Part shown: piece by piece, positions 1 to 64,000 of the stretch
Numbering within the stretch: position 1 is the first letter of the stretch
Layout: the number at the start of each line of letters is the position of its first letter
The notes under the pieces: model-generated
The model's input: the letters and a program-made list of their open reading frames with translations, nothing else
Databases searched by the model: none
What the model was told of the DNA's origin: nothing
DNA from: Bacteroidales bacterium
GTDB taxonomy: Bacteria > Bacteroidota > Bacteroidia > Bacteroidales > DTGW01
Length of the DNA stretch: 64,000 nucleotides
Assembly (NCBI GenBank): GCA_049968755.1
Contig: JBMFQE010000012.1
Span: 12,608-76,607, forward strand
Direction of reading: 5' to 3'
Translations under genes and position numbers: made by a program

Positions 1-330
1 AGTCTGCTGAGGAACTTCGCCGGCATCGACCTTACCTTTGGGCAAATCCCAACGTTTGCGGCGGTAGATGAATAAGTATTTGCCGTTCTGATTGTTTACC
101 AGTCCTCCAGCGGCCTCTATAAACGGAAAATGGTTCAAGACCTGCGCCCATGCCTGCCGGGGCTGATCCGTGAGTAATGCCCATCGGATAGGCTCTGCAC
201 TTTTCTGCGCACTTGCTATCCATTCTTCTACTTGGAGAGGGGAAGTAAAAGATCTAATTTCAATATTTTGCTCAGTTGGGTTATTAGCTGTCACAAGCAA
301 AAGGCTGTCGTTAAAAAAAACTTTATACAT
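1..330 (-). CDS. NUDIX hydrolase family protein (partial; C-terminus lies beyond the window edge)
   Basis: Not in the ORF track because it runs off the edge. Manual minus-strand translation from the ATG at 330..328 gives MYKVFFNDSLLLVTANN...FIYRRKRWDLPKGKVDAGE. GKVDAGE fits the G-x5-E start of a Nudix box. Confidence 0.55.
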   Translation of the reverse strand, partial: MYKVFFNDSLLLVTANNPTEQNIEIRSFTSPLQVEEWIASAQKSAEPIRWALLTDQPRQAWAQVLNHFPFIEAAGGLVNNQNGKYLFIYRRKRWDLPKGKVDAGEVPQQT

Positions 331-373
331 TTGTCGGATGATATTTTTGAATTGAACAAATATAATACGAATA

Positions 374-1003
374 ATGGATTATAGCCGAAAAGTTGCAGAA
401 TTTCTCCTCTCGTGCGAAGCGGTAAAGCTTTCGCCCGACAGACCTTTTACCTGGGCATCGGGATGGAAATCGCCTATATATTGTGATAATCGAAAAACGC
501 TTGCATTCCCCGAAATACGATCGTACATTCGTGATGCGCTGAGCGATACGGTAATCCATAACTTTGCTGGAGTTGAGGTCATAGCAGGTGTCGCCACAGG
601 GGCTATTGCCCAGGGAGCACTCGTAGCCGATAGGTTGCAATTACCTTTTTGCTATGTCCGTTCGGCACCTAAAGATCATGGTCTCGAAAATATGGTGGAG
701 GGACACTTAAGGGAAGGTCAAAAGGTAGTTGTGATTGAGGACCTAATCTCCACAGGAGGAAGTAGCCTTAAAGCTGTGGATGCCTTGCGTAAAGCTGGTG
801 CCGATGTTTTGGGAATGGTAGCTATATTTTCGTATCAGTTTGCCGTGGCCGATCAAAGCTTTCAGCGGGCAAATGTTGTGCTGTACACCCTATCAAACTA
901 TAATGCTTTGATTAAAACCGCTATTGACCAACATTACATTCAGCCACACTGGCTCGATATACTGCAACAATGGCGCACCAATCCTGAAAATTGGGGGAAA
1001 TAA
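374..1003 (+). CDS. pyrE: orotate phosphoribosyltransferase
   Basis: 209 aa. Has the PRPP-binding motif VVVIEDLISTGGSS and the N-terminal FTWASGWKSPIYCDNR typical of OPRTases. Confidence 0.9.
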   Translation: MDYSRKVAEFLLSCEAVKLSPDRPFTWASGWKSPIYCDNRKTLAFPEIRSYIRDALSDTVIHNFAGVEVIAGVATGAIAQGALVADRLQLPFCYVRSAPKDHGLENMVEGHLREGQKVVVIEDLISTGGSSLKAVDALRKAGADVLGMVAIFSYQFAVADQSFQRANVVLYTLSNYNALIKTAIDQHYIQPHWLDILQQWRTNPENWGK

Positions 1004-1004
1004 C

Positions 1005-1412
1005 ATGGAATCAAAATTTGAAAGTCGAGTCGGAAAAATAAAACAATCGGCCGATGTAATTTTTCGCTGGTTTAGCGATTTTCGGAATTTTTCAAGCTTT
1101 GTACCAGCCGATAAAATAAAAAACTGGCAGGCAACAGCCGACGAATGCCATTTTACCATCGACATGGTTGGCGACACTGGGCTGAAAATTGTTGAAAAAG
1201 AGGCAGGTAAGCTGATTAAAATTACTGCTATTGGCGACAATCCCTACAACTTTTTTTTCTGGATTCAGCTTAAAGAGGTAGCCCCCTATGACACCCGTAT
1301 CAAGCTAACCCTGAAAATCGACCTCAATCCCATGCTACGCATGATGGCTGCCAAACCCATACAAACCTTTCTGGACGGTATGATTGACCATCTCGAAAAA
1401 ATTTCGTATTAG
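1005..1412 (+). CDS. SRPBCC (START/polyketide-cyclase-like) family protein
   Basis: In-frame ATG at 1005 (MESKFESRVGKIKQSADVIFRWFSDFRNF...) inside track ORF 924..1412. The longer start would overlap pyrE by 80 nt. Size and N-terminal pattern resemble SRPBCC proteins. Confidence 0.6.
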   Translation: MESKFESRVGKIKQSADVIFRWFSDFRNFSSFVPADKIKNWQATADECHFTIDMVGDTGLKIVEKEAGKLIKITAIGDNPYNFFFWIQLKEVAPYDTRIKLTLKIDLNPMLRMMAAKPIQTFLDGMIDHLEKISY

Positions 1413-1419
1413 ATAACCC

Positions 1420-2190
1420 GTGAGCGTTAGACCCAAAAAATATCTGGGACAACATTTTTTAAACGATCCCAACATAGCCCGCAAAATTGCCGGAAGTATT
1501 GTTGGGGAACCTCCCACCATACTTGAGGTAGGACCCGGCACGGGTGCGCTTACACGTCACCTGCTCGAGCGATTCCCTCGGCTTAAAGTTCTCGAAGTTG
1601 ATGCTGAGGCAATTGAGTACCTGAAAAATCAGCATATTTTGCCCCCCGAAAACATCATTGCAGCCGATTTCCTTACCTACGACCTTGCAAGCTTGCTCAA
1701 TGAAGGAGCCTGTATTGTAGGAAATTTTCCCTACAACATTTCCAGCCAGATATTTTTTAAAATTCTCGACAACAAACATCTGGTCGGACAGGTAGTTGGC
1801 ATGGTTCAATACGAAGTGGCTGAGAGACTGGCAGCCAAAGCAGGATCGAAACAGTATGGCATACTTAGCGTGTTACTCAACGCATTTTACCAAATAGAGC
1901 TACTTTTTAAAGTTCCACCATCCGTATTTTACCCTCCCCCAAAAGTCAACAGCGCAATTATACGTCTCACCCGCAACACTCGCCAACAAATACCCTGCAA
2001 CGAGGTAAATTTCAGGTTTGTAGTTAAAACAGCCTTTGGCCAAAGACGAAAAATGCTGCGAAACTCGCTGCGAAGTTTTTTTCCCCAGGAACTACTCATG
2101 CAACCCCTTTTTGAAAAACGCCCCGAACAGGTAACCCTTGACGAATTCATAGAGCTTGCCTGCTGGTACGAATCCCATGGCAAAAATTAA
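1420..2190 (+). CDS. rsmA: 16S rRNA (adenine1518/1519-N6)-dimethyltransferase
   Basis: 256 aa with a GTG start. Has PKKYLGQHFLND, the SAM motif ILEVGPGTGALT and NFPYNISS, the RsmA/KsgA hallmarks. Confidence 0.9.
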   Translation: MSVRPKKYLGQHFLNDPNIARKIAGSIVGEPPTILEVGPGTGALTRHLLERFPRLKVLEVDAEAIEYLKNQHILPPENIIAADFLTYDLASLLNEGACIVGNFPYNISSQIFFKILDNKHLVGQVVGMVQYEVAERLAAKAGSKQYGILSVLLNAFYQIELLFKVPPSVFYPPPKVNSAIIRLTRNTRQQIPCNEVNFRFVVKTAFGQRRKMLRNSLRSFFPQELLMQPLFEKRPEQVTLDEFIELACWYESHGKN

Positions 2191-2486
2191 TGTTCCCTTA
2201 GTAATATTTCGCCCGAAACAATTCAATTCACATCTTTAATTCTTCATGAGGAAGAGTTCGTAACGAGTTTATACATAAAGAGGGTAGAGCTGAATTTAGA
2301 AAATTGCAAGGATTACATACATTTAAATGTTTAAATCATAATGAATAAAAAGAATTTAACATTGGTAAATCTTAAATATCTTAAAAAAAAAACATATAGT
2401 TTTTTTAATGTAAAAAAATCTTTTGTCGTACTTTTATGAAACATTTCACAGGAATCTTTGTTATCTTACATCTAAGTTTACATGTT

Positions 2487-2903
2487 ATGCCAACCATCCT
2501 GGTATTTTTAATTTATGCAGCCGCCGTCATCGGCATAGCAGCATTCATGGTTATCTTTTCGCATTTTTTGGGCGAACGCCACAAGGGTATGCACCGCGAC
2601 GAACCCTTTGAGTCGGGGATGCCGGTTACGGGTCATGCAAGAGTTCGCTATCCATCACATTTCTACATGATTGCAATGTTTTTTGTCATTTTCGACCTCG
2701 ATGCAGCATTTATCATCACCTATGCAGTTGCTTTCAGGGAGGTTGGTTGGATGGGATACATCGGAGTAGCAATATTTATCCTGTTATTGCTGGTTGTAAT
2801 TGTTTACGAAACCCGCACAGGAGCATTAAATTTTGGTCCGCAGGCGAAGAAAATTTTGAAGGCTATGCCCGAAAACATTATCACGCGCAAGAGCCTGGAA
2901 TAA
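2487..2903 (+). CDS. nuoA: NADH-quinone oxidoreductase subunit A
   Basis: Three TM segments and the FESGMP motif; first gene of the nuo cluster. The track ORF starts at 2436, but the ATG at 2487 (MPTILVFLIY...) gives a typical NuoA length. The start is uncertain. Confidence 0.85.
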   Translation: MPTILVFLIYAAAVIGIAAFMVIFSHFLGERHKGMHRDEPFESGMPVTGHARVRYPSHFYMIAMFFVIFDLDAAFIITYAVAFREVGWMGYIGVAIFILLLLVVIVYETRTGALNFGPQAKKILKAMPENIITRKSLE

Positions 2904-2958
2904 TTAGGACAAGCCGTAATTTTTAACGAAGTTTATTGGTGTATAAAAACAAACGCTA

Positions 2959-3612
2959 ATGAAGTTTTCATTTAATCCTCCGGAACGAGTTGGAATGGGC
3001 GATTATCCACGCCTGACGCTCGACCAGGCTGTAAAAAAGTCGGTGCTTTTTGCCAACCTCGATGATCTTATTGGCTGGGGAAGAAAATATTCTATTTTCC
3101 CCTTTGGATTTGGGCTCTCGTGCTGTTTTGTAGAGTTTGCCACATCTTTTACCAGTCGTTTCGATATTGCGCGGTTTGGGGCAGAGGTACTCAGGGGTTC
3201 CCCGCGTGAAGCCGATCTGATGGTTATTGCCGGAACACCTTTTATTAAGATGATCCCCACAATAAAAAGACTTTACGACCAACTGATGGAACCCAAGTGG
3301 GTTATTTCCATGGGATCCTGTGCCAATTCCGGAGGCATGTACGATATCTACAGCGTTGTGCAGGGGATCGACAAGGTGATGCCGGTCGACCTGTACGTAC
3401 CTGGCTGTCCACCTCGTCCCGAAGCCTTCCTGCATGGGCTGCTTTTGCTCAAAGAAGCTATAGGTAAAGAACAGCGCCCCTTAAGCTGGGTAGTGGGGCC
3501 CCAGGAAGTTTATAAACCCGAAAAGCCCTCGCTGCGAGACCTCAACAATCCCCGACGTATGGCAGCCGACAAGCTGACTCCACCGGATATGATTCTCGAC
3601 AAAGATTTTTAG
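2959..3612 (+). CDS. nuoB: NADH-quinone oxidoreductase subunit B
   Basis: Carries the N2 cluster ligand motifs [14 protein letters not shown] and PGCPP. Confidence 0.95.
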
Positions 3613-3636
3613 GTTCAACCTCAGGCACACACGGGT

Positions 3637-5382
3637 ATGCAGAACAATTCAATTACATCGCAACTCACCGTACGCTTTGGCGAAGACATAATTTTTCAAC
3701 CAACAGTCGACGGGATTCCCACCTGCTGGGTCGATAAAACCAGACTTGTTGATGTACTTTCGTTTCTCAAAAACGAAGTACGACGTCCTTACCGCATGCT
3801 TTACGACCTTACCGCTATAGATGAGCGTGAGCGGACAAACCGTGCGACCTTGCCAATGCCGAGCGACTTTACCGTAGTTTACCATTTAACCTCTTTTGGC
3901 CGAAATGAGGACATTCGCATAAAAGTGCCGCTACAGGGCGAATACCCATCCATCCCCTCCATTACCCGGCTATGGGCCAATGCCAACTGGTACGAACGCG
4001 AAGTTTACGACATGTTTGGCATACAATTCGAGGGGCATCCATTCCTGCAACGCATTTTGATGCCAAGAAGCTGGCAGGGACATCCTCTACGAAAAGAACA
4101 TCCGGCTCGGGCAACTGAAATGGGGCCTTTTGTCTTTACCGACGAGGATCGCACGGCAGCCGATGAAATGTTACAATTTAAACCCGAGGAATGGGGCATG
4201 ACACGCAGTAGCGACGATGCCGACTTTCTATTTCTCAATCTGGGCCCCGATCATCCTGGAACCCATGGCCTGCTTCGGCTGGTTCTGCAACTCGAAGGCG
4301 AAGAAATAGTCGACGTGGTTCCCGACATAGGCTACCATCACCGAGGGGCTGAAAAAATGGGTGAACGTCAAACCTGGCACAAATTTATCCCTTACACCGA
4401 CCGTATCGACTATACGGCAGGCGTGATAAATAACCTGGCATACCTGCTTACTGTTGAAAAATTGGCGGGCATTGAGGTTCCTCCACGTGCACAGGTTATC
4501 CGGGTTATGCTTACCGAGCTATTTCGTATAGCCAGCCATCTGGTATGGTACGGAACCTTTGCCCAGGACATTGGACAAATTTCGCCCGTATTTTACACCT
4601 TCAACGACAGGGAACGGGTATTTGATATTATTTCGGCCATTACCGGTGGACGCATGCATGCCAATTGGTTCCGCATAGGCGGGGTGGCCCAGGACTTGCC
4701 ACTGGGATGGCAACAGATGGTGGCCGATTTCTTAAAACATTTTCCTAAAAGCCTGCGCGAGTGGGACAAGGTGGTCATGCGCAACCGCATTATCAAGGCA
4801 CGTACAGTAGGCATTGGCGTATTTAATACCGACGAGGCCATCGAATGGGGGGCTACGGGTCCCGCCCTTAGGGCAACAGGATTTGAGTGGGATCTGCGTA
4901 AAAAACGGCCCTACAGCGGATACGACCAGTTCGATTTTGATATCCCCACCGGCAAAAATGGCGACTGTTACGACCGTGCACGGGTACGCGTGGAAGAGAT
5001 GTGGCAAAGCCTGCGCATCATTGAACAATGCATGCGTCGCATGCCCGAAGGCCCTTACAAAAGCCAGCACCCACTGGCCACTCCACCGCTCAAAGAACGC
5101 ACCATGTACGACATCGAAACCCTAATCAACCATTTCCTGGGTGTAAGCTGGGGACCCGTTATCCCCGAAGGCGAAGCCATGATTCAGATTGAAGCGGCTA
5201 AAGGAAGTAATGCCTACTATTTAATTAGCGACAACAACACCTCGGCCTATCGCTGTAGAATCCGAACCCCGAGCTTTGCACACATCCAGATGGTACCCTA
5301 CATAAGCAGGGGTTACACCATTGCCGATTTGCTGGCTATACTTGGTGCCGTAGACTTTGTGCTAGCTGACCTTGACCGATAA
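3637..5382 (+). CDS. nuoCD: NADH-quinone oxidoreductase fused subunit C/D
   Basis: 581 aa in a single ORF. The N-terminal 30-kDa-subunit-like part ([13 protein letters not shown]) continues into a 49-kDa-subunit part ([13 protein letters not shown]...ADLDR C-terminus). Confidence 0.93.
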
Positions 5383-5412
5383 TAGTTGAAAAATAAAAAA
5401 TGTACTTAAAAT

Positions 5413-5877
5413 ATGCTAACAGAGCACGAAATAAAGGAAATTGAAAAAGAAATAGCCCTCTACCCCGTAAAAAGTGCTGCCTGCATCGAAGCCCTGAAAA
5501 TTGTTCAGCAGCACCGGGGTTGGGTACCCGATGAGCAAATCAAAGACATTGCCCAGATGCTCGATATGTCGTACGAGGAAGTCGACGGAGTTGCTACCTT
5601 TTACAACATGATTTTCCGCAAACCCGTGGGACGAAATGTAATACTTGTATGCAACTCGGTTACCTGTTACATGATGGGGTACGAAAATATTTACCAAACC
5701 CTTTCTAAAAAACTGGGGATTACATGGGGAGAAACGACGCCCGACGGACGATTTACCCTGCTACCAAACCCGTGTCTGGGCGATTGCGATCATGCCCCGG
5801 CCATGATGGTTAACCACGATCATTACAACCGGTTGACCCCCGAAAAACTGGACGAAATACTTGAAAAGTACAAATAA
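5413..5877 (+). CDS. nuoE: NADH-quinone oxidoreductase subunit E
   Basis: 154 aa with a thioredoxin-like 2Fe-2S Cys pattern (VCNSVTC...CLGDCDHAP). Confidence 0.92.
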   Translation: MLTEHEIKEIEKEIALYPVKSAACIEALKIVQQHRGWVPDEQIKDIAQMLDMSYEEVDGVATFYNMIFRKPVGRNVILVCNSVTCYMMGYENIYQTLSKKLGITWGETTPDGRFTLLPNPCLGDCDHAPAMMVNHDHYNRLTPEKLDEILEKYK

Positions 5878-5888
5878 AGCGTTTAGGG

Positions 5889-7166
5889 ATGGAAAAGCCA
5901 TTGACACAAAATATCAAATCCGACGGAAGCTATTGTACCCTTGACGAGTATCGTCGAAACGGCGGCTACGAGGCTGCACGAAAGGCTGTGCTCGAGATGG
6001 AATCGCAGCAAATCACCCAGACAGTAAAGGATGCCAACCTGTTGGGACGAGGTGGAGCTGGGTTTAACACAGGCATGAAATGGTCGTTTGTCAACATCTC
6101 CGACCCCAACGAACAGCGATATGTAATTGCCAATGGCGATGAAATGGAGCCTGGCACTTTTAAGGATCGTTTGCTACTCGAAGGAGACCCGCATCAGCTC
6201 ATAGAAGGGATGATAATAGCTGCAAAGGCTCTGAAGGCAACCAAAGGATTTATATTCGTTCGCTGGGCATACAAAAAAGCCCATGGCATTATTCAGCAGG
6301 CGCTCGACGAAGCTTACCGGGCAGGTTTTCTGGGAAAAAACATTTTTGGATCCAACTTTAGCTTTGACTTGCATTTACACACCAGCGTGGGACGTTACAT
6401 TTGCGGCGAGGAAACGGCTCTCATCAACTCGCTCGAAGGAAAAAGGGCAAATCCCCGCGCCAAGCCCCCCTTCCCACAAATTAGCGGCTTATTCGGCAAA
6501 CCCACCATTGTCAACAACGTGGAAACCTATTGCAACATACCCCATATCATCAAAAATGGACCAGCCTGGTACAAAACGCTGAGCCGCAGTAGCGAAGGCG
6601 GAACCAAATTATACGGGGTAAGCGGAAGGGTGAAAAATCCAGGGCTATGGGAACTACCGCTGGGGGTCACCATCCGCGAACTGCTTTTCGACTACGCAGG
6701 GGGTATGCAGGACGGATACCAGTTTCGTGGACTATTACCCGGAGGCGCATCCACCGATTTCCTGGTTGAAGAACATCTCGATACCCCGATGGATTTTGCA
6801 TCGGTAGCCAAAGCAGGCAGCCGGTTAGGCACCGGTACCATGATTGTACTCGACGACCAAACCTGTCCTGTAGCTTTTGTACACAACCTGATGAGGTTTT
6901 TTGCCAATGAATCGTGCGGCTGGTGCACCCCCTGCCGTGAAGGATTGCCCTGGGTCGAAAAAATTCTCGAAAAAATTGAACGCGGCGAAGGTACCGAAAA
7001 AGACATAGAAATTTTACGATTCCACACCAAATACCTTGCCCCCGGCAATACCTTCTGTGCACTGGCACCTGGTGCTATGGAACCTTTGCAAAGTGCCCTA
7101 AAATATTTTATCGAGGATTTTTACCGGCATATCCATGAGAAAAAATGCCCGTGGAAAAAAGACTAA
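5889..7166 (+). CDS. nuoF: NADH-quinone oxidoreductase subunit F
   Basis: 425 aa. Has the FMN/NADH site GRGGAGFNTGMKW and the N3 cluster motif ESCGWCTPCREG. Confidence 0.95.
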   Translation: MEKPLTQNIKSDGSYCTLDEYRRNGGYEAARKAVLEMESQQITQTVKDANLLGRGGAGFNTGMKWSFVNISDPNEQRYVIANGDEMEPGTFKDRLLLEGDPHQLIEGMIIAAKALKATKGFIFVRWAYKKAHGIIQQALDEAYRAGFLGKNIFGSNFSFDLHLHTSVGRYICGEETALINSLEGKRANPRAKPPFPQISGLFGKPTIVNNVETYCNIPHIIKNGPAWYKTLSRSSEGGTKLYGVSGRVKNPGLWELPLGVTIRELLFDYAGGMQDGYQFRGLLPGGASTDFLVEEHLDTPMDFASVAKAGSRLGTGTMIVLDDQTCPVAFVHNLMRFFANESCGWCTPCREGLPWVEKILEKIERGEGTEKDIEILRFHTKYLAPGNTFCALAPGAMEPLQSALKYFIEDFYRHIHEKKCPWKKD

Positions 7167-7200
7167 CTAGAGGCGCAGACGAATTATAACTGGACAAACC

Positions 7201-9483
7201 ATGATTACTATTTACATCGACGGCAAAAGCTACCAAGTAGAAGAAGGCGACAACCTGCTTCGAACCTGTATAAAGCTCGGCATAGACGTTCCCTATTTTT
7301 GCTACCATCCGGCACTAGGGTCGGTAGGAGCATGCAGACTCTGCGCAGTAAAACGTTACCGCGACGCTAACGATAAAGTCGGCCGTATGGTAATGAGCTG
7401 CATGGAACCCGTAACTGATGGTATGATAGTATCGGTAAACGATGAAGAGGTGAAAAATTTCCGCGCAGCCGTTATCGAAAGTCTCATGACCAACCATCCA
7501 CACGACTGCCCCATTTGCGATGAGGGCGGCGAATGTCACTTGCAGGATATGGTGGTAAAATCGGGACACACCTACCGCCGGTTTGAGTTTAAAAAACGTA
7601 CCTTCAAAAATCAATACCTCGGCCCCTATATTCATCATGAAATGAATCGTTGCATCCAGTGCTACCGCTGCGTGCGATTCTACACCGACTATGCCGGAGG
7701 AAAAGATTTTAGCGTGACGGGAGTTCACAATAAGCTGTACTTCGGACGATTCGAAGAGGGTCCTTTCGAAAGTATTTTCAGTGGCAATCTGGTAGAGGTT
7801 TGCCCTACTGGCGTATTTACCGACAAAACACTTCGTGCGCATTATACCCGTAAGTGGGACCTTACGAATGCGCCGAGTATCTGCAACCACTGCGCTGTCG
7901 GCTGCAACCTTATTTTGAGCGAACGCTACGGACAGGTGCGACGGGTAATCAATCGATACAACGATGAGGTAAACGGCTTTTTCATTTGCGACAAAGGACG
8001 TTTCGACTACGAATACATCAACAACACCAACACGCGCACTTTGCAAAGCACCATCAACAAAAGGCCTGCCAGCAAAACGGAGATTTTAGCTACGATCCGT
8101 AACCTGCAATCCAAGGGTCGTACAGTGGCTATTGGTTCGTCGGTGTCTTCGGTCGAAGCCAACTACCTTTTGCGTCAGCTGGTGGGGAGAGAAAATTTTT
8201 ATGCCGACATACCCGCTGATACGTGGGAAGTGCTTTCTACCATCCGCCAAATATACGATAGAGGCGAGGTACGGACACTTAGTGTGAAAGAGGTTGAACA
8301 GGCCGAAGGCTTGCTGGTGCTTGGGGAAGATGTGTACCGCACTGCCCCACGGCTGGCCCTGGCTATTCGCCAGAGCACGCGCAACTTGCCCTTACGAAAA
8401 GCCCAGAAAATAAACATCCCCGCCTGGCATGCCAATGCTGCTAAAACTTTCATCGGCCCCGAAAAGGGACCCTTGTTTGTAGCATACCCCGAACCTACCT
8501 GGCTCGATGAAATGTCGCTGCAATCATTCCAAAAAAATACTGAGGAAATAATACAACTGGCTGAAACGCTGGTGTCGCTGCTGGAAGGCAAAAATTTACC
8601 CGCAAATGCAATTACCGATGAGGCACAGCAGATACTTAATTCATGGGTCAATTGCAATTCGGTTGCCCTTGTTTGTGGCACTACACTGAAAAACAAAAAA
8701 CTAATCGAACTGTCGGCCAGGATAGCTATATTACTGAAGCAAAGAAATATCAGAAGTGGAATATATTGCATAGTGCCCAAAGCCAACAGCCTAGGACTCT
8801 CCATACTGGCTGAGCAATCCATGGACAAGCTGCTTAATAGTGCTGCAGCCGAACATGTTATCATTCTCGAACCTGATTTTGAGCCAGCAGAAAGCATAAA
8901 ATCGTGGCTTAGGGGATGTAAAAATATTACCGTAATTCAGCACAGCCTTAATGCTTTCACCGATATGGCCAGCATGGTAATTGCCTCGGCCACAATAGCC
9001 GAATCGGAAGGCACGTTGGTCAATGCCGAAGGACGCATGCAACGTTATTTCAGCGTGATGCCACCCCAGGAACAGATAGCTGCTGCCTGGAAATGGATAG
9101 CTGAAGCACAGCAAGACATTAGCTTTGATGAGTTGCTGGTAAAGATAGCCAATGACATTCCCCATTTCAAGCAAATTACCGAAGTTGCACCAGGAGCTGG
9201 CTACAGAATCAACGGCATGAAAATACCCCGCCAGACACCGCGTTTTAGCGGACGTACCTCCATGCTGGCTCATGTCAACGTGCACGAACCCAAACCAGCC
9301 GAGGATAAAAATTCGCCCCTCGCTTACTCAATGGAAGGAACCCGACTAAACACTCACGGGGCACTGACAAGTTTTTACCTTATGCCAGGCTGGCATTCGG
9401 TTCAGGCTACCAACAAAATTTTGCGAGAACTCGATCAGGTGGTCAATGCCCGTAGCACGGGAATAAGGATATGGAATAGCTAA
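7201..9483 (+). CDS. nuoG: NADH-quinone oxidoreductase subunit G
   Basis: 760 aa. Has an N-terminal 2Fe-2S motif (CYHPALGSVGACRLC), HPHDCPICDEGGECHLQD, CIQCYRCVRF, and CNHCAVGC (an N7-like C-x2-C-x3-C). Confidence 0.93.
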   Translation: MITIYIDGKSYQVEEGDNLLRTCIKLGIDVPYFCYHPALGSVGACRLCAVKRYRDANDKVGRMVMSCMEPVTDGMIVSVNDEEVKNFRAAVIESLMTNHPHDCPICDEGGECHLQDMVVKSGHTYRRFEFKKRTFKNQYLGPYIHHEMNRCIQCYRCVRFYTDYAGGKDFSVTGVHNKLYFGRFEEGPFESIFSGNLVEVCPTGVFTDKTLRAHYTRKWDLTNAPSICNHCAVGCNLILSERYGQVRRVINRYNDEVNGFFICDKGRFDYEYINNTNTRTLQSTINKRPASKTEILATIRNLQSKGRTVAIGSSVSSVEANYLLRQLVGRENFYADIPADTWEVLSTIRQIYDRGEVRTLSVKEVEQAEGLLVLGEDVYRTAPRLALAIRQSTRNLPLRKAQKINIPAWHANAAKTFIGPEKGPLFVAYPEPTWLDEMSLQSFQKNTEEIIQLAETLVSLLEGKNLPANAITDEAQQILNSWVNCNSVALVCGTTLKNKKLIELSARIAILLKQRNIRSGIYCIVPKANSLGLSILAEQSMDKLLNSAAAEHVIILEPDFEPAESIKSWLRGCKNITVIQHSLNAFTDMASMVIASATIAESEGTLVNAEGRMQRYFSVMPPQEQIAAAWKWIAEAQQDISFDELLVKIANDIPHFKQITEVAPGAGYRINGMKIPRQTPRFSGRTSMLAHVNVHEPKPAEDKNSPLAYSMEGTRLNTHGALTSFYLMPGWHSVQATNKILRELDQVVNARSTGIRIWNS

Positions 9484-9495
9484 AAACAATAATTT

Positions 9496-10443
9496 ATGGC
9501 GATAGGATTTATAATAGCAATTGTACTGTTGATGGTAATTACCATTGCAGCTGCCAACATTTACATCGAACGACGCTTGCTTTCGTTGTGGCAGGATCGT
9601 CGTGGCCCCAATCGAGCTGGTCCGTGGGGGCTACTGCAGGTACCCGCCGACATGATTAAGATATTCCTGAAGGAAGACTGGATCCCCCCTTTTGCCGACC
9701 GTACAGTTTTTGTCATTGCACCAACCATTGTCATGATAGTTACCCTGCTAAGTTTTGCAGTAATACCCTTTGCACCTGGCTTTATGGTGGCCGATTCAAA
9801 TATTGCTCTTTTGTTTTTTCTGGCCAACTCGTCGCTGGGTGTTTATAGCGTAGTGCTGGCCGGCTGGGCATCGAACAACAAATATTCTCTTATCGGGGCA
9901 ATGCGTGGAGCCGCCCAGATGGTATCGTACGAGGTGTTTATGGGCTTATCGCTGATGGGCGTAGTTATGCTGGCTGGAGGCACCTTTAGCATGCGCGAAA
10001 TCATTGAATCGCAGAAGGGTATGTGGAACGTGATCCCCCAGCTACCAGGATTTATCATCTTTCTCATTGCAGCTGTTGCCGAATCGCACCGTGCCCCATT
10101 CGACTTACCCGAGGCCGAAGGAGAACTGGTGGCCGGTTTCCATACCGAATATTCGGGAATTAAATTTGGTATGTTCTTCGTAGGCGAATACATTAGCATC
10201 ACTCTTATTTCGGCAACCATCGTTACGTTATACTTTGGCGGCTGGTTGGGTCCTGCTTTCCTGCCACCCTTCTTCTGGTTTATGTTCAAAACATTTATTT
10301 TCATAGCTTTCATTATTCTGCTGCGAGCCAGTTTGCCCCGTCCCCGCTACGACCAGTTTATGGCTGTGGGATGGAAAATTTTGCTGCCTATTTCGCTAAT
10401 AAATATTCTGGTTACCGCTGCTATACTTTTGTACAAAGGTTGA
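9496..10443 (+). CDS. nuoH: NADH-quinone oxidoreductase subunit H
   Basis: 315 aa polytopic membrane protein with [14 protein letters not shown] and [20 protein letters not shown], the ND1/NuoH signatures. Confidence 0.95.
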
Positions 10444-10461
10444 GAACTTAAAAGAACTAAC

Positions 10462-10977
10462 ATGTGGAGCATCATTAGAAGCATAGCCATAACCTTCACC
10501 CATGCCTTTCGCAAAAGGGAGACCAAGGATTATCCAGAAAAGGCACCTTTTCTACCTGCCCGATACAGGGGTCGAATCATACTGACCCGCGACCCTGATG
10601 GAAAGGAACGATGCGTCGCCTGCAACCTATGCGCAGTTGCCTGTCCTACCGATTGTATCTCATTGCAGGCTACCGAAGATGAAACCGGACGTCGTTATCC
10701 CGCTTTCTTCCGCATCAACTTCTCGCGATGCATATACTGCGGATATTGCGAGGAGGCCTGTCCCACCAATGCTATCCAGCTAACTCCCGATTTTGAGATG
10801 GCCGAATACCACCGCCCCAATCTGGTATATGAGAAAGAACACCTGCTTATCAAAGGACCCGGTAAATATCACGATTATAATTTCTACACCCAGGCCGGTA
10901 TCGAAATTGGCGGAAAAAAGAAAGGAGAAGGGCCTAACGAAGAACCCCCAACCGATGTACACGACTTGATTTATTAA
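10462..10977 (+). CDS. nuoI: NADH-quinone oxidoreductase subunit I
   Basis: Two 4Fe-4S ferredoxin motifs, [12 protein letters not shown] and [12 protein letters not shown]. Confidence 0.95.
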
Positions 10978-11024
10978 AAATCATATAATTGTGTGATAAT
11001 ACAAAATATCTATAAATAGAGTGA

Positions 11025-11032
11025 TAATTTTG
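11025..11032 (+). promoter_or_regulatory. Bacteroidota -7 promoter box (TAATTTTG) internal to the nuo cluster
   Basis: Exact match to the TAnnTTTG consensus, 28 nt upstream of the ATG at 11060, inside the 82-nt AT-rich nuoI-satD gap. It overlaps the second copy of the GTGATAAT direct repeat. Confidence 0.4.
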
Positions 11033-11059
11033 GGTATCAATATTTAGTTAAATTTTTCG

Positions 11060-11671
11060 ATGATAGCAGTGCTTACAGGCGATATCATAGGTTCGTCGAG
11101 GGTGAGCCCCGATAAATGGCTGAAGAGTTTAAAAGGAGCGTTTCAGCCGCTGGGAGAATCGCCCCGGCAGTGGGAGATATACCGTGGCGACAGTTTTCAG
11201 GCCGAAGTATCGGAACCGCTGGAAGCATTGCAAACGGGCATAAAAATAAAAGCTACCATTAAGTCCATAAAGGGGCTCGATGTACGGATAGCCATAGGTA
11301 TTGGTGAAAAAACATACCAGGCATCTCGCATAACCGAATGCAATGGAAGTGCCTTTGTTTACTCAGGACACAGATTCGATATACTGGAAAAAGAGAAAAT
11401 AAACCTGGGAATACAAAGTCCATGGCCGGATTTTGATCGGGAGATGAATCTTTACCTACGGCTTGCGCTGATAGCTATGGACAATTGGACGCCAAATGGG
11501 GCCAGCATGGTGCTGTTGGCGCTGGAACACTGGCATTTGTCGCAGGAACAGCTGGGCAAGCTGGTGGGCATAAAACAAAATACAGTAAGTACCAGACTTA
11601 AGCGGGCCTATTATGCCGAAATATTGGCTTTGCTGGATATGTTCAGGGAAAAACTAAAAACGAAGTTATGA
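11060..11671 (+). CDS. SatD-family-like protein (cyclase-like N-terminal domain plus C-terminal helix-turn-helix)
   Basis: 203 aa. The N-terminus MIAVLTGDIIGSS, then YRGDSFQ and VRIAIGIGE, match my recollection of SatD family proteins. The C-terminus SQEQLGKLVGIKQNTVSTRLKRA looks like an HTH. Not a complex I subunit. Confidence 0.65.
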   Translation: MIAVLTGDIIGSSRVSPDKWLKSLKGAFQPLGESPRQWEIYRGDSFQAEVSEPLEALQTGIKIKATIKSIKGLDVRIAIGIGEKTYQASRITECNGSAFVYSGHRFDILEKEKINLGIQSPWPDFDREMNLYLRLALIAMDNWTPNGASMVLLALEHWHLSQEQLGKLVGIKQNTVSTRLKRAYYAEILALLDMFREKLKTKL

Positions 11672-12393
11672 TATTATTTGTGAAGCTACTGCTGGCACAT
11701 CTGATTGCCGACTTTTTGCTGCAGCCTACCAGCTGGGTACAGGCAAAACGCAGGCATTTTATTGCCAGCTGGCAACTTTATCTGCACGCTTTGCTTCACG
11801 GGGTCATAGCATTTGCTTTTGTGGCCGACATTGCTTTTTGGCCCTGGGCACTGGCGTTAGCACTGGTCCATCTTGCAATCGACATAGCTAAACTTTACCT
11901 GATGCGGCGTTTCCCCCACATCGATTGGTTTTTCCCCGATCAGGCCGCCCACCTGCTTTCTCTCATTGCCATTGCTATGGCCATTACTAAACCACAGCTT
12001 GCAATCGTTTGGCTTGATAATCCTAAAATGTGGCTTACCCTCACAGCTACACTCCTGCTAACCTATCCAGCAGCCATTGCTATTAACCATATCATGCGCA
12101 AATGGACAAATGAGATTGAAGAATCATTAAGACTTTCCCTTAAAAATTCGGGAAAATACATTGGCATTTTTGAACGATTGCTCATCTTTACATTCATTTT
12201 ATACAACCAGTGGGCGGCTATTGGTTTGCTCATGACGGCAAAATCGGTTTTTCGTTTTGGAAACCTTCGGAATGAAAATAATCGCAAGCTTACGGAATAT
12301 ATCCTGCTGGGTTCTTTTGTAAGCTTGCTGTGGGCTGTAACGGTAAGCATAACCTATATTGGTGCATTGGATGTTGTTGCTAATAATAGATAA
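11668..12393 (+). CDS. DUF3307-type polytopic membrane protein (SatC-like partner of SatD)
   Basis: 241 aa. The N-terminal LLLAHLIADFLLQP (H-x3-D-F-x2-Q) is the DUF3307 hallmark as I recall it. About 6-7 hydrophobic segments. The start overlaps the satD-like stop (ATGA) and the gene ends 15 nt before nuoJ. Confidence 0.65.
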   Translation: MILFVKLLLAHLIADFLLQPTSWVQAKRRHFIASWQLYLHALLHGVIAFAFVADIAFWPWALALALVHLAIDIAKLYLMRRFPHIDWFFPDQAAHLLSLIAIAMAITKPQLAIVWLDNPKMWLTLTATLLLTYPAAIAINHIMRKWTNEIEESLRLSLKNSGKYIGIFERLLIFTFILYNQWAAIGLLMTAKSVFRFGNLRNENNRKLTEYILLGSFVSLLWAVTVSITYIGALDVVANNR

Positions 12394-12408
12394 CATAAAA
12401 CAGGTTAC

Positions 12409-12948
12409 ATGGATATATTATTTATTGTATCGTCGGTAGTAGCAGTCATTGCAAGTGCCATGGCCATAACCAGGCGCAATGCGGTACATGCACTGCTCTT
12501 CTTGATTGTATCGCTCATGGGCGTATCGATGATGATGTACACCATTGGAGCACCATACGCTGCAATACTCGAAATCATTGTGTATGCAGGTGCCATCATG
12601 ATGCTTTTTGTGTTTACGGTAATGATGCTCAACCTGAGTGTAAGCCCTGAAGATGAAAAACGTAAAACAGGGTTTAAAACATGGATTTTTCCGTTGTTTC
12701 TGGGGATTGTGTTATTGGGCATACTGGCAATAAGCTTTTTTCGCGATCCTTCGTGGAGTGGTCTGCATCAGGTTATCACGCCCAAACATGTGGGCATGCT
12801 TATGTTTAGCCGTTATCTTGTTCCCGTACAGCTGGCAGGTGTGTTATTGTTAGCAGCTATTGTAGGAGCTTATTATTTGGGACGTACCCGTAAACGCAAT
12901 TTACATCGATACTTGCAAAATAAGGAGGAAAGTTATGATACCCTTTGA
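12409..12948 (+). CDS. nuoJ: NADH-quinone oxidoreductase subunit J
   Basis: 179 aa hydrophobic protein with the ND6-like [16 protein letters not shown], positioned before nuoK. Confidence 0.9.
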
Positions 12949-13237
12949 GATACAAATTCTGGTTGCCGCCTTTTTGTTTGCCATTGGGCTGATAGGGTTG
13001 TTAACCCGGCGTAATTTGATTTTTATGCTCATGAGTGTTGAAATAATGATGAATGCCGGAGCCTTTGCTTTTGTGGCTGCGGGGGCACGATGGACTCAAG
13101 CCGATGGACAGGTCATGTTTCTTTTTGTCCTTACCGTAGCCGCTGCTGAAGTAGCTATCGCCCTGGCCTTGCTTATACTCATGCACAAACATTTTAAAAC
13201 TGTCGATACCAATCAACTCAATAGCCTAAAAAACTAA
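12935..13237 (+). CDS. nuoK: NADH-quinone oxidoreductase subunit K
   Basis: 100 aa with three TM segments and the conserved membrane Glu residues ([16 protein letters not shown]). Overlaps nuoJ by 14 nt. Confidence 0.92.
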
Positions 13238-15105
13238 TGATTATGACACAACCGATATGGTTATTACCCGCCCTGCCGTTTCTGGGATTCTTTATCCTGG
13301 CACTTTTGGGTCGATACCTCACAAAAAAATTTATTGCAGCTACCGGCATTGGGGTTATTGCGCTAAGCTTTCTGTATGCGCTTTATCTGGGTTCAACATT
13401 TTTAAATAATCCTGCACAGCGGATAGAATATACCCTCTGGGAATGGATACGTATTGGCTCGTTTGTCCCCACATTATCGCTTAGCATTGATGCATTGAGC
13501 CTGATTTTTATACTCGTGATCACCGGTGTTGGAGGGCTCATACACTGGTATTCGGCCGAATATATGGTAGAAGAAGAGGGCTACGCCCGATTTTTTGCCT
13601 ACATGAACCTGTTTGTGGGCTTTATGCTCACGCTGGTAATGGCCAGTAATCTGCTGGTCCTATATTTAGGATGGGAAGGGGTAGGTTTATGCTCATACCT
13701 GCTCATTGGATTTTTCTATCGCGATCCTGCCAACAACTATGCAGCACGCAAGGCTTTTATAGTTACCCGCATTGGCGACACAGCCCTTTTGATTGGACTT
13801 TTGCTTTTGATACGCGAATTTGGAACACTCGACATTATGACCATAGGCAATCACGCATCTGCAGTGATAGGGGGCAATACAGCACTCGCCACTGCAGTGG
13901 CGTTGCTCTTGTTGGGTGGTGCGGTAGGTAAATCGGCTCAGTTGCCCCTTCAGGTGTGGCTTCCCGATGCCATGGCTGGCCCTTCACCTGTGAGTGCGCT
14001 TATCCATGCGGCTACCATGGTTACCGCAGGGGTATACCTCATAGCCCGTACCCACGCCCTCTTTGTTCTCTCACCGATAGCCATGCAAATAGTTGCCATT
14101 GTAGGCGCTCTGACTCTGTTAATTGCGGCAATCAGTGCTCTTTTCCAGTACGACATCAAGCGCGTGCTGGCCTATTCCACCATCAGCCAGGTAGGATACA
14201 TGTTTCTAGCCCTGGGCGTAGGAGCCTGGAGCGCTGCCATCTTTCATTTTTTCATCCACGCCTTCTTTAAAGCCCTGTTGTTCCTTGCTGCAGGTGCCGT
14301 TATTATTGCTCTGCACCATGAGCAAAACATGTTTAAAATGGGCGGCCTTTACAAAAAACTACCCATAATTTTCTGGACTTTCCTTATCGGAAGCATTTCG
14401 CTTGCAGCTATTCCTTTCATCTCCGGAGGATTTTTTAGCAAGGACAGTATTATCTGGTATGCCTATGCCAGCGCCAATGGAAACATACTGCTATGGTCAA
14501 TGGCCACAGCCGGTGCCTTTATCACTTCGCTCTATACTTTCCGCATGATATTTATTACTTTCTTCGGACAAGAAAAATCTCAGATACACCACTTGCCCGG
14601 TAAAACCATGACCATTCCGCTGATTGTGCTTGCTATACTTACTACTTTTGGGGGATACATAGAGCTTCCGCATAATATTGCCCACATTCAGCTATTTTCC
14701 GACTTTCTTACCTCGACCTTACCTGCTGTTTCACTGAAAACAGCCCTTCCGTCGGAAGGATTATTTCAAATCATAGTGGCTATCCTTTCCCTTACAGGCA
14801 TCTGGTTGGCTTATCAGTTTTATTACAAAGCAGAACCCGTCTATAAAATTACGCCCTTACGGCAGTTTTTCCTGCAAGGATGGAATTTCGATAAATTATA
14901 CGACATTCTTTTTGTCCGACCATTTATTTGGCTTTCGAATGTAAATGCAGGCGACGCTATCGATGAAGTTTTCGACTACGCAGGTATTCAGCTTAAAAAG
15001 TTAGGCAATACCCTCGCCGTAACCGTCAATGGAAAAATCAACTGGTACTTAGCCAGTATGATTATTGGATTTATTATACTGATTGCATTTATGATCTGGA
15101 AATAA
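13237..15105 (+). CDS. nuoL: NADH-quinone oxidoreductase subunit L
   Basis: 622 aa antiporter-like subunit with WEGVGLCSYLLIGF and a long C-terminal extension. TAATG overlap with nuoK. Confidence 0.94.
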   Translation: MIMTQPIWLLPALPFLGFFILALLGRYLTKKFIAATGIGVIALSFLYALYLGSTFLNNPAQRIEYTLWEWIRIGSFVPTLSLSIDALSLIFILVITGVGGLIHWYSAEYMVEEEGYARFFAYMNLFVGFMLTLVMASNLLVLYLGWEGVGLCSYLLIGFFYRDPANNYAARKAFIVTRIGDTALLIGLLLLIREFGTLDIMTIGNHASAVIGGNTALATAVALLLLGGAVGKSAQLPLQVWLPDAMAGPSPVSALIHAATMVTAGVYLIARTHALFVLSPIAMQIVAIVGALTLLIAAISALFQYDIKRVLAYSTISQVGYMFLALGVGAWSAAIFHFFIHAFFKALLFLAAGAVIIALHHEQNMFKMGGLYKKLPIIFWTFLIGSISLAAIPFISGGFFSKDSIIWYAYASANGNILLWSMATAGAFITSLYTFRMIFITFFGQEKSQIHHLPGKTMTIPLIVLAILTTFGGYIELPHNIAHIQLFSDFLTSTLPAVSLKTALPSEGLFQIIVAILSLTGIWLAYQFYYKAEPVYKITPLRQFFLQGWNFDKLYDILFVRPFIWLSNVNAGDAIDEVFDYAGIQLKKLGNTLAVTVNGKINWYLASMIIGFIILIAFMIWK

Positions 15106-15117
15106 AAAATACAGGCT

Positions 15118-16647
15118 ATGATACTTTTAACCATCATACTTATTATTACCGCAGGAGCCTTTGTGGCTGGCCTCAGCTCGCGAATTCACCACCGGCTTCC
15201 TATCTATATTTCTGTGCTTAGCCAGCTGGGAGCACTTGTACTGGCTTTATGGCTACTGCTTTCATCTGGCAATATGAAGTTCTCACAAACCATATATGAT
15301 TTCAATGTACCTTGGATACCAGTGATTGGAGCCAACCTTCATCTATCCGTCGACGGTCTCAGCCTTTTGCTCATTGTGTTTACCCTGTTCATGGGCATCA
15401 TTGGCTCGTTGGTAAGTACTCGAATACCCCAGCCCGGATTCTTTCAATTTCTGTTTTTGTTGTTGCTGGGCGGCATCACGGGTATTTTCATGGCTACCGA
15501 TCTATTGCTATTCTTCTTTTTCTGGGAGATGATGCTGGTACCCATGTATTTGCTCATGGCTAAATATGCAGAGGTGGGAGAACAGCATGAAAATACACCC
15601 TTCAAATTTCTCGTCTATACTCAGGTAAGCGGCCTGATCATGCTGATCGGTATACTCACGCTTTTCTTCTTACACGGACGTCAAACGGGCATTTATTCAT
15701 TCGAACTATCGGATTTGATGCACACCACGTTACCGTTTGTGGTGTCCTTGCTTATTATGCTTTCATTTTTAGTGGCTTTTCTGGTTAAATTACCGGTAAT
15801 TCCGTTCCAGGGATGGATGCCAGCAGCGTTTTCTGCTTCGCCTGTAGCTGTAGTGCTAACTGGCATACTGGTAAAAACGGGGGCATATGGGATATTACGA
15901 TTGGCAATTCCGCTGTTTCCCGAGGCGTCGGTTATTTTTGCCCCTACCGCTATGGCGCTGGGTGTAGTTACCATCCTGTATGCTGGATTCATAGCTTACT
16001 CGAGTAACGATATTCGACGGATAGCCGCCTACAGCAGCATCAGCCACACGGGTTTTATACTTATAGGCCTATACGCCTTTAACCTGATGTCGTGGCAGGG
16101 AGTAATTTACCAGACGTTGGCCAGTGCCATTAGTGTAGGCGGACTGGCTATAATGGCCGACATTTTACACAAACGCGCTCAAACCTACGATATCACCCAA
16201 TTGGGTGGTTTGTGGAACAAAGCCCCGGTACTATCAGGTTTTGGACTTTTTATATCGCTTGCCCTGCTTGGCTTACCTGGTCTGGCCAACTTTATTGCCG
16301 AATTTCTGATCCTGGCCGGTGCATTTCAACAAAGTACTCTGGTAACCGTACTTGCCTCCGTGGGTATTGTGCTGGCAGCTGCTTATTCGCTACGTATTGT
16401 TCAAAAAATATATGTAGGAGAGTATAAAGGATCCAATCAAATATCCGATTTTACGCTGCGTGAGAAAATAATCATGGGTATACTGGTAGTTGTCCTAATT
16501 GTAGCAGGTTTATACAGCCGCCCCATTACACAGGCTACTGAGAAAGTACTGCAACAAACGCTGATAATAGATACAGGGCAGCCATCGTACCAATTGCCCG
16601 ACAATGCTGCCTCGGTAAAATTGTTATCAAACCCTCAAATCGATTAA
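15118..16647 (+). CDS. nuoM: NADH-quinone oxidoreductase subunit M
   Basis: 509 aa antiporter-like subunit with FFFFWEMMLVPMYLL and AYSSISHTGF. Confidence 0.93.
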   Translation: MILLTIILIITAGAFVAGLSSRIHHRLPIYISVLSQLGALVLALWLLLSSGNMKFSQTIYDFNVPWIPVIGANLHLSVDGLSLLLIVFTLFMGIIGSLVSTRIPQPGFFQFLFLLLLGGITGIFMATDLLLFFFFWEMMLVPMYLLMAKYAEVGEQHENTPFKFLVYTQVSGLIMLIGILTLFFLHGRQTGIYSFELSDLMHTTLPFVVSLLIMLSFLVAFLVKLPVIPFQGWMPAAFSASPVAVVLTGILVKTGAYGILRLAIPLFPEASVIFAPTAMALGVVTILYAGFIAYSSNDIRRIAAYSSISHTGFILIGLYAFNLMSWQGVIYQTLASAISVGGLAIMADILHKRAQTYDITQLGGLWNKAPVLSGFGLFISLALLGLPGLANFIAEFLILAGAFQQSTLVTVLASVGIVLAAAYSLRIVQKIYVGEYKGSNQISDFTLREKIIMGILVVVLIVAGLYSRPITQATEKVLQQTLIIDTGQPSYQLPDNAASVKLLSNPQID

Positions 16648-16649
16648 TT

Positions 16650-18047
16650 ATGTTTGTAGTTTTAGCACCTTTTTACATTACGCTAATAACACTTATTGTA
16701 GTGATGCTGGTTGTTTCGTTTTACCGCAACCACATGCTAACAGCAACCATGTCCTTTGTTGGCACCGGTATAGCTTTTATTACCCTATTCAATCATTGTA
16801 ATTGCTTGCCCGTATGGGCTCAGGATATGCTTGTCTTCGATAGCACCACCAGCATAATGCTGGGTATTACCCTGCTGACCACTATGGTGCTTATAATTAC
16901 AGGCTACAACTATTTTCAGCAAATAACCGACAAAAAGGAAGAATACTACCTGCTGTTGCTATCGTCGTTGCTGGGTGCAATGGTTATGATTGCTGCCCGT
17001 AACTTTGTAACATTCTTTTTGGGGCTCGAACTATTGTCGGTTCCGCTGTATGCTATGATTGCTTACCAGCGTACGCAGCGCGAGAGCGTTGAAGCCGGAA
17101 TAAAATATTTATTGCTGGCAGGTGCCTCTACAGCCTCGCTGGTATTTGGGCTTGCCCTCATGTACGGCGCCTCAGGAACCATGGATCTGTATACCTTTGC
17201 CCTGTATCTGTCTCAGCTGAAACAAATGCCTTCCTTTGTACTCGCGGGTATCGGATTGTTTGTGGGGAGCATCGCTTTTAAATTGGCGCTGGCACCTTTT
17301 CATGTATGGACCCCCGATGTGTATCAGGGTGCACCGGCCCCGGTCGCTGCCTACCTATCCTCCATCGGTAAAGTAGGTGCCTTTGTTTTTCTTTTACGTC
17401 TGTTACAGGAATCAAATATCCCAGCCAGTTCACCCATATTTTATATGCTGGTATTTCTTTCTGTCGCTTCCATGCTGACAGGTAACCTGATGGCACTGGG
17501 ACAGCAACATGTAAAACGTATCTTAGCCTTTTCCTCTATTGCGCACATGGGGTATTTGATTATAGCCCTGCTGGCCGGAGGCAACAATGGCTATCAGGCT
17601 GGCATGTTTTATCTGATAGTGTATATGATCAGCAGCGTAGGAGCTTTTAGCAGCATAGCCCTTCTCACCCAAAACCAGAAGGAACCTGCTGGCATTCAAA
17701 ATTATGAGCATTTGTTCCAGCGATCACCCCTGCTGGCAATTGTGTTTGTTGCCTCAGTATTATCGTTAGCGGGTATGCCACTGACGGCAGGATTTATTGC
17801 AAAAATTTACCTTGCCCTGGCCGGTGCCGGCGCTGCCCTATGGACCATGGTCATTTTGTTGGTTATCAACAGCGGAATAGGACTCTATTACTACATTCGG
17901 GTGATCACTGGCGTATTTAAAACGCACGATGCCCCTGAAAAAATACGCGTTCCTTTCCTCTCTGGAATAGCTATGGTCGTTATCCTTTTTGCTATCGTAT
18001 GGATAGGAGTAGCACCCGGTGGATTTTTGTATCTGCTAGTACCTTAG
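16650..18047 (+). CDS. nuoN: NADH-quinone oxidoreductase subunit N
   Basis: 465 aa antiporter-like subunit with GLELLSVPLY and AFSSIAHMGY; last gene of the cluster. Confidence 0.92.
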   Translation: MFVVLAPFYITLITLIVVMLVVSFYRNHMLTATMSFVGTGIAFITLFNHCNCLPVWAQDMLVFDSTTSIMLGITLLTTMVLIITGYNYFQQITDKKEEYYLLLLSSLLGAMVMIAARNFVTFFLGLELLSVPLYAMIAYQRTQRESVEAGIKYLLLAGASTASLVFGLALMYGASGTMDLYTFALYLSQLKQMPSFVLAGIGLFVGSIAFKLALAPFHVWTPDVYQGAPAPVAAYLSSIGKVGAFVFLLRLLQESNIPASSPIFYMLVFLSVASMLTGNLMALGQQHVKRILAFSSIAHMGYLIIALLAGGNNGYQAGMFYLIVYMISSVGAFSSIALLTQNQKEPAGIQNYEHLFQRSPLLAIVFVASVLSLAGMPLTAGFIAKIYLALAGAGAALWTMVILLVINSGIGLYYYIRVITGVFKTHDAPEKIRVPFLSGIAMVVILFAIVWIGVAPGGFLYLLVP

Positions 18048-18215
18048 GCGCTGAAAAACTTTACCCAATTAAGCCATTCGTTTGCTTCGCTATTAATGAC
18101 TTTGCTGGGGTGAAAATAACATGGACAACAGTGATTTTTTAGTAGGACCAACATTTTTTTTCTTTTCCGTATTATTTGTATCTTTACCCCATCATTTATA
18201 CAAACAATTGTAGTA

Positions 18216-19091
18216 ATGGAAAATCAGGTTTCGAACAGGAAGGTTCAGGTTATACTGACAGTTATTGTTGTCATCCTGGCCATAGCATTAGGCGCCCTGT
18301 ATATGCAGTACAATAAGATGAAAACCGACAACGCTATTGTTCAGGAGGCTCTGGAAGAACAAAAAGAGTCGCTGACCAACGAACTCAAGGACATGATGTC
18401 GGAATACGAGGGGCTGAAAAGTGAGAATGACAGCCTTAACAATCTTATAAGTCAGCAACAAGACAGGATTCGGCGGTTGCTTGCCATCAATGCCAGTAAT
18501 CTTGAAAAAATCAAAATATACAAGCGCGAGCTGGCAACCCTGCGCGAGATCATGCGCAGCTATATAGTGCAAATCGATTCGCTCAATCAGCGCAATCAGA
18601 AGCTTGTGTCGGAAAATTTAGAGGTAAGAAACGCGCTGGAGGAAGCGCGCAAAAACAATGAAGCTCTTTCGAAAGAGCACGAAACCATGAGTAGTAAATT
18701 GCAGAGTGCAGCTATACTTTCGGCTAAAAATATTTCCGTAACCCTGCTTAACAAACGCGGCAAGGAAACCGAACGTTCAAGCCGTGTGGCAAAAATTAAG
18801 ACCTGTTTTACGGTACGCGAAAATCCGCTGGTAGACGCCGGCGAAAAAATAATCTATCTCCGCCTTACTCGCCCCGATAATCTGGTGCTATCCTCTTCCG
18901 AACAGGATGTTATCCAGTACGAAGGACGCCAGATAGCTTACTCGGCAAAACGTGCCATCCAGTATGAGCAAAAGGACATAGACGTTTGTATTTACTGGGA
19001 TAATGCGGGCGAGTTAATTACGGGAGTCTATACGATCGACCTGTTTTGTGAAGGGAAACTCATAGGCACCACAACCTTTCAAATTAAATAA
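18216..19091 (+). CDS. membrane-anchored coiled-coil protein, function unknown
   Basis: 291 aa. One N-terminal TM segment (VILTVIVVILAIALGAL), about 150 aa of heptad-like E/K/L/N-rich sequence, and a C-terminal beta-rich region. No family recognised. Confidence 0.6.
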   Translation: MENQVSNRKVQVILTVIVVILAIALGALYMQYNKMKTDNAIVQEALEEQKESLTNELKDMMSEYEGLKSENDSLNNLISQQQDRIRRLLAINASNLEKIKIYKRELATLREIMRSYIVQIDSLNQRNQKLVSENLEVRNALEEARKNNEALSKEHETMSSKLQSAAILSAKNISVTLLNKRGKETERSSRVAKIKTCFTVRENPLVDAGEKIIYLRLTRPDNLVLSSSEQDVIQYEGRQIAYSAKRAIQYEQKDIDVCIYWDNAGELITGVYTIDLFCEGKLIGTTTFQIK

Positions 19092-19096
19092 CTGTA

Positions 19097-19127
19097 AACG
19101 GCACGGAAAAGGTGCCGTTATTTTTTT
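19097..19127. terminator. intrinsic terminator hairpin shared by convergent genes
   Basis: AACGGCAC-GGAAAAG-GTGCCGTT followed by A+T7, 6 nt after the stop at 19091. It overlaps the stop codon of the minus-strand kinase gene. Confidence 0.7.
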
Positions 19128-22100
19128 GCATCCTTTTGCAAAATTTCGTTCAAAAGCCCAAGCAGAGCTTTTCTATTGATGGGCTTTTCGAGATACCCGT
19201 TAAAACCTGCCTGTATAATTTTTTTCTTATCCTCGGCCAGGGCATAAGCTGTTTGGGCAATAACGGGTAAGTGCGGAAATTGCTTTTTGATAAGCGCAAA
19301 CAGCTCGTAACCATCAATGTCGGGTAGTAACAAATCGAGCAAAACAAGCTGTATGCCGCTGTGTTTTCGCAGCAATTGCAAAGCAGTCTTTCCATCCACG
19401 GCATGCAATAACTGCACTCCCGTAGCCTCTAAACTTTCTTCCAATAAAAGATAATTCTCGTGTACATCTTCAACAATCAAAATCAGGGGCGAGTGTTTGA
19501 ATTTTTTTACAGGGGCTGGTTGCCTTGCTTGATGAGTCGATTTTTGAGGAAAGTTAAGGGGAATGGTAAAGTAAAAAGTTGATCCCCTGGCTGGTTCTGA
19601 TTCAAGCCAAATCTTTCCTCCCATAAGGGTAACCAGGCCATGACAAATGGAAAGTCCTACGCCTAATCCTCCATATCTTCTCGCATCGGACATATCAATC
19701 TGCCTGAAAGCCTCAAAAATCAACTGATGCTTTTCGACCTCGATACCAATACCCGTGTCTCGGACATAAAATTCAAGAACTTCAGATTTTTGCACATATC
19801 CAAACTCTATTCGACCCTGTGGGGTAAATTTTATCGCATTGTTAAGCAGATGTTCCAAAATTTGCTGCAGTCTGATTTTATCCCCCACAAGGGTAAGCGT
19901 CGGTTCGGATGGCAGGGTAAGTTTTAATTCCAGCTTATCGTTTAGACCCTTGTATATTAACTCTTCCGAATAATTGTTGTAAATGGTTTGCAGCAGCAAA
20001 TGCAGGTCGAAGGGCTCGTTGACCAACACAAGCTGACCCGAGGCAATTTTTGAAATATCGAGTATGTCGTTCACAATATTGAGCAATTGTTTCGAACTGT
20101 TTTTGATAATTTCAACATACAATTTTCGCTTGTCGGAGGTAAGATCTTCACGTTCGAGAAGAGCAGAGAAGCCCAGGATGCCATTGAGGGGGGTACGGAT
20201 TTCATGGCTCATATTGGCCAGAAAGGCCGATTTCAGCCGGTTGGCTTCCTCGGCTTTTTCGAGAGCTGCTCGCAAGTTTTCCTCCATTTGCTTTCGGGAA
20301 TCTATATCTGAATGGGTACCAATAATCTTCAACGGACGGCCGTTGGCATCGCGGTCGATAATTTTTCCCCGTTCCAGAATCCATTGATACTTACCCTGCT
20401 TGTTTCGAATACGATACTCAATTTCGTAATGCTCGGTTTCGCCCTTCAGATGTCTGCGGAGCTGAGCATAGTTTTTTAGGCGATCGTCGGGATGAATCAT
20501 CTGATCCCAGACCAGATGCCTGGGCTCAAATTCTCCAGGTTTGTAGCCCAACATGATATAGTTTTGGTCGTTGAAATATACCTTATCATTAAGTACATCC
20601 CATTCAAACACGCCATCGTTTACAGCCTCCATAGCCAGCACAAAACGCCTTTCGCTTTCGGCCAGGGCATTGGTCATTTTTTCAGTCTCCGATACGTCGC
20701 GTACCAGCATTTGAAACGACCCTTCGTGCACCGACATGGGAACTACTGTAATTTCAACTGGCACGGTCTTTCCTGAACCTGTTTTTATGCGCGTTCGTTT
20801 TTGATTGATTAATACCTCGCTACCCGATCCGGCATAAGCACGCAAGACTTTAGCTATTTTTCCCGGAAAAAAGTCTTCAAGGGTATATTGGCTTAAATCT
20901 TCACCAGGTCTAAAGCCTAACAACTCATAGCCTTTCTGATTAGCAAAAACAATTCTTCCCTGTTGAATCCAGAAAATATAATCTGGAGAAAATTCAACGA
21001 GTGTTTTGTAGCGTCGTTCGCTTGCCTCGAGCAGTTGATTGGCCTTTGTTTTCTCCGTAATATCGGAAATGATAATACCGAAAACATTTTCCTGTGGTGC
21101 ATACACGGTCAGCTCAAAGTATTTACCTAAAGGGGAATAATAATCTTCAAAACTAACCGGTTCGCCCGTCTTAACCACATGAGCAAACTTCTGCATCCAT
21201 GCCTCAGGTACAGCATTGGAAAAATCGCTCGCTTTCTTTTGTATGATTTTTTCTCGAGAAGTACCCACAATTTTCTCAAAAGCAGGATTAATATCGAGTA
21301 TGGCAAAATCTACCAGTTCGTGCGAACCCTTAAAGATGGGCTGGCAGAGCACAAAGCCATTCCCCATCTGGTTAAATAGCAATCGATATTGCTGCTCATG
21401 CTCCATCAATTTTAGCTCTATTTGCTTAATTTCAGTAATATCCTGAATAACGTTATGAATTTCATTAATCTCGCCCTTGATGTTCTTAAACAGGATAGGT
21501 GTATTGCGTATCCAACGAATGGATCCATTTTTATGCACAATTCTATGTTCAAAGGGTCTGACTTCGCCTGTTTCAAGGATGGTATTGATTTTTCCCATCA
21601 CGTACACCTTGTCATGCTCGTAAATCATATTAAACCATAGCAAGGGATTGACTGTATATTCGGCACTTGAATAGCCAGTAACATTCACGCAGGTGGGGCT
21701 GTGCCAGGTTTCGGTAATTTGTTTGTTTTTAACCTTATTGATTATCAGATAATCGGTGATAGTTTCGATAAGAACGTGCATTTTTCGCTCGCTCTCCATC
21801 AATGCTCGTTCGCTGCGACGGTGCAAAAGCTCCAGGGCTACCCTGCCGCTCACAAGCTCAAGGATCAGATGTGCCCAATCGAGCTGATGGGGAATATGAT
21901 TGAACATAGCGATGAACAGCCCAATTATCTCATTGTCGGGACCAAACAAAGGCATCCCATAGTAATGAATAGCCTCAGAAGGGATAAGTTTTGTCCACTC
22001 GGGGTATGATTCGAAAATACGCTGCTGAAAAATATCCCTTTTTTCCTTTACCACCTGCTGGCAGGGACAGTATTCGAGCGAATATTCAAAATTGGGTTGC

Positions 22101-22414
22101 TGCACCCCATTATAATTCACTACAATGGTCTGGGCAATATGGGGATTGTCAGGATTAATCTCGGCTATAAGCACATAGCTGGCATCCAGTATCTGACGTA
22201 TTTCTTCAACCAAAAACTGGAAAAAAGCTTCACCCGAAAGTCCTGCAATATTGAGTAACAACGCCTGGATGGTTTGGTAGCGTTCAAGAAAAGGGATTTG
22301 CCGGTAAGTCTGCACAACCTCCTTTGCCAGCAACCTTAGCTGTTCAACATCTGTTTCTTTCCCACTGACAAACTCATCGAGACCCGAAAACAGGGAAGCT
22401 ATAATTTTTTCCAT
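19118..22414 (-). CDS. hybrid sensor histidine kinase (GAF, multiple PAS, HisKA, HATPase_c, receiver)
   Basis: 1098 aa. Has the H-box FLANMSHEIRTPLNGILGF, G-boxes DTGIGIEV and GGLGVGLSI, a C-terminal receiver (ILIVEDV...VLLDLLLPDIDG...EKP), and repeated PAS-like blocks (e.g. WIRNTPILF, YRIRNKQGKYQWI). Confidence 0.92.
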   Translation of the reverse strand: MEKIIASLFSGLDEFVSGKETDVEQLRLLAKEVVQTYRQIPFLERYQTIQALLLNIAGLSGEAFFQFLVEEIRQILDASYVLIAEINPDNPHIAQTIVVNYNGVQQPNFEYSLEYCPCQQVVKEKRDIFQQRIFESYPEWTKLIPSEAIHYYGMPLFGPDNEIIGLFIAMFNHIPHQLDWAHLILELVSGRVALELLHRRSERALMESERKMHVLIETITDYLIINKVKNKQITETWHSPTCVNVTGYSSAEYTVNPLLWFNMIYEHDKVYVMGKINTILETGEVRPFEHRIVHKNGSIRWIRNTPILFKNIKGEINEIHNVIQDITEIKQIELKLMEHEQQYRLLFNQMGNGFVLCQPIFKGSHELVDFAILDINPAFEKIVGTSREKIIQKKASDFSNAVPEAWMQKFAHVVKTGEPVSFEDYYSPLGKYFELTVYAPQENVFGIIISDITEKTKANQLLEASERRYKTLVEFSPDYIFWIQQGRIVFANQKGYELLGFRPGEDLSQYTLEDFFPGKIAKVLRAYAGSGSEVLINQKRTRIKTGSGKTVPVEITVVPMSVHEGSFQMLVRDVSETEKMTNALAESERRFVLAMEAVNDGVFEWDVLNDKVYFNDQNYIMLGYKPGEFEPRHLVWDQMIHPDDRLKNYAQLRRHLKGETEHYEIEYRIRNKQGKYQWILERGKIIDRDANGRPLKIIGTHSDIDSRKQMEENLRAALEKAEEANRLKSAFLANMSHEIRTPLNGILGFSALLEREDLTSDKRKLYVEIIKNSSKQLLNIVNDILDISKIASGQLVLVNEPFDLHLLLQTIYNNYSEELIYKGLNDKLELKLTLPSEPTLTLVGDKIRLQQILEHLLNNAIKFTPQGRIEFGYVQKSEVLEFYVRDTGIGIEVEKHQLIFEAFRQIDMSDARRYGGLGVGLSICHGLVTLMGGKIWLESEPARGSTFYFTIPLNFPQKSTHQARQPAPVKKFKHSPLILIVEDVHENYLLLEESLEATGVQLLHAVDGKTALQLLRKHSGIQLVLLDLLLPDIDGYELFALIKKQFPHLPVIAQTAYALAEDKKKIIQAGFNGYLEKPINRKALLGLLNEILQKDAKK

Positions 22415-22515
22415 AAAGGTTATAACTACCTAACATTATTTTAAAATTAAAAAAAAGCCCCTAAAGTTTTGGTATTGATAACACAAAATTTTAGAGGATA
22501 GTGTAATTTATACAC

Positions 22516-22547
22516 AAAAAAATAGCCATCCCCTGAAGAGATGGCTA
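22516..22547 (-). terminator. intrinsic terminator of gpmA
   Basis: The minus strand reads TAGCCATC-TCTTCAGGG-GATGGCTA followed by T7, 23 nt downstream of the gpmA stop. Confidence 0.75.
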
Positions 22548-22569
22548 CTGCTTAAATTTATGATAATAA

Positions 22570-23316
22570 TTATTTAGCTTTACCCTGATTGGCAACCGAT
22601 TCCATAGCTTTTCGGATAGCTTCCTGGTCGCCCAGATAGTAATGCTGTATGGGACGTAGGTTGGCATCGAGCTCATATACCAGGGGTATACCGGTTGGGA
22701 TGTTAAGCTCGAGAATATCCTTATCGGAAATATTGTCGAGAAATTTCACCAACGCTCGCAGACTATTGCCATGGGCAGCAATGATGATTTTTTTACCTTT
22801 CTTTATTTCGGGGGCAATGGTGCTTTCCCAGAAAGGCACCACCCGAGCAACCGTATCTTTAAGCGACTCGGTAGCAGGTAGCAATTTGGGGTCAATATCC
22901 TTATAGCGTACGTCAAAACGGGGATGACGCGGATCATTTTCATCCAGAGCGGGAGGGGGTACGTCGTAGCTACGACGCCATATTTTCACCTGCTCTTCGC
23001 CATGTTTTGCAGCCATCTCGGCCTTGTTCAACCCCTGTAAAGCTCCATAGTGACGTTCGTTAAGGGTATAGCTTTTTATTACTGGAATCCACAGCAGATC
23101 CATTTCATCGGTAGCCAGCCACAACGTACGAATAGCACGTTTAAGGGTTGAGGTAAAGGCTAAATCAAAAGTATAACCCTCTTGCTTAAGCACCCGACCT
23201 GCATTGCGAGCCTCTTCTATCCCTTTTTCCGATAAATCAACATCTGTCCATCCGGTAAAACGGTTCTCTTTATTCCATACGCTTTCACCGTGTCGAAGTA
23301 ATACAATTTTATACAT
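22570..23316 (-). CDS. gpmA: 2,3-bisphosphoglycerate-dependent phosphoglycerate mutase
   Basis: 248 aa with [18 protein letters not shown] and [10 protein letters not shown], the dPGM signatures. Confidence 0.95.
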
Positions 23317-23377
23317 TGCTTTCTACTTTTTATAGGTTAATTTTTAACAACAAAATTACAATATTCCTGCCAACATT

Positions 23378-23851
23378 TTACCTGACATCAATTTTCCGGG
23401 TACGCGCTTGAAAGGTAACCTGAACTAAGAAAAGTTGCCCTACTCTCTTTTTTTGATTCTGGGCAGGTTCCCATACTGGCGAGGACCCAATAACCCTCAC
23501 TACTTCATCATCGAGTAGCTTATACCCCGAGCTTTTGAGTACCGAGAACACTTCGACCTTGCCATCCCAATTCACACCAAACTGCACAGCCACCGTACCC
23601 TGTTGTCGTTTACGCAGGGCAGCAGGTGGATACTTAATATTTTTCTTCAAATAGGCAAGAAAGGCATGGATATCATTTCCCTGAAAACGAGCAGGTGTCT
23701 CCACCGTGGCATAATATTCGGTATCGACGGTGGGTTCGGCTATTTGCTCGGGCGATTTCTTTTCTGTCGAAACCGTATGCCGCGTAAGCATACACGCCGG
23801 CAGCCAAATAAATGCGGCAATTACGAGGGGGATTATCCGGAAATTTTTCAT
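23378..23851 (-). CDS. TonB C-terminal domain protein
   Basis: 157 aa with a signal/lipoprotein-like N-terminus (WLPAC) and a C-terminal YPPAALRKRQQGTVAVQFGVNWDGKV TonB_C pattern. Confidence 0.7.
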   Translation of the reverse strand: MKNFRIIPLVIAAFIWLPACMLTRHTVSTEKKSPEQIAEPTVDTEYYATVETPARFQGNDIHAFLAYLKKNIKYPPAALRKRQQGTVAVQFGVNWDGKVEVFSVLKSSGYKLLDDEVVRVIGSSPVWEPAQNQKKRVGQLFLVQVTFQARTRKIDVR

Positions 23852-23916
23852 CCAACAAATTTTTAGTTCTACCAGGCAATATCCCTGAAATCATGCTGCA
23901 GGATATAGCCTTGATT

Positions 23917-24933
23917 TTATTGATTATTATTCTTTCGTAAAGCCAGCGTAAGCATCGACAGCAGCCCCAAGAGGATAATGCTGATAGCCTGCGAACCGTG
24001 ACTTAGCAGGGCATAAGCCAGAGCATCGTTCCACGTTATAGCGTAAAGCGATAGGCCAAGCGCCACAATAGCATGATAGGTACCTATACCTCCCTGCACA
24101 GGTACTACAAATCCATAACTTCCAACCACCATGATAAAAAATGCATCGATAAAATTCAACGAATGCGTTGCTGTCATGGCTTTGAGAGCAAAATAGGTCA
24201 TCAGAATGTAAACCAACCATATGAAAAGCGTAACCCCCAGAAAACGCACCCTTCGCTTGAGCTTCAATACCGACTTTACTCCCTGGTATATGCCATAACC
24301 AAACTGCCCAACTTTACCCCGAAGCATATATTCCCTAATCGTATGTCGATACATCAATACCATCATCATAGCAACCAACAAAACCAAAGCAATTAAAATC
24401 CATCCATACACTGAAATGGATAATATCCAGTGAAATTTTTCAGATAGGGGGATAATAATTTTTTCGTGAAAAAACTGGCCAAAGGTTTTTAGCTTAAAAA
24501 GGATAACTGTAATGGTGAGTATACCCAGCATAATTACATCCCAGGCACGTTCGGCAATGACAGTTCCAATCAGGGCGTCGGCAGGTATCTTTTCCGTGCG
24601 ATTGAGGACTCCGCAGCGCGTAATTTCACCAATACGCGGGAAAGCGTAATTAGCCGTATAGCCTATCATCAGGGCGTGATAGGCCGATTGCAAACGTACC
24701 TGATACCCCAACGGCTCAATCATTAACACCCAACGATAGCTGCGCCCCAACATGCCAAGCAAACCAAAACCAAGGGATACCAGCAGTAAATCGTACCGCG
24801 TCGAAAGCAGACTATTGAGTAGCGATTGATAATCGATACTGCGAAATGCGAGATACAACAGCACTATACCCAGTCCACTGAAAAAGAGGTATTGCAGAAT
24901 ATTAAAAAGCGTACTTTTTTTGATCACTCCCAC
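23917..24933 (-). CDS. flippase-like / lysylphosphatidylglycerol-synthase TM-region family membrane protein
   Basis: 338 aa with about 8 TM segments. The GRSYRWVLMIEPLGY pattern resembles the UPF0104/LPG_synthase_TM family. Confidence 0.55.
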   Translation of the reverse strand: MGVIKKSTLFNILQYLFFSGLGIVLLYLAFRSIDYQSLLNSLLSTRYDLLLVSLGFGLLGMLGRSYRWVLMIEPLGYQVRLQSAYHALMIGYTANYAFPRIGEITRCGVLNRTEKIPADALIGTVIAERAWDVIMLGILTITVILFKLKTFGQFFHEKIIIPLSEKFHWILSISVYGWILIALVLLVAMMMVLMYRHTIREYMLRGKVGQFGYGIYQGVKSVLKLKRRVRFLGVTLFIWLVYILMTYFALKAMTATHSLNFIDAFFIMVVGSYGFVVPVQGGIGTYHAIVALGLSLYAITWNDALAYALLSHGSQAISIILLGLLSMLTLALRKNNNQ

Positions 24934-24938
24934 TGCAT

Positions 24939-25292
24939 TCAGTTTTTCAGCCGGTTTGTTTTAGTGTCGGGAAAAATAACGGAAGGCTTAAAATTTTTGA
25001 CTTCGGCTGGATCCATAAGGGCAAATGCCATGATGATAACCACATCGCCCACCATCATTTTTCGTGCAGCTGGTCCATTCATAATAATGTCACCTGAACC
25101 TCTCTTACCCTTTATTACATAGGTATCAATGCGTTCGCCATTGTTGAGATTCACAACCTGTACCTTCTCCCCTTCTACCAAACCTGCAGCATCCATCAGA
25201 TCCTCATCAATGGTTATACTTCCTACATAATTCAGGTTGGCCTCGGTGACGGTGACCAGATGAATTTTCGATTTTAATACTTCGATGAACAT
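24939..25292 (-). CDS. panD: aspartate 1-decarboxylase
   Basis: 117 aa. [23 protein letters not shown] contains the G-S self-cleavage site. Confidence 0.95.
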
Positions 25293-25310
25293 AACAATTT
25301 TTTTTGACTA

Positions 25311-25318
25311 CAAAGTTA
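25311..25318 (-). promoter_or_regulatory. -7 promoter box for panD (TAACTTTG on the minus strand)
   Basis: The plus strand reads CAAAGTTA, the reverse complement of TAnnTTTG, 19 nt upstream of the panD start. Confidence 0.45.
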
Positions 25319-25514
25319 ACAGTTTTTTTAGCCATCGAAAAATTCATAAAAATTCAAAACTACCTATGATTGCTTATCACCTCACACACCTCATACTTGC
25401 AATCTTAAACAAAATGTATTATCTTTCACCAGAAAATAATTTATACCTGAATATTAACCCTGCGAAACTCGCTATTTTACAACATTACCGGTGAGTTTCT
25501 AAAAATTCAAACGT

Positions 25515-25949
25515 ATGAAAAAATTTATTTTTTTATTATTACTTGTACTTTTTGCGGCTGGTTTTTCTGGCTGCAAATACAAAAAACAGGCCGAGTATAT
25601 CAAACAGCTTGAGAATGCAGTAAAGGAAGATTCTCTCAAGCGAGTAGCCGAGCTGGAAGCCCTAAAAGCCGAGATGCAGGCAAAAATTGACTCGCTACAA
25701 GCTGCCTGCCAGTCGAAAAATCCCCAGGGCAACTTTTGCGTGATTACCGGAAGTTTTCGCATCCAGCAAAATGCCGACAATTACGTTCAGGAAATGGTGA
25801 AGCTGGGATATAAAGCTCAAATTATCGACGCACCCAACGGCTTTCATCTGGTAAGTACCTATTGCGCTGGCTCCTTAAGCGAAGCCCTGTCGGAACTCAA
25901 CAACGCCCGAAGTAACATCCATCCCGATTCGTGGATATATGTTAAATAA
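25515..25949 (+). CDS. SPOR-like domain lipoprotein
   Basis: 144 aa with a lipobox (FSGC), a coiled segment, then FCVITGSFRIQQNADNYVQEMVKLGYKAQIIDAPNGFHLVS, which resembles a SPOR domain. Confidence 0.6.
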   Translation: MKKFIFLLLLVLFAAGFSGCKYKKQAEYIKQLENAVKEDSLKRVAELEALKAEMQAKIDSLQAACQSKNPQGNFCVITGSFRIQQNADNYVQEMVKLGYKAQIIDAPNGFHLVSTYCAGSLSEALSELNNARSNIHPDSWIYVK

Positions 25950-25975
25950 AAAATGTGTGATTAGAAAAATAATAT

Positions 25976-25983
25976 TATCTTTG
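25976..25983 (+). promoter_or_regulatory. -7 promoter box (TATCTTTG) for rimP-nusA-infB
   Basis: Exact TAnnTTTG match, 53 nt upstream of the rimP ATG at 26036. Confidence 0.5.
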
Positions 25984-26035
25984 CAGCGAAATATGCAAGT
26001 AGCGTAGGGGACAAAAGTCCCCTATTTTGTTAACC

Positions 26036-26509
26036 ATGCGGGCCATGATAACCGAAAACGATGTTGAAGATATTCTGCGTAAACACCTCGATCGGGACAA
26101 ATATTTTATTGTAAAGGTAAAATTAAGTCCAGGTAATAAAATATTTGTAGCCGTTGATAATTACACAAACATCACACTCGAGGAATGTGCTCAAATCCAC
26201 CAGATGCTTATTCCACACCTGGATGCCATTGACGAGGATTACGAGCTGGAAGTTTCGTCACCCGGGCTTACACAACCTTTCGAGGTTATTGAACAGTATC
26301 GCAAATATAAAAATAACGAAGTTGAAGTGCTGCTACGGAACGGGGAAAAAAGGTCGGGTATTCTGGGCGACACCTTTGAAAATGGATTCGACCTGCTGGT
26401 AGAAAAAAAGGTTGCCGAAGCCGGCAGCAAAAAAAAGAAAAAAGTTACAGAAAATCAGTTCATTGAATTTGCTCAGGTAAAATATACACGAAGAAAAATT
26501 AAATTTTAA
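26036..26509 (+). CDS. rimP: ribosome maturation factor RimP
   Basis: Lies immediately upstream of nusA, the conserved order. Has the ELEVSSPG motif. The track start at 26027 is TTG; the first ATG is at 26036. Confidence 0.85.
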   Translation: MRAMITENDVEDILRKHLDRDKYFIVKVKLSPGNKIFVAVDNYTNITLEECAQIHQMLIPHLDAIDEDYELEVSSPGLTQPFEVIEQYRKYKNNEVEVLLRNGEKRSGILGDTFENGFDLLVEKKVAEAGSKKKKKVTENQFIEFAQVKYTRRKIKF

Positions 26510-26529
26510 TATCCAAAAACTCACAATAT

Positions 26530-27765
26530 ATGGAAAATTTCAATCTGGCGGAGATATTCTCGGAAGTCAAGGAATTAAAAAATATCGACCGAGTAACCAT
26601 GATGCGGGTGCTCGAAGATGTATTCCGCTCGATGCTGGCCAAGCAATACGGCAGTGCCGACAATTTCGATGTGATCATTAATCCCGACAAAGGCGACTTT
26701 GAGATTTGGCGCAATCGGCACGTGGTACCCGACGAAGAATACACCGATCCCAACACCCAAATTCCCCTTTCGGAAGCCAAAAAGATTGATGAGGATTATG
26801 AGGTAGGGGAAGATGTATCCGAAGAATTTAAGCCTAAAGACATGAGTCGCAGGGCTATTCTGGCACTTCGCCAGAACCTGAGCACACGCCTGATGGAGCT
26901 CGAAAAAAACAATCTTTATGCAAAATACAAAGACCGAATTGGCGATATTGTAACAGGCGAAGTATATCAGGTCTGGAAAAAAGAAATTCTCGTCCTTGAC
27001 GACGAAGGAAATGAACTCATTCTTCCCCGCGACCAGCAAATACCTGGCGACTTTTTCAAGAAGGGGGATACTGTTAGGGCAGTGGTATATAAGGTTGAGA
27101 TGAAGAATAATAAGCCGCTTATCATACTATCGCGCACCTCTCCTAAATTCCTTGAAAAGCTTTTCGAACTCGAGGTTCCTGAGATATTCGATGGACTCAT
27201 TACCATCAAGAAAATTGTTCGCATACCCGGCGAACGTGCCAAAGTAGCTGTAGAATCGTACGATGAGCGTATCGACCCGGTAGGTGCCTGCGTAGGGATG
27301 AAAGGTTCGCGCATCCATGGCATCGTTAGGGAATTGCGAAATGAAAACATCGACGTTATCAACTACACCAACAATACGCAACTCTTAATCCAGCGTGCGC
27401 TGGCACCGGCAAAAATATCTTCTATCAAACTCGACGAAGCCAATAAACGTGCAGAGGTTTATTTACAACCCAAAGAAGTATCGCTGGCCATCGGCAAAGG
27501 AGGTATGAACATTAAGCTTGCCAGCCAGCTCACCGGATACGAAATAGATGTATATCGCGAATCGGCCGAAGACGAAGAAGATGTCAGCCTCGATGAATTT
27601 GCCGACGAAATTGACGAATGGATCATCGACGAACTCAAGGCCATAGGCTGCGATACCGCTAAAAGTGTATTACAGGTAGGATTTGACGACCTGGTTAAAC
27701 GAACCGACCTTGAAGAAGAAACCGTTCGTGAAGTGCTGCGAATCTTGAAATCAGAATTTGAATAA
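26530..27765 (+). CDS. nusA: transcription termination/antitermination factor NusA
   Basis: 411 aa with an S1 domain (GDIVTGEVYQV), KH domains (DPVGACVGMKGSRI, AIGKGGMNIKLAS) and an acidic C-terminus. Confidence 0.95.
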   Translation: MENFNLAEIFSEVKELKNIDRVTMMRVLEDVFRSMLAKQYGSADNFDVIINPDKGDFEIWRNRHVVPDEEYTDPNTQIPLSEAKKIDEDYEVGEDVSEEFKPKDMSRRAILALRQNLSTRLMELEKNNLYAKYKDRIGDIVTGEVYQVWKKEILVLDDEGNELILPRDQQIPGDFFKKGDTVRAVVYKVEMKNNKPLIILSRTSPKFLEKLFELEVPEIFDGLITIKKIVRIPGERAKVAVESYDERIDPVGACVGMKGSRIHGIVRELRNENIDVINYTNNTQLLIQRALAPAKISSIKLDEANKRAEVYLQPKEVSLAIGKGGMNIKLASQLTGYEIDVYRESAEDEEDVSLDEFADEIDEWIIDELKAIGCDTAKSVLQVGFDDLVKRTDLEEETVREVLRILKSEFE

Positions 27766-27904
27766 GTATAATTTGACACTTACACGAAACGTAACCATTA
27801 ACCGTATTTTTTTAAAAAATTATATCGCAAATACTTAGGGGCTGTTAGCTCGGTATCGAAATTTATTTACTAATATTGCAAGGAAAAACAAGGGGTAGCA
27901 TTTT

Positions 27905-30757
27905 ATGATTGAACAAAAAGGAACAAGATTAAGTAAACTGGCTAAGGAACTCAATGTAGGGATATCAACTATAGTGGATTTTCTTAAAAAAAGGGGGCAT
28001 CATATTGACCCCAATCCCAACACCAAGGTATCCCCCGAGGTGGTTGCTTTGCTCGAGAAAGAATTTAGCAGCGCCATGGCCTTAAAGAAGGAATCGGAAA
28101 AAATTTCCCTCAACCTGTTGCACGAAAAAAAACAAAGCATCTCCATCAACGATATTGAGACTTCCCAGGATGAAACCGAAGAAGAAACCGAAGAAGAACC
28201 CCCTGTAATTAGCCTTAGACCCAAGGAAAAGATCGAGCTTAAAGTTCTCGGCAAAATTGACCTGAACAAACCCAGGGTTAAACCTGAGACTGACACTGCC
28301 CCTGCTACAAAAAAAACAGAGGAACCATCCAAACCCGAGCCTGTTGCTGAAACACAACCTGAACAACCCAAAGAAGAGATAGTCAAACCTAAAGTTAAAA
28401 TTGAGCCCCCCAAGGTAGTGGGGAAAATTGACCTTACTCCGCCCACTACCGAGACACCCGCAAAAATTGCTAAAAAAACAGAAACTGCCAAAACTGCTGA
28501 AACACCTGTAGAAGAAACACCTTCAGAATCTTTAAATACAGAACCCCCCGTCCAAACCGAAGAGGATCAGGTCATAAGGGTGAAGGTTGAAAAACTGAGC
28601 GGGCCAAAAGTGGTGGGTAAAATTGATCTTCCCGACGAAAAAGAAAAAGAAAAAGAAAATAAAAAACTGGTACTCTCGTCGAGCGATCTCGATGATCGTT
28701 TTGGGAAAAAGAAAAAACGCAAGCGCATAAAAATAGAACTCTCAAAAGTACCCGTTTCGCAGGATCAGCAACAGGCCGATAAACCCAAAGAAAAGACAAT
28801 TGAAGTTAAGCTAAGAAAAGATAAGAAAAAAACCAAAAAAGTATTCCGGCAGGAAATCGACGAGGAAGAAGTACAAAAGCAAATTAAAGAAACCCTGGCA
28901 AGGCTTACCTCGAAGGGCAAGACAAAGGCTGCCAAATATCGCAGGGAAAAACGTGAAGAAATACGCGAACGACTGCAGGCAGAACTCGAACAGCAAGAAA
29001 AAGAAAAATCTATTCTGCGTGTTACCGAATTTGTTACAGCCAATGAGCTGGCCACCATGATGAACATTCCGGTGACCCAGCTTATCTCCACCTGCATGAG
29101 TATAGGTTTGTTTGTCTCAATTAATCAGCGCCTGGATGCTGAAACCATTTCGCTGCTTGCCGAAGAATATAATTATAAGGTTGAGTTTGTTAGCGCCGAA
29201 CTCCAGGAAGCCATTGAAGACGAGGAAGATAATCCGGAAGATTTGCAACCTCGCCCACCGATTGTGACGGTGATGGGACATGTGGACCATGGGAAAACCA
29301 AACTGCTCGACTTTATTCGTAACACCAACGTGGTTGCAGGCGAAGCTGGGGGTATAACACAGCACATTGGTGCCTACAGCGTAACCCTCGATGATGGTCG
29401 CCAGATTACCTTCCTGGACACCCCGGGTCACGAGGCATTTACGGCTATGCGTGCCCGAGGTGCAAAAATTACCGATGTGGCTGTTATCGTAGTCGCAGCC
29501 GATGATGGTGTAAAACCCCAAACCAAGGAGGCTATCAACCATGCACTGGCTGCTGGGGTACCCATTGTGTTTGCTATTAACAAGATCGACCTGCCTACTG
29601 CCAACCCCGACCGGGTACGCGAAGAGCTAGCCCAGATGAACATTCTGGTTGAAGAATGGGGGGGTAAATACCAAACGCAGGAAATATCGGCAAAAACAGG
29701 GTTGAACGTTGATAAACTACTCGAAAAAGTTTTGCTTGAAGCCGAAATGCTTGACTTAAAGGCTAATCCCAATCGTCGGGCTAAAGGTACCGTTATCGAA
29801 TCTTCACTCGACAAAGGAAGAGGCTATGTAGCCACAGTGCTGGTATCGACAGGTACCCTGCGCGTAGGCGATCTGGTACTGGCAGGCACCAGCTGGGGTA
29901 AGGTTAAGGCCATGTTCAACGAACGTAATAAACGCATTGAAGCAGCTGGCCCCTCCACCCCCGTGCTTATTCTTGGCCTGAACGGCGCCCCTCAGGCAGG
30001 TGACGAATTCCACGTGCTTACCGACGAAAAAGAAGCCAAGGAAATTGCTCTCAAACGCGAACAATTGCAACGTGAACAGGAACTTAGAACACGCAAGCAC
30101 ATTACTCTCGATGAAATTGGACGCCGAATTGCTATTGGCAACTTTAAAGAACTTAACATCATTGTCAAAGGCGACGTCGATGGTTCGGTAGAAGCACTAT
30201 CCGACTCGCTCATTAAACTTTCCACCGAAGAAATTCAGGTAAATATCATCCATAAGGCCGTTGGTCAAATATCCGAATCGGACGTATTGCTGGCTGCTGC
30301 ATCCAATGCCATTATCATTGGTTTCCAGGTACGTCCCTCGATGAATGCCCGCAAGCTGGCCGAAAAGGAACAAATCGAAATCCGTCTATATTCGATTATA
30401 TACGACGCCATCGAAGACCTTAAGGACGCTATGGAGGGAATGCTTTCCCCCATCATCAAGGAAGAAATTGTGGCTACCCTCGAGGTACTCGAAATTTTCA
30501 AAATCTCGAAAGTGGGAACCGTCGCTGGCTGCATGTGCCGTGAAGGCAAAATACAGCGTAACTCAAAAGTACGGGTCATCCGCGATGGTATTGTGGTATA
30601 CTCGGGCGAACTGGGATCACTCAAACGTTTTAAAGACGATGTAAAAGAGGTTGTTGCCGGACAAGACTGCGGCCTTACCATCGAAAACTTTAACGACATT
30701 AAGGTTGGCGACGTGATTGAAGCCTATGTGGAAACAGAAGTGAAGAAAAGACTATAA
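27905..30757 (+). CDS. infB: translation initiation factor IF-2
   Basis: 950 aa. K/E/P-rich N-terminal region followed by a GTPase domain ([26 protein letters not shown]). Confidence 0.96.
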
Positions 30758-30805
30758 TCTCCCTCCTGCAGAACCCAAAAGTTCAAAAGCAATTTACCAA
30801 TACTT

Positions 30806-30838
30806 ATCCGGTAGTTAGTTACGCTGCCGGATTTTTTT
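30806..30838 (+). terminator. intrinsic terminator of infB
   Basis: ATCCGG(TAG)...(CGCT)GCCGGAT stem followed by a T7 run, 49 nt after the infB stop. Confidence 0.7.
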
Positions 30839-30964
30839 CCCTACCTGATTTGCCTGTCAAGCCGGTAATTGAACCTGCCTAAAACCCGATTGCCCCCTTT
30901 CAACTTTTTATAGGAAAATAAACAAAAAGCAAATCGTCATTAGCCGAAAATGCATATTTTTCCT

Positions 30965-30972
30965 TATCTTTG
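30965..30972 (+). promoter_or_regulatory. -7 promoter box (TATCTTTG) for kdsB
   Basis: Exact TAnnTTTG match, 38 nt upstream of the kdsB ATG. Confidence 0.5.
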
Positions 30973-31009
30973 CTATCATCCAATACTACTTAAATAATCT
31001 AATCACATC

Positions 31010-31753
31010 ATGAATTTTATAGGAATTATCCCTGCCCGTTATGCTTCCACGCGTTTTCCTGGCAAACCGCTGTTAGACATTAATGGCAAAAGCATGATAC
31101 AACGTGTTTATGAGCAGGCTGGCAAAGCACTTGAATATGTGGTGGTGGCCACTGATGATGAGCGTATCTATAAGCATGTGGAAGCCTTTGGCGGCCGGGT
31201 AGTAATGACTTCCGACAAGCATCGCAGCGGGACCGATCGATGCGCTGAAGCGATACGAAAGATTCAACCCGATTTTCCCAACGTATCATTTGATGTAGTC
31301 ATCAACATTCAGGGCGACGAGCCGTTTATCCAGCCCGAACAACTGCGACTGCTCAAAAGCTGCTTCGAGGATGAAATTTCCATTGCAACCCTTGCTAAAC
31401 CTATTACCACGCCAGATGAACTTTTTAACCCTAATGTGGTAAAAGTGATTGTTAACCGAAACAACCGGGCATTGTATTTCAGCCGTTCGGTTATTCCCTA
31501 TCAGCGCAATGCAGAGCAAACAACATGGGTGAGTTCGTTCCAATACCTTAAACACATCGGCATTTATGCCTACAAAGTATCTACGCTTAAGGAAATAACG
31601 CTATTATCCCCCTCATCGCTGGAAATTGCCGAATCGTTGGAGCAAAATCGCTGGCTTGAAAACGAATATTCCATTTACGTGCAGCCCACCAACCTGGAAA
31701 CCATTGCCATCGATACGCCTGAAGATCTGGAAAAAGTTCGAAACATGATTTGA
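31010..31753 (+). CDS. kdsB: 3-deoxy-manno-octulosonate cytidylyltransferase (CMP-KDO synthetase)
   Basis: 247 aa with IIPARYASTRFPGKPL and NIQGDEPFI. Confidence 0.93.
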   Translation: MNFIGIIPARYASTRFPGKPLLDINGKSMIQRVYEQAGKALEYVVVATDDERIYKHVEAFGGRVVMTSDKHRSGTDRCAEAIRKIQPDFPNVSFDVVINIQGDEPFIQPEQLRLLKSCFEDEISIATLAKPITTPDELFNPNVVKVIVNRNNRALYFSRSVIPYQRNAEQTTWVSSFQYLKHIGIYAYKVSTLKEITLLSPSSLEIAESLEQNRWLENEYSIYVQPTNLETIAIDTPEDLEKVRNMI

Positions 31754-31793
31754 GCCATCATCAAAAGGTCATGCCAATAACAGCAGAATGTTC

Positions 31794-32489
31794 TTAGTGA
31801 ATTAAACCATTATCGGCAAAACTGTAATAGCCGGTGGCCGACACAATGAGATGATCGAGAAGTTGAATATCCAGTAATTTGCCTGCATCGGCAATTTTTT
31901 GGGTAAAATTAATATCCTCATGGCTGGGTTGAAGATTTCCTGAAGGATGATTATGGCAAAGAATCAGCTGGGTAGCCATTCGGTCGAGCGCCGTTTTCAG
32001 GATAAGCCGCACATCGGTTACGGTTCCTGCAATCCCTCCCTGACTGATACGACAGGTGTCGATAACCATGTTGGCACGATTTAGTACCAGCATCCAGAAT
32101 TCCTCATGGGGCAGATCGCGTAGCAGAGGGATGAATATTTGAGCCACATCGCTGCTAGAGGTAATTTTTTTGCGTTCGATGACAGGCTCCATGCTTCGTC
32201 TTTTACCCAGTTCGAGGGCAGCCAGCAAGCGAACAGCCTTAGCCTCACCAATACCTTTTAATTTACACAACCGTCGTAAGTCAAACTTGGCCAGCTCATT
32301 CAGGTTATTGTTTGCTTTTTGCAGCAACTTTTGGGCTAATGCTACTGCGGTATCCTCAATGGTTCCGCTTCCAAAAAGAATAGCTATTAGTTCGGCATTA
32401 GAGAGTGCACCGGCGCCCTTCTGGATCATTTTTTCACGGGGTCGGTCATCGACAGCCCACTCCTTGATAGTTAGTTTTTCGGGATGCAT
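31794..32489 (-). CDS. radC: RadC-family JAB-domain protein
   Basis: 231 aa with an N-terminal HhH-like part (KGIGEAKAVRLLAALELGKR) and a JAMM motif (HNHPSGNLQPSHED). Confidence 0.9.
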   Translation of the reverse strand: MHPEKLTIKEWAVDDRPREKMIQKGAGALSNAELIAILFGSGTIEDTAVALAQKLLQKANNNLNELAKFDLRRLCKLKGIGEAKAVRLLAALELGKRRSMEPVIERKKITSSSDVAQIFIPLLRDLPHEEFWMLVLNRANMVIDTCRISQGGIAGTVTDVRLILKTALDRMATQLILCHNHPSGNLQPSHEDINFTQKIADAGKLLDIQLLDHLIVSATGYYSFADNGLIH

Positions 32490-32499
32490 GGGTTGGATT

Positions 32500-33846
32500 T
32501 TATTGTGATTTCAGATAGGGTTTTAGTGACGAAAGCAACGGATCGTTCATAGCCTTAGCCAGGGGTATGCCGGCCCGAAGAGCAATGGTAAGTTCTTCCA
32601 GTGCCTGTTGTACCTTGTTTTCGTGAGCATACCTGCAGGCCATAAAATAATGGTAATCGGCATTTTCGGGGTCGGCCATGCCATAGATCGAAAGGATATA
32701 TCCTACAGCATTCCAGTTACCCTGCCGAATAGCAGCCTGTGCATAGCTATAGGACAGCAAACTCACATAGGCCAGCAAGCGTTTGTGCACTGCCAGCATT
32801 TCCGTATCCTTACCCTGTTGCTTCTGCCACTGGCCAAGGGTAGTGATCCACCATTCGAGAGGCCGACTTCCCATGGCCTGTCGGATTATTTCCTGTTGTT
32901 CCTCCTCATATTTCTCGGCAGCAATTTTACTATCGAGCAACGACACAATCGACTTTTGCTGAAGCAACGAATCATAGCTTTGCCGGATGGGTTTTGTGTC
33001 GGCAATCGGACCATATATCGAGAGAAAAATGCGCATGGCTTCTATTGTATGCCAAAGACTGTCGGGGGTATAAAGCTTCAGGTGGTTCAGTAAATCCTGC
33101 TTCTCCTTTTCCAATCGTTCTTTTACGAAAGCCGAACGGTTAAATTCAACGCTGTCGAGGCTCCATATCTGTAAAATATCCATAGCCCTGTACAGCGATG
33201 ACCGTGGAGGCCACTGGTGGGGTCCCTCGAAGGTAAGGAAACAATGTTTGCATAAAGCCGTGTTAATATTATTATCAGAAAAACGGGTTTCGAGGTAATT
33301 CATATCATAAGTACCCGCAATGAGTATCACAGGAACACATTTACCCATGGGATAATAACCAGCCGAGCAAGAAATGAGACCAGCCACCGGTGCCAGCTGA
33401 GAAAAAATTCCAGCTACCCTGGCTCCCCCCGAAAATCCTGCTGCGAAAATTCGGGTGGTATCTACCCATAGCTTATCCCGTACGTCGCGATACAGTTGAT
33501 TCAAATACAGGACAATTTCCTCCTGCGTCTGACCATTTTGCAAGGTAGCCGAAGCAATGATTATCATCCCATGCTCCTCGGCATAATCCCTGAATAAACT
33601 GATAGCCAGCCTGGCATCGGCATGCGGATCGAAGCAAAAAAGCACGGGAAATGAATGATCTATAGAAAATTTGGTGGGTAGATAGGCAATATAACGATTG
33701 TAATCGCTACCGCGGCAGGAAAGTGCTGTCGCCTCTCCTTTACTTACTTGCCCATAAAATTCCTTCTGCTGCCTGGAAGGCTGGTAAGAACAACTAACGA
33801 AAAAAAAACCGACAATTGCTATTTCAAATATTTTCATAATATGCAA
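32500..33846 (-). CDS. alpha/beta-hydrolase (esterase-like) lipoprotein with helical-repeat C-terminal half
   Basis: 448 aa with a lipobox (FFVSCS) and a nucleophile elbow GFSGG. The C-terminal about 200 aa is helical and TPR-like (AYVSLLSYSYAQAAIRQGNW...). Confidence 0.65.
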   Translation of the reverse strand: MHIMKIFEIAIVGFFFVSCSYQPSRQQKEFYGQVSKGEATALSCRGSDYNRYIAYLPTKFSIDHSFPVLFCFDPHADARLAISLFRDYAEEHGMIIIASATLQNGQTQEEIVLYLNQLYRDVRDKLWVDTTRIFAAGFSGGARVAGIFSQLAPVAGLISCSAGYYPMGKCVPVILIAGTYDMNYLETRFSDNNINTALCKHCFLTFEGPHQWPPRSSLYRAMDILQIWSLDSVEFNRSAFVKERLEKEKQDLLNHLKLYTPDSLWHTIEAMRIFLSIYGPIADTKPIRQSYDSLLQQKSIVSLLDSKIAAEKYEEEQQEIIRQAMGSRPLEWWITTLGQWQKQQGKDTEMLAVHKRLLAYVSLLSYSYAQAAIRQGNWNAVGYILSIYGMADPENADYHYFMACRYAHENKVQQALEELTIALRAGIPLAKAMNDPLLSSLKPYLKSQ

Positions 33847-33972
33847 TGCTACCTGTCAATTTTTTAACCTACTTTAAAGTATCAATATTTGCGATAAATT
33901 TACCAAAATTTTTAAAGAAAGCTGTTCTATCCTCGATAAAACACTTCAATAACATTATACAGCAAATTCTCC

Positions 33973-35196
33973 ATGACACAGTCGCAATACCAATGGGTAG
34001 TTTTTCAAGTAGGCTCACGCGAGCATTATGCAATTCCCAGAATGTTTCATAAAAAGCAAGAATTATTGGTATTTGTAACCGATATATGGGTTCGTCCCGA
34101 TTCGTGGCTTGCCTGGCTATTACGTATCTTTAAGATTCCCTTTAATACGCGATACCATTATGAATTGAAAAATGCACGCGTTATACATTTTAGCTATTTA
34201 TTTCTTCTGATTGATGTACTAAGCAAATTCGGCTTTTTACGAAGATTGATCAATCGGGATAAAATAGCAAGTTTAGTTTTTGCCAGCTGCGTATGGTTTT
34301 TGCCCGATCGTAAGTTGGTAGTATTTTCTTACAATTATGTTGCCTACTATCTTTTCAAACTGTTGCAACGAAAAAATATTCCGTGCATTCTGGGACAGAT
34401 TGATGCAGGGCCCAAGGCAGGAGAAATAAATCGTCGGTTATTTCAAGAATGTTTTTCGAACAAAGTTAAGCCCGAGGAAGATTTATATCTCAGCTATGGA
34501 AAAAAATGGCAGAAAGAGTGTGAATGGGCTCAGGCCATCGTTGTAAATTCGGAATGGAGCAAAAAAATGTTAATAGCGGCAGGCATAGGGGAAAAAAAGA
34601 TGAAGGTAATACCTTTAGCCTATTCACAACCTGAAGCAAGTAGAAGTTTTGAACGTGATTTTCCTAAAGCCTTTTCGGAACAACGTCCGTTAAGGGTGTT
34701 GTTTATGGGTTCATTGAAATTGCTGAAAGGTATTTACCCTTTGATACAAGCAATACATAACTTAAAAAACCTTCCTGTTGAATTTTATCTGGTAGGAAGC
34801 ATAAGAATCCCCTTCTATCTGATAGACAATCTTCCACCCAATTGCCACATTGTTAACAGGGTAGCCAAAGAAAAAACGAACGATTATTACAAGTTTTGCG
34901 ACGTTATGATATTACCGACATATTCGGACGGTTTTGCAATTACACAGCTTGAGGCTCAAGCCTGGAAATTGCCGATAATAGCTTCGGAGTATTGTGCACG
35001 AATTATTTCACATAACAAAAATGGCCTTGTATTGAATAAAGTCGACGCAGAAGCAATACAGACAGCCATACTAGAAATAATAAATAATCCCGAGAAGCTT
35101 AAATATTTTTCAGCCAATGCGATTGACATGAACGAATTTTCGCTGGAAAAAATTTATGAGCAGTACAAGCAATTATTAGAGTATACCAACCAATGA
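33973..35196 (+). CDS. glycosyltransferase family 4-like protein
   Basis: 407 aa. The C-terminal GT-B half has DVMILPTYSDGFAITQLEAQAWKLPIIASE (an E-x7-E type motif). Confidence 0.8.
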   Translation: MTQSQYQWVVFQVGSREHYAIPRMFHKKQELLVFVTDIWVRPDSWLAWLLRIFKIPFNTRYHYELKNARVIHFSYLFLLIDVLSKFGFLRRLINRDKIASLVFASCVWFLPDRKLVVFSYNYVAYYLFKLLQRKNIPCILGQIDAGPKAGEINRRLFQECFSNKVKPEEDLYLSYGKKWQKECEWAQAIVVNSEWSKKMLIAAGIGEKKMKVIPLAYSQPEASRSFERDFPKAFSEQRPLRVLFMGSLKLLKGIYPLIQAIHNLKNLPVEFYLVGSIRIPFYLIDNLPPNCHIVNRVAKEKTNDYYKFCDVMILPTYSDGFAITQLEAQAWKLPIIASEYCARIISHNKNGLVLNKVDAEAIQTAILEIINNPEKLKYFSANAIDMNEFSLEKIYEQYKQLLEYTNQ

Positions 35197-35236
35197 GTTG
35201 TCATAAAAAACATTTCCGATTTACAATATAAATAAT

Positions 35237-35244
35237 TACCTTTG
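35237..35244 (+). promoter_or_regulatory. -7 promoter box (TACCTTTG) for tRNA-Cys
   Basis: Exact TAnnTTTG match, 14 nt upstream of the tRNA 5' end. Confidence 0.55.
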
Positions 35245-35257
35245 CAGCATTCTAAGC

Positions 35258-35328
35258 GGTCGGTTGGCCGAGTGGCTAGGCAGCGGTCTGCAAAACCGCG
35301 TACGGCGGTTCGAATCCGCCACCGACCT
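35258..35328 (+). tRNA. tRNA-Cys (anticodon GCA)
   Basis: Folds manually into a cloverleaf. Acceptor stem is GGTCGGT/ACCGACC and the anticodon stem GCGGT/ACCGC with loop CTGCAAA. The T arm is GGCGG-TTCGAAT-CCGCC. Discriminator is U, as expected for Cys. No CCA is encoded. Confidence 0.92.
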
Positions 35329-35352
35329 CGTTAATTTTTCGTCACTTACTTC

Positions 35353-36744
35353 TTAGGGCATTTTAAGAAGCTCAATTTCAGCAATAGTTTTAGGCACCGG
35401 ATCACCCAGTACACGGCAGCCATCAGCTGTTATCACCACATCATCCTCGATACGAATACCCCCAAACTGCATGTAGGATTGCAACCGATCGTAGTGAATA
35501 TACTGGCTAAATTTACCTTCTGTTTTCCATTGGTTAATGAGCAAGGGGATAAAATAGATACCGGGTTCGACTGTTAGCACCAACCCTTCTTTGAGCATTT
35601 TCCCATAGCGTAAATATCGGGTACCAAATACCTCACTTCGCTGTACCTGTGCATCATAGCCAGTATTTTGCTCCCCGAGGTCTTCCATGTCGTGCACATC
35701 GAGTCCCATCAGGTGTCCAAGCCCATGCGGAAAAAACAGGGCGTGGGCTCCCTGCTCCACGATTTCTTCGGTATCGCCCGACATGAGCCCAAGTGCTTTA
35801 AATCCTTCAACCATCACCCTGCAGGCATTTTTATGTACCGACATATAAGTTACTCCGGGACGCATCATCTCAATCGCCCTCCGTTGCATGTCAAGCACCA
35901 GCTGATATATTTCGGCTTGTTGTAAGGAAAAAGTTTGCGACACAGGATATACCCGCGTGAGGTCGGTGGCATAGTGCATGCGACTCTCGCTTCCTGCGTC
36001 TACCAGCAGCAGTTGCCCCTCCTGAAGTATATTCGCATACGACTCGTTGTGTAAATAGTGACCGTTAACCGAACAAATGGAAGGAAAAGCCAGCTGGCAC
36101 CCCTGTGCTTTTGCAATATTTTCAATAGCTGCTGCTATTTCAGACTCGCGCTTGCCAGGTTCGCTCATGCGAAGGGCCATGAGAAACATTTCAGAGGTAA
36201 CTTGATTGATCGTCAGCTCAATTTCATTAAGCTCATCCTTATCTTTTACCGAACGCTGGGATACAACGGCTGCAATCAAATCGGAAGATGCCTGACCCTT
36301 AACCTCCTGTGGGGCAATTGCCAACCATTCCGACAGCTGCAACAAACGGTCGCACCGGTAGGGAGGCAGATAATGGATTGGCCGCTTGAGTTGCATAGCC
36401 GCAGTCAAATAATTCTCCAGACGAACCCGGGGAAAAACCTTACTTACACCCGACTTTTGCGCCAGATCGTTCAAGGCAGGATACTCCCCAACCCATATCA
36501 AATCATCGAGAGAAAGATCATTTCCAAAAAGATAACTTTCACCCGAGTCGACATCGATTACCCCCACCAGATCGGGCAAATCGATACCAAAGTAATATAA
36601 GAAATGGCTGTCCTGTCGAAAAGGATAGGGATTCCCCGCATAGTTCATGGGAACGCGGCTATTGGCGGGCAAAAGCACAATACCCGAGGTCAGCAGTTCA
36701 ACCAGCTGATTTCGACGGTTTACATATTTGTCTCCGGAAAACAT
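35353..36744 (-). CDS. pepP: Xaa-Pro aminopeptidase (M24B)
   Basis: 463 aa with an AMP_N-type N-terminal domain and metal-ligand motifs DAGSE, HGLGHLMGLDVHD and TVEPGIY. Confidence 0.9.
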   Translation of the reverse strand: MFSGDKYVNRRNQLVELLTSGIVLLPANSRVPMNYAGNPYPFRQDSHFLYYFGIDLPDLVGVIDVDSGESYLFGNDLSLDDLIWVGEYPALNDLAQKSGVSKVFPRVRLENYLTAAMQLKRPIHYLPPYRCDRLLQLSEWLAIAPQEVKGQASSDLIAAVVSQRSVKDKDELNEIELTINQVTSEMFLMALRMSEPGKRESEIAAAIENIAKAQGCQLAFPSICSVNGHYLHNESYANILQEGQLLLVDAGSESRMHYATDLTRVYPVSQTFSLQQAEIYQLVLDMQRRAIEMMRPGVTYMSVHKNACRVMVEGFKALGLMSGDTEEIVEQGAHALFFPHGLGHLMGLDVHDMEDLGEQNTGYDAQVQRSEVFGTRYLRYGKMLKEGLVLTVEPGIYFIPLLINQWKTEGKFSQYIHYDRLQSYMQFGGIRIEDDVVITADGCRVLGDPVPKTIAEIELLKMP

Positions 36745-37079
36745 AAACCAGCTTTTTTCAAATTATAAGGTAAAGATAAAATATTTCAGGTAGGCTGATG
36801 ATGTAAAATGCAAAAAAAGATTTTATAACCTGGAATAAATCTGGGTTAAACTACTGTTCGATTCTTTATGGTCAATAGCTACATTCCAAAAACCTACCAG
36901 TTCTGATCCTAACTGCCTGGCAACCGAATTAAACCCAAGTATTCCCATGATTCGAAAGAGAAAATTATAGGGTATTGCAATAAAGTGTATTTTGTACCCA
37001 AAAATGTAGTAAGTTTCTTGTATGGTCATGTAGTATGTTTCTCGTATGATGCCACTTGGATGTGGGAAGGTACCTAATA

Positions 37080-37087
37080 TAATTTTG
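37080..37087 (+). promoter_or_regulatory. -7 promoter box (TAATTTTG) for the glucanase gene
   Basis: Exact TAnnTTTG match, 28 nt upstream of the ATG at 37115. Confidence 0.45.
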
Positions 37088-37114
37088 TTAGTACTAATCC
37101 ACTAACCAAAAATC

Positions 37115-40100
37115 ATGAAAGCAAAATTACTACTATTCGTATCGGTCTGTGGGCTCATAAGCTGTAATAGGGAAGAACTTACAAGTTTTTCTTCTGCTAA
37201 TAATAAGTATGAAGACACGGATTTGAAGGCAGGCACAGCGGTGAACTGGTATCTTACCAAAGCTGATGGCAGTGTAAAATTTGCCCAGCAAAGCGCGCTG
37301 AGCTGGACTACCGCCACAAATTCATACCCCAGCATTACCCTTAACGAGGGTACGAAATACCAGACAATGGATGGCTTTGGATTTACGCTCACCGAGGGCA
37401 GCGCAGAAGTAATCAGCAGCCTGTCGTCAGCCACGCAGTCAACACTACTGAATGAACTATTTAGTACAAATGGTATTGGGATATCTGTTCTGCGTATCAG
37501 CATTGGTGCATCCGACATGAGTTCTTCGTCATACTCCTATCAGGAGATGGTAACGTATAATGGCACCACAGCACCTGTAGGTGGTTTTATTCGACTCAAA
37601 GGAGCCACCAATGGGAAATATGTAACCTCCAATGATGGGAGCAGTGCCATGGTATGCGATCGCAATAGCGCTTCATCGTGGGAAACTTTCGAAGTGGTAG
37701 ATGCAGGTGGAGGACTGATTGCCCTGCGAGGAAGCAATGGTAAATATGTCTCGGGTACCAGTCCTATGTATTGCAATGCTACATCCATCGGAGCTACAGA
37801 GAAATTTACATGGATATCGCCTGCTGCAGGTCAGGTACAGCTCAAATGCAGTGCAAACAATTACTTTGTATGTTCCGAAAATGGCACCACGGCGATGAAT
37901 TGTAACCGCACCAGCGCTTCGGGCTGGGAGACCTTCAACGTGGAAGCTGCTATTTTCAGCCTCAATGGTCCCGACCTTACCTATTTGATTCCAATCCTGA
38001 AAAAAATCCTGGCCATCAATCCAGCCATAAAGATTTTGGCTACGCCCTGGTCAGCCCCGCGGTGGATGAAAAGCACCCAATCGTGGGTAGGGGGCGAGCT
38101 CATGGCAGCATATTATCAGGCCTACGCTAGTTACTTCAAACGTTACCTCGATGCTATGAAGGCACAGGGTATTACGATATGGGCTATTACCCCTCAGAAT
38201 GAGCCCCTTCATGGCGGCAACGAACCCAGCATGACTATGACCAAGGAACAGCAGGTAACTTTTATTAATTCGTACCTGGGACCCACCCTTCGGAATGCGG
38301 GATATGCTACCCTTATCATTGCTTACGACCATAACTGCGACAATACCGACTACCCCACGTACGTATGCAATAACAGCTCGTATGTTGATGGGGCTGCATT
38401 CCATCTATACGCTGGCTCCATCAGTGCGCTCACCACCGTAAAAAATGCCACGGGAAAAAATGTTTACTTCACCGAACAGTATACCTCCTCCACGGCTAGC
38501 TTCTCGGGCGATTTTCCCTGGCACATGCAAAATGTGATGATAGGTGCACCAAACAACTGGGCTAAAATTGCACTCGAATGGAACCTGGCGACCAATACCA
38601 GCTACGGACCGCATACACCAGGGGGATGTACCACTTGTCTTGGCGCAATTACGATTAACAACAGCACATCTTATACACGCAATGTATCCTATTACCTTTG
38701 CGCTCACCTATCAAAATTCGTACGTCCGGGGGCACAACGCATTCAGTCGACCAGTAACGATGGTGAGTTGTTAAACGTAGCTTTCATAAACGGTGCCAAT
38801 TGCATATTAGTGGTTTACAACACAAGTTATTCCAGCAAAACTTTCAACATTGTACACGGCGGCAGCAGGGCTGTTGCAACGCTACCCGGCAATTCGGCCG
38901 CAACCTTTGTATGGCAAACTGCGCAAGAATCATTGCTTTATACCATTGAAGCTGAGAATTATTCGGCCATGAGTGGTGTACAAACTGAACCCTGCTCGGA
39001 GGGTGGACTCAATGTGGGCTGGATCGACGCAGGCGACTGGATGGCCTACTACAACATTAATTTTCCTACTACCGGCACCTATCGCATCGAATATAGAGTG
39101 GCCAGCATCAACGGCGGAACGCTATCCAGTGACCTCAATGCCGGTAGCATTCAGCTGGGGCAGGTAAGCATTCCCGCTACCGGCGGCTGGCAAAACTGGA
39201 CTACCGTAAGCCAAACCGTTACCATCAACGCAGGTACTTACAACTTTGGCATTTATGCTGTAACAGGAGGCTGGAACATCAACTGGTTTAAAATCTACCA
39301 GCAAACCTCTTCCTCCTCGTTACTCTGGAGCGATGAATTTAATGGTACCAGCCTCAATACCAGCAATTGGGTCTATGAAACAGGTGGTGGTGGATGGGGT
39401 AACAACGAGCTTCAATATTATCGATCCGGCACTGCTAACACAACGGTTTCGGGGGGTACTTTGAAAATTATCGCCAAAAAAGAAAGCTACAGTGGATACC
39501 AGTACACCTCGGCCCGTATTAAAACCCAGGGGAAATATTCGGTGCAGTATGGTAACATCCAGGGTCGAATGCGAGTGCCCATGGGACAGGGATTGTGGCC
39601 GGCTTTCTGGATGCTGGGTAATAACATCACTTCAGTAGGATGGCCCGCCTGCGGCGAAATTGACATAATGGAGCATGTCAATAGCGAAAGTAAAGTTTAT
39701 GGTACTATTCACTGGGACGCTGGGGGACACGCATCATATGGGGGTTCCTACTCTACTACACCACAAAATTGGCATGTATACTCCATCAACTGGAGCTCAA
39801 ACAACATCCGCTGGTATGTCGATGGTGTACAGTACCATGTGGCCAACATTCAAAACAGCATCAACAGTACCGAGGAGTTCCACCGGCCCTTCTTCTTTAT
39901 TCTGAATTTAGCCGTAGGAGGTAACTGGCCTGGTGCTCCAAATGCCTCTACTCCCTTCCCCGCTACTTTTGAAATTGATTACGTAAGGGTATATTCGGCC
40001 GATATGAGTCTCGACGATAAAGTAGCTACCGAAGTGGCCAGCCCCACCAACCAGGCAGAATTTGCAGCAAACCTATATCCCAACCCTGCCACCAATGGAT

Positions 40101-40300
40101 TGGTACAGATCAAACTGGCCAACCGTATCGCAAACACAACAAAAGTTAGCCTCATCGATATGCAGGGCAGGCTATTGTGGAGTGGCTCGTTTAGCGACGA
40201 AAACTTCCAGATCAACACAGGTAACCTCGCGCCAGGGTACTACAACATACTGATAACCAATGGCAGCAAAACGATTGCCCGCAAGTTACAAATCCAATAA
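37115..40300 (+). CDS. secreted multidomain beta-glucanase: GH30 (with nested beta-trefoil) - CBM6 - GH16 - T9SS type A sorting domain
   Basis: 1061 aa with a lipoprotein-type signal (LISC). GH30 motifs are TMDGFGFTLTEGSA, LRISIGASD, PWSAPRWMK and TPQNEP. The CBM6-like part starts YTIEAENY. GH16 has the catalytic GEIDIMEH. The C-terminal LYPNPATNG...KLQIQ is a Por-type tail. Confidence 0.88.
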   Translation: MKAKLLLFVSVCGLISCNREELTSFSSANNKYEDTDLKAGTAVNWYLTKADGSVKFAQQSALSWTTATNSYPSITLNEGTKYQTMDGFGFTLTEGSAEVISSLSSATQSTLLNELFSTNGIGISVLRISIGASDMSSSSYSYQEMVTYNGTTAPVGGFIRLKGATNGKYVTSNDGSSAMVCDRNSASSWETFEVVDAGGGLIALRGSNGKYVSGTSPMYCNATSIGATEKFTWISPAAGQVQLKCSANNYFVCSENGTTAMNCNRTSASGWETFNVEAAIFSLNGPDLTYLIPILKKILAINPAIKILATPWSAPRWMKSTQSWVGGELMAAYYQAYASYFKRYLDAMKAQGITIWAITPQNEPLHGGNEPSMTMTKEQQVTFINSYLGPTLRNAGYATLIIAYDHNCDNTDYPTYVCNNSSYVDGAAFHLYAGSISALTTVKNATGKNVYFTEQYTSSTASFSGDFPWHMQNVMIGAPNNWAKIALEWNLATNTSYGPHTPGGCTTCLGAITINNSTSYTRNVSYYLCAHLSKFVRPGAQRIQSTSNDGELLNVAFINGANCILVVYNTSYSSKTFNIVHGGSRAVATLPGNSAATFVWQTAQESLLYTIEAENYSAMSGVQTEPCSEGGLNVGWIDAGDWMAYYNINFPTTGTYRIEYRVASINGGTLSSDLNAGSIQLGQVSIPATGGWQNWTTVSQTVTINAGTYNFGIYAVTGGWNINWFKIYQQTSSSSLLWSDEFNGTSLNTSNWVYETGGGGWGNNELQYYRSGTANTTVSGGTLKIIAKKESYSGYQYTSARIKTQGKYSVQYGNIQGRMRVPMGQGLWPAFWMLGNNITSVGWPACGEIDIMEHVNSESKVYGTIHWDAGGHASYGGSYSTTPQNWHVYSINWSSNNIRWYVDGVQYHVANIQNSINSTEEFHRPFFFILNLAVGGNWPGAPNASTPFPATFEIDYVRVYSADMSLDDKVATEVASPTNQAEFAANLYPNPATNGLVQIKLANRIANTTKVSLIDMQGRLLWSGSFSDENFQINTGNLAPGYYNILITNGSKTIARKLQIQ

Positions 40301-40334
40301 AACATGAGTGCTGATAAATAAAATTTAGTATCTT

Positions 40335-40370
40335 TCAGAGTTGGACACTAATGTCCAACTCTGATTTTTT
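40335..40370 (+). terminator. intrinsic terminator of the glucanase gene
   Basis: 13-bp perfect stem TCAGAGTTGGACA-CTAA-TGTCCAACTCTGA followed by T6, 35 nt after the stop. Confidence 0.85.
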
Positions 40371-40393
40371 ATTAAGTAAACCATAATATACAC

Positions 40394-41245
40394 ATGTATC
40401 GATTAGCATTTATAATATTTCTGTTCATATCAAATTACCCTATTATCCTGGGTCAGCAATTGTTCAACCGATGGGACTCGGTTTGTTATGCACTCGGCAT
40501 AACCTGGCAGGATGATTTATCTCGACATAACATGAAAATATCCCCAAAGGTTTTTGTAGGAGGTATTAGTGCCTATTACCGCAACGATACCACCATCTTT
40601 TCGCTGACAAAGGCTTACGACTTTCTTGAGCAACACGAAAAACAATTGAGCAGCGACACGATTAGTCCATCGTTACGCGATAGTCTTTCATTTGCGCTGG
40701 GACTTGCCTGGGCAAAAAACATTTATGCAACCGGTTTCCCCTGTCCCGACACCAGCCTGTTGTTAGCAGGTATGCAGGCAAAAGTATCTCCCAAATTAGC
40801 AGTCAAGCCTGCCAGAAAATTGCTCACCCAATATCTTGATAAACTCAGGGAAGAAGAGTATAGGGGCATAAAATTGCTCAATGAAAACTGGCTGGCAACC
40901 AATAAGAATAAAATTGGGGTAATTGTCCTCCCTTCAGGAGTACAATATAAAGTAATCAACCCACCGGTGAACGACCGTGCGCCATCCGATACCAGTGTTT
41001 TTGTACTTTCCTATAAGGCCATGCTTATCGATGGAACCATATTTGACCAAACCCAGAAACCCGAAAAATTTTATCTTTCTGCCCTCATTCCCGGACTGCA
41101 CGAAATATTGCTTTCGATGAGGGTAGGTGAAAAAAGAGAAATATACATCCCCTACTTTCTGGCCTTCGGTACTGGTGGCATAAAAAACACCGTTCCACCT
41201 TTTGCTACAGTAATTTACGAAATAGAACTGGTGGATGTGGAGTAA
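40394..41245 (+). CDS. FKBP-type peptidyl-prolyl cis-trans isomerase
   Basis: 283 aa with a signal-like N-terminus and a C-terminal FKBP domain (SGVQYKVI...MLIDGTIFDQT...PGLHEILLSMRVGEKREIYIP...IPPFATVIYEIELVDV). Confidence 0.85.
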   Translation: MYRLAFIIFLFISNYPIILGQQLFNRWDSVCYALGITWQDDLSRHNMKISPKVFVGGISAYYRNDTTIFSLTKAYDFLEQHEKQLSSDTISPSLRDSLSFALGLAWAKNIYATGFPCPDTSLLLAGMQAKVSPKLAVKPARKLLTQYLDKLREEEYRGIKLLNENWLATNKNKIGVIVLPSGVQYKVINPPVNDRAPSDTSVFVLSYKAMLIDGTIFDQTQKPEKFYLSALIPGLHEILLSMRVGEKREIYIPYFLAFGTGGIKNTVPPFATVIYEIELVDVE

Positions 41246-41290
41246 ACACTCCTGTTCCACCAGCCACACATTGCAAACAAGACAGCTAAA

Positions 41291-42637
41291 CTATTTTGCA
41301 ATCAATATCTTACTTAATAGCACTATATTTTTGGGATTGGAATAATCATACTGGTAAATACCGCTATCGCCAGTCATGATAAGCACACCATCGAGTGGGA
41401 TAACATCAAAGGCCTGTTTATCGGGATACTGAGCTATCAGGTGCTCATGCAATTTCATTTTATCGGTGGCATCATAAATCTTCAATCCCGCCTCCCCATC
41501 GCAAATAAATAGTAGATTATTATCGATTCCGAGCCCATGCGGATTGGTCATATCGTATTCTTTAACCAGAACCGGATTGGCAATATCCGAAATATTAACA
41601 ATATCAAGCCGATTGACATTGCCAAAGCATCGAGTGCCTGTACGCAGGGTTACATAGGCATAGTTCCCTTCGACCACTACCGGATCGCAACTGCGAACAT
41701 GCGAATAAGTGGTGATATATTGTGGCTGAAAAGGATTCGCTAAGTCGTAAATAAGCATTCCCGTTTGCGAACCCACAAAAAGACGATTTTTGTAGGGGAA
41801 AAGAGTCTCTATTCCCCACATAGTTGTTACCCCACCCATTTTTATGGGGTTGCGCACGTCGGTAATGTCAAAAATGAGAATTTCGATGGAATTATTTATA
41901 GCATATAAAACATCTTTGTTGATAGTAAACCTTGCCATGGAACCACCAATACCAACACCAGCGCCATTGCCCGTTGGTATTACGCCTCCATTGTTTCCTA
42001 AAGCTATTTTATCGTATGCATAAATGGGATAATATCGATTTTCGTATTGTACGGCATCCTTCTCTACGTATTTTTCTTCATAACCCACAACCACTCCTTT
42101 TTGGGGCTCAATTTGCTCCATCAGCAGTTGTGAGGAGGACTCGGGAATTGTATAGGGAAAAATGCTGTCGATTCGTTTTACCTCTTTTACATTTTGTATA
42201 TCGCTAATATCGAGCGCTACCAGATCAATATAGCTATCAGCATATAAAATTCCTCCTTTGATCGACATATCCACATTGCCTGGAATATTGATAAAGGTCT
42301 TAAAAACCGGATTTGCAGGATCGGAATTATCAATAACATGAATCCCCTTATTATACTCGTTGACAAACAAATAGTTATTCCAAAAATATATTTTACCCGG
42401 TTTGGCAATTTTTGTTTCGGTAGCAGGCATCGACTTTATTGAACTGCGTAATTCCGTGTAGCTCATATACACTGGCGCACTGACCCTATATCGTTCTATA
42501 ACCTTATCCTGACAGGCAAACAGGTAAAGTCCAGTAAGGGCTGATAAAGATACTCTGGCAATGTATTTCAATAAACCCGAACAACTGCTGATAAATCCTG
42601 GATTTATCGCATTTTTATGTATTAACATTCGTTTCAT
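41291..42637 (-). CDS. LVIVD-repeat beta-propeller lipoprotein
   Basis: The track start at 42706 is TTG and lies in a hairpin; the first ATG is at 42637 (MKRMLIHK...). Has a lipobox (LYLFAC). Repeated blocks such as GILYADSYIDLVALDISD, RLFVGSQTGMLIYDL and NYAYVTLR resemble LVIVD repeats. Confidence 0.65.
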   Translation of the reverse strand: MKRMLIHKNAINPGFISSCSGLLKYIARVSLSALTGLYLFACQDKVIERYRVSAPVYMSYTELRSSIKSMPATETKIAKPGKIYFWNNYLFVNEYNKGIHVIDNSDPANPVFKTFINIPGNVDMSIKGGILYADSYIDLVALDISDIQNVKEVKRIDSIFPYTIPESSSQLLMEQIEPQKGVVVGYEEKYVEKDAVQYENRYYPIYAYDKIALGNNGGVIPTGNGAGVGIGGSMARFTINKDVLYAINNSIEILIFDITDVRNPIKMGGVTTMWGIETLFPYKNRLFVGSQTGMLIYDLANPFQPQYITTYSHVRSCDPVVVEGNYAYVTLRTGTRCFGNVNRLDIVNISDIANPVLVKEYDMTNPHGLGIDNNLLFICDGEAGLKIYDATDKMKLHEHLIAQYPDKQAFDVIPLDGVLIMTGDSGIYQYDYSNPKNIVLLSKILIAK

Positions 42638-42679
42638 GTAAAATTTTTTAATTTTTAATACTTTGATGGAGAAAAACGT

Positions 42680-42712
42680 AAAAAGTTGCGTAATAGCCTT
42701 GCGCAACTTTTT
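42680..42712. other. 11-bp perfect hairpin in a divergent intergenic region
   Basis: AAAAAGTTGCG-TAATAGCCTTG-CGCAACTTTTT. A-run and T-run flanks give it the shape of a bidirectional terminator. Confidence 0.5.
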
Positions 42713-42789
42713 ATGATTAGAGACATCTTTAAGGAAAATAACACTCCTGTAAATAATTTACCTCATCCGAAACAATAAAATTCACAAAA

Positions 42790-43371
42790 ATGAAAAATGC
42801 AATTATCACTTTCGTATTATTCTGCCTGCTGAAAGCCATAAATGGTCAAACGCCGGAAGATACCCTTCCTTCGTTATATTTGAAAAGCCATATTGGTTTT
42901 TTGATTGGTACCGTTGAAAGCGAGATGAAAGCGCCCTTTAGTTTTATGTCCGATATTAACGTCAGAGCTTCAAAGGTCTTGCATGCAGGCATGGGAAGTG
43001 GGCTTGAATTTTTTCAAACTACCTATATTCCAATATATCTGGTAATATCTGCAAAACCTTTTACACGCCATATAGTTTTTTTCTGTTCTGGTGGCTATAC
43101 CTTTCCCCTGAATAAAAGAGTTAATTTTAAGGATGGGTATAATTACCAATTTTCTGCAGGCTATTTTGTGAATCCAGAACTCACATATATTTTTTGTAAA
43201 CCTGTCAATAGGCATGCCTTTCTTGTCGGAATAGGATACCGCTATCAGCGAACCGATGCAAAACGGCTGGAACCGACCAATAATTACTGGCCCTATAACC
43301 CTTCGTATGATTACACGTTGATAACCGTACTGAACCGTTTTTCGCTACGAGTGGGATATATATTTTTCTAA
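42790..43371 (+). CDS. hypothetical exported protein, possible small outer-membrane beta-barrel
   Basis: 193 aa with a signal peptide (FCLLKAINGQ). Has alternating aromatic/aliphatic segments and a C-terminal RVGYIFF ending in Phe, typical of OM barrels. Confidence 0.5.
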   Translation: MKNAIITFVLFCLLKAINGQTPEDTLPSLYLKSHIGFLIGTVESEMKAPFSFMSDINVRASKVLHAGMGSGLEFFQTTYIPIYLVISAKPFTRHIVFFCSGGYTFPLNKRVNFKDGYNYQFSAGYFVNPELTYIFCKPVNRHAFLVGIGYRYQRTDAKRLEPTNNYWPYNPSYDYTLITVLNRFSLRVGYIFF

Positions 43372-45210
43372 CTATTCAACAGTCACCGACTTGGCTAGAT
43401 TACGGGGTTGATCAACGTTACATCCACGCATTACGGCGATATAATATGAAAGTAGTTGTAGGGGGATCACGGCCAGTAAAGGCATGAGGGCTTCCTCCGT
43501 GTGAGGGATTTCAATTACATGATGAGCCATTTCCTTAATCTTGGTATCGCCCTCGTTTACCACAGCAATGATGATACCCTTACGCGCACGTACCTCCTGC
43601 ACATTTGAGATTATTTTCTCGTAGGTTTTATCCTGGACTGCTACAAACACTACAGGCATATTTTCATCGATCAGGGCAATGGGTCCATGTTTCATTTCGG
43701 CTGCGGGGTAACCTTCAGCATGAATATAGGAAATTTCCTTAAGCTTAAGCGCACCCTCAAGGGCTACCGGGTACAGATAACCACGCCCCAAATACAAGCA
43801 GTTGGTTGCATGTTGGTAGATAGAAGCAATATGACGGACTTTTTCGGTATTTTGCAGGATTTTTTCAATTTTATTGGGGATGTTGGCCAGCTCGGTAAGA
43901 AGTTCTTCATAACGCTCGACCGAAAGCACATTACGTTTACGTCCAAGCAGTATAGCCATCATGGCCAGCACGGTTACCTGGCTTGTGAACGCTTTGGTAG
44001 AAGCTACCCCTATTTCGGGACCAGCATGGGTATACACCCCCGCATGTGTTTCACGGGGAATACTCGAGCCCACTACATTACAAATACCCAGGACCAAAGC
44101 ACCTTGCTGCTTTGCCAGCTGAATAGCAGCCAGCGTGTCGGCCGTTTCACCACTCTGGCTAATGGCTATGACTATATCGTCTTCGTAAAGCACCGGATTG
44201 CGATAACGAAATTCCGAGCCGTATTCAACCTCAACCGGTATGCGGGCCAGTTCCTCAAATAAATATTCACCCACCAATCCGGCGTGCCATGAGGTACCAC
44301 ATCCAACTATAATAATACGTTTTGCCTCAATTAGCCTTGGAAGCACGTTATATAAGCCTCCTAAATGTATCTCTTTTTTATCGAGAGAAATACGTCCCCT
44401 GAAGGTATCCTGGATGGCCCGGGGTTGCTCGAATATTTCTTTAAGCATGAAATGATCGAAACCATTTTTTTCAATCTCATCCACATCAAGGTCAAGCTGA
44501 TGAATGGTAGGTTGAATGACTTTATCGTTTTTTACAGTTTTTAAAGTCAGCTCATCCTTGCGTATGATAGCCACATCATCGTCGTTGAGGAAGATTACGC
44601 TTTTGGTGTGCTCGACTATCGGCGTAGCATCGGAAGCAACAAAATATTCACCCTCACCTACACCTATTACTAAAGGACTCCCTTTACGGGCTGCAATTAG
44701 CTGCTCGGGCTCATCGGTACACATGATTACCAAACCATAGGCCCCTATTACTTTCGACAGGGCAACCCTTACGGCAATTTCAGCAGATGTTTTCCCCTCC
44801 AGATAAACGTATTCGATAAAATTCACCAGCACCTCAGAGTCGGTTTCTCCCTTAAATCGGTAGCCTTTCTCCTCGAGAATTCTCTTAAGATGAGCATAAT
44901 TTTCAATAATACCATTATGGATGAGAACAAATTTGCCATACATCGACTGGTGCGGATGGGCATTTATATCATTGGGTTCGCCATGTGTGGCCCAACGCGT
45001 ATGACCCATGCCTACAAAACCCGAAAGAGTTTTGGAAGCAGTAAAGCTCTCGAGATCGCTAACTTTACCCTTGCGCTTGTAAATGGTGGTTTCGCCATTA
45101 TAAATAGCAATACCTGCCGAATCGTATCCACGATACTCAAGCCTTTTGAGACCATTGATGAGTATGGGGTAAGCTTCTTTATTGCCTATGTATCCGACAA
45201 TTCCACACAT
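43372..45210 (-). CDS. glmS: glutamine--fructose-6-phosphate aminotransferase (isomerizing)
   Basis: 612 aa with the MCGIVGYIG N-terminal nucleophile, two SIS domains and the C-terminal NLAKSVTVE. Confidence 0.97.
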   Translation of the reverse strand: MCGIVGYIGNKEAYPILINGLKRLEYRGYDSAGIAIYNGETTIYKRKGKVSDLESFTASKTLSGFVGMGHTRWATHGEPNDINAHPHQSMYGKFVLIHNGIIENYAHLKRILEEKGYRFKGETDSEVLVNFIEYVYLEGKTSAEIAVRVALSKVIGAYGLVIMCTDEPEQLIAARKGSPLVIGVGEGEYFVASDATPIVEHTKSVIFLNDDDVAIIRKDELTLKTVKNDKVIQPTIHQLDLDVDEIEKNGFDHFMLKEIFEQPRAIQDTFRGRISLDKKEIHLGGLYNVLPRLIEAKRIIIVGCGTSWHAGLVGEYLFEELARIPVEVEYGSEFRYRNPVLYEDDIVIAISQSGETADTLAAIQLAKQQGALVLGICNVVGSSIPRETHAGVYTHAGPEIGVASTKAFTSQVTVLAMMAILLGRKRNVLSVERYEELLTELANIPNKIEKILQNTEKVRHIASIYQHATNCLYLGRGYLYPVALEGALKLKEISYIHAEGYPAAEMKHGPIALIDENMPVVFVAVQDKTYEKIISNVQEVRARKGIIIAVVNEGDTKIKEMAHHVIEIPHTEEALMPLLAVIPLQLLSYYIAVMRGCNVDQPRNLAKSVTVE

Positions 45211-45213
45211 GGC

Positions 45214-46578
45214 TTAATGCTTTAAATATTTTATCTTAAGTTTCAGCTTATTTTTAAGAAATGCCGATTGAACGCTATACCGATAGGTAGGGAAAAAATA
45301 TAGCTCCTCTATGCTGGTAGCATTATTCAATCTTTTATTGATATAATCCGTAACATCGAGCAGGTAAGAGTGGGTAGAAGTATCGATGGTACTATTATAC
45401 AATGGATTACCAAAAACACTGGAATAGGATGCAAAGGAATCGACCCCTGCCGAGATTTTCAAATCGATATCCTTGAGCTTGGGGGTATACGTGGGGTTTA
45501 CCGGTGCCTTATAAAAATAATCATCGTATGCAACATACAGGTCGGCCTTTATCACATTGTAATAATTTCCGGATCGAATTAGCGGACTTAGTTTGCTAAA
45601 ATCAAGCTTGGCCCGGTAAGGACTTTCTCCGAGTATATAAATCATAGTGTCGTTGGACAAACCATTCAAGGCCGTTTTAACTTTTGCCTTTGAGTGGTCC
45701 CAGGTAATTATGCTAATTCCTCCGTTGTTATAGCCGAAGGGGGTCTTTTCGTCATAGTAATAATTGTAAAAATATCCACGTATTCTATGAAGGGTAGTAT
45801 CGCCAATCGTATGATAGACAAACTCAATGTAGGTACTCGAATCGCCTGTACGAAGTCGGTAAATAATGTCATTGTGAACGTATTGTGGATAAAACATCAG
45901 ACCATATATGCCCTTCTCGTGACGCAGAGTATCGGACCGTATCTGTGTCGAATCAAGGTTAAGGTACTGCTGAAAGTATGCTAAAGCTGAATTGGGAAAA
46001 TAAAAAGACATCAAGTTTTTATAGGGGTAGTCAAACAATTTGGATGCAAGCATATAGCTCCCCTGGGTAAACGAGCTAATATTGGTAGTGGCCTGATAAA
46101 CAGAATCTTTTTTTATGGGTTTGGTAAGTGGGTAAATCGCAAGCCTGAAGGAATGGTCGAGCGGATTGGCCGGATTGGGGTTATGATAAACTATCGAATC
46201 GAAATATAGAGATATTCTAACCGAATCGATGATTCTTTGTTTACCCCAGGTAGCCGTGTCGTAGGGATAGGGGAAATAAATATCGGTAGCAAAGGCGGCA
46301 AGCATTTTTCCAAAAACCGGATCATAAGCCACCCCTAAAAATGGATTATTCAGGCTGGCCCATGACCATGGGGCCAAATAAGGGGTTAAGGTTACCTCGA
46401 TAGTATCAATGTAATAGGCAGGCATTTTGTCAGAGGGCGGCAGCAGGTCTATTCCCAGATCGGTAGCTTTATCGTCGCAGGATGCGGTTATAACAGCAAT
46501 ACTAATAACTAACAGAAAAATTGGAATGAACCTATTTTTTCTCGAGCAGCTGATCATAAAATTTCGAATACTCATCAA
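45214..46578 (-). CDS. DUF4270-like lipoprotein
   Basis: 454 aa with a lipobox (ITASCDD). Lies between the short GT5 protein and glmS, which I recall as a conserved Bacteroidota arrangement. The start is uncertain (alternative ATG at 46557). Confidence 0.55.
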   Translation of the reverse strand: MMSIRNFMISCSRKNRFIPIFLLVISIAVITASCDDKATDLGIDLLPPSDKMPAYYIDTIEVTLTPYLAPWSWASLNNPFLGVAYDPVFGKMLAAFATDIYFPYPYDTATWGKQRIIDSVRISLYFDSIVYHNPNPANPLDHSFRLAIYPLTKPIKKDSVYQATTNISSFTQGSYMLASKLFDYPYKNLMSFYFPNSALAYFQQYLNLDSTQIRSDTLRHEKGIYGLMFYPQYVHNDIIYRLRTGDSSTYIEFVYHTIGDTTLHRIRGYFYNYYYDEKTPFGYNNGGISIITWDHSKAKVKTALNGLSNDTMIYILGESPYRAKLDFSKLSPLIRSGNYYNVIKADLYVAYDDYFYKAPVNPTYTPKLKDIDLKISAGVDSFASYSSVFGNPLYNSTIDTSTHSYLLDVTDYINKRLNNATSIEELYFFPTYRYSVQSAFLKNKLKLKIKYLKH

Positions 46579-47344
46579 TATATGTTTCTAAGGTTTGATA
46601 GGGTAACACAGGTTTACCCGATTGTTTGACAAAGTCCTCAATTTCTGGATGAATATCTTTACTTCCAAAAATTATTCCATCCGAATACTGAACGGCAAAT
46701 TTAGTCAGATTATTATAGGTTGGTTCGCGAAGCAAGGTGACGTCCTCGGGTTCAATTTCTTCAAAAAGCACTTTATCAGCCAGTTGTGGGTTGATGCTAC
46801 CCTCAAAACTATTGTTATAAATTGAAAAAATTACCTTAGAATGGGCAAAAAAGGGATCTTCGTGGTAGGCTTTTTTTATAAAAATGGGTACCACAGAACA
46901 AAACCATCCATGGCAATGCACAATATCGGGTGCCCAACGTAGTTTTTTAACAGTTTCTAATACACCTCTTGCAAAAAAGATAATGCGTTCGTCGGTATCG
47001 GGAAACAAATTTCCGTTTTCATCGGTTACCGTGGCCTTACGCTGGAAAAAGTCCTCGTTGTCGATGAAATAAATCTGCATGCGGGCCGACTGAATGGAAG
47101 CTACCTTGATTATGAGTGGATGGTCGGTATCGTTGATGATAAGATTCATCCCCGAAAGTCGAATAACCTCGTGAAGTTGGTTGCGACGTTCGTTGATACA
47201 GCCAAAACGAGGCATAAAAGTGCGTATTTCACGTCCCCGTTCCTGGATACCCTGGGGCAAATATCGACTAATAAGCGACATTTCACTTTCAGGAAGGTAA
47301 GGGGTTATCTCCTGTGAAATGTAAAGGACTTTTACCCTTTCCAT
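46532..47344 (-). CDS. glycogen/starch-synthase-like protein, N-terminal (GT5) half only
   Basis: 270 aa. KVLYISQEITPYLPE...PDIVHCHGWF resembles the Glyco_transf_5 domain. The K-x-G-G-L motif and the C-terminal GT-B half are both absent. Confidence 0.7.
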   Translation of the reverse strand: MERVKVLYISQEITPYLPESEMSLISRYLPQGIQERGREIRTFMPRFGCINERRNQLHEVIRLSGMNLIINDTDHPLIIKVASIQSARMQIYFIDNEDFFQRKATVTDENGNLFPDTDERIIFFARGVLETVKKLRWAPDIVHCHGWFCSVVPIFIKKAYHEDPFFAHSKVIFSIYNNSFEGSINPQLADKVLFEEIEPEDVTLLREPTYNNLTKFAVQYSDGIIFGSKDIHPEIEDFVKQSGKPVLPYQTLETYIDEYSKFYDQLLEKK

Positions 47345-47369
47345 TCGATAATTTTTTAAAAAATATATG

Positions 47370-47377
47370 CAAAGTTA
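47370..47377 (-). promoter_or_regulatory. -7 promoter box (TAACTTTG on the minus strand) for the short GT5 gene
   Basis: The plus strand reads CAAAGTTA, 26 nt upstream of the start at 47344. A second candidate, CAAAGATA, lies at 47390..47397. Confidence 0.4.
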
Positions 47378-47506
47378 TGAAAAATAATACAAAGATACAC
47401 TTAGAAAAAGTATTAAGCGATGGTGTAGAGCAATTCTTTACACAGGCAATACTTCGTCAATCAGGTTGAATTTTTATCTCGCTTACGTGTAATTCAAAAA
47501 ATTCAT

Positions 47507-47514
47507 TATGTTTG
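47507..47514 (+). promoter_or_regulatory. -7 promoter box (TATGTTTG) for the NrtR-like gene
   Basis: Exact TAnnTTTG match, 19 nt upstream of the ATG at 47533. Confidence 0.45.
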
Positions 47515-47532
47515 TAAAAAAACAATTGGCCT

Positions 47533-48297
47533 ATGGAATTTCAGGATTATGTATCGGTCGATTGTGTGATATTCGGCTACGATTTTGAGCGGCTCAAGGT
47601 TTTACTGCTCGAGCGGGTAATGCTCGACCAGTCAACGCATCAGGTAATTTTTACCGACAAGATACTGCCGGGAAGTCATGTACTCAATAATGAGAGTATT
47701 GAAGTAGCTGCGCGTCGCGTGCTGGTAGAATTTACAGGTATTGAGGATATCCCGTTGCATCAGTTTAAAACATTTGGCGACCTTGACCGGCTTAACCGGC
47801 AGGAACGGGATATTTTGTGGTTAAAAAATATTCATCAGGATCCCAACCAGCGTGTTCTGACGGTTGGGTTTTATTCACTGGTCGATGCTAACAAGTACAA
47901 GCTAAGCGTTACCAAGCAGCAGTCGCATCCCGAAATGTTCAAGCGCAATCCTGCCTGGTATGATGTGGAAGAAATTCCCACCGAGATGGCCTATGACCAC
48001 AAGCAAATCCTTTTTGAGGCATTGGCATACCTTAGGGAAGGAGTAAAATACAATCCGCTCGTATTTGAGCTATTGCCTGAGAAATTTACTTTAGGTCTGC
48101 TGCAAAAAATCTATGAAACTATTTTAAACACCAGCTTTGACAAGCGTAATTTCCGTCGCAAGCTGCTTAAAATGCCGTTTATTGTCCCGCTCGAGGAAAA
48201 ACAGCAGAAGGTGGCTCACAAGCCGGCACAACTTTATCGTTTCGACTGGAAAATGTACCAGCAGGTAAAACGCAATAACCACGATATCATGTTATAA
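47533..48297 (+). CDS. NrtR-like transcriptional regulator (degenerate Nudix domain plus winged helix)
   Basis: 254 aa. The Nudix-like box reads RRVLVEFTGI instead of RE-x2-EE-x-GU. The C-terminal FTLGLLQKIYETILNTSFDKRNFRRKLL is typical of the NrtR-family DNA-binding domain. Confidence 0.7.
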   Translation: MEFQDYVSVDCVIFGYDFERLKVLLLERVMLDQSTHQVIFTDKILPGSHVLNNESIEVAARRVLVEFTGIEDIPLHQFKTFGDLDRLNRQERDILWLKNIHQDPNQRVLTVGFYSLVDANKYKLSVTKQQSHPEMFKRNPAWYDVEEIPTEMAYDHKQILFEALAYLREGVKYNPLVFELLPEKFTLGLLQKIYETILNTSFDKRNFRRKLLKMPFIVPLEEKQQKVAHKPAQLYRFDWKMYQQVKRNNHDIML

Positions 48298-48316
48298 GCA
48301 AAATATACGGGGCAGG

Positions 48317-49327
48317 TCATTCCAACCTATCGAAACTCTTCCAGATATGCAGTTCTTTTTCCAGCATTTGTCGGGTGATGGGGACTACACCCACTTTTTC
48401 GCACACCAACCCACCGGCCAGATTGGCCAGCGAAGCAGCCTGATAAGGAGTCATGCCTGCAGCCATGCACAGGGCAGCTACACTGATCACCGTGTCGCCT
48501 GCGCCAGAAACATCGGCAATATCGCGCACATGGGCGGGAATAGCATGATACTGATTGATATCGATGAGCATAACACCTCGCTCCGAAAGGGTTAGCAACA
48601 AATACTGAATTTGTTGTTCGCTAAGAAAACGGACTGCAGCCCGAAAAATACCCTCCCGATCATCCTTGTCGAGTTCGATCTTTAGACCTTCACAAAACTC
48701 TTTAAAGTTTGGTTTAAAGAGGGTAACACCCCGATAAGCCATAAAATTTCGTCGTTTGGGATCCACCAGCACGGGTATACGTTTTTGCAGCCCATAGTCG
48801 GTTACCATGCTGATAATGGATGGGGTAAGTGCACCCTTATCGTAATCCTGGAAAATTATTGCATCGAAATTGTTTTGCTCACAAAGTCGTTGTACATGTT
48901 CAAGAAAATCCTGTTCAAAGCGACCGTTGACGGGGTGGCTAGTCTCCTCATCGATACGCAAAAGCTGCTGTTTACCACCAATGATTCGAGTTTTTACGGT
49001 GGTTGGCCGGTCGTGTGCGATAAATATACCTTCAGTCTTTAGTCCACTGTCCTGCATCAGCCTTCCGAACAGTTGCTGACCGCTGTCGTTGCCAATTAAT
49101 CCACAAAGTATTGGTTCTGCTCCCAACGACAGCAAATTCAAGGCTACATTGGCTGCACCGCCCAATCTTTGCTCGCGTTTAAGCACCGAAACAATGGGAA
49201 CAGGGGCTTCGGGCGAGATACGTTCTACCTTGCCCCACACATACGAGTCAATCATCACATCCCCAACAACCAGAATCTTTTTGCCACTTAAGGCAGTAAA
49301 AAAGCTGTCAATTACCGATGGTTCCAA
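48317..49327 (-). CDS. PfkB-family sugar kinase, RfaE domain I-like (D-glycero-beta-D-manno-heptose-7-phosphate kinase)
   Basis: 336 aa with ILVVGDVMIDSYVWGKVERISPEAPVPIV, LGGAANVA and the C-terminal DVSGAGDTV motif. There is no adenylyltransferase domain. Confidence 0.8.
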   Translation of the reverse strand: MEPSVIDSFFTALSGKKILVVGDVMIDSYVWGKVERISPEAPVPIVSVLKREQRLGGAANVALNLLSLGAEPILCGLIGNDSGQQLFGRLMQDSGLKTEGIFIAHDRPTTVKTRIIGGKQQLLRIDEETSHPVNGRFEQDFLEHVQRLCEQNNFDAIIFQDYDKGALTPSIISMVTDYGLQKRIPVLVDPKRRNFMAYRGVTLFKPNFKEFCEGLKIELDKDDREGIFRAAVRFLSEQQIQYLLLTLSERGVMLIDINQYHAIPAHVRDIADVSGAGDTVISVAALCMAAGMTPYQAASLANLAGGLVCEKVGVVPITRQMLEKELHIWKSFDRLE

Positions 49328-49361
49328 TGTTTTATTTTTTTATGGTTAATAGCGTATTCCC

Positions 49362-50126
49362 TTATTGGCTTACAAAAAGATAGGTGATAGTACCCTTTTG
49401 GGGGTCGGGTACATTATGGTTTAAGCTGAACACCGAACGCAAGGCAGCGTCCTCAGCCGCTTCAATAAGGCAGGGATCTGCATCGCTTTGGGTTTTATCT
49501 ACCTTTGCTTCGGTAACCCGACCACTATGGTCGACTAAAATATTTACCACAACCTTACCCAGCGAGGGGCATTTGTAAACGGGTACATATAAATCTACCG
49601 CATTGCGATGGGGTAAATTATAATAGATATTGGTAGGCCCCTTATAAACAGCCAGCTTGCCCTGGGGTTTAACAGTTTGTTCAATAGGGACAGCTGCACC
49701 CTCCTTCGTGGTGGAATAATTTAAATTCCTGGTTTTTTCGAGCTGTTCCTGGATGCCTTGTATTTGCTTTTGAGCTTGCTCAATTTCCTTTTGTGTTTCA
49801 CTCAAATCTTTTTCTCCGGCTGCAATTCGATCGTCGGAAAGGTTAACGCCAATGTTTTTACGCTGTTGGGCAGCCAGGTAGGCATCGAGACGCGCATTCA
49901 TCTCTTCCATCTGTCGCCGAAGCTGTTCTCTCTTTTGAATGGCTTCTTCCTGTTCCTGTCTGATGCTTTCGGGTGTTTCAACCTTTACCTGAATTTCCTG
50001 CGTGTAAAAAGCCGAAATCTTCGCAACATAAATGATTATGCCCACCAGCAAATGCAGGGCAAGCGTACCCAGAAAAGCGGTAAGTTTACTTATTTGGCGA
50101 ATATTTTGCTTGGTTGTCAACAGCAT
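49362..50126 (-). CDS. TonB-like energy-transducer family protein
   Basis: 254 aa with an N-terminal TM anchor, an E/Q/K-rich coiled linker and a C-terminal VVVNILVDHSGRVTEAKVD TonB_C-like fold signature. Confidence 0.6.
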   Translation of the reverse strand: MLLTTKQNIRQISKLTAFLGTLALHLLVGIIIYVAKISAFYTQEIQVKVETPESIRQEQEEAIQKREQLRRQMEEMNARLDAYLAAQQRKNIGVNLSDDRIAAGEKDLSETQKEIEQAQKQIQGIQEQLEKTRNLNYSTTKEGAAVPIEQTVKPQGKLAVYKGPTNIYYNLPHRNAVDLYVPVYKCPSLGKVVVNILVDHSGRVTEAKVDKTQSDADPCLIEAAEDAALRSVFSLNHNVPDPQKGTITYLFVSQ

Positions 50127-50163
50127 TTTTATGACCTGGGTCTTTTACAGTAAAAGTTACCTG

Positions 50164-50171
50164 CAAAGGTA
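50164..50171 (-). promoter_or_regulatory. -7 promoter box (TACCTTTG on the minus strand) for the TonB-like gene
   Basis: The plus strand reads CAAAGGTA, 38 nt upstream of the start at 50126. Confidence 0.45.
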
Positions 50172-50194
50172 GTAGTTTCAGCCGATATATTGGA

Positions 50195-51313
50195 TTATTT
50201 CTTATAGGTTTTGTTGAAGTAATTTTCGTAATAATTTAGCGCTGCAGCCAATACCCTATCGTAACCACGGTAAATTTCCTTCAGCCAATTTCGTACAAAA
50301 AGGTCAGGGGGTAAGCCCACTCCATCGGGATAACGCCCATCGGCATTGCGAAGCAGGCGGCCGGTAGTATCGTATAGCACCTGTGGACAGGTACGAAACT
50401 CCCACCCATTGGGAGCAATTCGTTGCACCACCGTCGAAAGCGCACCGGCAGTGGTATCACCAACAATGAGTGTACGAGGACGTGCCCGCATGGCCATAAC
50501 AAAATGCTCTGCCGAGCTGGCCGTGTGACGATTGACCAGCACAATCAGCGGCTTCTCCCCCATGTTTTTCCCCTGCGGCCTAATCTTATGAGTAATCAAT
50601 GGCGTAAAATCATTGTGGCGGGGACCATTGCGAATTTTCGACAGGATAAAAACCCGCTCCCTATCGGCAAAGCGATTGGCAAATGCTGTCAATACCTCCG
50701 ACGAGCCTCCGCCATTAAAGCGCAGATCGACAATCAAACCACCACAATCGGCAAAATTTGCATTTGCCCGGTCAATAAAATCCATTGGAAACCCAAGGCT
50801 ATTAAAATCAGGCACATACAGGTATCCAATTTTTTCAGGTACTGTTTTCAGGTTGATGAATCCATAAAAAAAACTGCCAGAATCAGAAAATTGCGACAAA
50901 TAACGGCTTTTAATCACGTCGAAAAGCAGGGATATTTCCGAGGCATTTTCGTAGTATTTGCTGTCGGGAAAAATGGTAGGTATGGGAACAGAAAAGAATC
51001 GCCGGTATCCATTGGCAATCAACTGTACGTGTCCATCGTTAAGTTCTCCGAGCAAATCGCATAAAACCGCATAAAGCAAATCATTGTCAGCATCAGGATG
51101 CAGCTGCGAACGGTAAACGACCCTACACGAATCCCAGTCGATGCCCTTGGCCTCAAAGGCGCCGTAGGTGTGGTCAAATTCGGTCCACACAGCATCGAAT
51201 ACATCGAGAGGATTATTGGCATAAGGCTCTTTAAGCCACTCATCGGTACATTGCCACAGGCTGAGGCTGAGCAGAAAAACAAGAATCCTTGCTGTAGGTA
51301 TCTTACCAGGCAT
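50195..51313 (-). CDS. S41-family (tail-specific-protease-like) peptidase lipoprotein
   Basis: 372 aa with a lipobox (LWQC). Has DLRFNGGGSS and VNRHTASSAEHF (Ser nucleophile region). Confidence 0.8.
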   Translation of the reverse strand: MPGKIPTARILVFLLSLSLWQCTDEWLKEPYANNPLDVFDAVWTEFDHTYGAFEAKGIDWDSCRVVYRSQLHPDADNDLLYAVLCDLLGELNDGHVQLIANGYRRFFSVPIPTIFPDSKYYENASEISLLFDVIKSRYLSQFSDSGSFFYGFINLKTVPEKIGYLYVPDFNSLGFPMDFIDRANANFADCGGLIVDLRFNGGGSSEVLTAFANRFADRERVFILSKIRNGPRHNDFTPLITHKIRPQGKNMGEKPLIVLVNRHTASSAEHFVMAMRARPRTLIVGDTTAGALSTVVQRIAPNGWEFRTCPQVLYDTTGRLLRNADGRYPDGVGLPPDLFVRNWLKEIYRGYDRVLAAALNYYENYFNKTYKK

Positions 51314-52157
51314 ATTGTAACCCCAATTGATAGCTTAACAATAGAGATTTAAGCAACCTCGGCATATCCAATCGACGGTACATGACCCGGTAACCTGCCT
51401 GCAGGATAAAGCAGGGGCTGAATCGATAATTGATGCCCTGATGAACAGCAAAAGCCAGATGATTCCACGGACCATCCAATTGCGTATGACGCCTGAAATA
51501 GTTGTAGTAATAAGAAAAATTTTTCCCCTCGCCAGTATATCCATCGACCGATGAATAAGAATTTCGAACATCAAGCGAAACAATAAACAGGTGAAGATTC
51601 AACTCATAGGTAATATTTTTTGTTAGCGGGATTAGTCCGTAAAATGTGGCCCCCACCGATAGGGATAACAATTCAAGCATGGGCAGGTTGGGGCAGTTGA
51701 CCACGGTTAACTCTTCGATATACCCCATATACCAATTGTCCGAAAACAAATGCCAAGGAAGCTGATAATATCCGTCTATATTTTGCTGTATCCAATAGGT
51801 TTGTTTTTTCAAAAAGGATGGTGTTGTTGGCCAAAGGTAGCTACCACGACTATTATCATAGCTCTCCAGGAGTACAGTCTCGCTCACCGGTAAATGAGCC
51901 GGATAGCGATCCAATGATGCATAACCGAGGGAAAAGGTATGAAATTTTGCTTGTCGATGAATGGTATAAGTTGCCATCCACGAGAAACTCCGCCCCGCAT
52001 AAAGGTATGGCGAATGTATTTCGTCGATAGAACCATAGTAGGTATAAGCTGGCATAAGGCTAAGCGAATGCATCCGAATATTGGTTTCCTGAGCACTGAT
52101 GGTCAAAAGCCCAGAAAAACAAGCTGCTAAAGCTATGCGAGGGAAGGCAGAAAACAT
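51303..52157 (-). CDS. hypothetical exported protein, possible outer-membrane beta-barrel
   Basis: 284 aa with a signal peptide (LLTISAQE). Y/F/W-rich alternating strands and a C-terminal LGLQYAW. Overlaps the S41 gene start by 11 nt. Confidence 0.5.
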   Translation of the reverse strand: MFSAFPRIALAACFSGLLTISAQETNIRMHSLSLMPAYTYYGSIDEIHSPYLYAGRSFSWMATYTIHRQAKFHTFSLGYASLDRYPAHLPVSETVLLESYDNSRGSYLWPTTPSFLKKQTYWIQQNIDGYYQLPWHLFSDNWYMGYIEELTVVNCPNLPMLELLSLSVGATFYGLIPLTKNITYELNLHLFIVSLDVRNSYSSVDGYTGEGKNFSYYYNYFRRHTQLDGPWNHLAFAVHQGINYRFSPCFILQAGYRVMYRRLDMPRLLKSLLLSYQLGLQYAW

Positions 52158-52221
52158 CGATCCGCTATTTTATTCCGATAAATATAGACATATTCCGCAG
52201 ATTTAACCTGCGACAGGTCAT

Positions 52222-52250
52222 AAAAAAAGCCGTGATACTACATCACGGCT
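52222..52250 (-). terminator. orphan intrinsic terminator (minus strand)
   Basis: The minus strand reads AGCCGTGAT-GTAGT-ATCACGGCT followed by T7 (the stem's last T plus the run). No annotated minus-strand gene ends upstream of it. Confidence 0.65.
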
Positions 52251-52256
52251 TACAAG

Positions 52257-52318
52257 TTAGTGCTTAGTTAATAATTAGTTTAGTTGGTAGTGTAGTGTAG
52301 TGATTAGTTGATTAGTAC
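52257..52318. repeat. degenerate short tandem motif tract (TTAGT / GTAGT units)
   Basis: TTAGTGCTTAGTTAATAATTAGTTTAGTTGGTAGTGTAGTGTAGTGATTAGTTGATTAGT contains about nine TAG triplets in 62 nt on the plus strand. Confidence 0.8.
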
Positions 52319-52518
52319 TTAATTTCGAGCCGAAAGGTAACAATTGTTTTTTAATTTCCAAAAAAATGTTAAATATTTTTCAACAAAAGCATTAAAATTG
52401 ATTTTCACAAGTTAAGGGAAAAGTCTATCCATCCAGTCAGTCGACCTGTTGTCAGGAAGAATGCTGTGTTAAATCTCAATACCGCAACAACGTAAAAGCG
52501 TATGCCCCATGAATTTAG

Positions 52519-52526
52519 TATATTTG
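52519..52526 (+). promoter_or_regulatory. -7 promoter box (TATATTTG) for the NMO/FabK-like gene
   Basis: Exact TAnnTTTG match, about 128 nt upstream of the ATG at 52654. Confidence 0.4.
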
Positions 52527-52653
52527 CAAATAATTATGTTCAAGGGGTGCGAGCTATGGGGAGTCATTCTTGTGAAGTTAGGCAAATGCACCAATCCTTA
52601 AGGTGCGGATCTGTTATTATATTTCAATGTGAAATAAAATATTGAATTTTAAG

Positions 52654-53601
52654 ATGCTAAAAGATAACCGTATAGTAGAGCTTTTTTCGATACGATACCC
52701 CATTGTTCAAGGGGGGATGGTCTGGTGTAGTGGTTGGGAACTGGCGTCGGCGGTAAGCAATGCAGGCGGTCTGGGTCTGATTGGATCGGGGTCTATGTCG
52801 CCCGAAATACTGCGTGAACATATACGCAAAGCTAGAAAGGCTACGGATAAACCCATTGGTGTAAATGTACCATTACTGTACAGCCATGCCGACGAAAATA
52901 TTCGGATAGTCATTGAAGAAAAGGTGCCCATCGTATTTACTTCGGCCGGTAACCCGACTAAATGGACAAAAACGCTACACGACCATGGTATCGTGGTGGT
53001 CCATGTAGTATCCAATCTGGCCTTTGCCAGAAAGTGCGAGGAGGCTGGAGTAGATGCGATAGTAGCCGAAGGCGTTGAAGCAGGTGGCCACAACGGACGG
53101 GAAGAAAATACTACCATGGTACTTATCCCTCTTTTGCGAAAATTTATTAAATTGCCCCTCATTGCAGCGGGTGGCATTGCCAGCGGACGTGCCATGCTTG
53201 CCGCTATGTGTCTGGGAGCAGAAGGGGTGCAAATCGGAAGTCGCTTTGCAGCCTCTATTGAATCGTCGGCGCATCCAAATTTTAAACAAAAAATATTGGA
53301 AACCACCGACGGTGGAACACGGCTGGCATTGCGAAAGCTATCGCCGGTGAGAATTATCCGGAATACTTATTCCAATATTCTCGAACAGGCCGAAAATGAA
53401 TGCCTGCCCCCTGAAAAACTACTGGAACTGCGCGGCAAGGGTAAAAGTAAACTGGGCATGTTCGAGGGAAATATTGAAGAAGGCGAACTTGAAATTGGGC
53501 AGGTGGCTGCCCTAATCGACCAGATTAAGCCGGTAAAGGAAATCATTAAAGAAATTGTTGAGGAATATAATTGCGCATTAAAAGAACTTAAAGAAATTTG
53601 A
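52654..53601 (+). CDS. nitronate monooxygenase-family NAD(P)H-dependent flavin oxidoreductase (FabK-like)
   Basis: YPIVQGGMVWCSGWELASAVSNAGGLGLIG, EGVEAGGH and IAAGGIASGR are NMO/FabK-type TIM-barrel motifs. The track start at 52642 is TTG; the first ATG is at 52654. Confidence 0.85.
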   Translation: MLKDNRIVELFSIRYPIVQGGMVWCSGWELASAVSNAGGLGLIGSGSMSPEILREHIRKARKATDKPIGVNVPLLYSHADENIRIVIEEKVPIVFTSAGNPTKWTKTLHDHGIVVVHVVSNLAFARKCEEAGVDAIVAEGVEAGGHNGREENTTMVLIPLLRKFIKLPLIAAGGIASGRAMLAAMCLGAEGVQIGSRFAASIESSAHPNFKQKILETTDGGTRLALRKLSPVRIIRNTYSNILEQAENECLPPEKLLELRGKGKSKLGMFEGNIEEGELEIGQVAALIDQIKPVKEIIKEIVEEYNCALKELKEI

Positions 53602-53757
53602 AATAAAATAAAGTGCTATGGGCACGGCTAAAAGTGCAATTTAGTCGTTAAAAAGAATATATAAAATTTAACCTGTTCACTATGTTTTTAACAGACTTGA
53701 ATCGAATTTTTGTCCATTTGTCTATAACTTTTCTTAACGACATTAAGTATATTAAAG

Positions 53758-53765
53758 TAAATTTG
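53758..53765 (+). promoter_or_regulatory. -7 promoter box (TAAATTTG)
   Basis: Exact TAnnTTTG match, 45 nt upstream of the ATG at 53810. Confidence 0.4.
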
Positions 53766-53809
53766 TATTTACATCATCAGGTATCAACAAACAGAAAATT
53801 ACATTGGGC

Positions 53810-55423
53810 ATGAAAGCAAAAAATTTAACCATTACAATGATTATAGGGCTATGGATGAACGCCACTGCCCAAACACCCTTGCAATCACCTACGATAATAT
53901 CCGTAAGCAACATCTCAGGTGATTTTGACAATAACGGCGGATATGAAATTTCGTGGATCAACAATGAGACGCCCGATAACAAGGTCGATTCATTTGTCAT
54001 ATATAAATATAAAAGCTGGAACACTCAGGACAATAAACCCCAGTACGAAGAAATTGCAAAAATTAAAAATACGGGAGGTACAAGTTTTTACCGCTACGTA
54101 CCCTCCGACGAGCTGAGCAAAGTAGTGTTTTTTGCGGTGGAGGCTATACCAGCCAACAAAAGCCTTTATAGCGCCAGTTCGTCAAATCTTACCCGAGTAC
54201 CCTGGAGTAATGCTCCCTCTAATCTGTTACTTACTGGAACCATCGACACCTGTAATAGCCTGTTTATTCTCCGGTGGAACCGCTTCAGGGGGTGGGATAA
54301 TATTTCAAAGTATTATTTTCGGATTGAGTACGTTGAAAACAATAGTGCCCCCAAAATATTGACTATCAGAGGAAGTGAATATCTGATCAACGATTCTACG
54401 CTGACCCTTCCTGCTGCGGAACTTACCAGCTTTAACTTCAATAATGGAAGTACCTACCGATTCAGGGTAACCGCCTTAAATTTTACAACCGGTTATAGCT
54501 GTGTTTCGAATGTTGTCTCTTATATCCCCAGCATTCCAAAGGTAACCTCATACATTAATGCCGATGGAGTTAAAGTAATATCTAACAATATATTGGAGGT
54601 TACATTTTCGGTGGAACCGGGTAACGAACTAAAAAATCTTGTAATTCAACGATCGCTATTCGATTCCCATGATTTTGATCCAATCGATACGGTTCAACTC
54701 CTGGGCGATATGGCAACCTTTCGGGATAGCCTGCCCGACCTGAACAAAACCCATTACTATTACAAGGCCACCCTGCTAAATAATTGCAATGCTTCAATTG
54801 GTTCTTTGGAATCAAATGTAGCAACTAACATTTTACTAAACCTTACCCCTCCTGATCCTCCATCCTCCACTGCTTTACTTTCGTGGGAGTTTTACCGGTA
54901 TTTCAGGGGCGATGTTAAGGAATACGTAATTTACCGTATCCGTAAAAGTGGTACCGAAGTTGTAGGTACAACCACCGATAACAGATTAGTAGACGACCTT
55001 GTCACCCTTTCAAACAAACAGGTAATGGAAGATATTTGTTATCAGGTAGAGGCTGTGGAAGAAAACAATCCGTATGGGGTAAATGGTCATTCGTGGTCCA
55101 ATACGGTTTGTTTAACTATTCAGGCCAACATTGAAATGCCAAAGTATTTATTGTTGGGCAGTGACTGTAAATCAAAAGCCGAGGTACCCTACATGTTTCC
55201 TGCAAGTGCTTTTACGCCAACCAAATTTTACATGGCGATTTTCGACCGTTGGGGGACCAAAGTTTTTGAAACCAACGATGTAACTGAAGGATGGGACGGC
55301 ACCTCACAGGGACGAGTGGTTCAGCAGGGAGGCTATATGTATTACATTCGATTTTCGGGAAGCGATAATATAACGAAAGAACAAAAGGGATCATTTGTGG
55401 TGATTTGTCCGGAGAAAAGATAG
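53810..55423 (+). CDS. surface protein with T9SS type B (gliding-motility-associated) C-terminal domain
   Basis: Has a signal peptide (MKAKNLTITMIIGLWMNATAQ) and Ig/Fn3-like repeats. The C-terminal FDRWGTKVFETNDVTEGWDGT...GGYMYYIRF...KGSFVVI matches the CHU_C/type B sorting domain. The track start at 53804 is TTG. Confidence 0.75.
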   Translation: MKAKNLTITMIIGLWMNATAQTPLQSPTIISVSNISGDFDNNGGYEISWINNETPDNKVDSFVIYKYKSWNTQDNKPQYEEIAKIKNTGGTSFYRYVPSDELSKVVFFAVEAIPANKSLYSASSSNLTRVPWSNAPSNLLLTGTIDTCNSLFILRWNRFRGWDNISKYYFRIEYVENNSAPKILTIRGSEYLINDSTLTLPAAELTSFNFNNGSTYRFRVTALNFTTGYSCVSNVVSYIPSIPKVTSYINADGVKVISNNILEVTFSVEPGNELKNLVIQRSLFDSHDFDPIDTVQLLGDMATFRDSLPDLNKTHYYYKATLLNNCNASIGSLESNVATNILLNLTPPDPPSSTALLSWEFYRYFRGDVKEYVIYRIRKSGTEVVGTTTDNRLVDDLVTLSNKQVMEDICYQVEAVEENNPYGVNGHSWSNTVCLTIQANIEMPKYLLLGSDCKSKAEVPYMFPASAFTPTKFYMAIFDRWGTKVFETNDVTEGWDGTSQGRVVQQGGYMYYIRFSGSDNITKEQKGSFVVICPEKR

Positions 55424-57673
55424 ATGAAGCATCCGTTAACCTTAGAGGAAGAACAAAGTATACAGGAGCAATACAGGCTTTTGCTGCAAAATTGCCATCG
55501 GTGCAACGAACCCACGGAAAAGGCACTGATAGAGAAAGCTTTTAAAATTGCCTACGAGGCCCATAAAAATATGCGTCGTCGTTCGGGCGAGCCCTACATC
55601 ATGCACCCGCTGGCAGTAGCTCGAATTGTTTCGGAGGATATCGGATTAGGAGTAAAAGCCATTGTTAGTGCATTACTGCACGACGTGGTAGAGGACACCG
55701 ACATTACCCTGGATGAAATAGCCCACCTGTTCGACCCAAAAGTTGCATCAATCATCGATGGATTGACCAAAATACGCGAACTTTTCGACGAACACAGCTC
55801 GCTGCAGGCCGAAAATTTCAAAAAAATGCTGATGACCCTTTCGGACGACGTCAGGGTTATTCTCATTAAGCTGGCCGACCGTCTGCACAATATGCGAACG
55901 CTCGATTCCATGCCGCGCGATAAACAAATAAAAATTGCCAGCGAAACTATTTACCTCTACGCTCCCCTAGCGCATCGGCTGGGGCTTTACTCCATCAAAA
56001 CCGAGCTGGAAGACCTGAGTCTGAAATTTCGTTTTCCGGAAAAATATCTTGAAATTGAACAAAAACTTGCCGAAACAGCCCAACAACGCGATGAATTTAT
56101 AGCACAATTTATCAAGCCCATCCGGGAGAACCTGAATAAACAGGGCATACATGCCGAAATTTCGGGCCGGCTCAAGTCTATCTATTCCATCTGGAATAAA
56201 ATGCAAACCAAGCATGTAACCTTTGAGGAAATATACGATTTGTTTGCCATTCGTATCGTTTTCGACCCCTTCCCCGACATACCCGAAAAAGCCCAGTGCT
56301 GGAATATATATTCTATTGTTACCGACATTTACACCCCCAAGCCAGACCGTATCCGGGACTGGATAAGCACCCCGAAAACAAATGGCTATGAGGCGCTGCA
56401 TGTTACGGTTATGAGCCAGCAGGGTAGCTGGGTAGAGGTGCAGATACGCTCTCGACGAATGGACGAGATTGCCGAGCGGGGATATGCAGCTCACTGGAAA
56501 TACAAGTCGCCCGACAGCCATGAAAGCGAACTTGACAAATGGCTGCGGCGCCTGCGCGAGCTGCTTAATGACCCCAATTCCAATGCGCTCGAATTTATCG
56601 ACGATTTTAAGCTGAATCTATTTTCTTCCGAGATACATGTGTTCACCCCCAAGGGTGAGCTCAAAACCCTGCCCAAAGATTCCACTGTACTCGATTTTGC
56701 CTACGAGATTCATACCGAGATTGGCAACAAGGCAATTGGTGCCAAGGTCAACCATAAGCTGGTTCCTTTAAATTACAAGCTCGCTTCGGGCGACCAGGTA
56801 GAAATTATTACCAGCGATAAAAATCGGGTGCAACGCGAATGGCTGGATATTGTTATTACCGCAAAAGCCAAAACTGCCATAAAAAATACACTGAAGGCCG
56901 ATATTCGCAATCGTATTGAAAAAGGGCAGATGATGCTGGAAAACAAACTTCGTGAATTGGACCTTAAACCCTCTTCGCGTATTTTTCAAAAACTCCTCCC
57001 CGCCTATGGAGTATCCAATAAAGAAGAGCTATATAGCAAGATAGGCAGCGACCTGATCACCCTCGATGATCTGCCCAAAATCCTGCGCAAAAATGCTAAA
57101 AACAAATGGGTACGATATTGGGAAATAACGTTGGGTTTATCTAAAAATAATGATTCTACTGGCAATGAAAATACCCCCGAAGTTAACACAAATAAATATA
57201 CTTCAAAGAGCCCCTTCATCCTTAAAGAAAATCCCGATGAAAAAACGGTAAGTTACACCATTGCCAGCTGCTGTAATCCCATACCGGGCGACGACGTGAT
57301 AGGTTATCGCAATGTATTTAATTCCATTGTGATTCACAAATCCAAATGTCCAACCGCTGTAAAATTACTTTCGAGCCAAAGCGAACGTATTGTTCCTACT
57401 CGCTGGACTACCCATAAGCTGTTTTCATTCCTTACCAAAATAGCCATTTCCGGCATCGACCGATTTGGCATTTTCAACCATATTACTACCGTTATCACCA
57501 AGGAGTTAAATATCAATATCCGAACCATACATCTTTCGGCCCACGATGGTATCTTTGAGGGAGAAATTGAAATATATGTTCACAACATTAATGATGTTAA
57601 CCGGCTGATAACCAATCTGACTAAAATTAAAGGAGTAATGAAAGTCAACCGGGTAGAAAATTTCGAAGAATGA
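55424..57673 (+). CDS. relA: bifunctional (p)ppGpp synthetase/hydrolase (RelA/SpoT homolog)
   Basis: 749 aa with an HD domain (LLHDVVEDT), a synthetase domain (YEALHVTV, EVQIRS), TGS and a C-terminal ACT. The ATG directly follows the upstream stop (TAGATG). Confidence 0.95.
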   Translation: MKHPLTLEEEQSIQEQYRLLLQNCHRCNEPTEKALIEKAFKIAYEAHKNMRRRSGEPYIMHPLAVARIVSEDIGLGVKAIVSALLHDVVEDTDITLDEIAHLFDPKVASIIDGLTKIRELFDEHSSLQAENFKKMLMTLSDDVRVILIKLADRLHNMRTLDSMPRDKQIKIASETIYLYAPLAHRLGLYSIKTELEDLSLKFRFPEKYLEIEQKLAETAQQRDEFIAQFIKPIRENLNKQGIHAEISGRLKSIYSIWNKMQTKHVTFEEIYDLFAIRIVFDPFPDIPEKAQCWNIYSIVTDIYTPKPDRIRDWISTPKTNGYEALHVTVMSQQGSWVEVQIRSRRMDEIAERGYAAHWKYKSPDSHESELDKWLRRLRELLNDPNSNALEFIDDFKLNLFSSEIHVFTPKGELKTLPKDSTVLDFAYEIHTEIGNKAIGAKVNHKLVPLNYKLASGDQVEIITSDKNRVQREWLDIVITAKAKTAIKNTLKADIRNRIEKGQMMLENKLRELDLKPSSRIFQKLLPAYGVSNKEELYSKIGSDLITLDDLPKILRKNAKNKWVRYWEITLGLSKNNDSTGNENTPEVNTNKYTSKSPFILKENPDEKTVSYTIASCCNPIPGDDVIGYRNVFNSIVIHKSKCPTAVKLLSSQSERIVPTRWTTHKLFSFLTKIAISGIDRFGIFNHITTVITKELNINIRTIHLSAHDGIFEGEIEIYVHNINDVNRLITNLTKIKGVMKVNRVENFEE

Positions 57674-57676
57674 TGC

Positions 57677-58501
57677 ATGAAACTGTATTTTAAAGTGTTA
57701 GGTAAGGGAAAACCCATGGTTATTCTGCATGGGCTATATGGGAGTTCTGACAACTGGTATACAATAGCCAAACATTTATCCACCCATTATCAGGTTTTCC
57801 TTCTCGATTTACGCAATCACGGGCGATCGCCGCACACTGCATCCCACACGTTTGATGACATGGTGGCCGATGTGGCTGATTTCTTTCATGGGCAACACCT
57901 GAGTAAGGCTATTGTGGTAGGACATTCCATGGGCGGGAAGGTAGCTATGCTATTTGCTTACCGCTATGCCCCTATGGTCGATAGGTTAATCGTAGTAGAT
58001 ATTGCTCCCCGTGAATATACCAGCCTGCGCGAACCCAACGACCACGTACTTCAGCACATGAATATTATACAGGCCTATGCAGCTATCGATCCGGCTGCAT
58101 ATAACACCCGCTCAGAGGTTGAACTGGCTTTTGCACAATACATCCCCGACGAACGCATCCGACAGTTTCTGCTCAAAAACCTTGTCCGTGATGATCAGGG
58201 TCGCTTTCGCTGGCAAATTAATGTAACCGCTCTCAGACAAAATTTGCCGGCCCTAATGGCGAAAGTTGATATTCCCGATACGGCTTGCATCCAACTACCC
58301 GCCCTATTCATTAAAGGTGAACGTTCAACCTATTTGCTTCCCAAGGATTTTGAACAAATCAAACGTATATTTCCACAAGCGGAATTTACTACCATTCCGG
58401 GTGCCGGTCACTGGGTGCATGCCGAGCAAACAGAGCTATTTCTCAAAGCTGTATTAGACTTTTTGAGCCCACAACATGAAAAGGATTTCCAGAAGGATTA
58501 A
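57677..58501 (+). CDS. alpha/beta hydrolase (esterase YbfF-like)
   Basis: 274 aa with the HG oxyanion motif (ILHGLYGS), nucleophile elbow GHSMGG and a C-terminal GHWVHAE. Confidence 0.85.
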   Translation: MKLYFKVLGKGKPMVILHGLYGSSDNWYTIAKHLSTHYQVFLLDLRNHGRSPHTASHTFDDMVADVADFFHGQHLSKAIVVGHSMGGKVAMLFAYRYAPMVDRLIVVDIAPREYTSLREPNDHVLQHMNIIQAYAAIDPAAYNTRSEVELAFAQYIPDERIRQFLLKNLVRDDQGRFRWQINVTALRQNLPALMAKVDIPDTACIQLPALFIKGERSTYLLPKDFEQIKRIFPQAEFTTIPGAGHWVHAEQTELFLKAVLDFLSPQHEKDFQKD

Positions 58502-60147
58502 ACTTCATACTTTGCAAGCTTTTCCTTAAGTGCTTTGATTTCTTTTTGCAGGGCTGCTTCACGACGTTCGGATTCGTCCTGCGAGGCCTTGAGTTCCTCG
58601 ATAGTCTGTCGCAACATGGCCTCCTGCGTAAGCATTTCCTCAGCTTGTCGACGCGATTGCTCCAAAAGCCGTGTTGTTTGAATATTGATTTGAACAATGG
58701 AAATGGTAGAGGCAATACTCGAAGCAATGCGCTCAACAAATTCTATCTGATAGAGCTCAAATACATGAAACGAAGCCAATTCAATAACCCCGTAAACTAT
58801 ATCATTGTGCATCAAGGGGACTATCAACAGGCAGGTAGGATTGCCTTCACCCATCCCCGACGTGATTTTGATGTAATCCTTTGGTATGTCGGTTAGAAAG
58901 ATGGTTTGCCGTTCAAGATAACAGCGGCCAATGAGTCCCTCGCCGGGCTTAAAAGTTTTTTCCAGAAACTTTTTCCGGTCGTAGGCATAACAGGCCGAAA
59001 GCCGCAACGTAACCTCTTCGCCTTCCTCTTCCTTGATGAATATGCCCCCTTGATTGGCTCCCAGATAATTGACCAAATTGCTGATAATATTCGAGGAAAG
59101 CTCGTCAAGGTCGTTATTGTTCTGACGAAGAATTTCGGAAAACTTGGCAATACCTTGCGTTGCCCAGTTACGCTGCTCGTCCTCTTTTTTCCGTTTTTCT
59201 TCTTCGATAGCAGCATTTCTGAGTTCCTCCCGCATTTTAATCAGAGAATTCCCCAGAATATCCTCCTCGCTTAGGGGCTGAAAAGGCGAGTTAAAGTTTC
59301 CCTTTCCTATTTCGATGGAAAAAGTAGAGATATCTTTCAAACCCTTTACCAGTGTATTTACTGCTGCTGCTATTTCGCCCAATTCATCATTGCGCTCTTT
59401 GAGCTTTTCTGTAGGAAATACGCCTTTACCCAGCTGCTTAAGTACCTTTTTGATTATATTTAGAGGAACTACCTGTACCCGAATGGTAACCACCGCAATA
59501 AAAATGGCCAACAATACCAGCAGAACCGACAGTGTAAACAAAAAGGCACGTGTTTTTTCCATTGAAGTCTGCAGGAAACTCTGGGTCGTCAACAGTCGCT
59601 CCTGCTGCATATTTAGAAGTATAGCCAGCTTACTCTCAATTTTATTAGCCAACCCTACCAGCTGACCCGATTCGCCCACCATGGCCTGGATGGCCTTCAA
59701 TTGTTGTTCATCGTTGTAACCCTCGGGTTTATCAAGGAGATTTATAATTTCTTTGCTGATAACAATCAGGCTATCGTTGATGAGCTCTTCGGCCCGCTGG
59801 TAAATTAACCTTTCACTCTCGGGCCATTGGTGATAATGCTTCTGGATATTTTTCTCCAGAAAAGGAATTTCAAATTCAAGTATTTCGAGCAGCTTCAACT
59901 TATCGGGGGTGATAGGGCTTCTTTCAACATATACCCAGTTCTTTAACAATAGCCGACTTTGGGTAATATAAGCCTGCAACTTTTCTACCTGTCGCAACGA
60001 CGGCAACTGAACCTCAAGCAATTTTGTGTGGTCCCGCTGATATTGCTGAAGCGATTGATAAGTAAAAAATGTATTAATTACATATAATAATGTCAACACA
60101 CCAAACCCGATGGCAATTTTGGCTGCTACAGAAAATCGAGTTTTCAT
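58498..60147 (-). CDS. membrane HAMP-GAF sensor-like protein without recognisable output domain
   Basis: The first ATG is at 60147 (MKTRFSVAAKIAIGFGVLTLL). Two TM segments flank a helical periplasmic region, followed by a HAMP-like linker. The GAF-like core (EGLIGRCYLERQTIFL...LIVPLMHNDIVYGVIELAS) is followed by a C-terminal coiled coil. Confidence 0.75.
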   Translation of the reverse strand: MKTRFSVAAKIAIGFGVLTLLYVINTFFTYQSLQQYQRDHTKLLEVQLPSLRQVEKLQAYITQSRLLLKNWVYVERSPITPDKLKLLEILEFEIPFLEKNIQKHYHQWPESERLIYQRAEELINDSLIVISKEIINLLDKPEGYNDEQQLKAIQAMVGESGQLVGLANKIESKLAILLNMQQERLLTTQSFLQTSMEKTRAFLFTLSVLLVLLAIFIAVVTIRVQVVPLNIIKKVLKQLGKGVFPTEKLKERNDELGEIAAAVNTLVKGLKDISTFSIEIGKGNFNSPFQPLSEEDILGNSLIKMREELRNAAIEEEKRKKEDEQRNWATQGIAKFSEILRQNNNDLDELSSNIISNLVNYLGANQGGIFIKEEEGEEVTLRLSACYAYDRKKFLEKTFKPGEGLIGRCYLERQTIFLTDIPKDYIKITSGMGEGNPTCLLIVPLMHNDIVYGVIELASFHVFELYQIEFVERIASSIASTISIVQINIQTTRLLEQSRRQAEEMLTQEAMLRQTIEELKASQDESERREAALQKEIKALKEKLAKYEV

Positions 60148-60428
60148 GAAAAGATATTTTATTGGGTAAAAATATAAAAATATTCCCACTTTAACCCACA
60201 ATAATAGACCATCTTGTTTTTTTAGCTACGCTTTTCAAAAAAGGTAGAGTAACAATTCCTATTCAACAAAGCAACGTAAGCTTGTTGGGCTTTTAACACC
60301 TGCTATTAGAAAAATCACAGCTATCCCCCCAAAAATTTCAATATTTTATCCTTTTTATGCTATCATTGCAACCACTGTAAGCGATTCTTTCATACATTAG
60401 CACCTGACTTGAAACCAAAAATTTAGCT

Positions 60429-61607
60429 ATGAAGAAAAAATCATTAATAGCCATACTCATGGTATTTTTGGCCATGGGCTTTGGTGATGTGGTAGGCCCC
60501 ATGGTAAGTATGGCCAAGGAAAGTTTTAGCTTGTCGAATACAGCTGCTCAGTTGCTGCCTTTTGTAGGTTTTTTGATGTTTGGGTTGCTATCGGTACCTG
60601 TGGGTGTTTTTCAGGACCGAAAGGGTAAGCGATACACGCTAATTGTAGGATTGGTCATTGCCTTTGCAGGTTTGTTGCTACCCATGCTGGCTGGCATGTA
60701 TGGTCGCTTGTCGGTCGACCCTACTTCGTCGTGGCAATTTGTGGTAATACTGATGGCTATACTCATGCTGGGGGCGGGTGCTACCATTTTGCAGGTAGCC
60801 GGTAATCCTATTATGCGGGATGTATCAGATGAGGGACATTATTCGCGTAACCTTACGCTGGGGCAAACCATCAAGGCCATTGGCTCATCCATGGGATTTT
60901 TGGTTCCTCCCCTCCTGGCTCACTGGGCTGGCCTCGACTGGACTATTCTTTTTCCCATTTATACGTTTGTTCTACTTATCGCGCTGCTGCTCGTATCAAC
61001 CACAAAAATTACCGAGCGTAAAACAGGGAACGAGACACCCGCTACCCTTGGTTCGTGCTTAAAATTGCTGGGAAAAAATTCTTATGTACTTATGATGGTG
61101 CTGGGTATTTTCTTTTACGTAGGGGCAGAAGTATCTATGAGTTCGAGTGTTCCTTTGCTTATGAAAGAAAATTACGGCTTACAAAATCTGGGATTGGTGG
61201 TTAGCTGGCTATTGTTTTTCCTGCCCATCCTTGTGGGGCGATTTACCGGTTCCATTGTACTTCGGTGGTTGGCCGCTTCGCGTTTTCTTTTAACATCGGT
61301 AGGGATAGCCCTTGCTGGAATTTTACTACTTTTATTTGGAGCAAGTAAAAGCCTGGCTTTTGCTGGTATAGTGATGGTAGGACTGGGTTTTGCCAATGTT
61401 TTTCCCCTTATTTTTTCGATAGCCATCGATCGTATGCCCGAGCGTACTAACGAACTATCGGGGCTTATGATTACGGCCATTCTGGGAGGTGCAGTAGTAC
61501 CCTTGATGACAGGGATAGTTCAAGATACTTTTAGCTTACTGGCAGGATTTTTTGTACCGTTGGCCTGTATTCTTTACATTGGTTTTGTTGCGCTTAAAAA
61601 TATCTGA
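60429..61607 (+). CDS. MFS transporter (sugar/FucP-like)
   Basis: 392 aa with about 12 TM segments and the FQDRKGKR loop 2-3 motif. Confidence 0.8.
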   Translation: MKKKSLIAILMVFLAMGFGDVVGPMVSMAKESFSLSNTAAQLLPFVGFLMFGLLSVPVGVFQDRKGKRYTLIVGLVIAFAGLLLPMLAGMYGRLSVDPTSSWQFVVILMAILMLGAGATILQVAGNPIMRDVSDEGHYSRNLTLGQTIKAIGSSMGFLVPPLLAHWAGLDWTILFPIYTFVLLIALLLVSTTKITERKTGNETPATLGSCLKLLGKNSYVLMMVLGIFFYVGAEVSMSSSVPLLMKENYGLQNLGLVVSWLLFFLPILVGRFTGSIVLRWLAASRFLLTSVGIALAGILLLLFGASKSLAFAGIVMVGLGFANVFPLIFSIAIDRMPERTNELSGLMITAILGGAVVPLMTGIVQDTFSLLAGFFVPLACILYIGFVALKNI

Positions 61608-61609
61608 CT

Positions 61610-62338
61610 TCATTCAATAGGGTCAAAAACTTCTTCAATGCAATCGGAGGAAACCAGAGGTTCCCCCCTGAAACGAAGAAAAAGCTGCATAAGGGTAAGT
61701 ACATCGGCCCGGCAGTATCGTGCTATGCGGTCAATGTCGTGATCCTCCCAGTACACCTTACCTACCATGCTGCCATCGAGATCAAGCTTGGGGGAAGGTA
61801 TCTCAAACAGATAAGCCAACAAATCGAGCGAAGTATAGTGCTTATAATCACCAAATTTCCAAAATTCGAGCGTATCGAGAAAAGGCGTTTCCCATGGCTT
61901 CATACCGCTCACGTTAAGAATGGCAGGCAGCTTAATGCTATTGATTAGCATCCGACGGGCTAAAAACGGAAAGTCAAATTCCTTGCCGTTATGGGCGCAC
62001 AAAAATTGCCCGGATGAATAATACTTTTCCAGCATCTTTGCAAAATCTTCCAACACTTTTTTTTCATCATCACCCGCTATAGCTTTTATACGAATACGTC
62101 TTTTACCATCTTTCTCAAGAAAAATACCACAGCCCACGCACACTATCTTTCCGAATTCGGCATATACTCCTGCTTTCTCATAGAGTTCAGTTGGCGATTG
62201 ATCTTCTCGCGCGAGATAGCGCGATTTTTTGTCCCAAAACTTCTGCATCGAAGCACTCAGCCGATCGTAAGACGGCGCCATGGGTACCGTCTCAATATCG
62301 AGAAACAATATTTTCTCGGGATTGATTTGTTGCCACAT
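61610..62338 (-). CDS. 3'-5' exonuclease, RNase H-like fold (PolB-exonuclease-related)
   Basis: 242 aa. FLDIETV (ExoI), HNGKEFDFPFL (ExoII) and YCRADV (ExoIII) form a DEDD-type arrangement. Confidence 0.8.
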   Translation of the reverse strand: MWQQINPEKILFLDIETVPMAPSYDRLSASMQKFWDKKSRYLAREDQSPTELYEKAGVYAEFGKIVCVGCGIFLEKDGKRRIRIKAIAGDDEKKVLEDFAKMLEKYYSSGQFLCAHNGKEFDFPFLARRMLINSIKLPAILNVSGMKPWETPFLDTLEFWKFGDYKHYTSLDLLAYLFEIPSPKLDLDGSMVGKVYWEDHDIDRIARYCRADVLTLMQLFLRFRGEPLVSSDCIEEVFDPIE

Positions 62339-63614
62339 AGGGATACGAAAAATTAAGCAGATGAACTATTTCTTTTATTTCCTGACGAATTTGCTGTATA
62401 TACTGACGGTTGCGGAAACACTTCCACTCATCATACCAATGGCTAAATACTTCAATTGCACGATACCCCTTTCCGGCAAACAGGGTAAGAACGACCAGTA
62501 CGACAGGTGTTACAAAAATATTTTTCGCTAACGGCCAGATAACAATCGACATCACAACACACCACAAGGGCAACAAAAAAAGGATTACAAAGCGCACTGA
62601 GCTATGGAACTGTTTGTCGGAAATATAACGGTTGATGAATTTTACAAGCGCTAACAAAGGAAACAGATAAATAACTAGAATCAGTGCAAATGGTAAAACG
62701 ACCATTCGACCGAACGAGTGAAATATAAAATTCTTGCCCGAAAGAGTTTTTGCTACACAATGAGGGGTAATTTGCAAAGAACGTGATTTTTGGTAACAAA
62801 GTTCAAATTTTTGACTTGCCTGCTGCATAAGTGCAGGATTATCAACACAAAGCGCATTGCAATAGTTTACGAAGGTCCGAACAAAATCATACTGGCCTGT
62901 TCTATTAAAATATGCCGATACGTAAGGGGTAGCATGCACTATAAATGGATAAAACGCATTATGGACATGAAGGACGGTTTGCTGCATAGCATTGTATACT
63001 GTTTTCTTAAGCTGATTGATACCCTGTGCCTTATTCATCTTCCAGGTTTTTAAAAACATGGTTACAGGAATGGCTTTCCCAAATTTAACATGCAATGTTG
63101 CTCCCCATGCGGTATACGACGAATAATAAATACCTACGGGCACAATATACACCGGTTCGCGGGGTATGTCGGCCTGAGCCTGCAGGGCTAACCGAAAAAT
63201 TCCCTTACTTAGCGTTCGTACCCGCCAGCTACCCTCATGCCCCCCCTCAGGAAAAATACAAACCGGACTGCCTGAAAGCAACCATCGCCGTGCCATTGCC
63301 AGCGTGGTATAATTCTGTGTCAACTGTTGATAACCCTCTACTTTACGATAAGCTGGAAAAATTTTTAAAAAATGAAAAAACGAGGCAACCCATCGATTAA
63401 TAAAAAAGTCGCCTCTGGCCAGAAAAAATATGGGTTTTTTAACCGTGCACAGTACCGCCAGCGCATCCATGATGGCATTCTGATGATTGGGAGAGAAAAT
63501 TATTCTCCCCTCCGGGATATTCTCCAAACCATCTATCTCAATCTTTCGGTAATACAGACTATGCAAAAACTGCACCCAGCGAAACAACAATTTATATAGT
63601 ATGCTTATACCCAT
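62292..63614 (-). CDS. PlsC-like acyltransferase with C-terminal membrane domain
   Basis: 440 aa with an NHQNAIMDAL acyltransferase-type His/Asp motif and FPEGG. The C-terminal third has several TM segments. Its 3' end overlaps the exonuclease start by 47 nt. Confidence 0.75.
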   Translation of the reverse strand: MGISILYKLLFRWVQFLHSLYYRKIEIDGLENIPEGRIIFSPNHQNAIMDALAVLCTVKKPIFFLARGDFFINRWVASFFHFLKIFPAYRKVEGYQQLTQNYTTLAMARRWLLSGSPVCIFPEGGHEGSWRVRTLSKGIFRLALQAQADIPREPVYIVPVGIYYSSYTAWGATLHVKFGKAIPVTMFLKTWKMNKAQGINQLKKTVYNAMQQTVLHVHNAFYPFIVHATPYVSAYFNRTGQYDFVRTFVNYCNALCVDNPALMQQASQKFELCYQKSRSLQITPHCVAKTLSGKNFIFHSFGRMVVLPFALILVIYLFPLLALVKFINRYISDKQFHSSVRFVILFLLPLWCVVMSIVIWPLAKNIFVTPVVLVVLTLFAGKGYRAIEVFSHWYDEWKCFRNRQYIQQIRQEIKEIVHLLNFSYPYVATNQSRENIVSRY

Positions 63615-63781
63615 GAAAACGTATCAATGATATTTACACAATAGTGAATACAAAATTTTTATTTATTCTCGCTTAATAAACTTAAAATAAAGCACTCGCT
63701 GGTTACATCTTTGTTCTGAATTTTCATTAACATTTATTTTTTATGATAATATGAAGGTCATGCTATATTTAAATTCAATGA

Positions 63782-63840
63782 AACACCCATGTTCCTGCTA
63801 ACGCAAACACAATAGTGATAAAATTGCGAACATGGGTGTT
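63782..63840. repeat. 13-bp perfect inverted repeat with 33-nt loop
   Basis: AACACCCATGTTC (63782..63794) and GAACATGGGTGTT (63828..63840) lie in an ORF-free AT-rich region. Confidence 0.8.
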
Positions 63841-64000
63841 CCATCATACCTTTAAAAATTAATTTTATTATGATGAAATAAAAACCATTTCATTGGATGA
63901 ATTTTTATCAGTCATCCTATTGGTATAAATTTCTGAAGCAATATATAAAAAAACATCGAATCACGCATTTAACCGAAATGCAAATTTTGACAAATATAGC

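Follow-up and report, generated by a model that had tools for sequence, protein, structure and literature searches.

Organisation of the locus

Two open reading frames that are not nuo genes lie between nuoI and nuoJ, on the strand of the complete nuoA-N operon for respiratory complex I (nuo), in a 64 kb stretch of uncultured Bacteroidales DNA, hereafter referred to as the window, in whose numbering all coordinates are given (Table 1). The first, ORF1, encodes a SatD-family protein and the second, ORF2, a DUF3307 membrane protein. Their junction is an ATGA overlap, and 15 nt separate the end of ORF2 from nuoJ; the remaining nuo junctions are overlapping or at most 55 nt apart, while the gap between nuoI and ORF1 is wider. 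The boundaries, lengths and spacings given by a first-pass annotation of the sequence were found to be exact, and its identification of the flanking genes is borne out by NCBIfam and Pfam. The gene order of the nuo operon is identical in the relatives of the window (L081-L090). In the P0010 lineage, 2-3 tandem repeats of ~135 nt occur between nuoA and nuoB, suggestive of a permissive operon.

Table 1. Features of the insert and of the host nuo operon in the window
Feature	Position	Strand	Basis and remarks
Host operon: nuoA, B, CD (fused), E, F, G, H, I, [insert], J, K, L, M, N	2436..18047	+	ORF list; Pfam/NCBIfam matches for A, H, I, J and K; self-tblastn map
nuoI, final gene 5' of the insert	10462..10977	+	NCBIfam NuoI equivalog NF004536, 295.6 bits (cut-off 212)
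nuoI-ORF1 spacer, AT-rich, 82 nt	10978..11059	+	Sequence; contains the candidate operator and promoter
Distal candidate SatD-box unit, GTGATA-N8-TATCTA	10993..11012	+	Motif match; spaced exactly 28 nt from the proximal unit
Proximal candidate SatD-box unit, GTGATA-N8-TATCAA	11021..11040	+	Motif match; encloses the -7 box
Bacteroidota-type -7 promoter box, TAATTTTG	11025-11032	+	28 nt ahead of the ORF1 ATG
ORF1, SatD-family protein, 203 aa, MIAVLTGDIIGSS...	11060..11671	+	Homologues, alignment, AlphaFold model
ORF2, DUF3307 membrane protein, 241 aa, ...LLAHLIADFLLQ...	11668..12393	+	Pfam, alignment, structure model
nuoJ, first gene 3' of the insert	12409..12948	+	Pfam Oxidored_q3, 120.7 bits

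No compositional anomaly was detected in the insert, its GC content being the same as that of the flanks. Thousands of homologues were found for each of the two reading frames, and these, together with the dN/dS ratios within the nuo-embedded clade described below, identify both as real, conserved genes. No terminator-like site was found on the forward strand in the spacer ahead of ORF1, and an Rfam search of the whole window returned a tRNA only, with nothing in this spacer. Co-transcription of the pair with nuoJ-N, which the first-pass annotation held to be almost certain, is plausible because the genes share a strand, the junction to nuoJ is tight and a terminator-like structure is lacking; the candidate promoter carried by the insert itself had been overlooked.

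Families, folds and conserved residues of the two proteins

Assignment of the two proteins to the SatD and DUF3307 families, first made from the sequence alone, was examined by profile searches, which confirmed it directly for ORF2 and by way of its homologues for ORF1. No match of the window ORF1 to the Pfam SatD model (PF16264) was obtained at any E-value up to 10, the matches being to helix-turn-helix (HTH) models only. The same model is matched by 19 of the 22 aligned ORF1 homologues (best E-value 2.1e-10), whose identity to the window protein is 54-65% across 98-100% of its length (E-values 1e-68 to 1e-83). Homology along its full length to PF16264-matching proteins therefore places ORF1 in the SatD family, and the lack of a direct match reflects a Pfam model that is weak for this branch. 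Clustering at 50% identity leaves 2,453 representatives of the family, each ~200 aa long.

Residues 1 to ~140 of ORF1 form a palm domain of the GGDEF/class III cyclase type in the AlphaFold model (pLDDT 95.4), in which D8, R42-G-D44-S-F and G80-x-G82 are invariant across the homologue alignment. Residues ~145-203 are helical and carry the C-terminal HTH that had been noticed at the outset, located at positions 148-182 (nt 11501-11605) and best matched by an Xre-like antitoxin HTH model (27 bits, cut-off 25.8). Foldseek searches of the PDB with the ORF1 model retrieved the GGDEF domain of DosC and the proteins Rv1264, Rv1900c and MA1120 with a probability of 1.0, the TM-scores of such palm-fold matches being ~0.4-0.5 over 115-140 columns, and hhalign paired the SatD segment IYRGDSFQ with RYGGDEFI of DosC. 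D8 and D44 occupy the topological positions expected of the two metal-binding Asp residues of class III cyclases, and N95 is invariant; no Arg equivalent of the cyclase Asn/Arg pair was identified. The Pfam profiles for GGDEF (PF00990), GGDEF_2, HTH_30 and Guanylate_cyc gave no matches to ORF1, and a PDB sequence search with the SatD profile returned nothing significant, with weak matches to HipB antitoxins (E ~0.2). Membership of the GGDEF diguanylate cyclases was considered and rejected on account of the invariant RGDSF motif and the missing PF00990 match, only the fold being common to both. Given its C-terminal HTH, ORF1 is very probably a regulator; its palm domain probably binds or processes a nucleotide.

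ORF2 matches Pfam DUF3307 (PF11750) over residues 3-116 (79.6 bits, cut-off 23), as do all 27 of its aligned homologues, and its ~7-8 predicted helices (model pLDDT 87) agree with the earlier description of a polytopic membrane protein. The N-terminal half contains the invariant residues H11, D15, Q19, H40, H44, H68, D72, D91, Q92 and H95. The C-terminal half (~157-223) is equally conserved, with G162, G166, E169, R170, W182, A191-K-S, R196-F-G, R206 and T209-E-Y, yet lies outside the Pfam model. No relative was found in the PDB for the DUF3307 model by Foldseek (best E-value 0.99), nor anything significant by a sequence search with the DUF3307 profile. The intramembrane cluster of invariant His and Asp residues is suggestive of a metal site, or of a centre for enzymatic catalysis or transport.

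In the searchable literature, SatD and DUF3307 receive incidental mentions only; DUF3307 as a term gave one unrelated paper, and nothing was found for the Pfam/InterPro accessions. The first-pass annotation was right in stating that no biochemical function is established for the pair, and a description of such a pair inside a nuo operon, of which it knew none, was likewise not found in that literature.

A candidate operator and promoter upstream of satD

The spacer between nuoI and ORF1 carries two units resembling an inverted repeat that recurs upstream of SatD genes. A search of the 64 kb window with GTGATA-N8-TATCAC, allowing at most 2 mismatches, gave three matches, two of which are the spacer units; none lies upstream of nuoA. 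SatD genes are preceded by a conserved array of inverted half-sites (xxxATA-N8-TATx'x'x') that overlaps a -7 promoter box and whose 28-nt period is family-wide. The palindrome in its strict form is present in 52 of 78 SatD upstream regions as against 77 of 17,022 background windows, and the lag-28 autocorrelation in the SatD upstream regions reaches 0.54 (baseline 0.30). Scans with sigma-70 and terminator consensus sequences gave counts at chance level; as Bacteroidota promoters do not follow the sigma-70 consensus, the -7 motif TAnnTTTG, which is the promoter consensus of this phylum, was used instead. Its fusion with a half-site, ATAnnTTTG, is present in 43 of 84 SatD upstream regions, mostly at positions -21 to -56, and in 2.1% of the background windows.

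The half-site triplet co-varies with the recognition helix of the SatD HTH, a correlation that is confounded by phylogeny. Since the half-site sequence tracks the recognition helix, the 28-nt array is a probable autoregulatory operator, and SatD probably binds it, presumably as an oligomer. Spacers homologous to that of the window, 71-101 nt long, occur in all six lineages of the nuo-embedded clade, where the array is more degenerate than elsewhere and ATA-N8-TAT half-sites rather than stems are kept. An RNA hairpin may be an alternative reading of the upstream repeats at the level of the family: the strongly palindromic array upstream of the SatD gene at locus L001 folds (z = -6.5), whereas the spacer of the window folds no better than its shuffles (z = -0.22). 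With a candidate promoter and operator of its own in the insert, the pair, and probably nuoJ-N too, need not rely on the nuoA promoter alone; the insert probably adds a SatD-controlled promoter upstream of nuoJ-N.

Distribution, conservation and selection

A survey of species representatives yielded at least 80 SatD loci, and the following counts hold among the matches listed. SatD is located immediately upstream of DUF3307 on the same strand in 79 of 80 loci, the exception ending at a contig edge, and in each recovered locus, counted per locus, the pair forms one adjacent unit. The nuo-embedded clade of the window is not represented among these 80 loci, and in none of them were nuo genes found within 10 kb of the pair. 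Neighbours of the pair vary among the listed loci, with synteny at the family level only (thioesterase, RmuC, CarB, UxaC), and no recombinases or transposases are among the frequent neighbour clusters of the matches listed. The closest SatD genes from outside the clade (63% and 60% identity) come after uxaC. SatD was found on 5 of 72,556 plasmids and in none of 50,697 phage records. Among cultivable bacteria, species of Algoriphagus, Cyclobacterium and Maribellus are examples that have the pair. As the pair elsewhere lies far from complex I genes, its position in the window looks like a lineage-specific relocation.

The order nuoI-satD-DUF3307-nuoJ is present in six lineages (the window, L081, L084/85, L087, L089 and L090), among which the genes flanking the nuo operon on the outside differ. 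Metagenome-assembled genomes with this order are GCA_037479015.1, GCA_029550865.1, GCA_900118445.1 and GCA_900174595.1. The nuoI-nuoJ junction is uninterrupted in the sister nuo operons (NuoJ 59-61% identical) and in ~45 more distant ones. The distance from DUF3307 to nuoJ ranges from -4 to 111 nt in the clade, with all but one of the six lineages falling between -4 and 22 nt; in L089 the two genes overlap by 4 nt. The dN/dS values within the clade are 0.05-0.08 for SatD and 0.11-0.15 for DUF3307, similar to those of nuoG, nuoM and nuoN; with pS at 0.6-0.75 the synonymous sites are saturated, and the insert has been kept in the exact nuoI-nuoJ slot through this divergence. A neutral insertion, entertained as one possible outcome in the first-pass annotation, does not apply, because purifying selection acts on both genes across six divergent lineages. 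All the family-invariant residues of SatD and DUF3307 are kept in the clade. Of the positions that are conserved at 90% or more elsewhere, 10 of 83 in DUF3307 (including E28R, K31F and E183A) and 5 of 83 in SatD carry clade-specific residues, substitutions that could represent adaptation to a new partner.

Probable role of the insert and alternative explanations

On balance, the insert is probably a widespread, self-contained and self-regulated module that was relocated into the nuo operon, and not a dedicated component of complex I. SatD would be a transcription factor that combines a nucleotide-binding or nucleotide-processing palm domain with an HTH, and its binding to the 28-nt array over its own -7 box would autoregulate satD together with the translationally coupled DUF3307 gene, whose polytopic membrane product may house a metal site or a catalytic or transport centre. 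The whole unit of operator, promoter and both genes would have entered the short spacer between nuoI and nuoJ in the ancestor of a single clade of uncultured Bacteroidales. It would have been retained because the cell still needs the module, and because its own promoter and the lack of a terminator sustain the expression of nuoJ-N. Incidentally, the pair would be transcribed with nuo, and nuoJ-N would probably gain additional, SatD-controlled transcription.

The most direct alternative, functional recruitment, holds that in this clade the pair regulates nuoJ-N expression or assists complex I as an assembly or accessory factor, with DUF3307 beside NuoH/J/K and SatD setting expression by a nucleotide signal. 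Six lineages whose outer flanks differ keep the insert in this slot and under purifying selection, the junction to nuoJ is tight in five of the six, the insertion falls exactly between nuoA-I and the membrane-arm genes nuoJ-N, otherwise conserved DUF3307 positions carry clade-specific substitutions, and the candidate SatD-controlled promoter would sit upstream of nuoJ-N, all of which accord with such a role. Retention is, however, also expected if the cell simply needs the module, and the unchanged family-invariant residues suggest that the ancestral biochemical function is kept. The complete absence of nuo linkage among the listed matches outside the clade, the sister nuo operons that work without the pair and the lack of a SatD box upstream of nuoA also weigh against recruitment, which appears doubtful. 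A complex I-specific role, though conceivable, is not supported, and in view of the linkage counts and the uninterrupted sister operons the same applies to the functional tie to complex I that the first-pass annotation drew from position. A more elaborate version, in which the captured SatD operator and promoter split the complex I operon at the boundary between nuoA-I and the membrane arm, SatD and DUF3307 sense a nucleotide or metal-related signal, array-bound SatD tunes the supply of nuoJ-N through an internal promoter, through a roadblock or in both ways, and DUF3307 may have come to partner complex I in the membrane, or to act in its assembly, in this lineage specifically, is quite improbable.

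Two other explanations concern the module itself. SatD could be an active nucleotide cyclase or second-messenger synthase with DUF3307 as its membrane effector or sensor, the two forming a signalling system in place of a plain ligand-sensing repressor, as the top-probability fold matches to both diguanylate and adenylyl cyclases and the invariance of D8 (at the end of strand 1) and D44 (in the hairpin of strands 2-3) at the topological positions of catalytic metal ligands would have it. This is nevertheless rather unlikely: diguanylate cyclases need Glu at the fourth position of GG(D/E)EF, where the hairpin motif of SatD, RGDSF, has an invariant Ser; Pfam GGDEF and Guanylate_cyc matches are absent; the domain is minimal, at ~140 residues; and degenerate GGDEF-like domains act as sensor domains in regulators of the PucR type, one of which (3onq) is a weak full-length Foldseek match. 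Still less credible, and indeed most improbable, is an addiction-type (toxin-antitoxin-like) or selfish module, in which SatD is the repressor or antitoxin that restrains a harmful membrane protein and the pair persists in an operon of importance to the cell because its loss is costly. The Xre-like antitoxin HTH, the weak HipB matches of the profile and the translationally coupled, probably tightly autoregulated gene organisation are in keeping with it, as is satD of Streptococcus pyogenes, reported to be the one gene that only part of the population carries but that is essential to every carrier (PMC11323703), a pattern typical of antitoxins and repressors. It is opposed by the rarity of the family on plasmids and its absence from the phage records, by synteny that is stable within families with no recombinase or transposase neighbours, by the lack of matches to PADLOC defence models, by the enzyme- or transporter-like invariant His and Asp residues of DUF3307 under purifying selection, and by the occurrence of the pair as one unit at every recovered locus.

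For the biology of complex I, the insert is a modest curiosity, a passenger of one lineage that may place an internal promoter under ligand control where nuoA-I meet the membrane-arm genes, and it offers no evidence that a subunit or assembly factor of general occurrence has been missed. More is gained for the SatD/DUF3307 family itself, which is widespread in Bacteroidota and beyond and presents three testable handles, namely a palm domain with a metal-ligand Asp pair, a His/Asp membrane partner and a candidate operator over a promoter. If true, the SatD box, with its 28-nt-phased palindromes and co-evolving recognition helix, would give the ~2,500 clusters of this family their first functional handle, whatever its role in nuo.

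Comparison with known systems

The GGDEF and class III cyclases have the palm fold and the two acidic metal-ligand positions in common with SatD, which differs from them in its RGDSF motif and in giving no sequence-profile match, and is a non-member by sequence criteria. Regulators of the PucR/CdaR type (PDB 3onq) are an analogue in that they combine a degenerate GGDEF-like palm with a C-terminal HTH, as SatD does. The full-length Foldseek match is weak (probability 0.66-0.89), with an rmsd of ~15 Å that makes the domain arrangement not superposable, and SatD is half the size and without a GGDEF_2 or HTH_30 match.

Passengers in complex I operons have a precedent in Paracoccus denitrificans and Rhodobacter capsulatus, whose nqo/nuo clusters contain unidentified reading frames (URFs) that lie among the complex I genes on the same strand and are co-transcribed with them. 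To our knowledge, no operator or promoter of their own has been described for these URFs, and their families and phylum differ from those of the window; they indicate that nuo operons tolerate passengers.

The closest known counterpart is the SatD/SatE pair (PF16264 and PF11750) of the Streptococcus mutans sat locus, which is of the same families as the window pair, with the same order and adjacency. The window SatD falls below the Pfam model, and the DUF3307 proteins of Bacteroidota have a conserved C-terminal half outside theirs. The setting also differs, the window pair lying inside a nuo operon and the sat pair next to ffh.

Organisation of the Operon and Family Assignment

The complex I operon of the window is complete, and its genes overlap or lie no more than 55 nt apart, except at the nuoI-nuoJ junction, where an 82-nt AT-rich spacer is followed by two ORFs that share an ATGA overlap, the second ending 15 nt before nuoJ. 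The coordinates and sequence details reported for this region in the first-pass annotation were all correct on rechecking. The operon is of the 14-subunit type, unlike the 11-subunit, EFG-less nuo operon of Bacteroides. No evident link to the insert was found for the RelA/SpoT and HAMP-GAF genes of the window.

Coordinates of the features discussed, in the window unless a related locus is named
Feature	Coordinates	Strand	Remarks
Complex I operon	2436-18047	one strand	nuoA, B, fused CD, E, F, G, H, I, J, K, L, M, N
14-subunit-type genes	3637-5382 and 5413-9483		fused nuoCD (581 aa), nuoE, F, G
nuoI stop	10977
Candidate SatD-box unit	10993-11012
Candidate SatD-box unit, proximal	11021-11040		exactly 28 nt from the preceding unit
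TAATTTTG	11025-11032		within the proximal unit
satD (ORF1)	11060-11671		203 aa
DUF3307 gene (ORF2)	11668-12393		241 aa
nuoJ start	12409
Coiled-coil protein gene	18216-19091	+	directly 3' of nuoN; 291 aa; Pfam matches weak only
Terminator-like hairpin	19097-19119		strong; separates the coiled-coil and kinase genes
Hybrid sensor kinase gene	19118-22414	-	1098 aa; multiple PAS, HisKA, HATPase, receiver; convergent with the coiled-coil gene
Third SatD-box match	42790-42809		2 mismatches; start of ORF 42790-43371
RelA/SpoT (p)ppGpp synthetase/hydrolase gene	55424-57673	+	nucleotide signalling
HAMP-GAF protein gene	58498-60201	-	nucleotide signalling
SatD-box array, L001 (example)	9890-9990
nuoA-nuoB repeats, L084	1612-1880		2 tandem repeats
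nuoA-nuoB repeats, L085	1486-1882		3 tandem repeats
Region 3' of nuoN, L081-L083	17036-18143		short moaC, endonuclease-like gene
nuoH-nuoI gap, L160	3850-4347		~500 nt, unusually long
nuoI-nuoJ gap, L160	4861-5000		140 nt, no called gene
Gap, NuoJ match to nuoK, L138, L139, L141	~6470-7200		~700 nt
Gap, NuoJ match to nuoK, L140	~2190-2890		~700 nt

The two ORFs had been recognised as a SatD/DUF3307 pair. For the second, a direct match to Pfam DUF3307 (PF11750; 79.6 bits, cut-off 23) bears this out, covering residues 3-116 only. The first gave no match to the SatD model even at E = 10 in the Pfam/NCBIfam scan, its profile matches being HTH models only (best, an Xre-like antitoxin HTH at residues 148-182). 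However, a word-indexed search retrieved 2,466 homologues, most of those at 54-60% identity carrying a precomputed PF16264 match, and 19 of 22 members of the homologue alignment scanned singly matched SatD (best E 2.1e-10); the assignment therefore holds by homology, the nuo-embedded branch being merely marginal to the Pfam model. Searched exhaustively by profile (E <=0.001), the family yielded 2,453 representatives of 50%-identity clusters, the best 150 of which are ~200 aa long or shorter fragments.

Distribution of the Pair

Scanning one genome per GTDB species gave 80 SatD loci among the matches listed, 47-60% identical to the SatD of the window. The DUF3307 gene lies directly 3' of satD in 79 of these, the exception being cut by a contig end. 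The neighbours vary (acyl-CoA thioesterase-like 18, RmuC 17, CarB 11, UxaC 9) and look like family-level synteny; integrases and transposases are absent from the frequent neighbour clusters. Only 5 of 72,556 plasmids carry a SatD relative, and the 50,697 phage records contain none. The nuo location is not general to the family: no nuo gene lies within 10 kb of the pair in any of the 80 loci listed. Nor is it unique to the window, which is one of six distinct lineages with the pair in the operon.

The order nuoI-satD-DUF3307-nuoJ is present in all the closest relatives (P0006 and P0010, ~80% identity; P0014, P0015 and P0017, 64-69%), while the genes upstream (uvrA, OmdA, DUF218 or ksgA) and downstream (moaC-moaA-moeA, HNH endonuclease, TonB receptor or glycosidase) of the operon vary among the six lineages. 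In a metagenome scan with NuoJ, all five loci whose NuoJ reaches 74% identity or more carried the insert, while nuoI is followed directly by nuoJ in ~45 loci with NuoJ at most 54% identical that hold both genes. The uninterrupted junction that the first-pass annotation suggested seeking in relatives was also found in three sister operons of the same type (NuoJ 59-61%). It follows that the arrangement is a derived character shared within a single uncultured Bacteroidales clade. Outside this clade, the nearest SatD genes (63% and 60% identity) sit 3' of uxaC.

In the distant nuo operons L138-L141 (NuoJ 32-35% identical), the ~700-nt gaps reflect either a NuoJ with a long C-terminal extension or a further inserted ORF. 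L160, with its long nuoH-nuoI and nuoI-nuoJ gaps, is a sister operon that lacks the pair. Downstream of nuoN in L081-L083, moaC is cut to 71 aa, against 151-154 aa in L085 and L089, and the next gene is a NUMOD4/HNH_3 homing-endonuclease-like one that replaces moaA-moeA, pointing to disruption by a mobile endonuclease.

Synonymous sites are saturated among the three closest lineages (pS 0.6-0.75), where dN/dS is ~0.05-0.08 for SatD and 0.11-0.15 for DUF3307, against 0.04-0.09 for nuoG/M/N and ~0.01 for nuoH/I. All the family-invariant residues of both proteins are kept in the clade, and the GC content of the insert equals that of its flanks. Both genes are evidently functional and the insertion old. 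Clade-specific residues occupy 5 of 83 otherwise conserved positions in SatD and 10 of 83 in DUF3307 (G14, E28R, K31F, V173I/M, E183A, F187L, A190T, I214L, F220L/M and G221L).

Predicted Structures

The AlphaFold model of SatD is very confident (pLDDT 95.4, pTM 0.92), with a β-α-β-β-α-β palm over residues 1 to ~140 and a helical C-terminal third containing the HTH. Foldseek matched the palm, at probability 1.0, to GGDEF domains (DosC, DosP, SadC, DgcZ) and class III adenylyl cyclases (Rv1264, Rv1900c, MA1120); the PucR-like regulator 3onq gave a weaker match over the full length. Among the residues invariant throughout the family are D8 (end of strand 1), R42-G-D44-S-F-Q (strand 2-3 hairpin), G80-x-G82 and N95-G-x-A. 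An hhalign alignment to the E. coli DosC GGDEF domain, of low probability (18.6%, E 1.3e-3), places IYRGDSFQ on RYGGDEFI and VRIAIGIG on IALSLSIG, in agreement with the fold match. As modelled, SatD thus has a degenerate GGDEF/cyclase-like domain: both acidic metal-ligand positions are kept, but the GG is missing, as is the Glu at the fourth position. Whether this domain is catalytic is a question separate from the origin of the module, and catalysis is considered unlikely.

The DUF3307 model (pLDDT 87) has ~7-8 predicted helices, the first four carrying the motifs HxxxD, HxxxH, HxxxD and DQxxH (invariant H11, D15, Q19, H40, H44, H68, D72, D91, Q92, H95). The C-terminal half is as conserved as the N-terminal half, yet lies outside the Pfam model. 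No relative was found in the PDB by structure (Foldseek best E 0.99) or by profile search. The paired HxxxD motifs are reminiscent of metal sites known from membrane transporters and hydrolases, a lead only.

The SatD-Box Array

Across Bacteroidota, and also in a few MAGs that carry a Gammaproteobacteria label, SatD genes are preceded by alternating inverted half-sites xxxATA-N8(T-rich)-TATx'x'x', arrayed in tandem as 2-4 units with a 28-nt period (upstream 150 nt of L001-L080). A strict single unit occurs in 52/78 upstream regions against 77/17,022 background windows, and base autocorrelation peaks at lags 28 (0.54) and 56 (0.44) over a baseline of ~0.30. In 43/84 regions (background 2.1%) the half-site nearest the promoter merges with the Bacteroidota -7 motif as ATAnnTTTG, mostly 21-56 nt before the satD ATG. 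The outer triplet varies by lineage, is always symmetric on both arms and tracks the HTH recognition helix; this correlation, though confounded by phylogeny, is what a co-evolving operator-repressor pair would show.

Half-sites and the recognition helices that accompany them
Half-site	Recognition helix
GTG/ATG-ATA	KQNA[IV]S[NST]RLKR
GCAATA	KQSAISTRLRR
GGA/GGC-ATA	[SN]Q[DN]A[VI]SKRQKR
CCGATA	[TS]QSS[VI]SERQKR
ACGATA	QN[TS]xS[ED]R

Most of the six clade lineages have recognisable arrays with 28-nt phasing, in more degenerate form than elsewhere. The 64-kb window contains 3 matches, at 2 mismatches or fewer, to GTGATA-N8-TATCAC, a chance count (2.2 expected), two of them being the spacer units; none lies upstream of nuoA. 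The spacer contains no terminator-like site, and its predicted RNA structure is no better than shuffles (z = -0.22).

Origin and Probable Role of the Insert

The simplest account, and probably the correct one, takes SatD/DUF3307 to be a general module, autonomous and autoregulated, that was relocated into the nuo operon. SatD would join a palm-domain sensor to an HTH and bind a candidate operator array overlapping its own promoter, controlling itself and the translationally coupled membrane protein DUF3307 with its putative metal-type intramembrane site; in a single Bacteroidales ancestor, the whole unit would have entered the spacer between nuoI and nuoJ. The insertion would be tolerated because it carries no terminator and brought its own promoter along, and retained because the cell needs the module. 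We infer that the pair is co-expressed with complex I and that nuoJ-N receive extra SatD-dependent transcription. The nuoA-nuoB spacer, only 55 nt in the window, contains in the P0010 lineage tandem repeats of ~134-138 nt (3 in L085, 2 in L084), each with an internal inverted repeat (GGATGAAACGAGCATG / CATGCGAGTTCCATCC), a palindromic element of variable copy number in the same operon, which indicates that this operon tolerates other spacer insertions.

Genuine recruitment of the pair to complex I would explain the retention of the insert, its tight junctions and its position at a module boundary of the operon; the clade-specific substitutions also speak for it, although a long branch would fit them just as some functional adaptation would. 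With the pair away from nuo genes in all the other loci listed, recruitment is considered the less probable reading, with an appreciable chance nevertheless. An addiction-type module, hinted at by the Xre-like HTH and by the report of satD as the one 'essential accessory' gene of S. pyogenes (PMC11323703), is very improbable, as the pair is nearly absent from mobile elements.

The searchable literature holds no functional study of SatD or DUF3307, no description of the 28-nt array and no mention of a nuo-embedded pair; the two families are known yet uncharacterised. Paracoccus and Rhodobacter provide precedents for additional ORFs within nuo/nqo clusters, and an operon passenger is therefore unsurprising in itself. 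What is new is an arrangement restricted to one lineage yet stable, the SatD fold assignment and the SatD-box array; the value of these findings lies mainly in offering a way into the SatD/DUF3307 family rather than into complex I.
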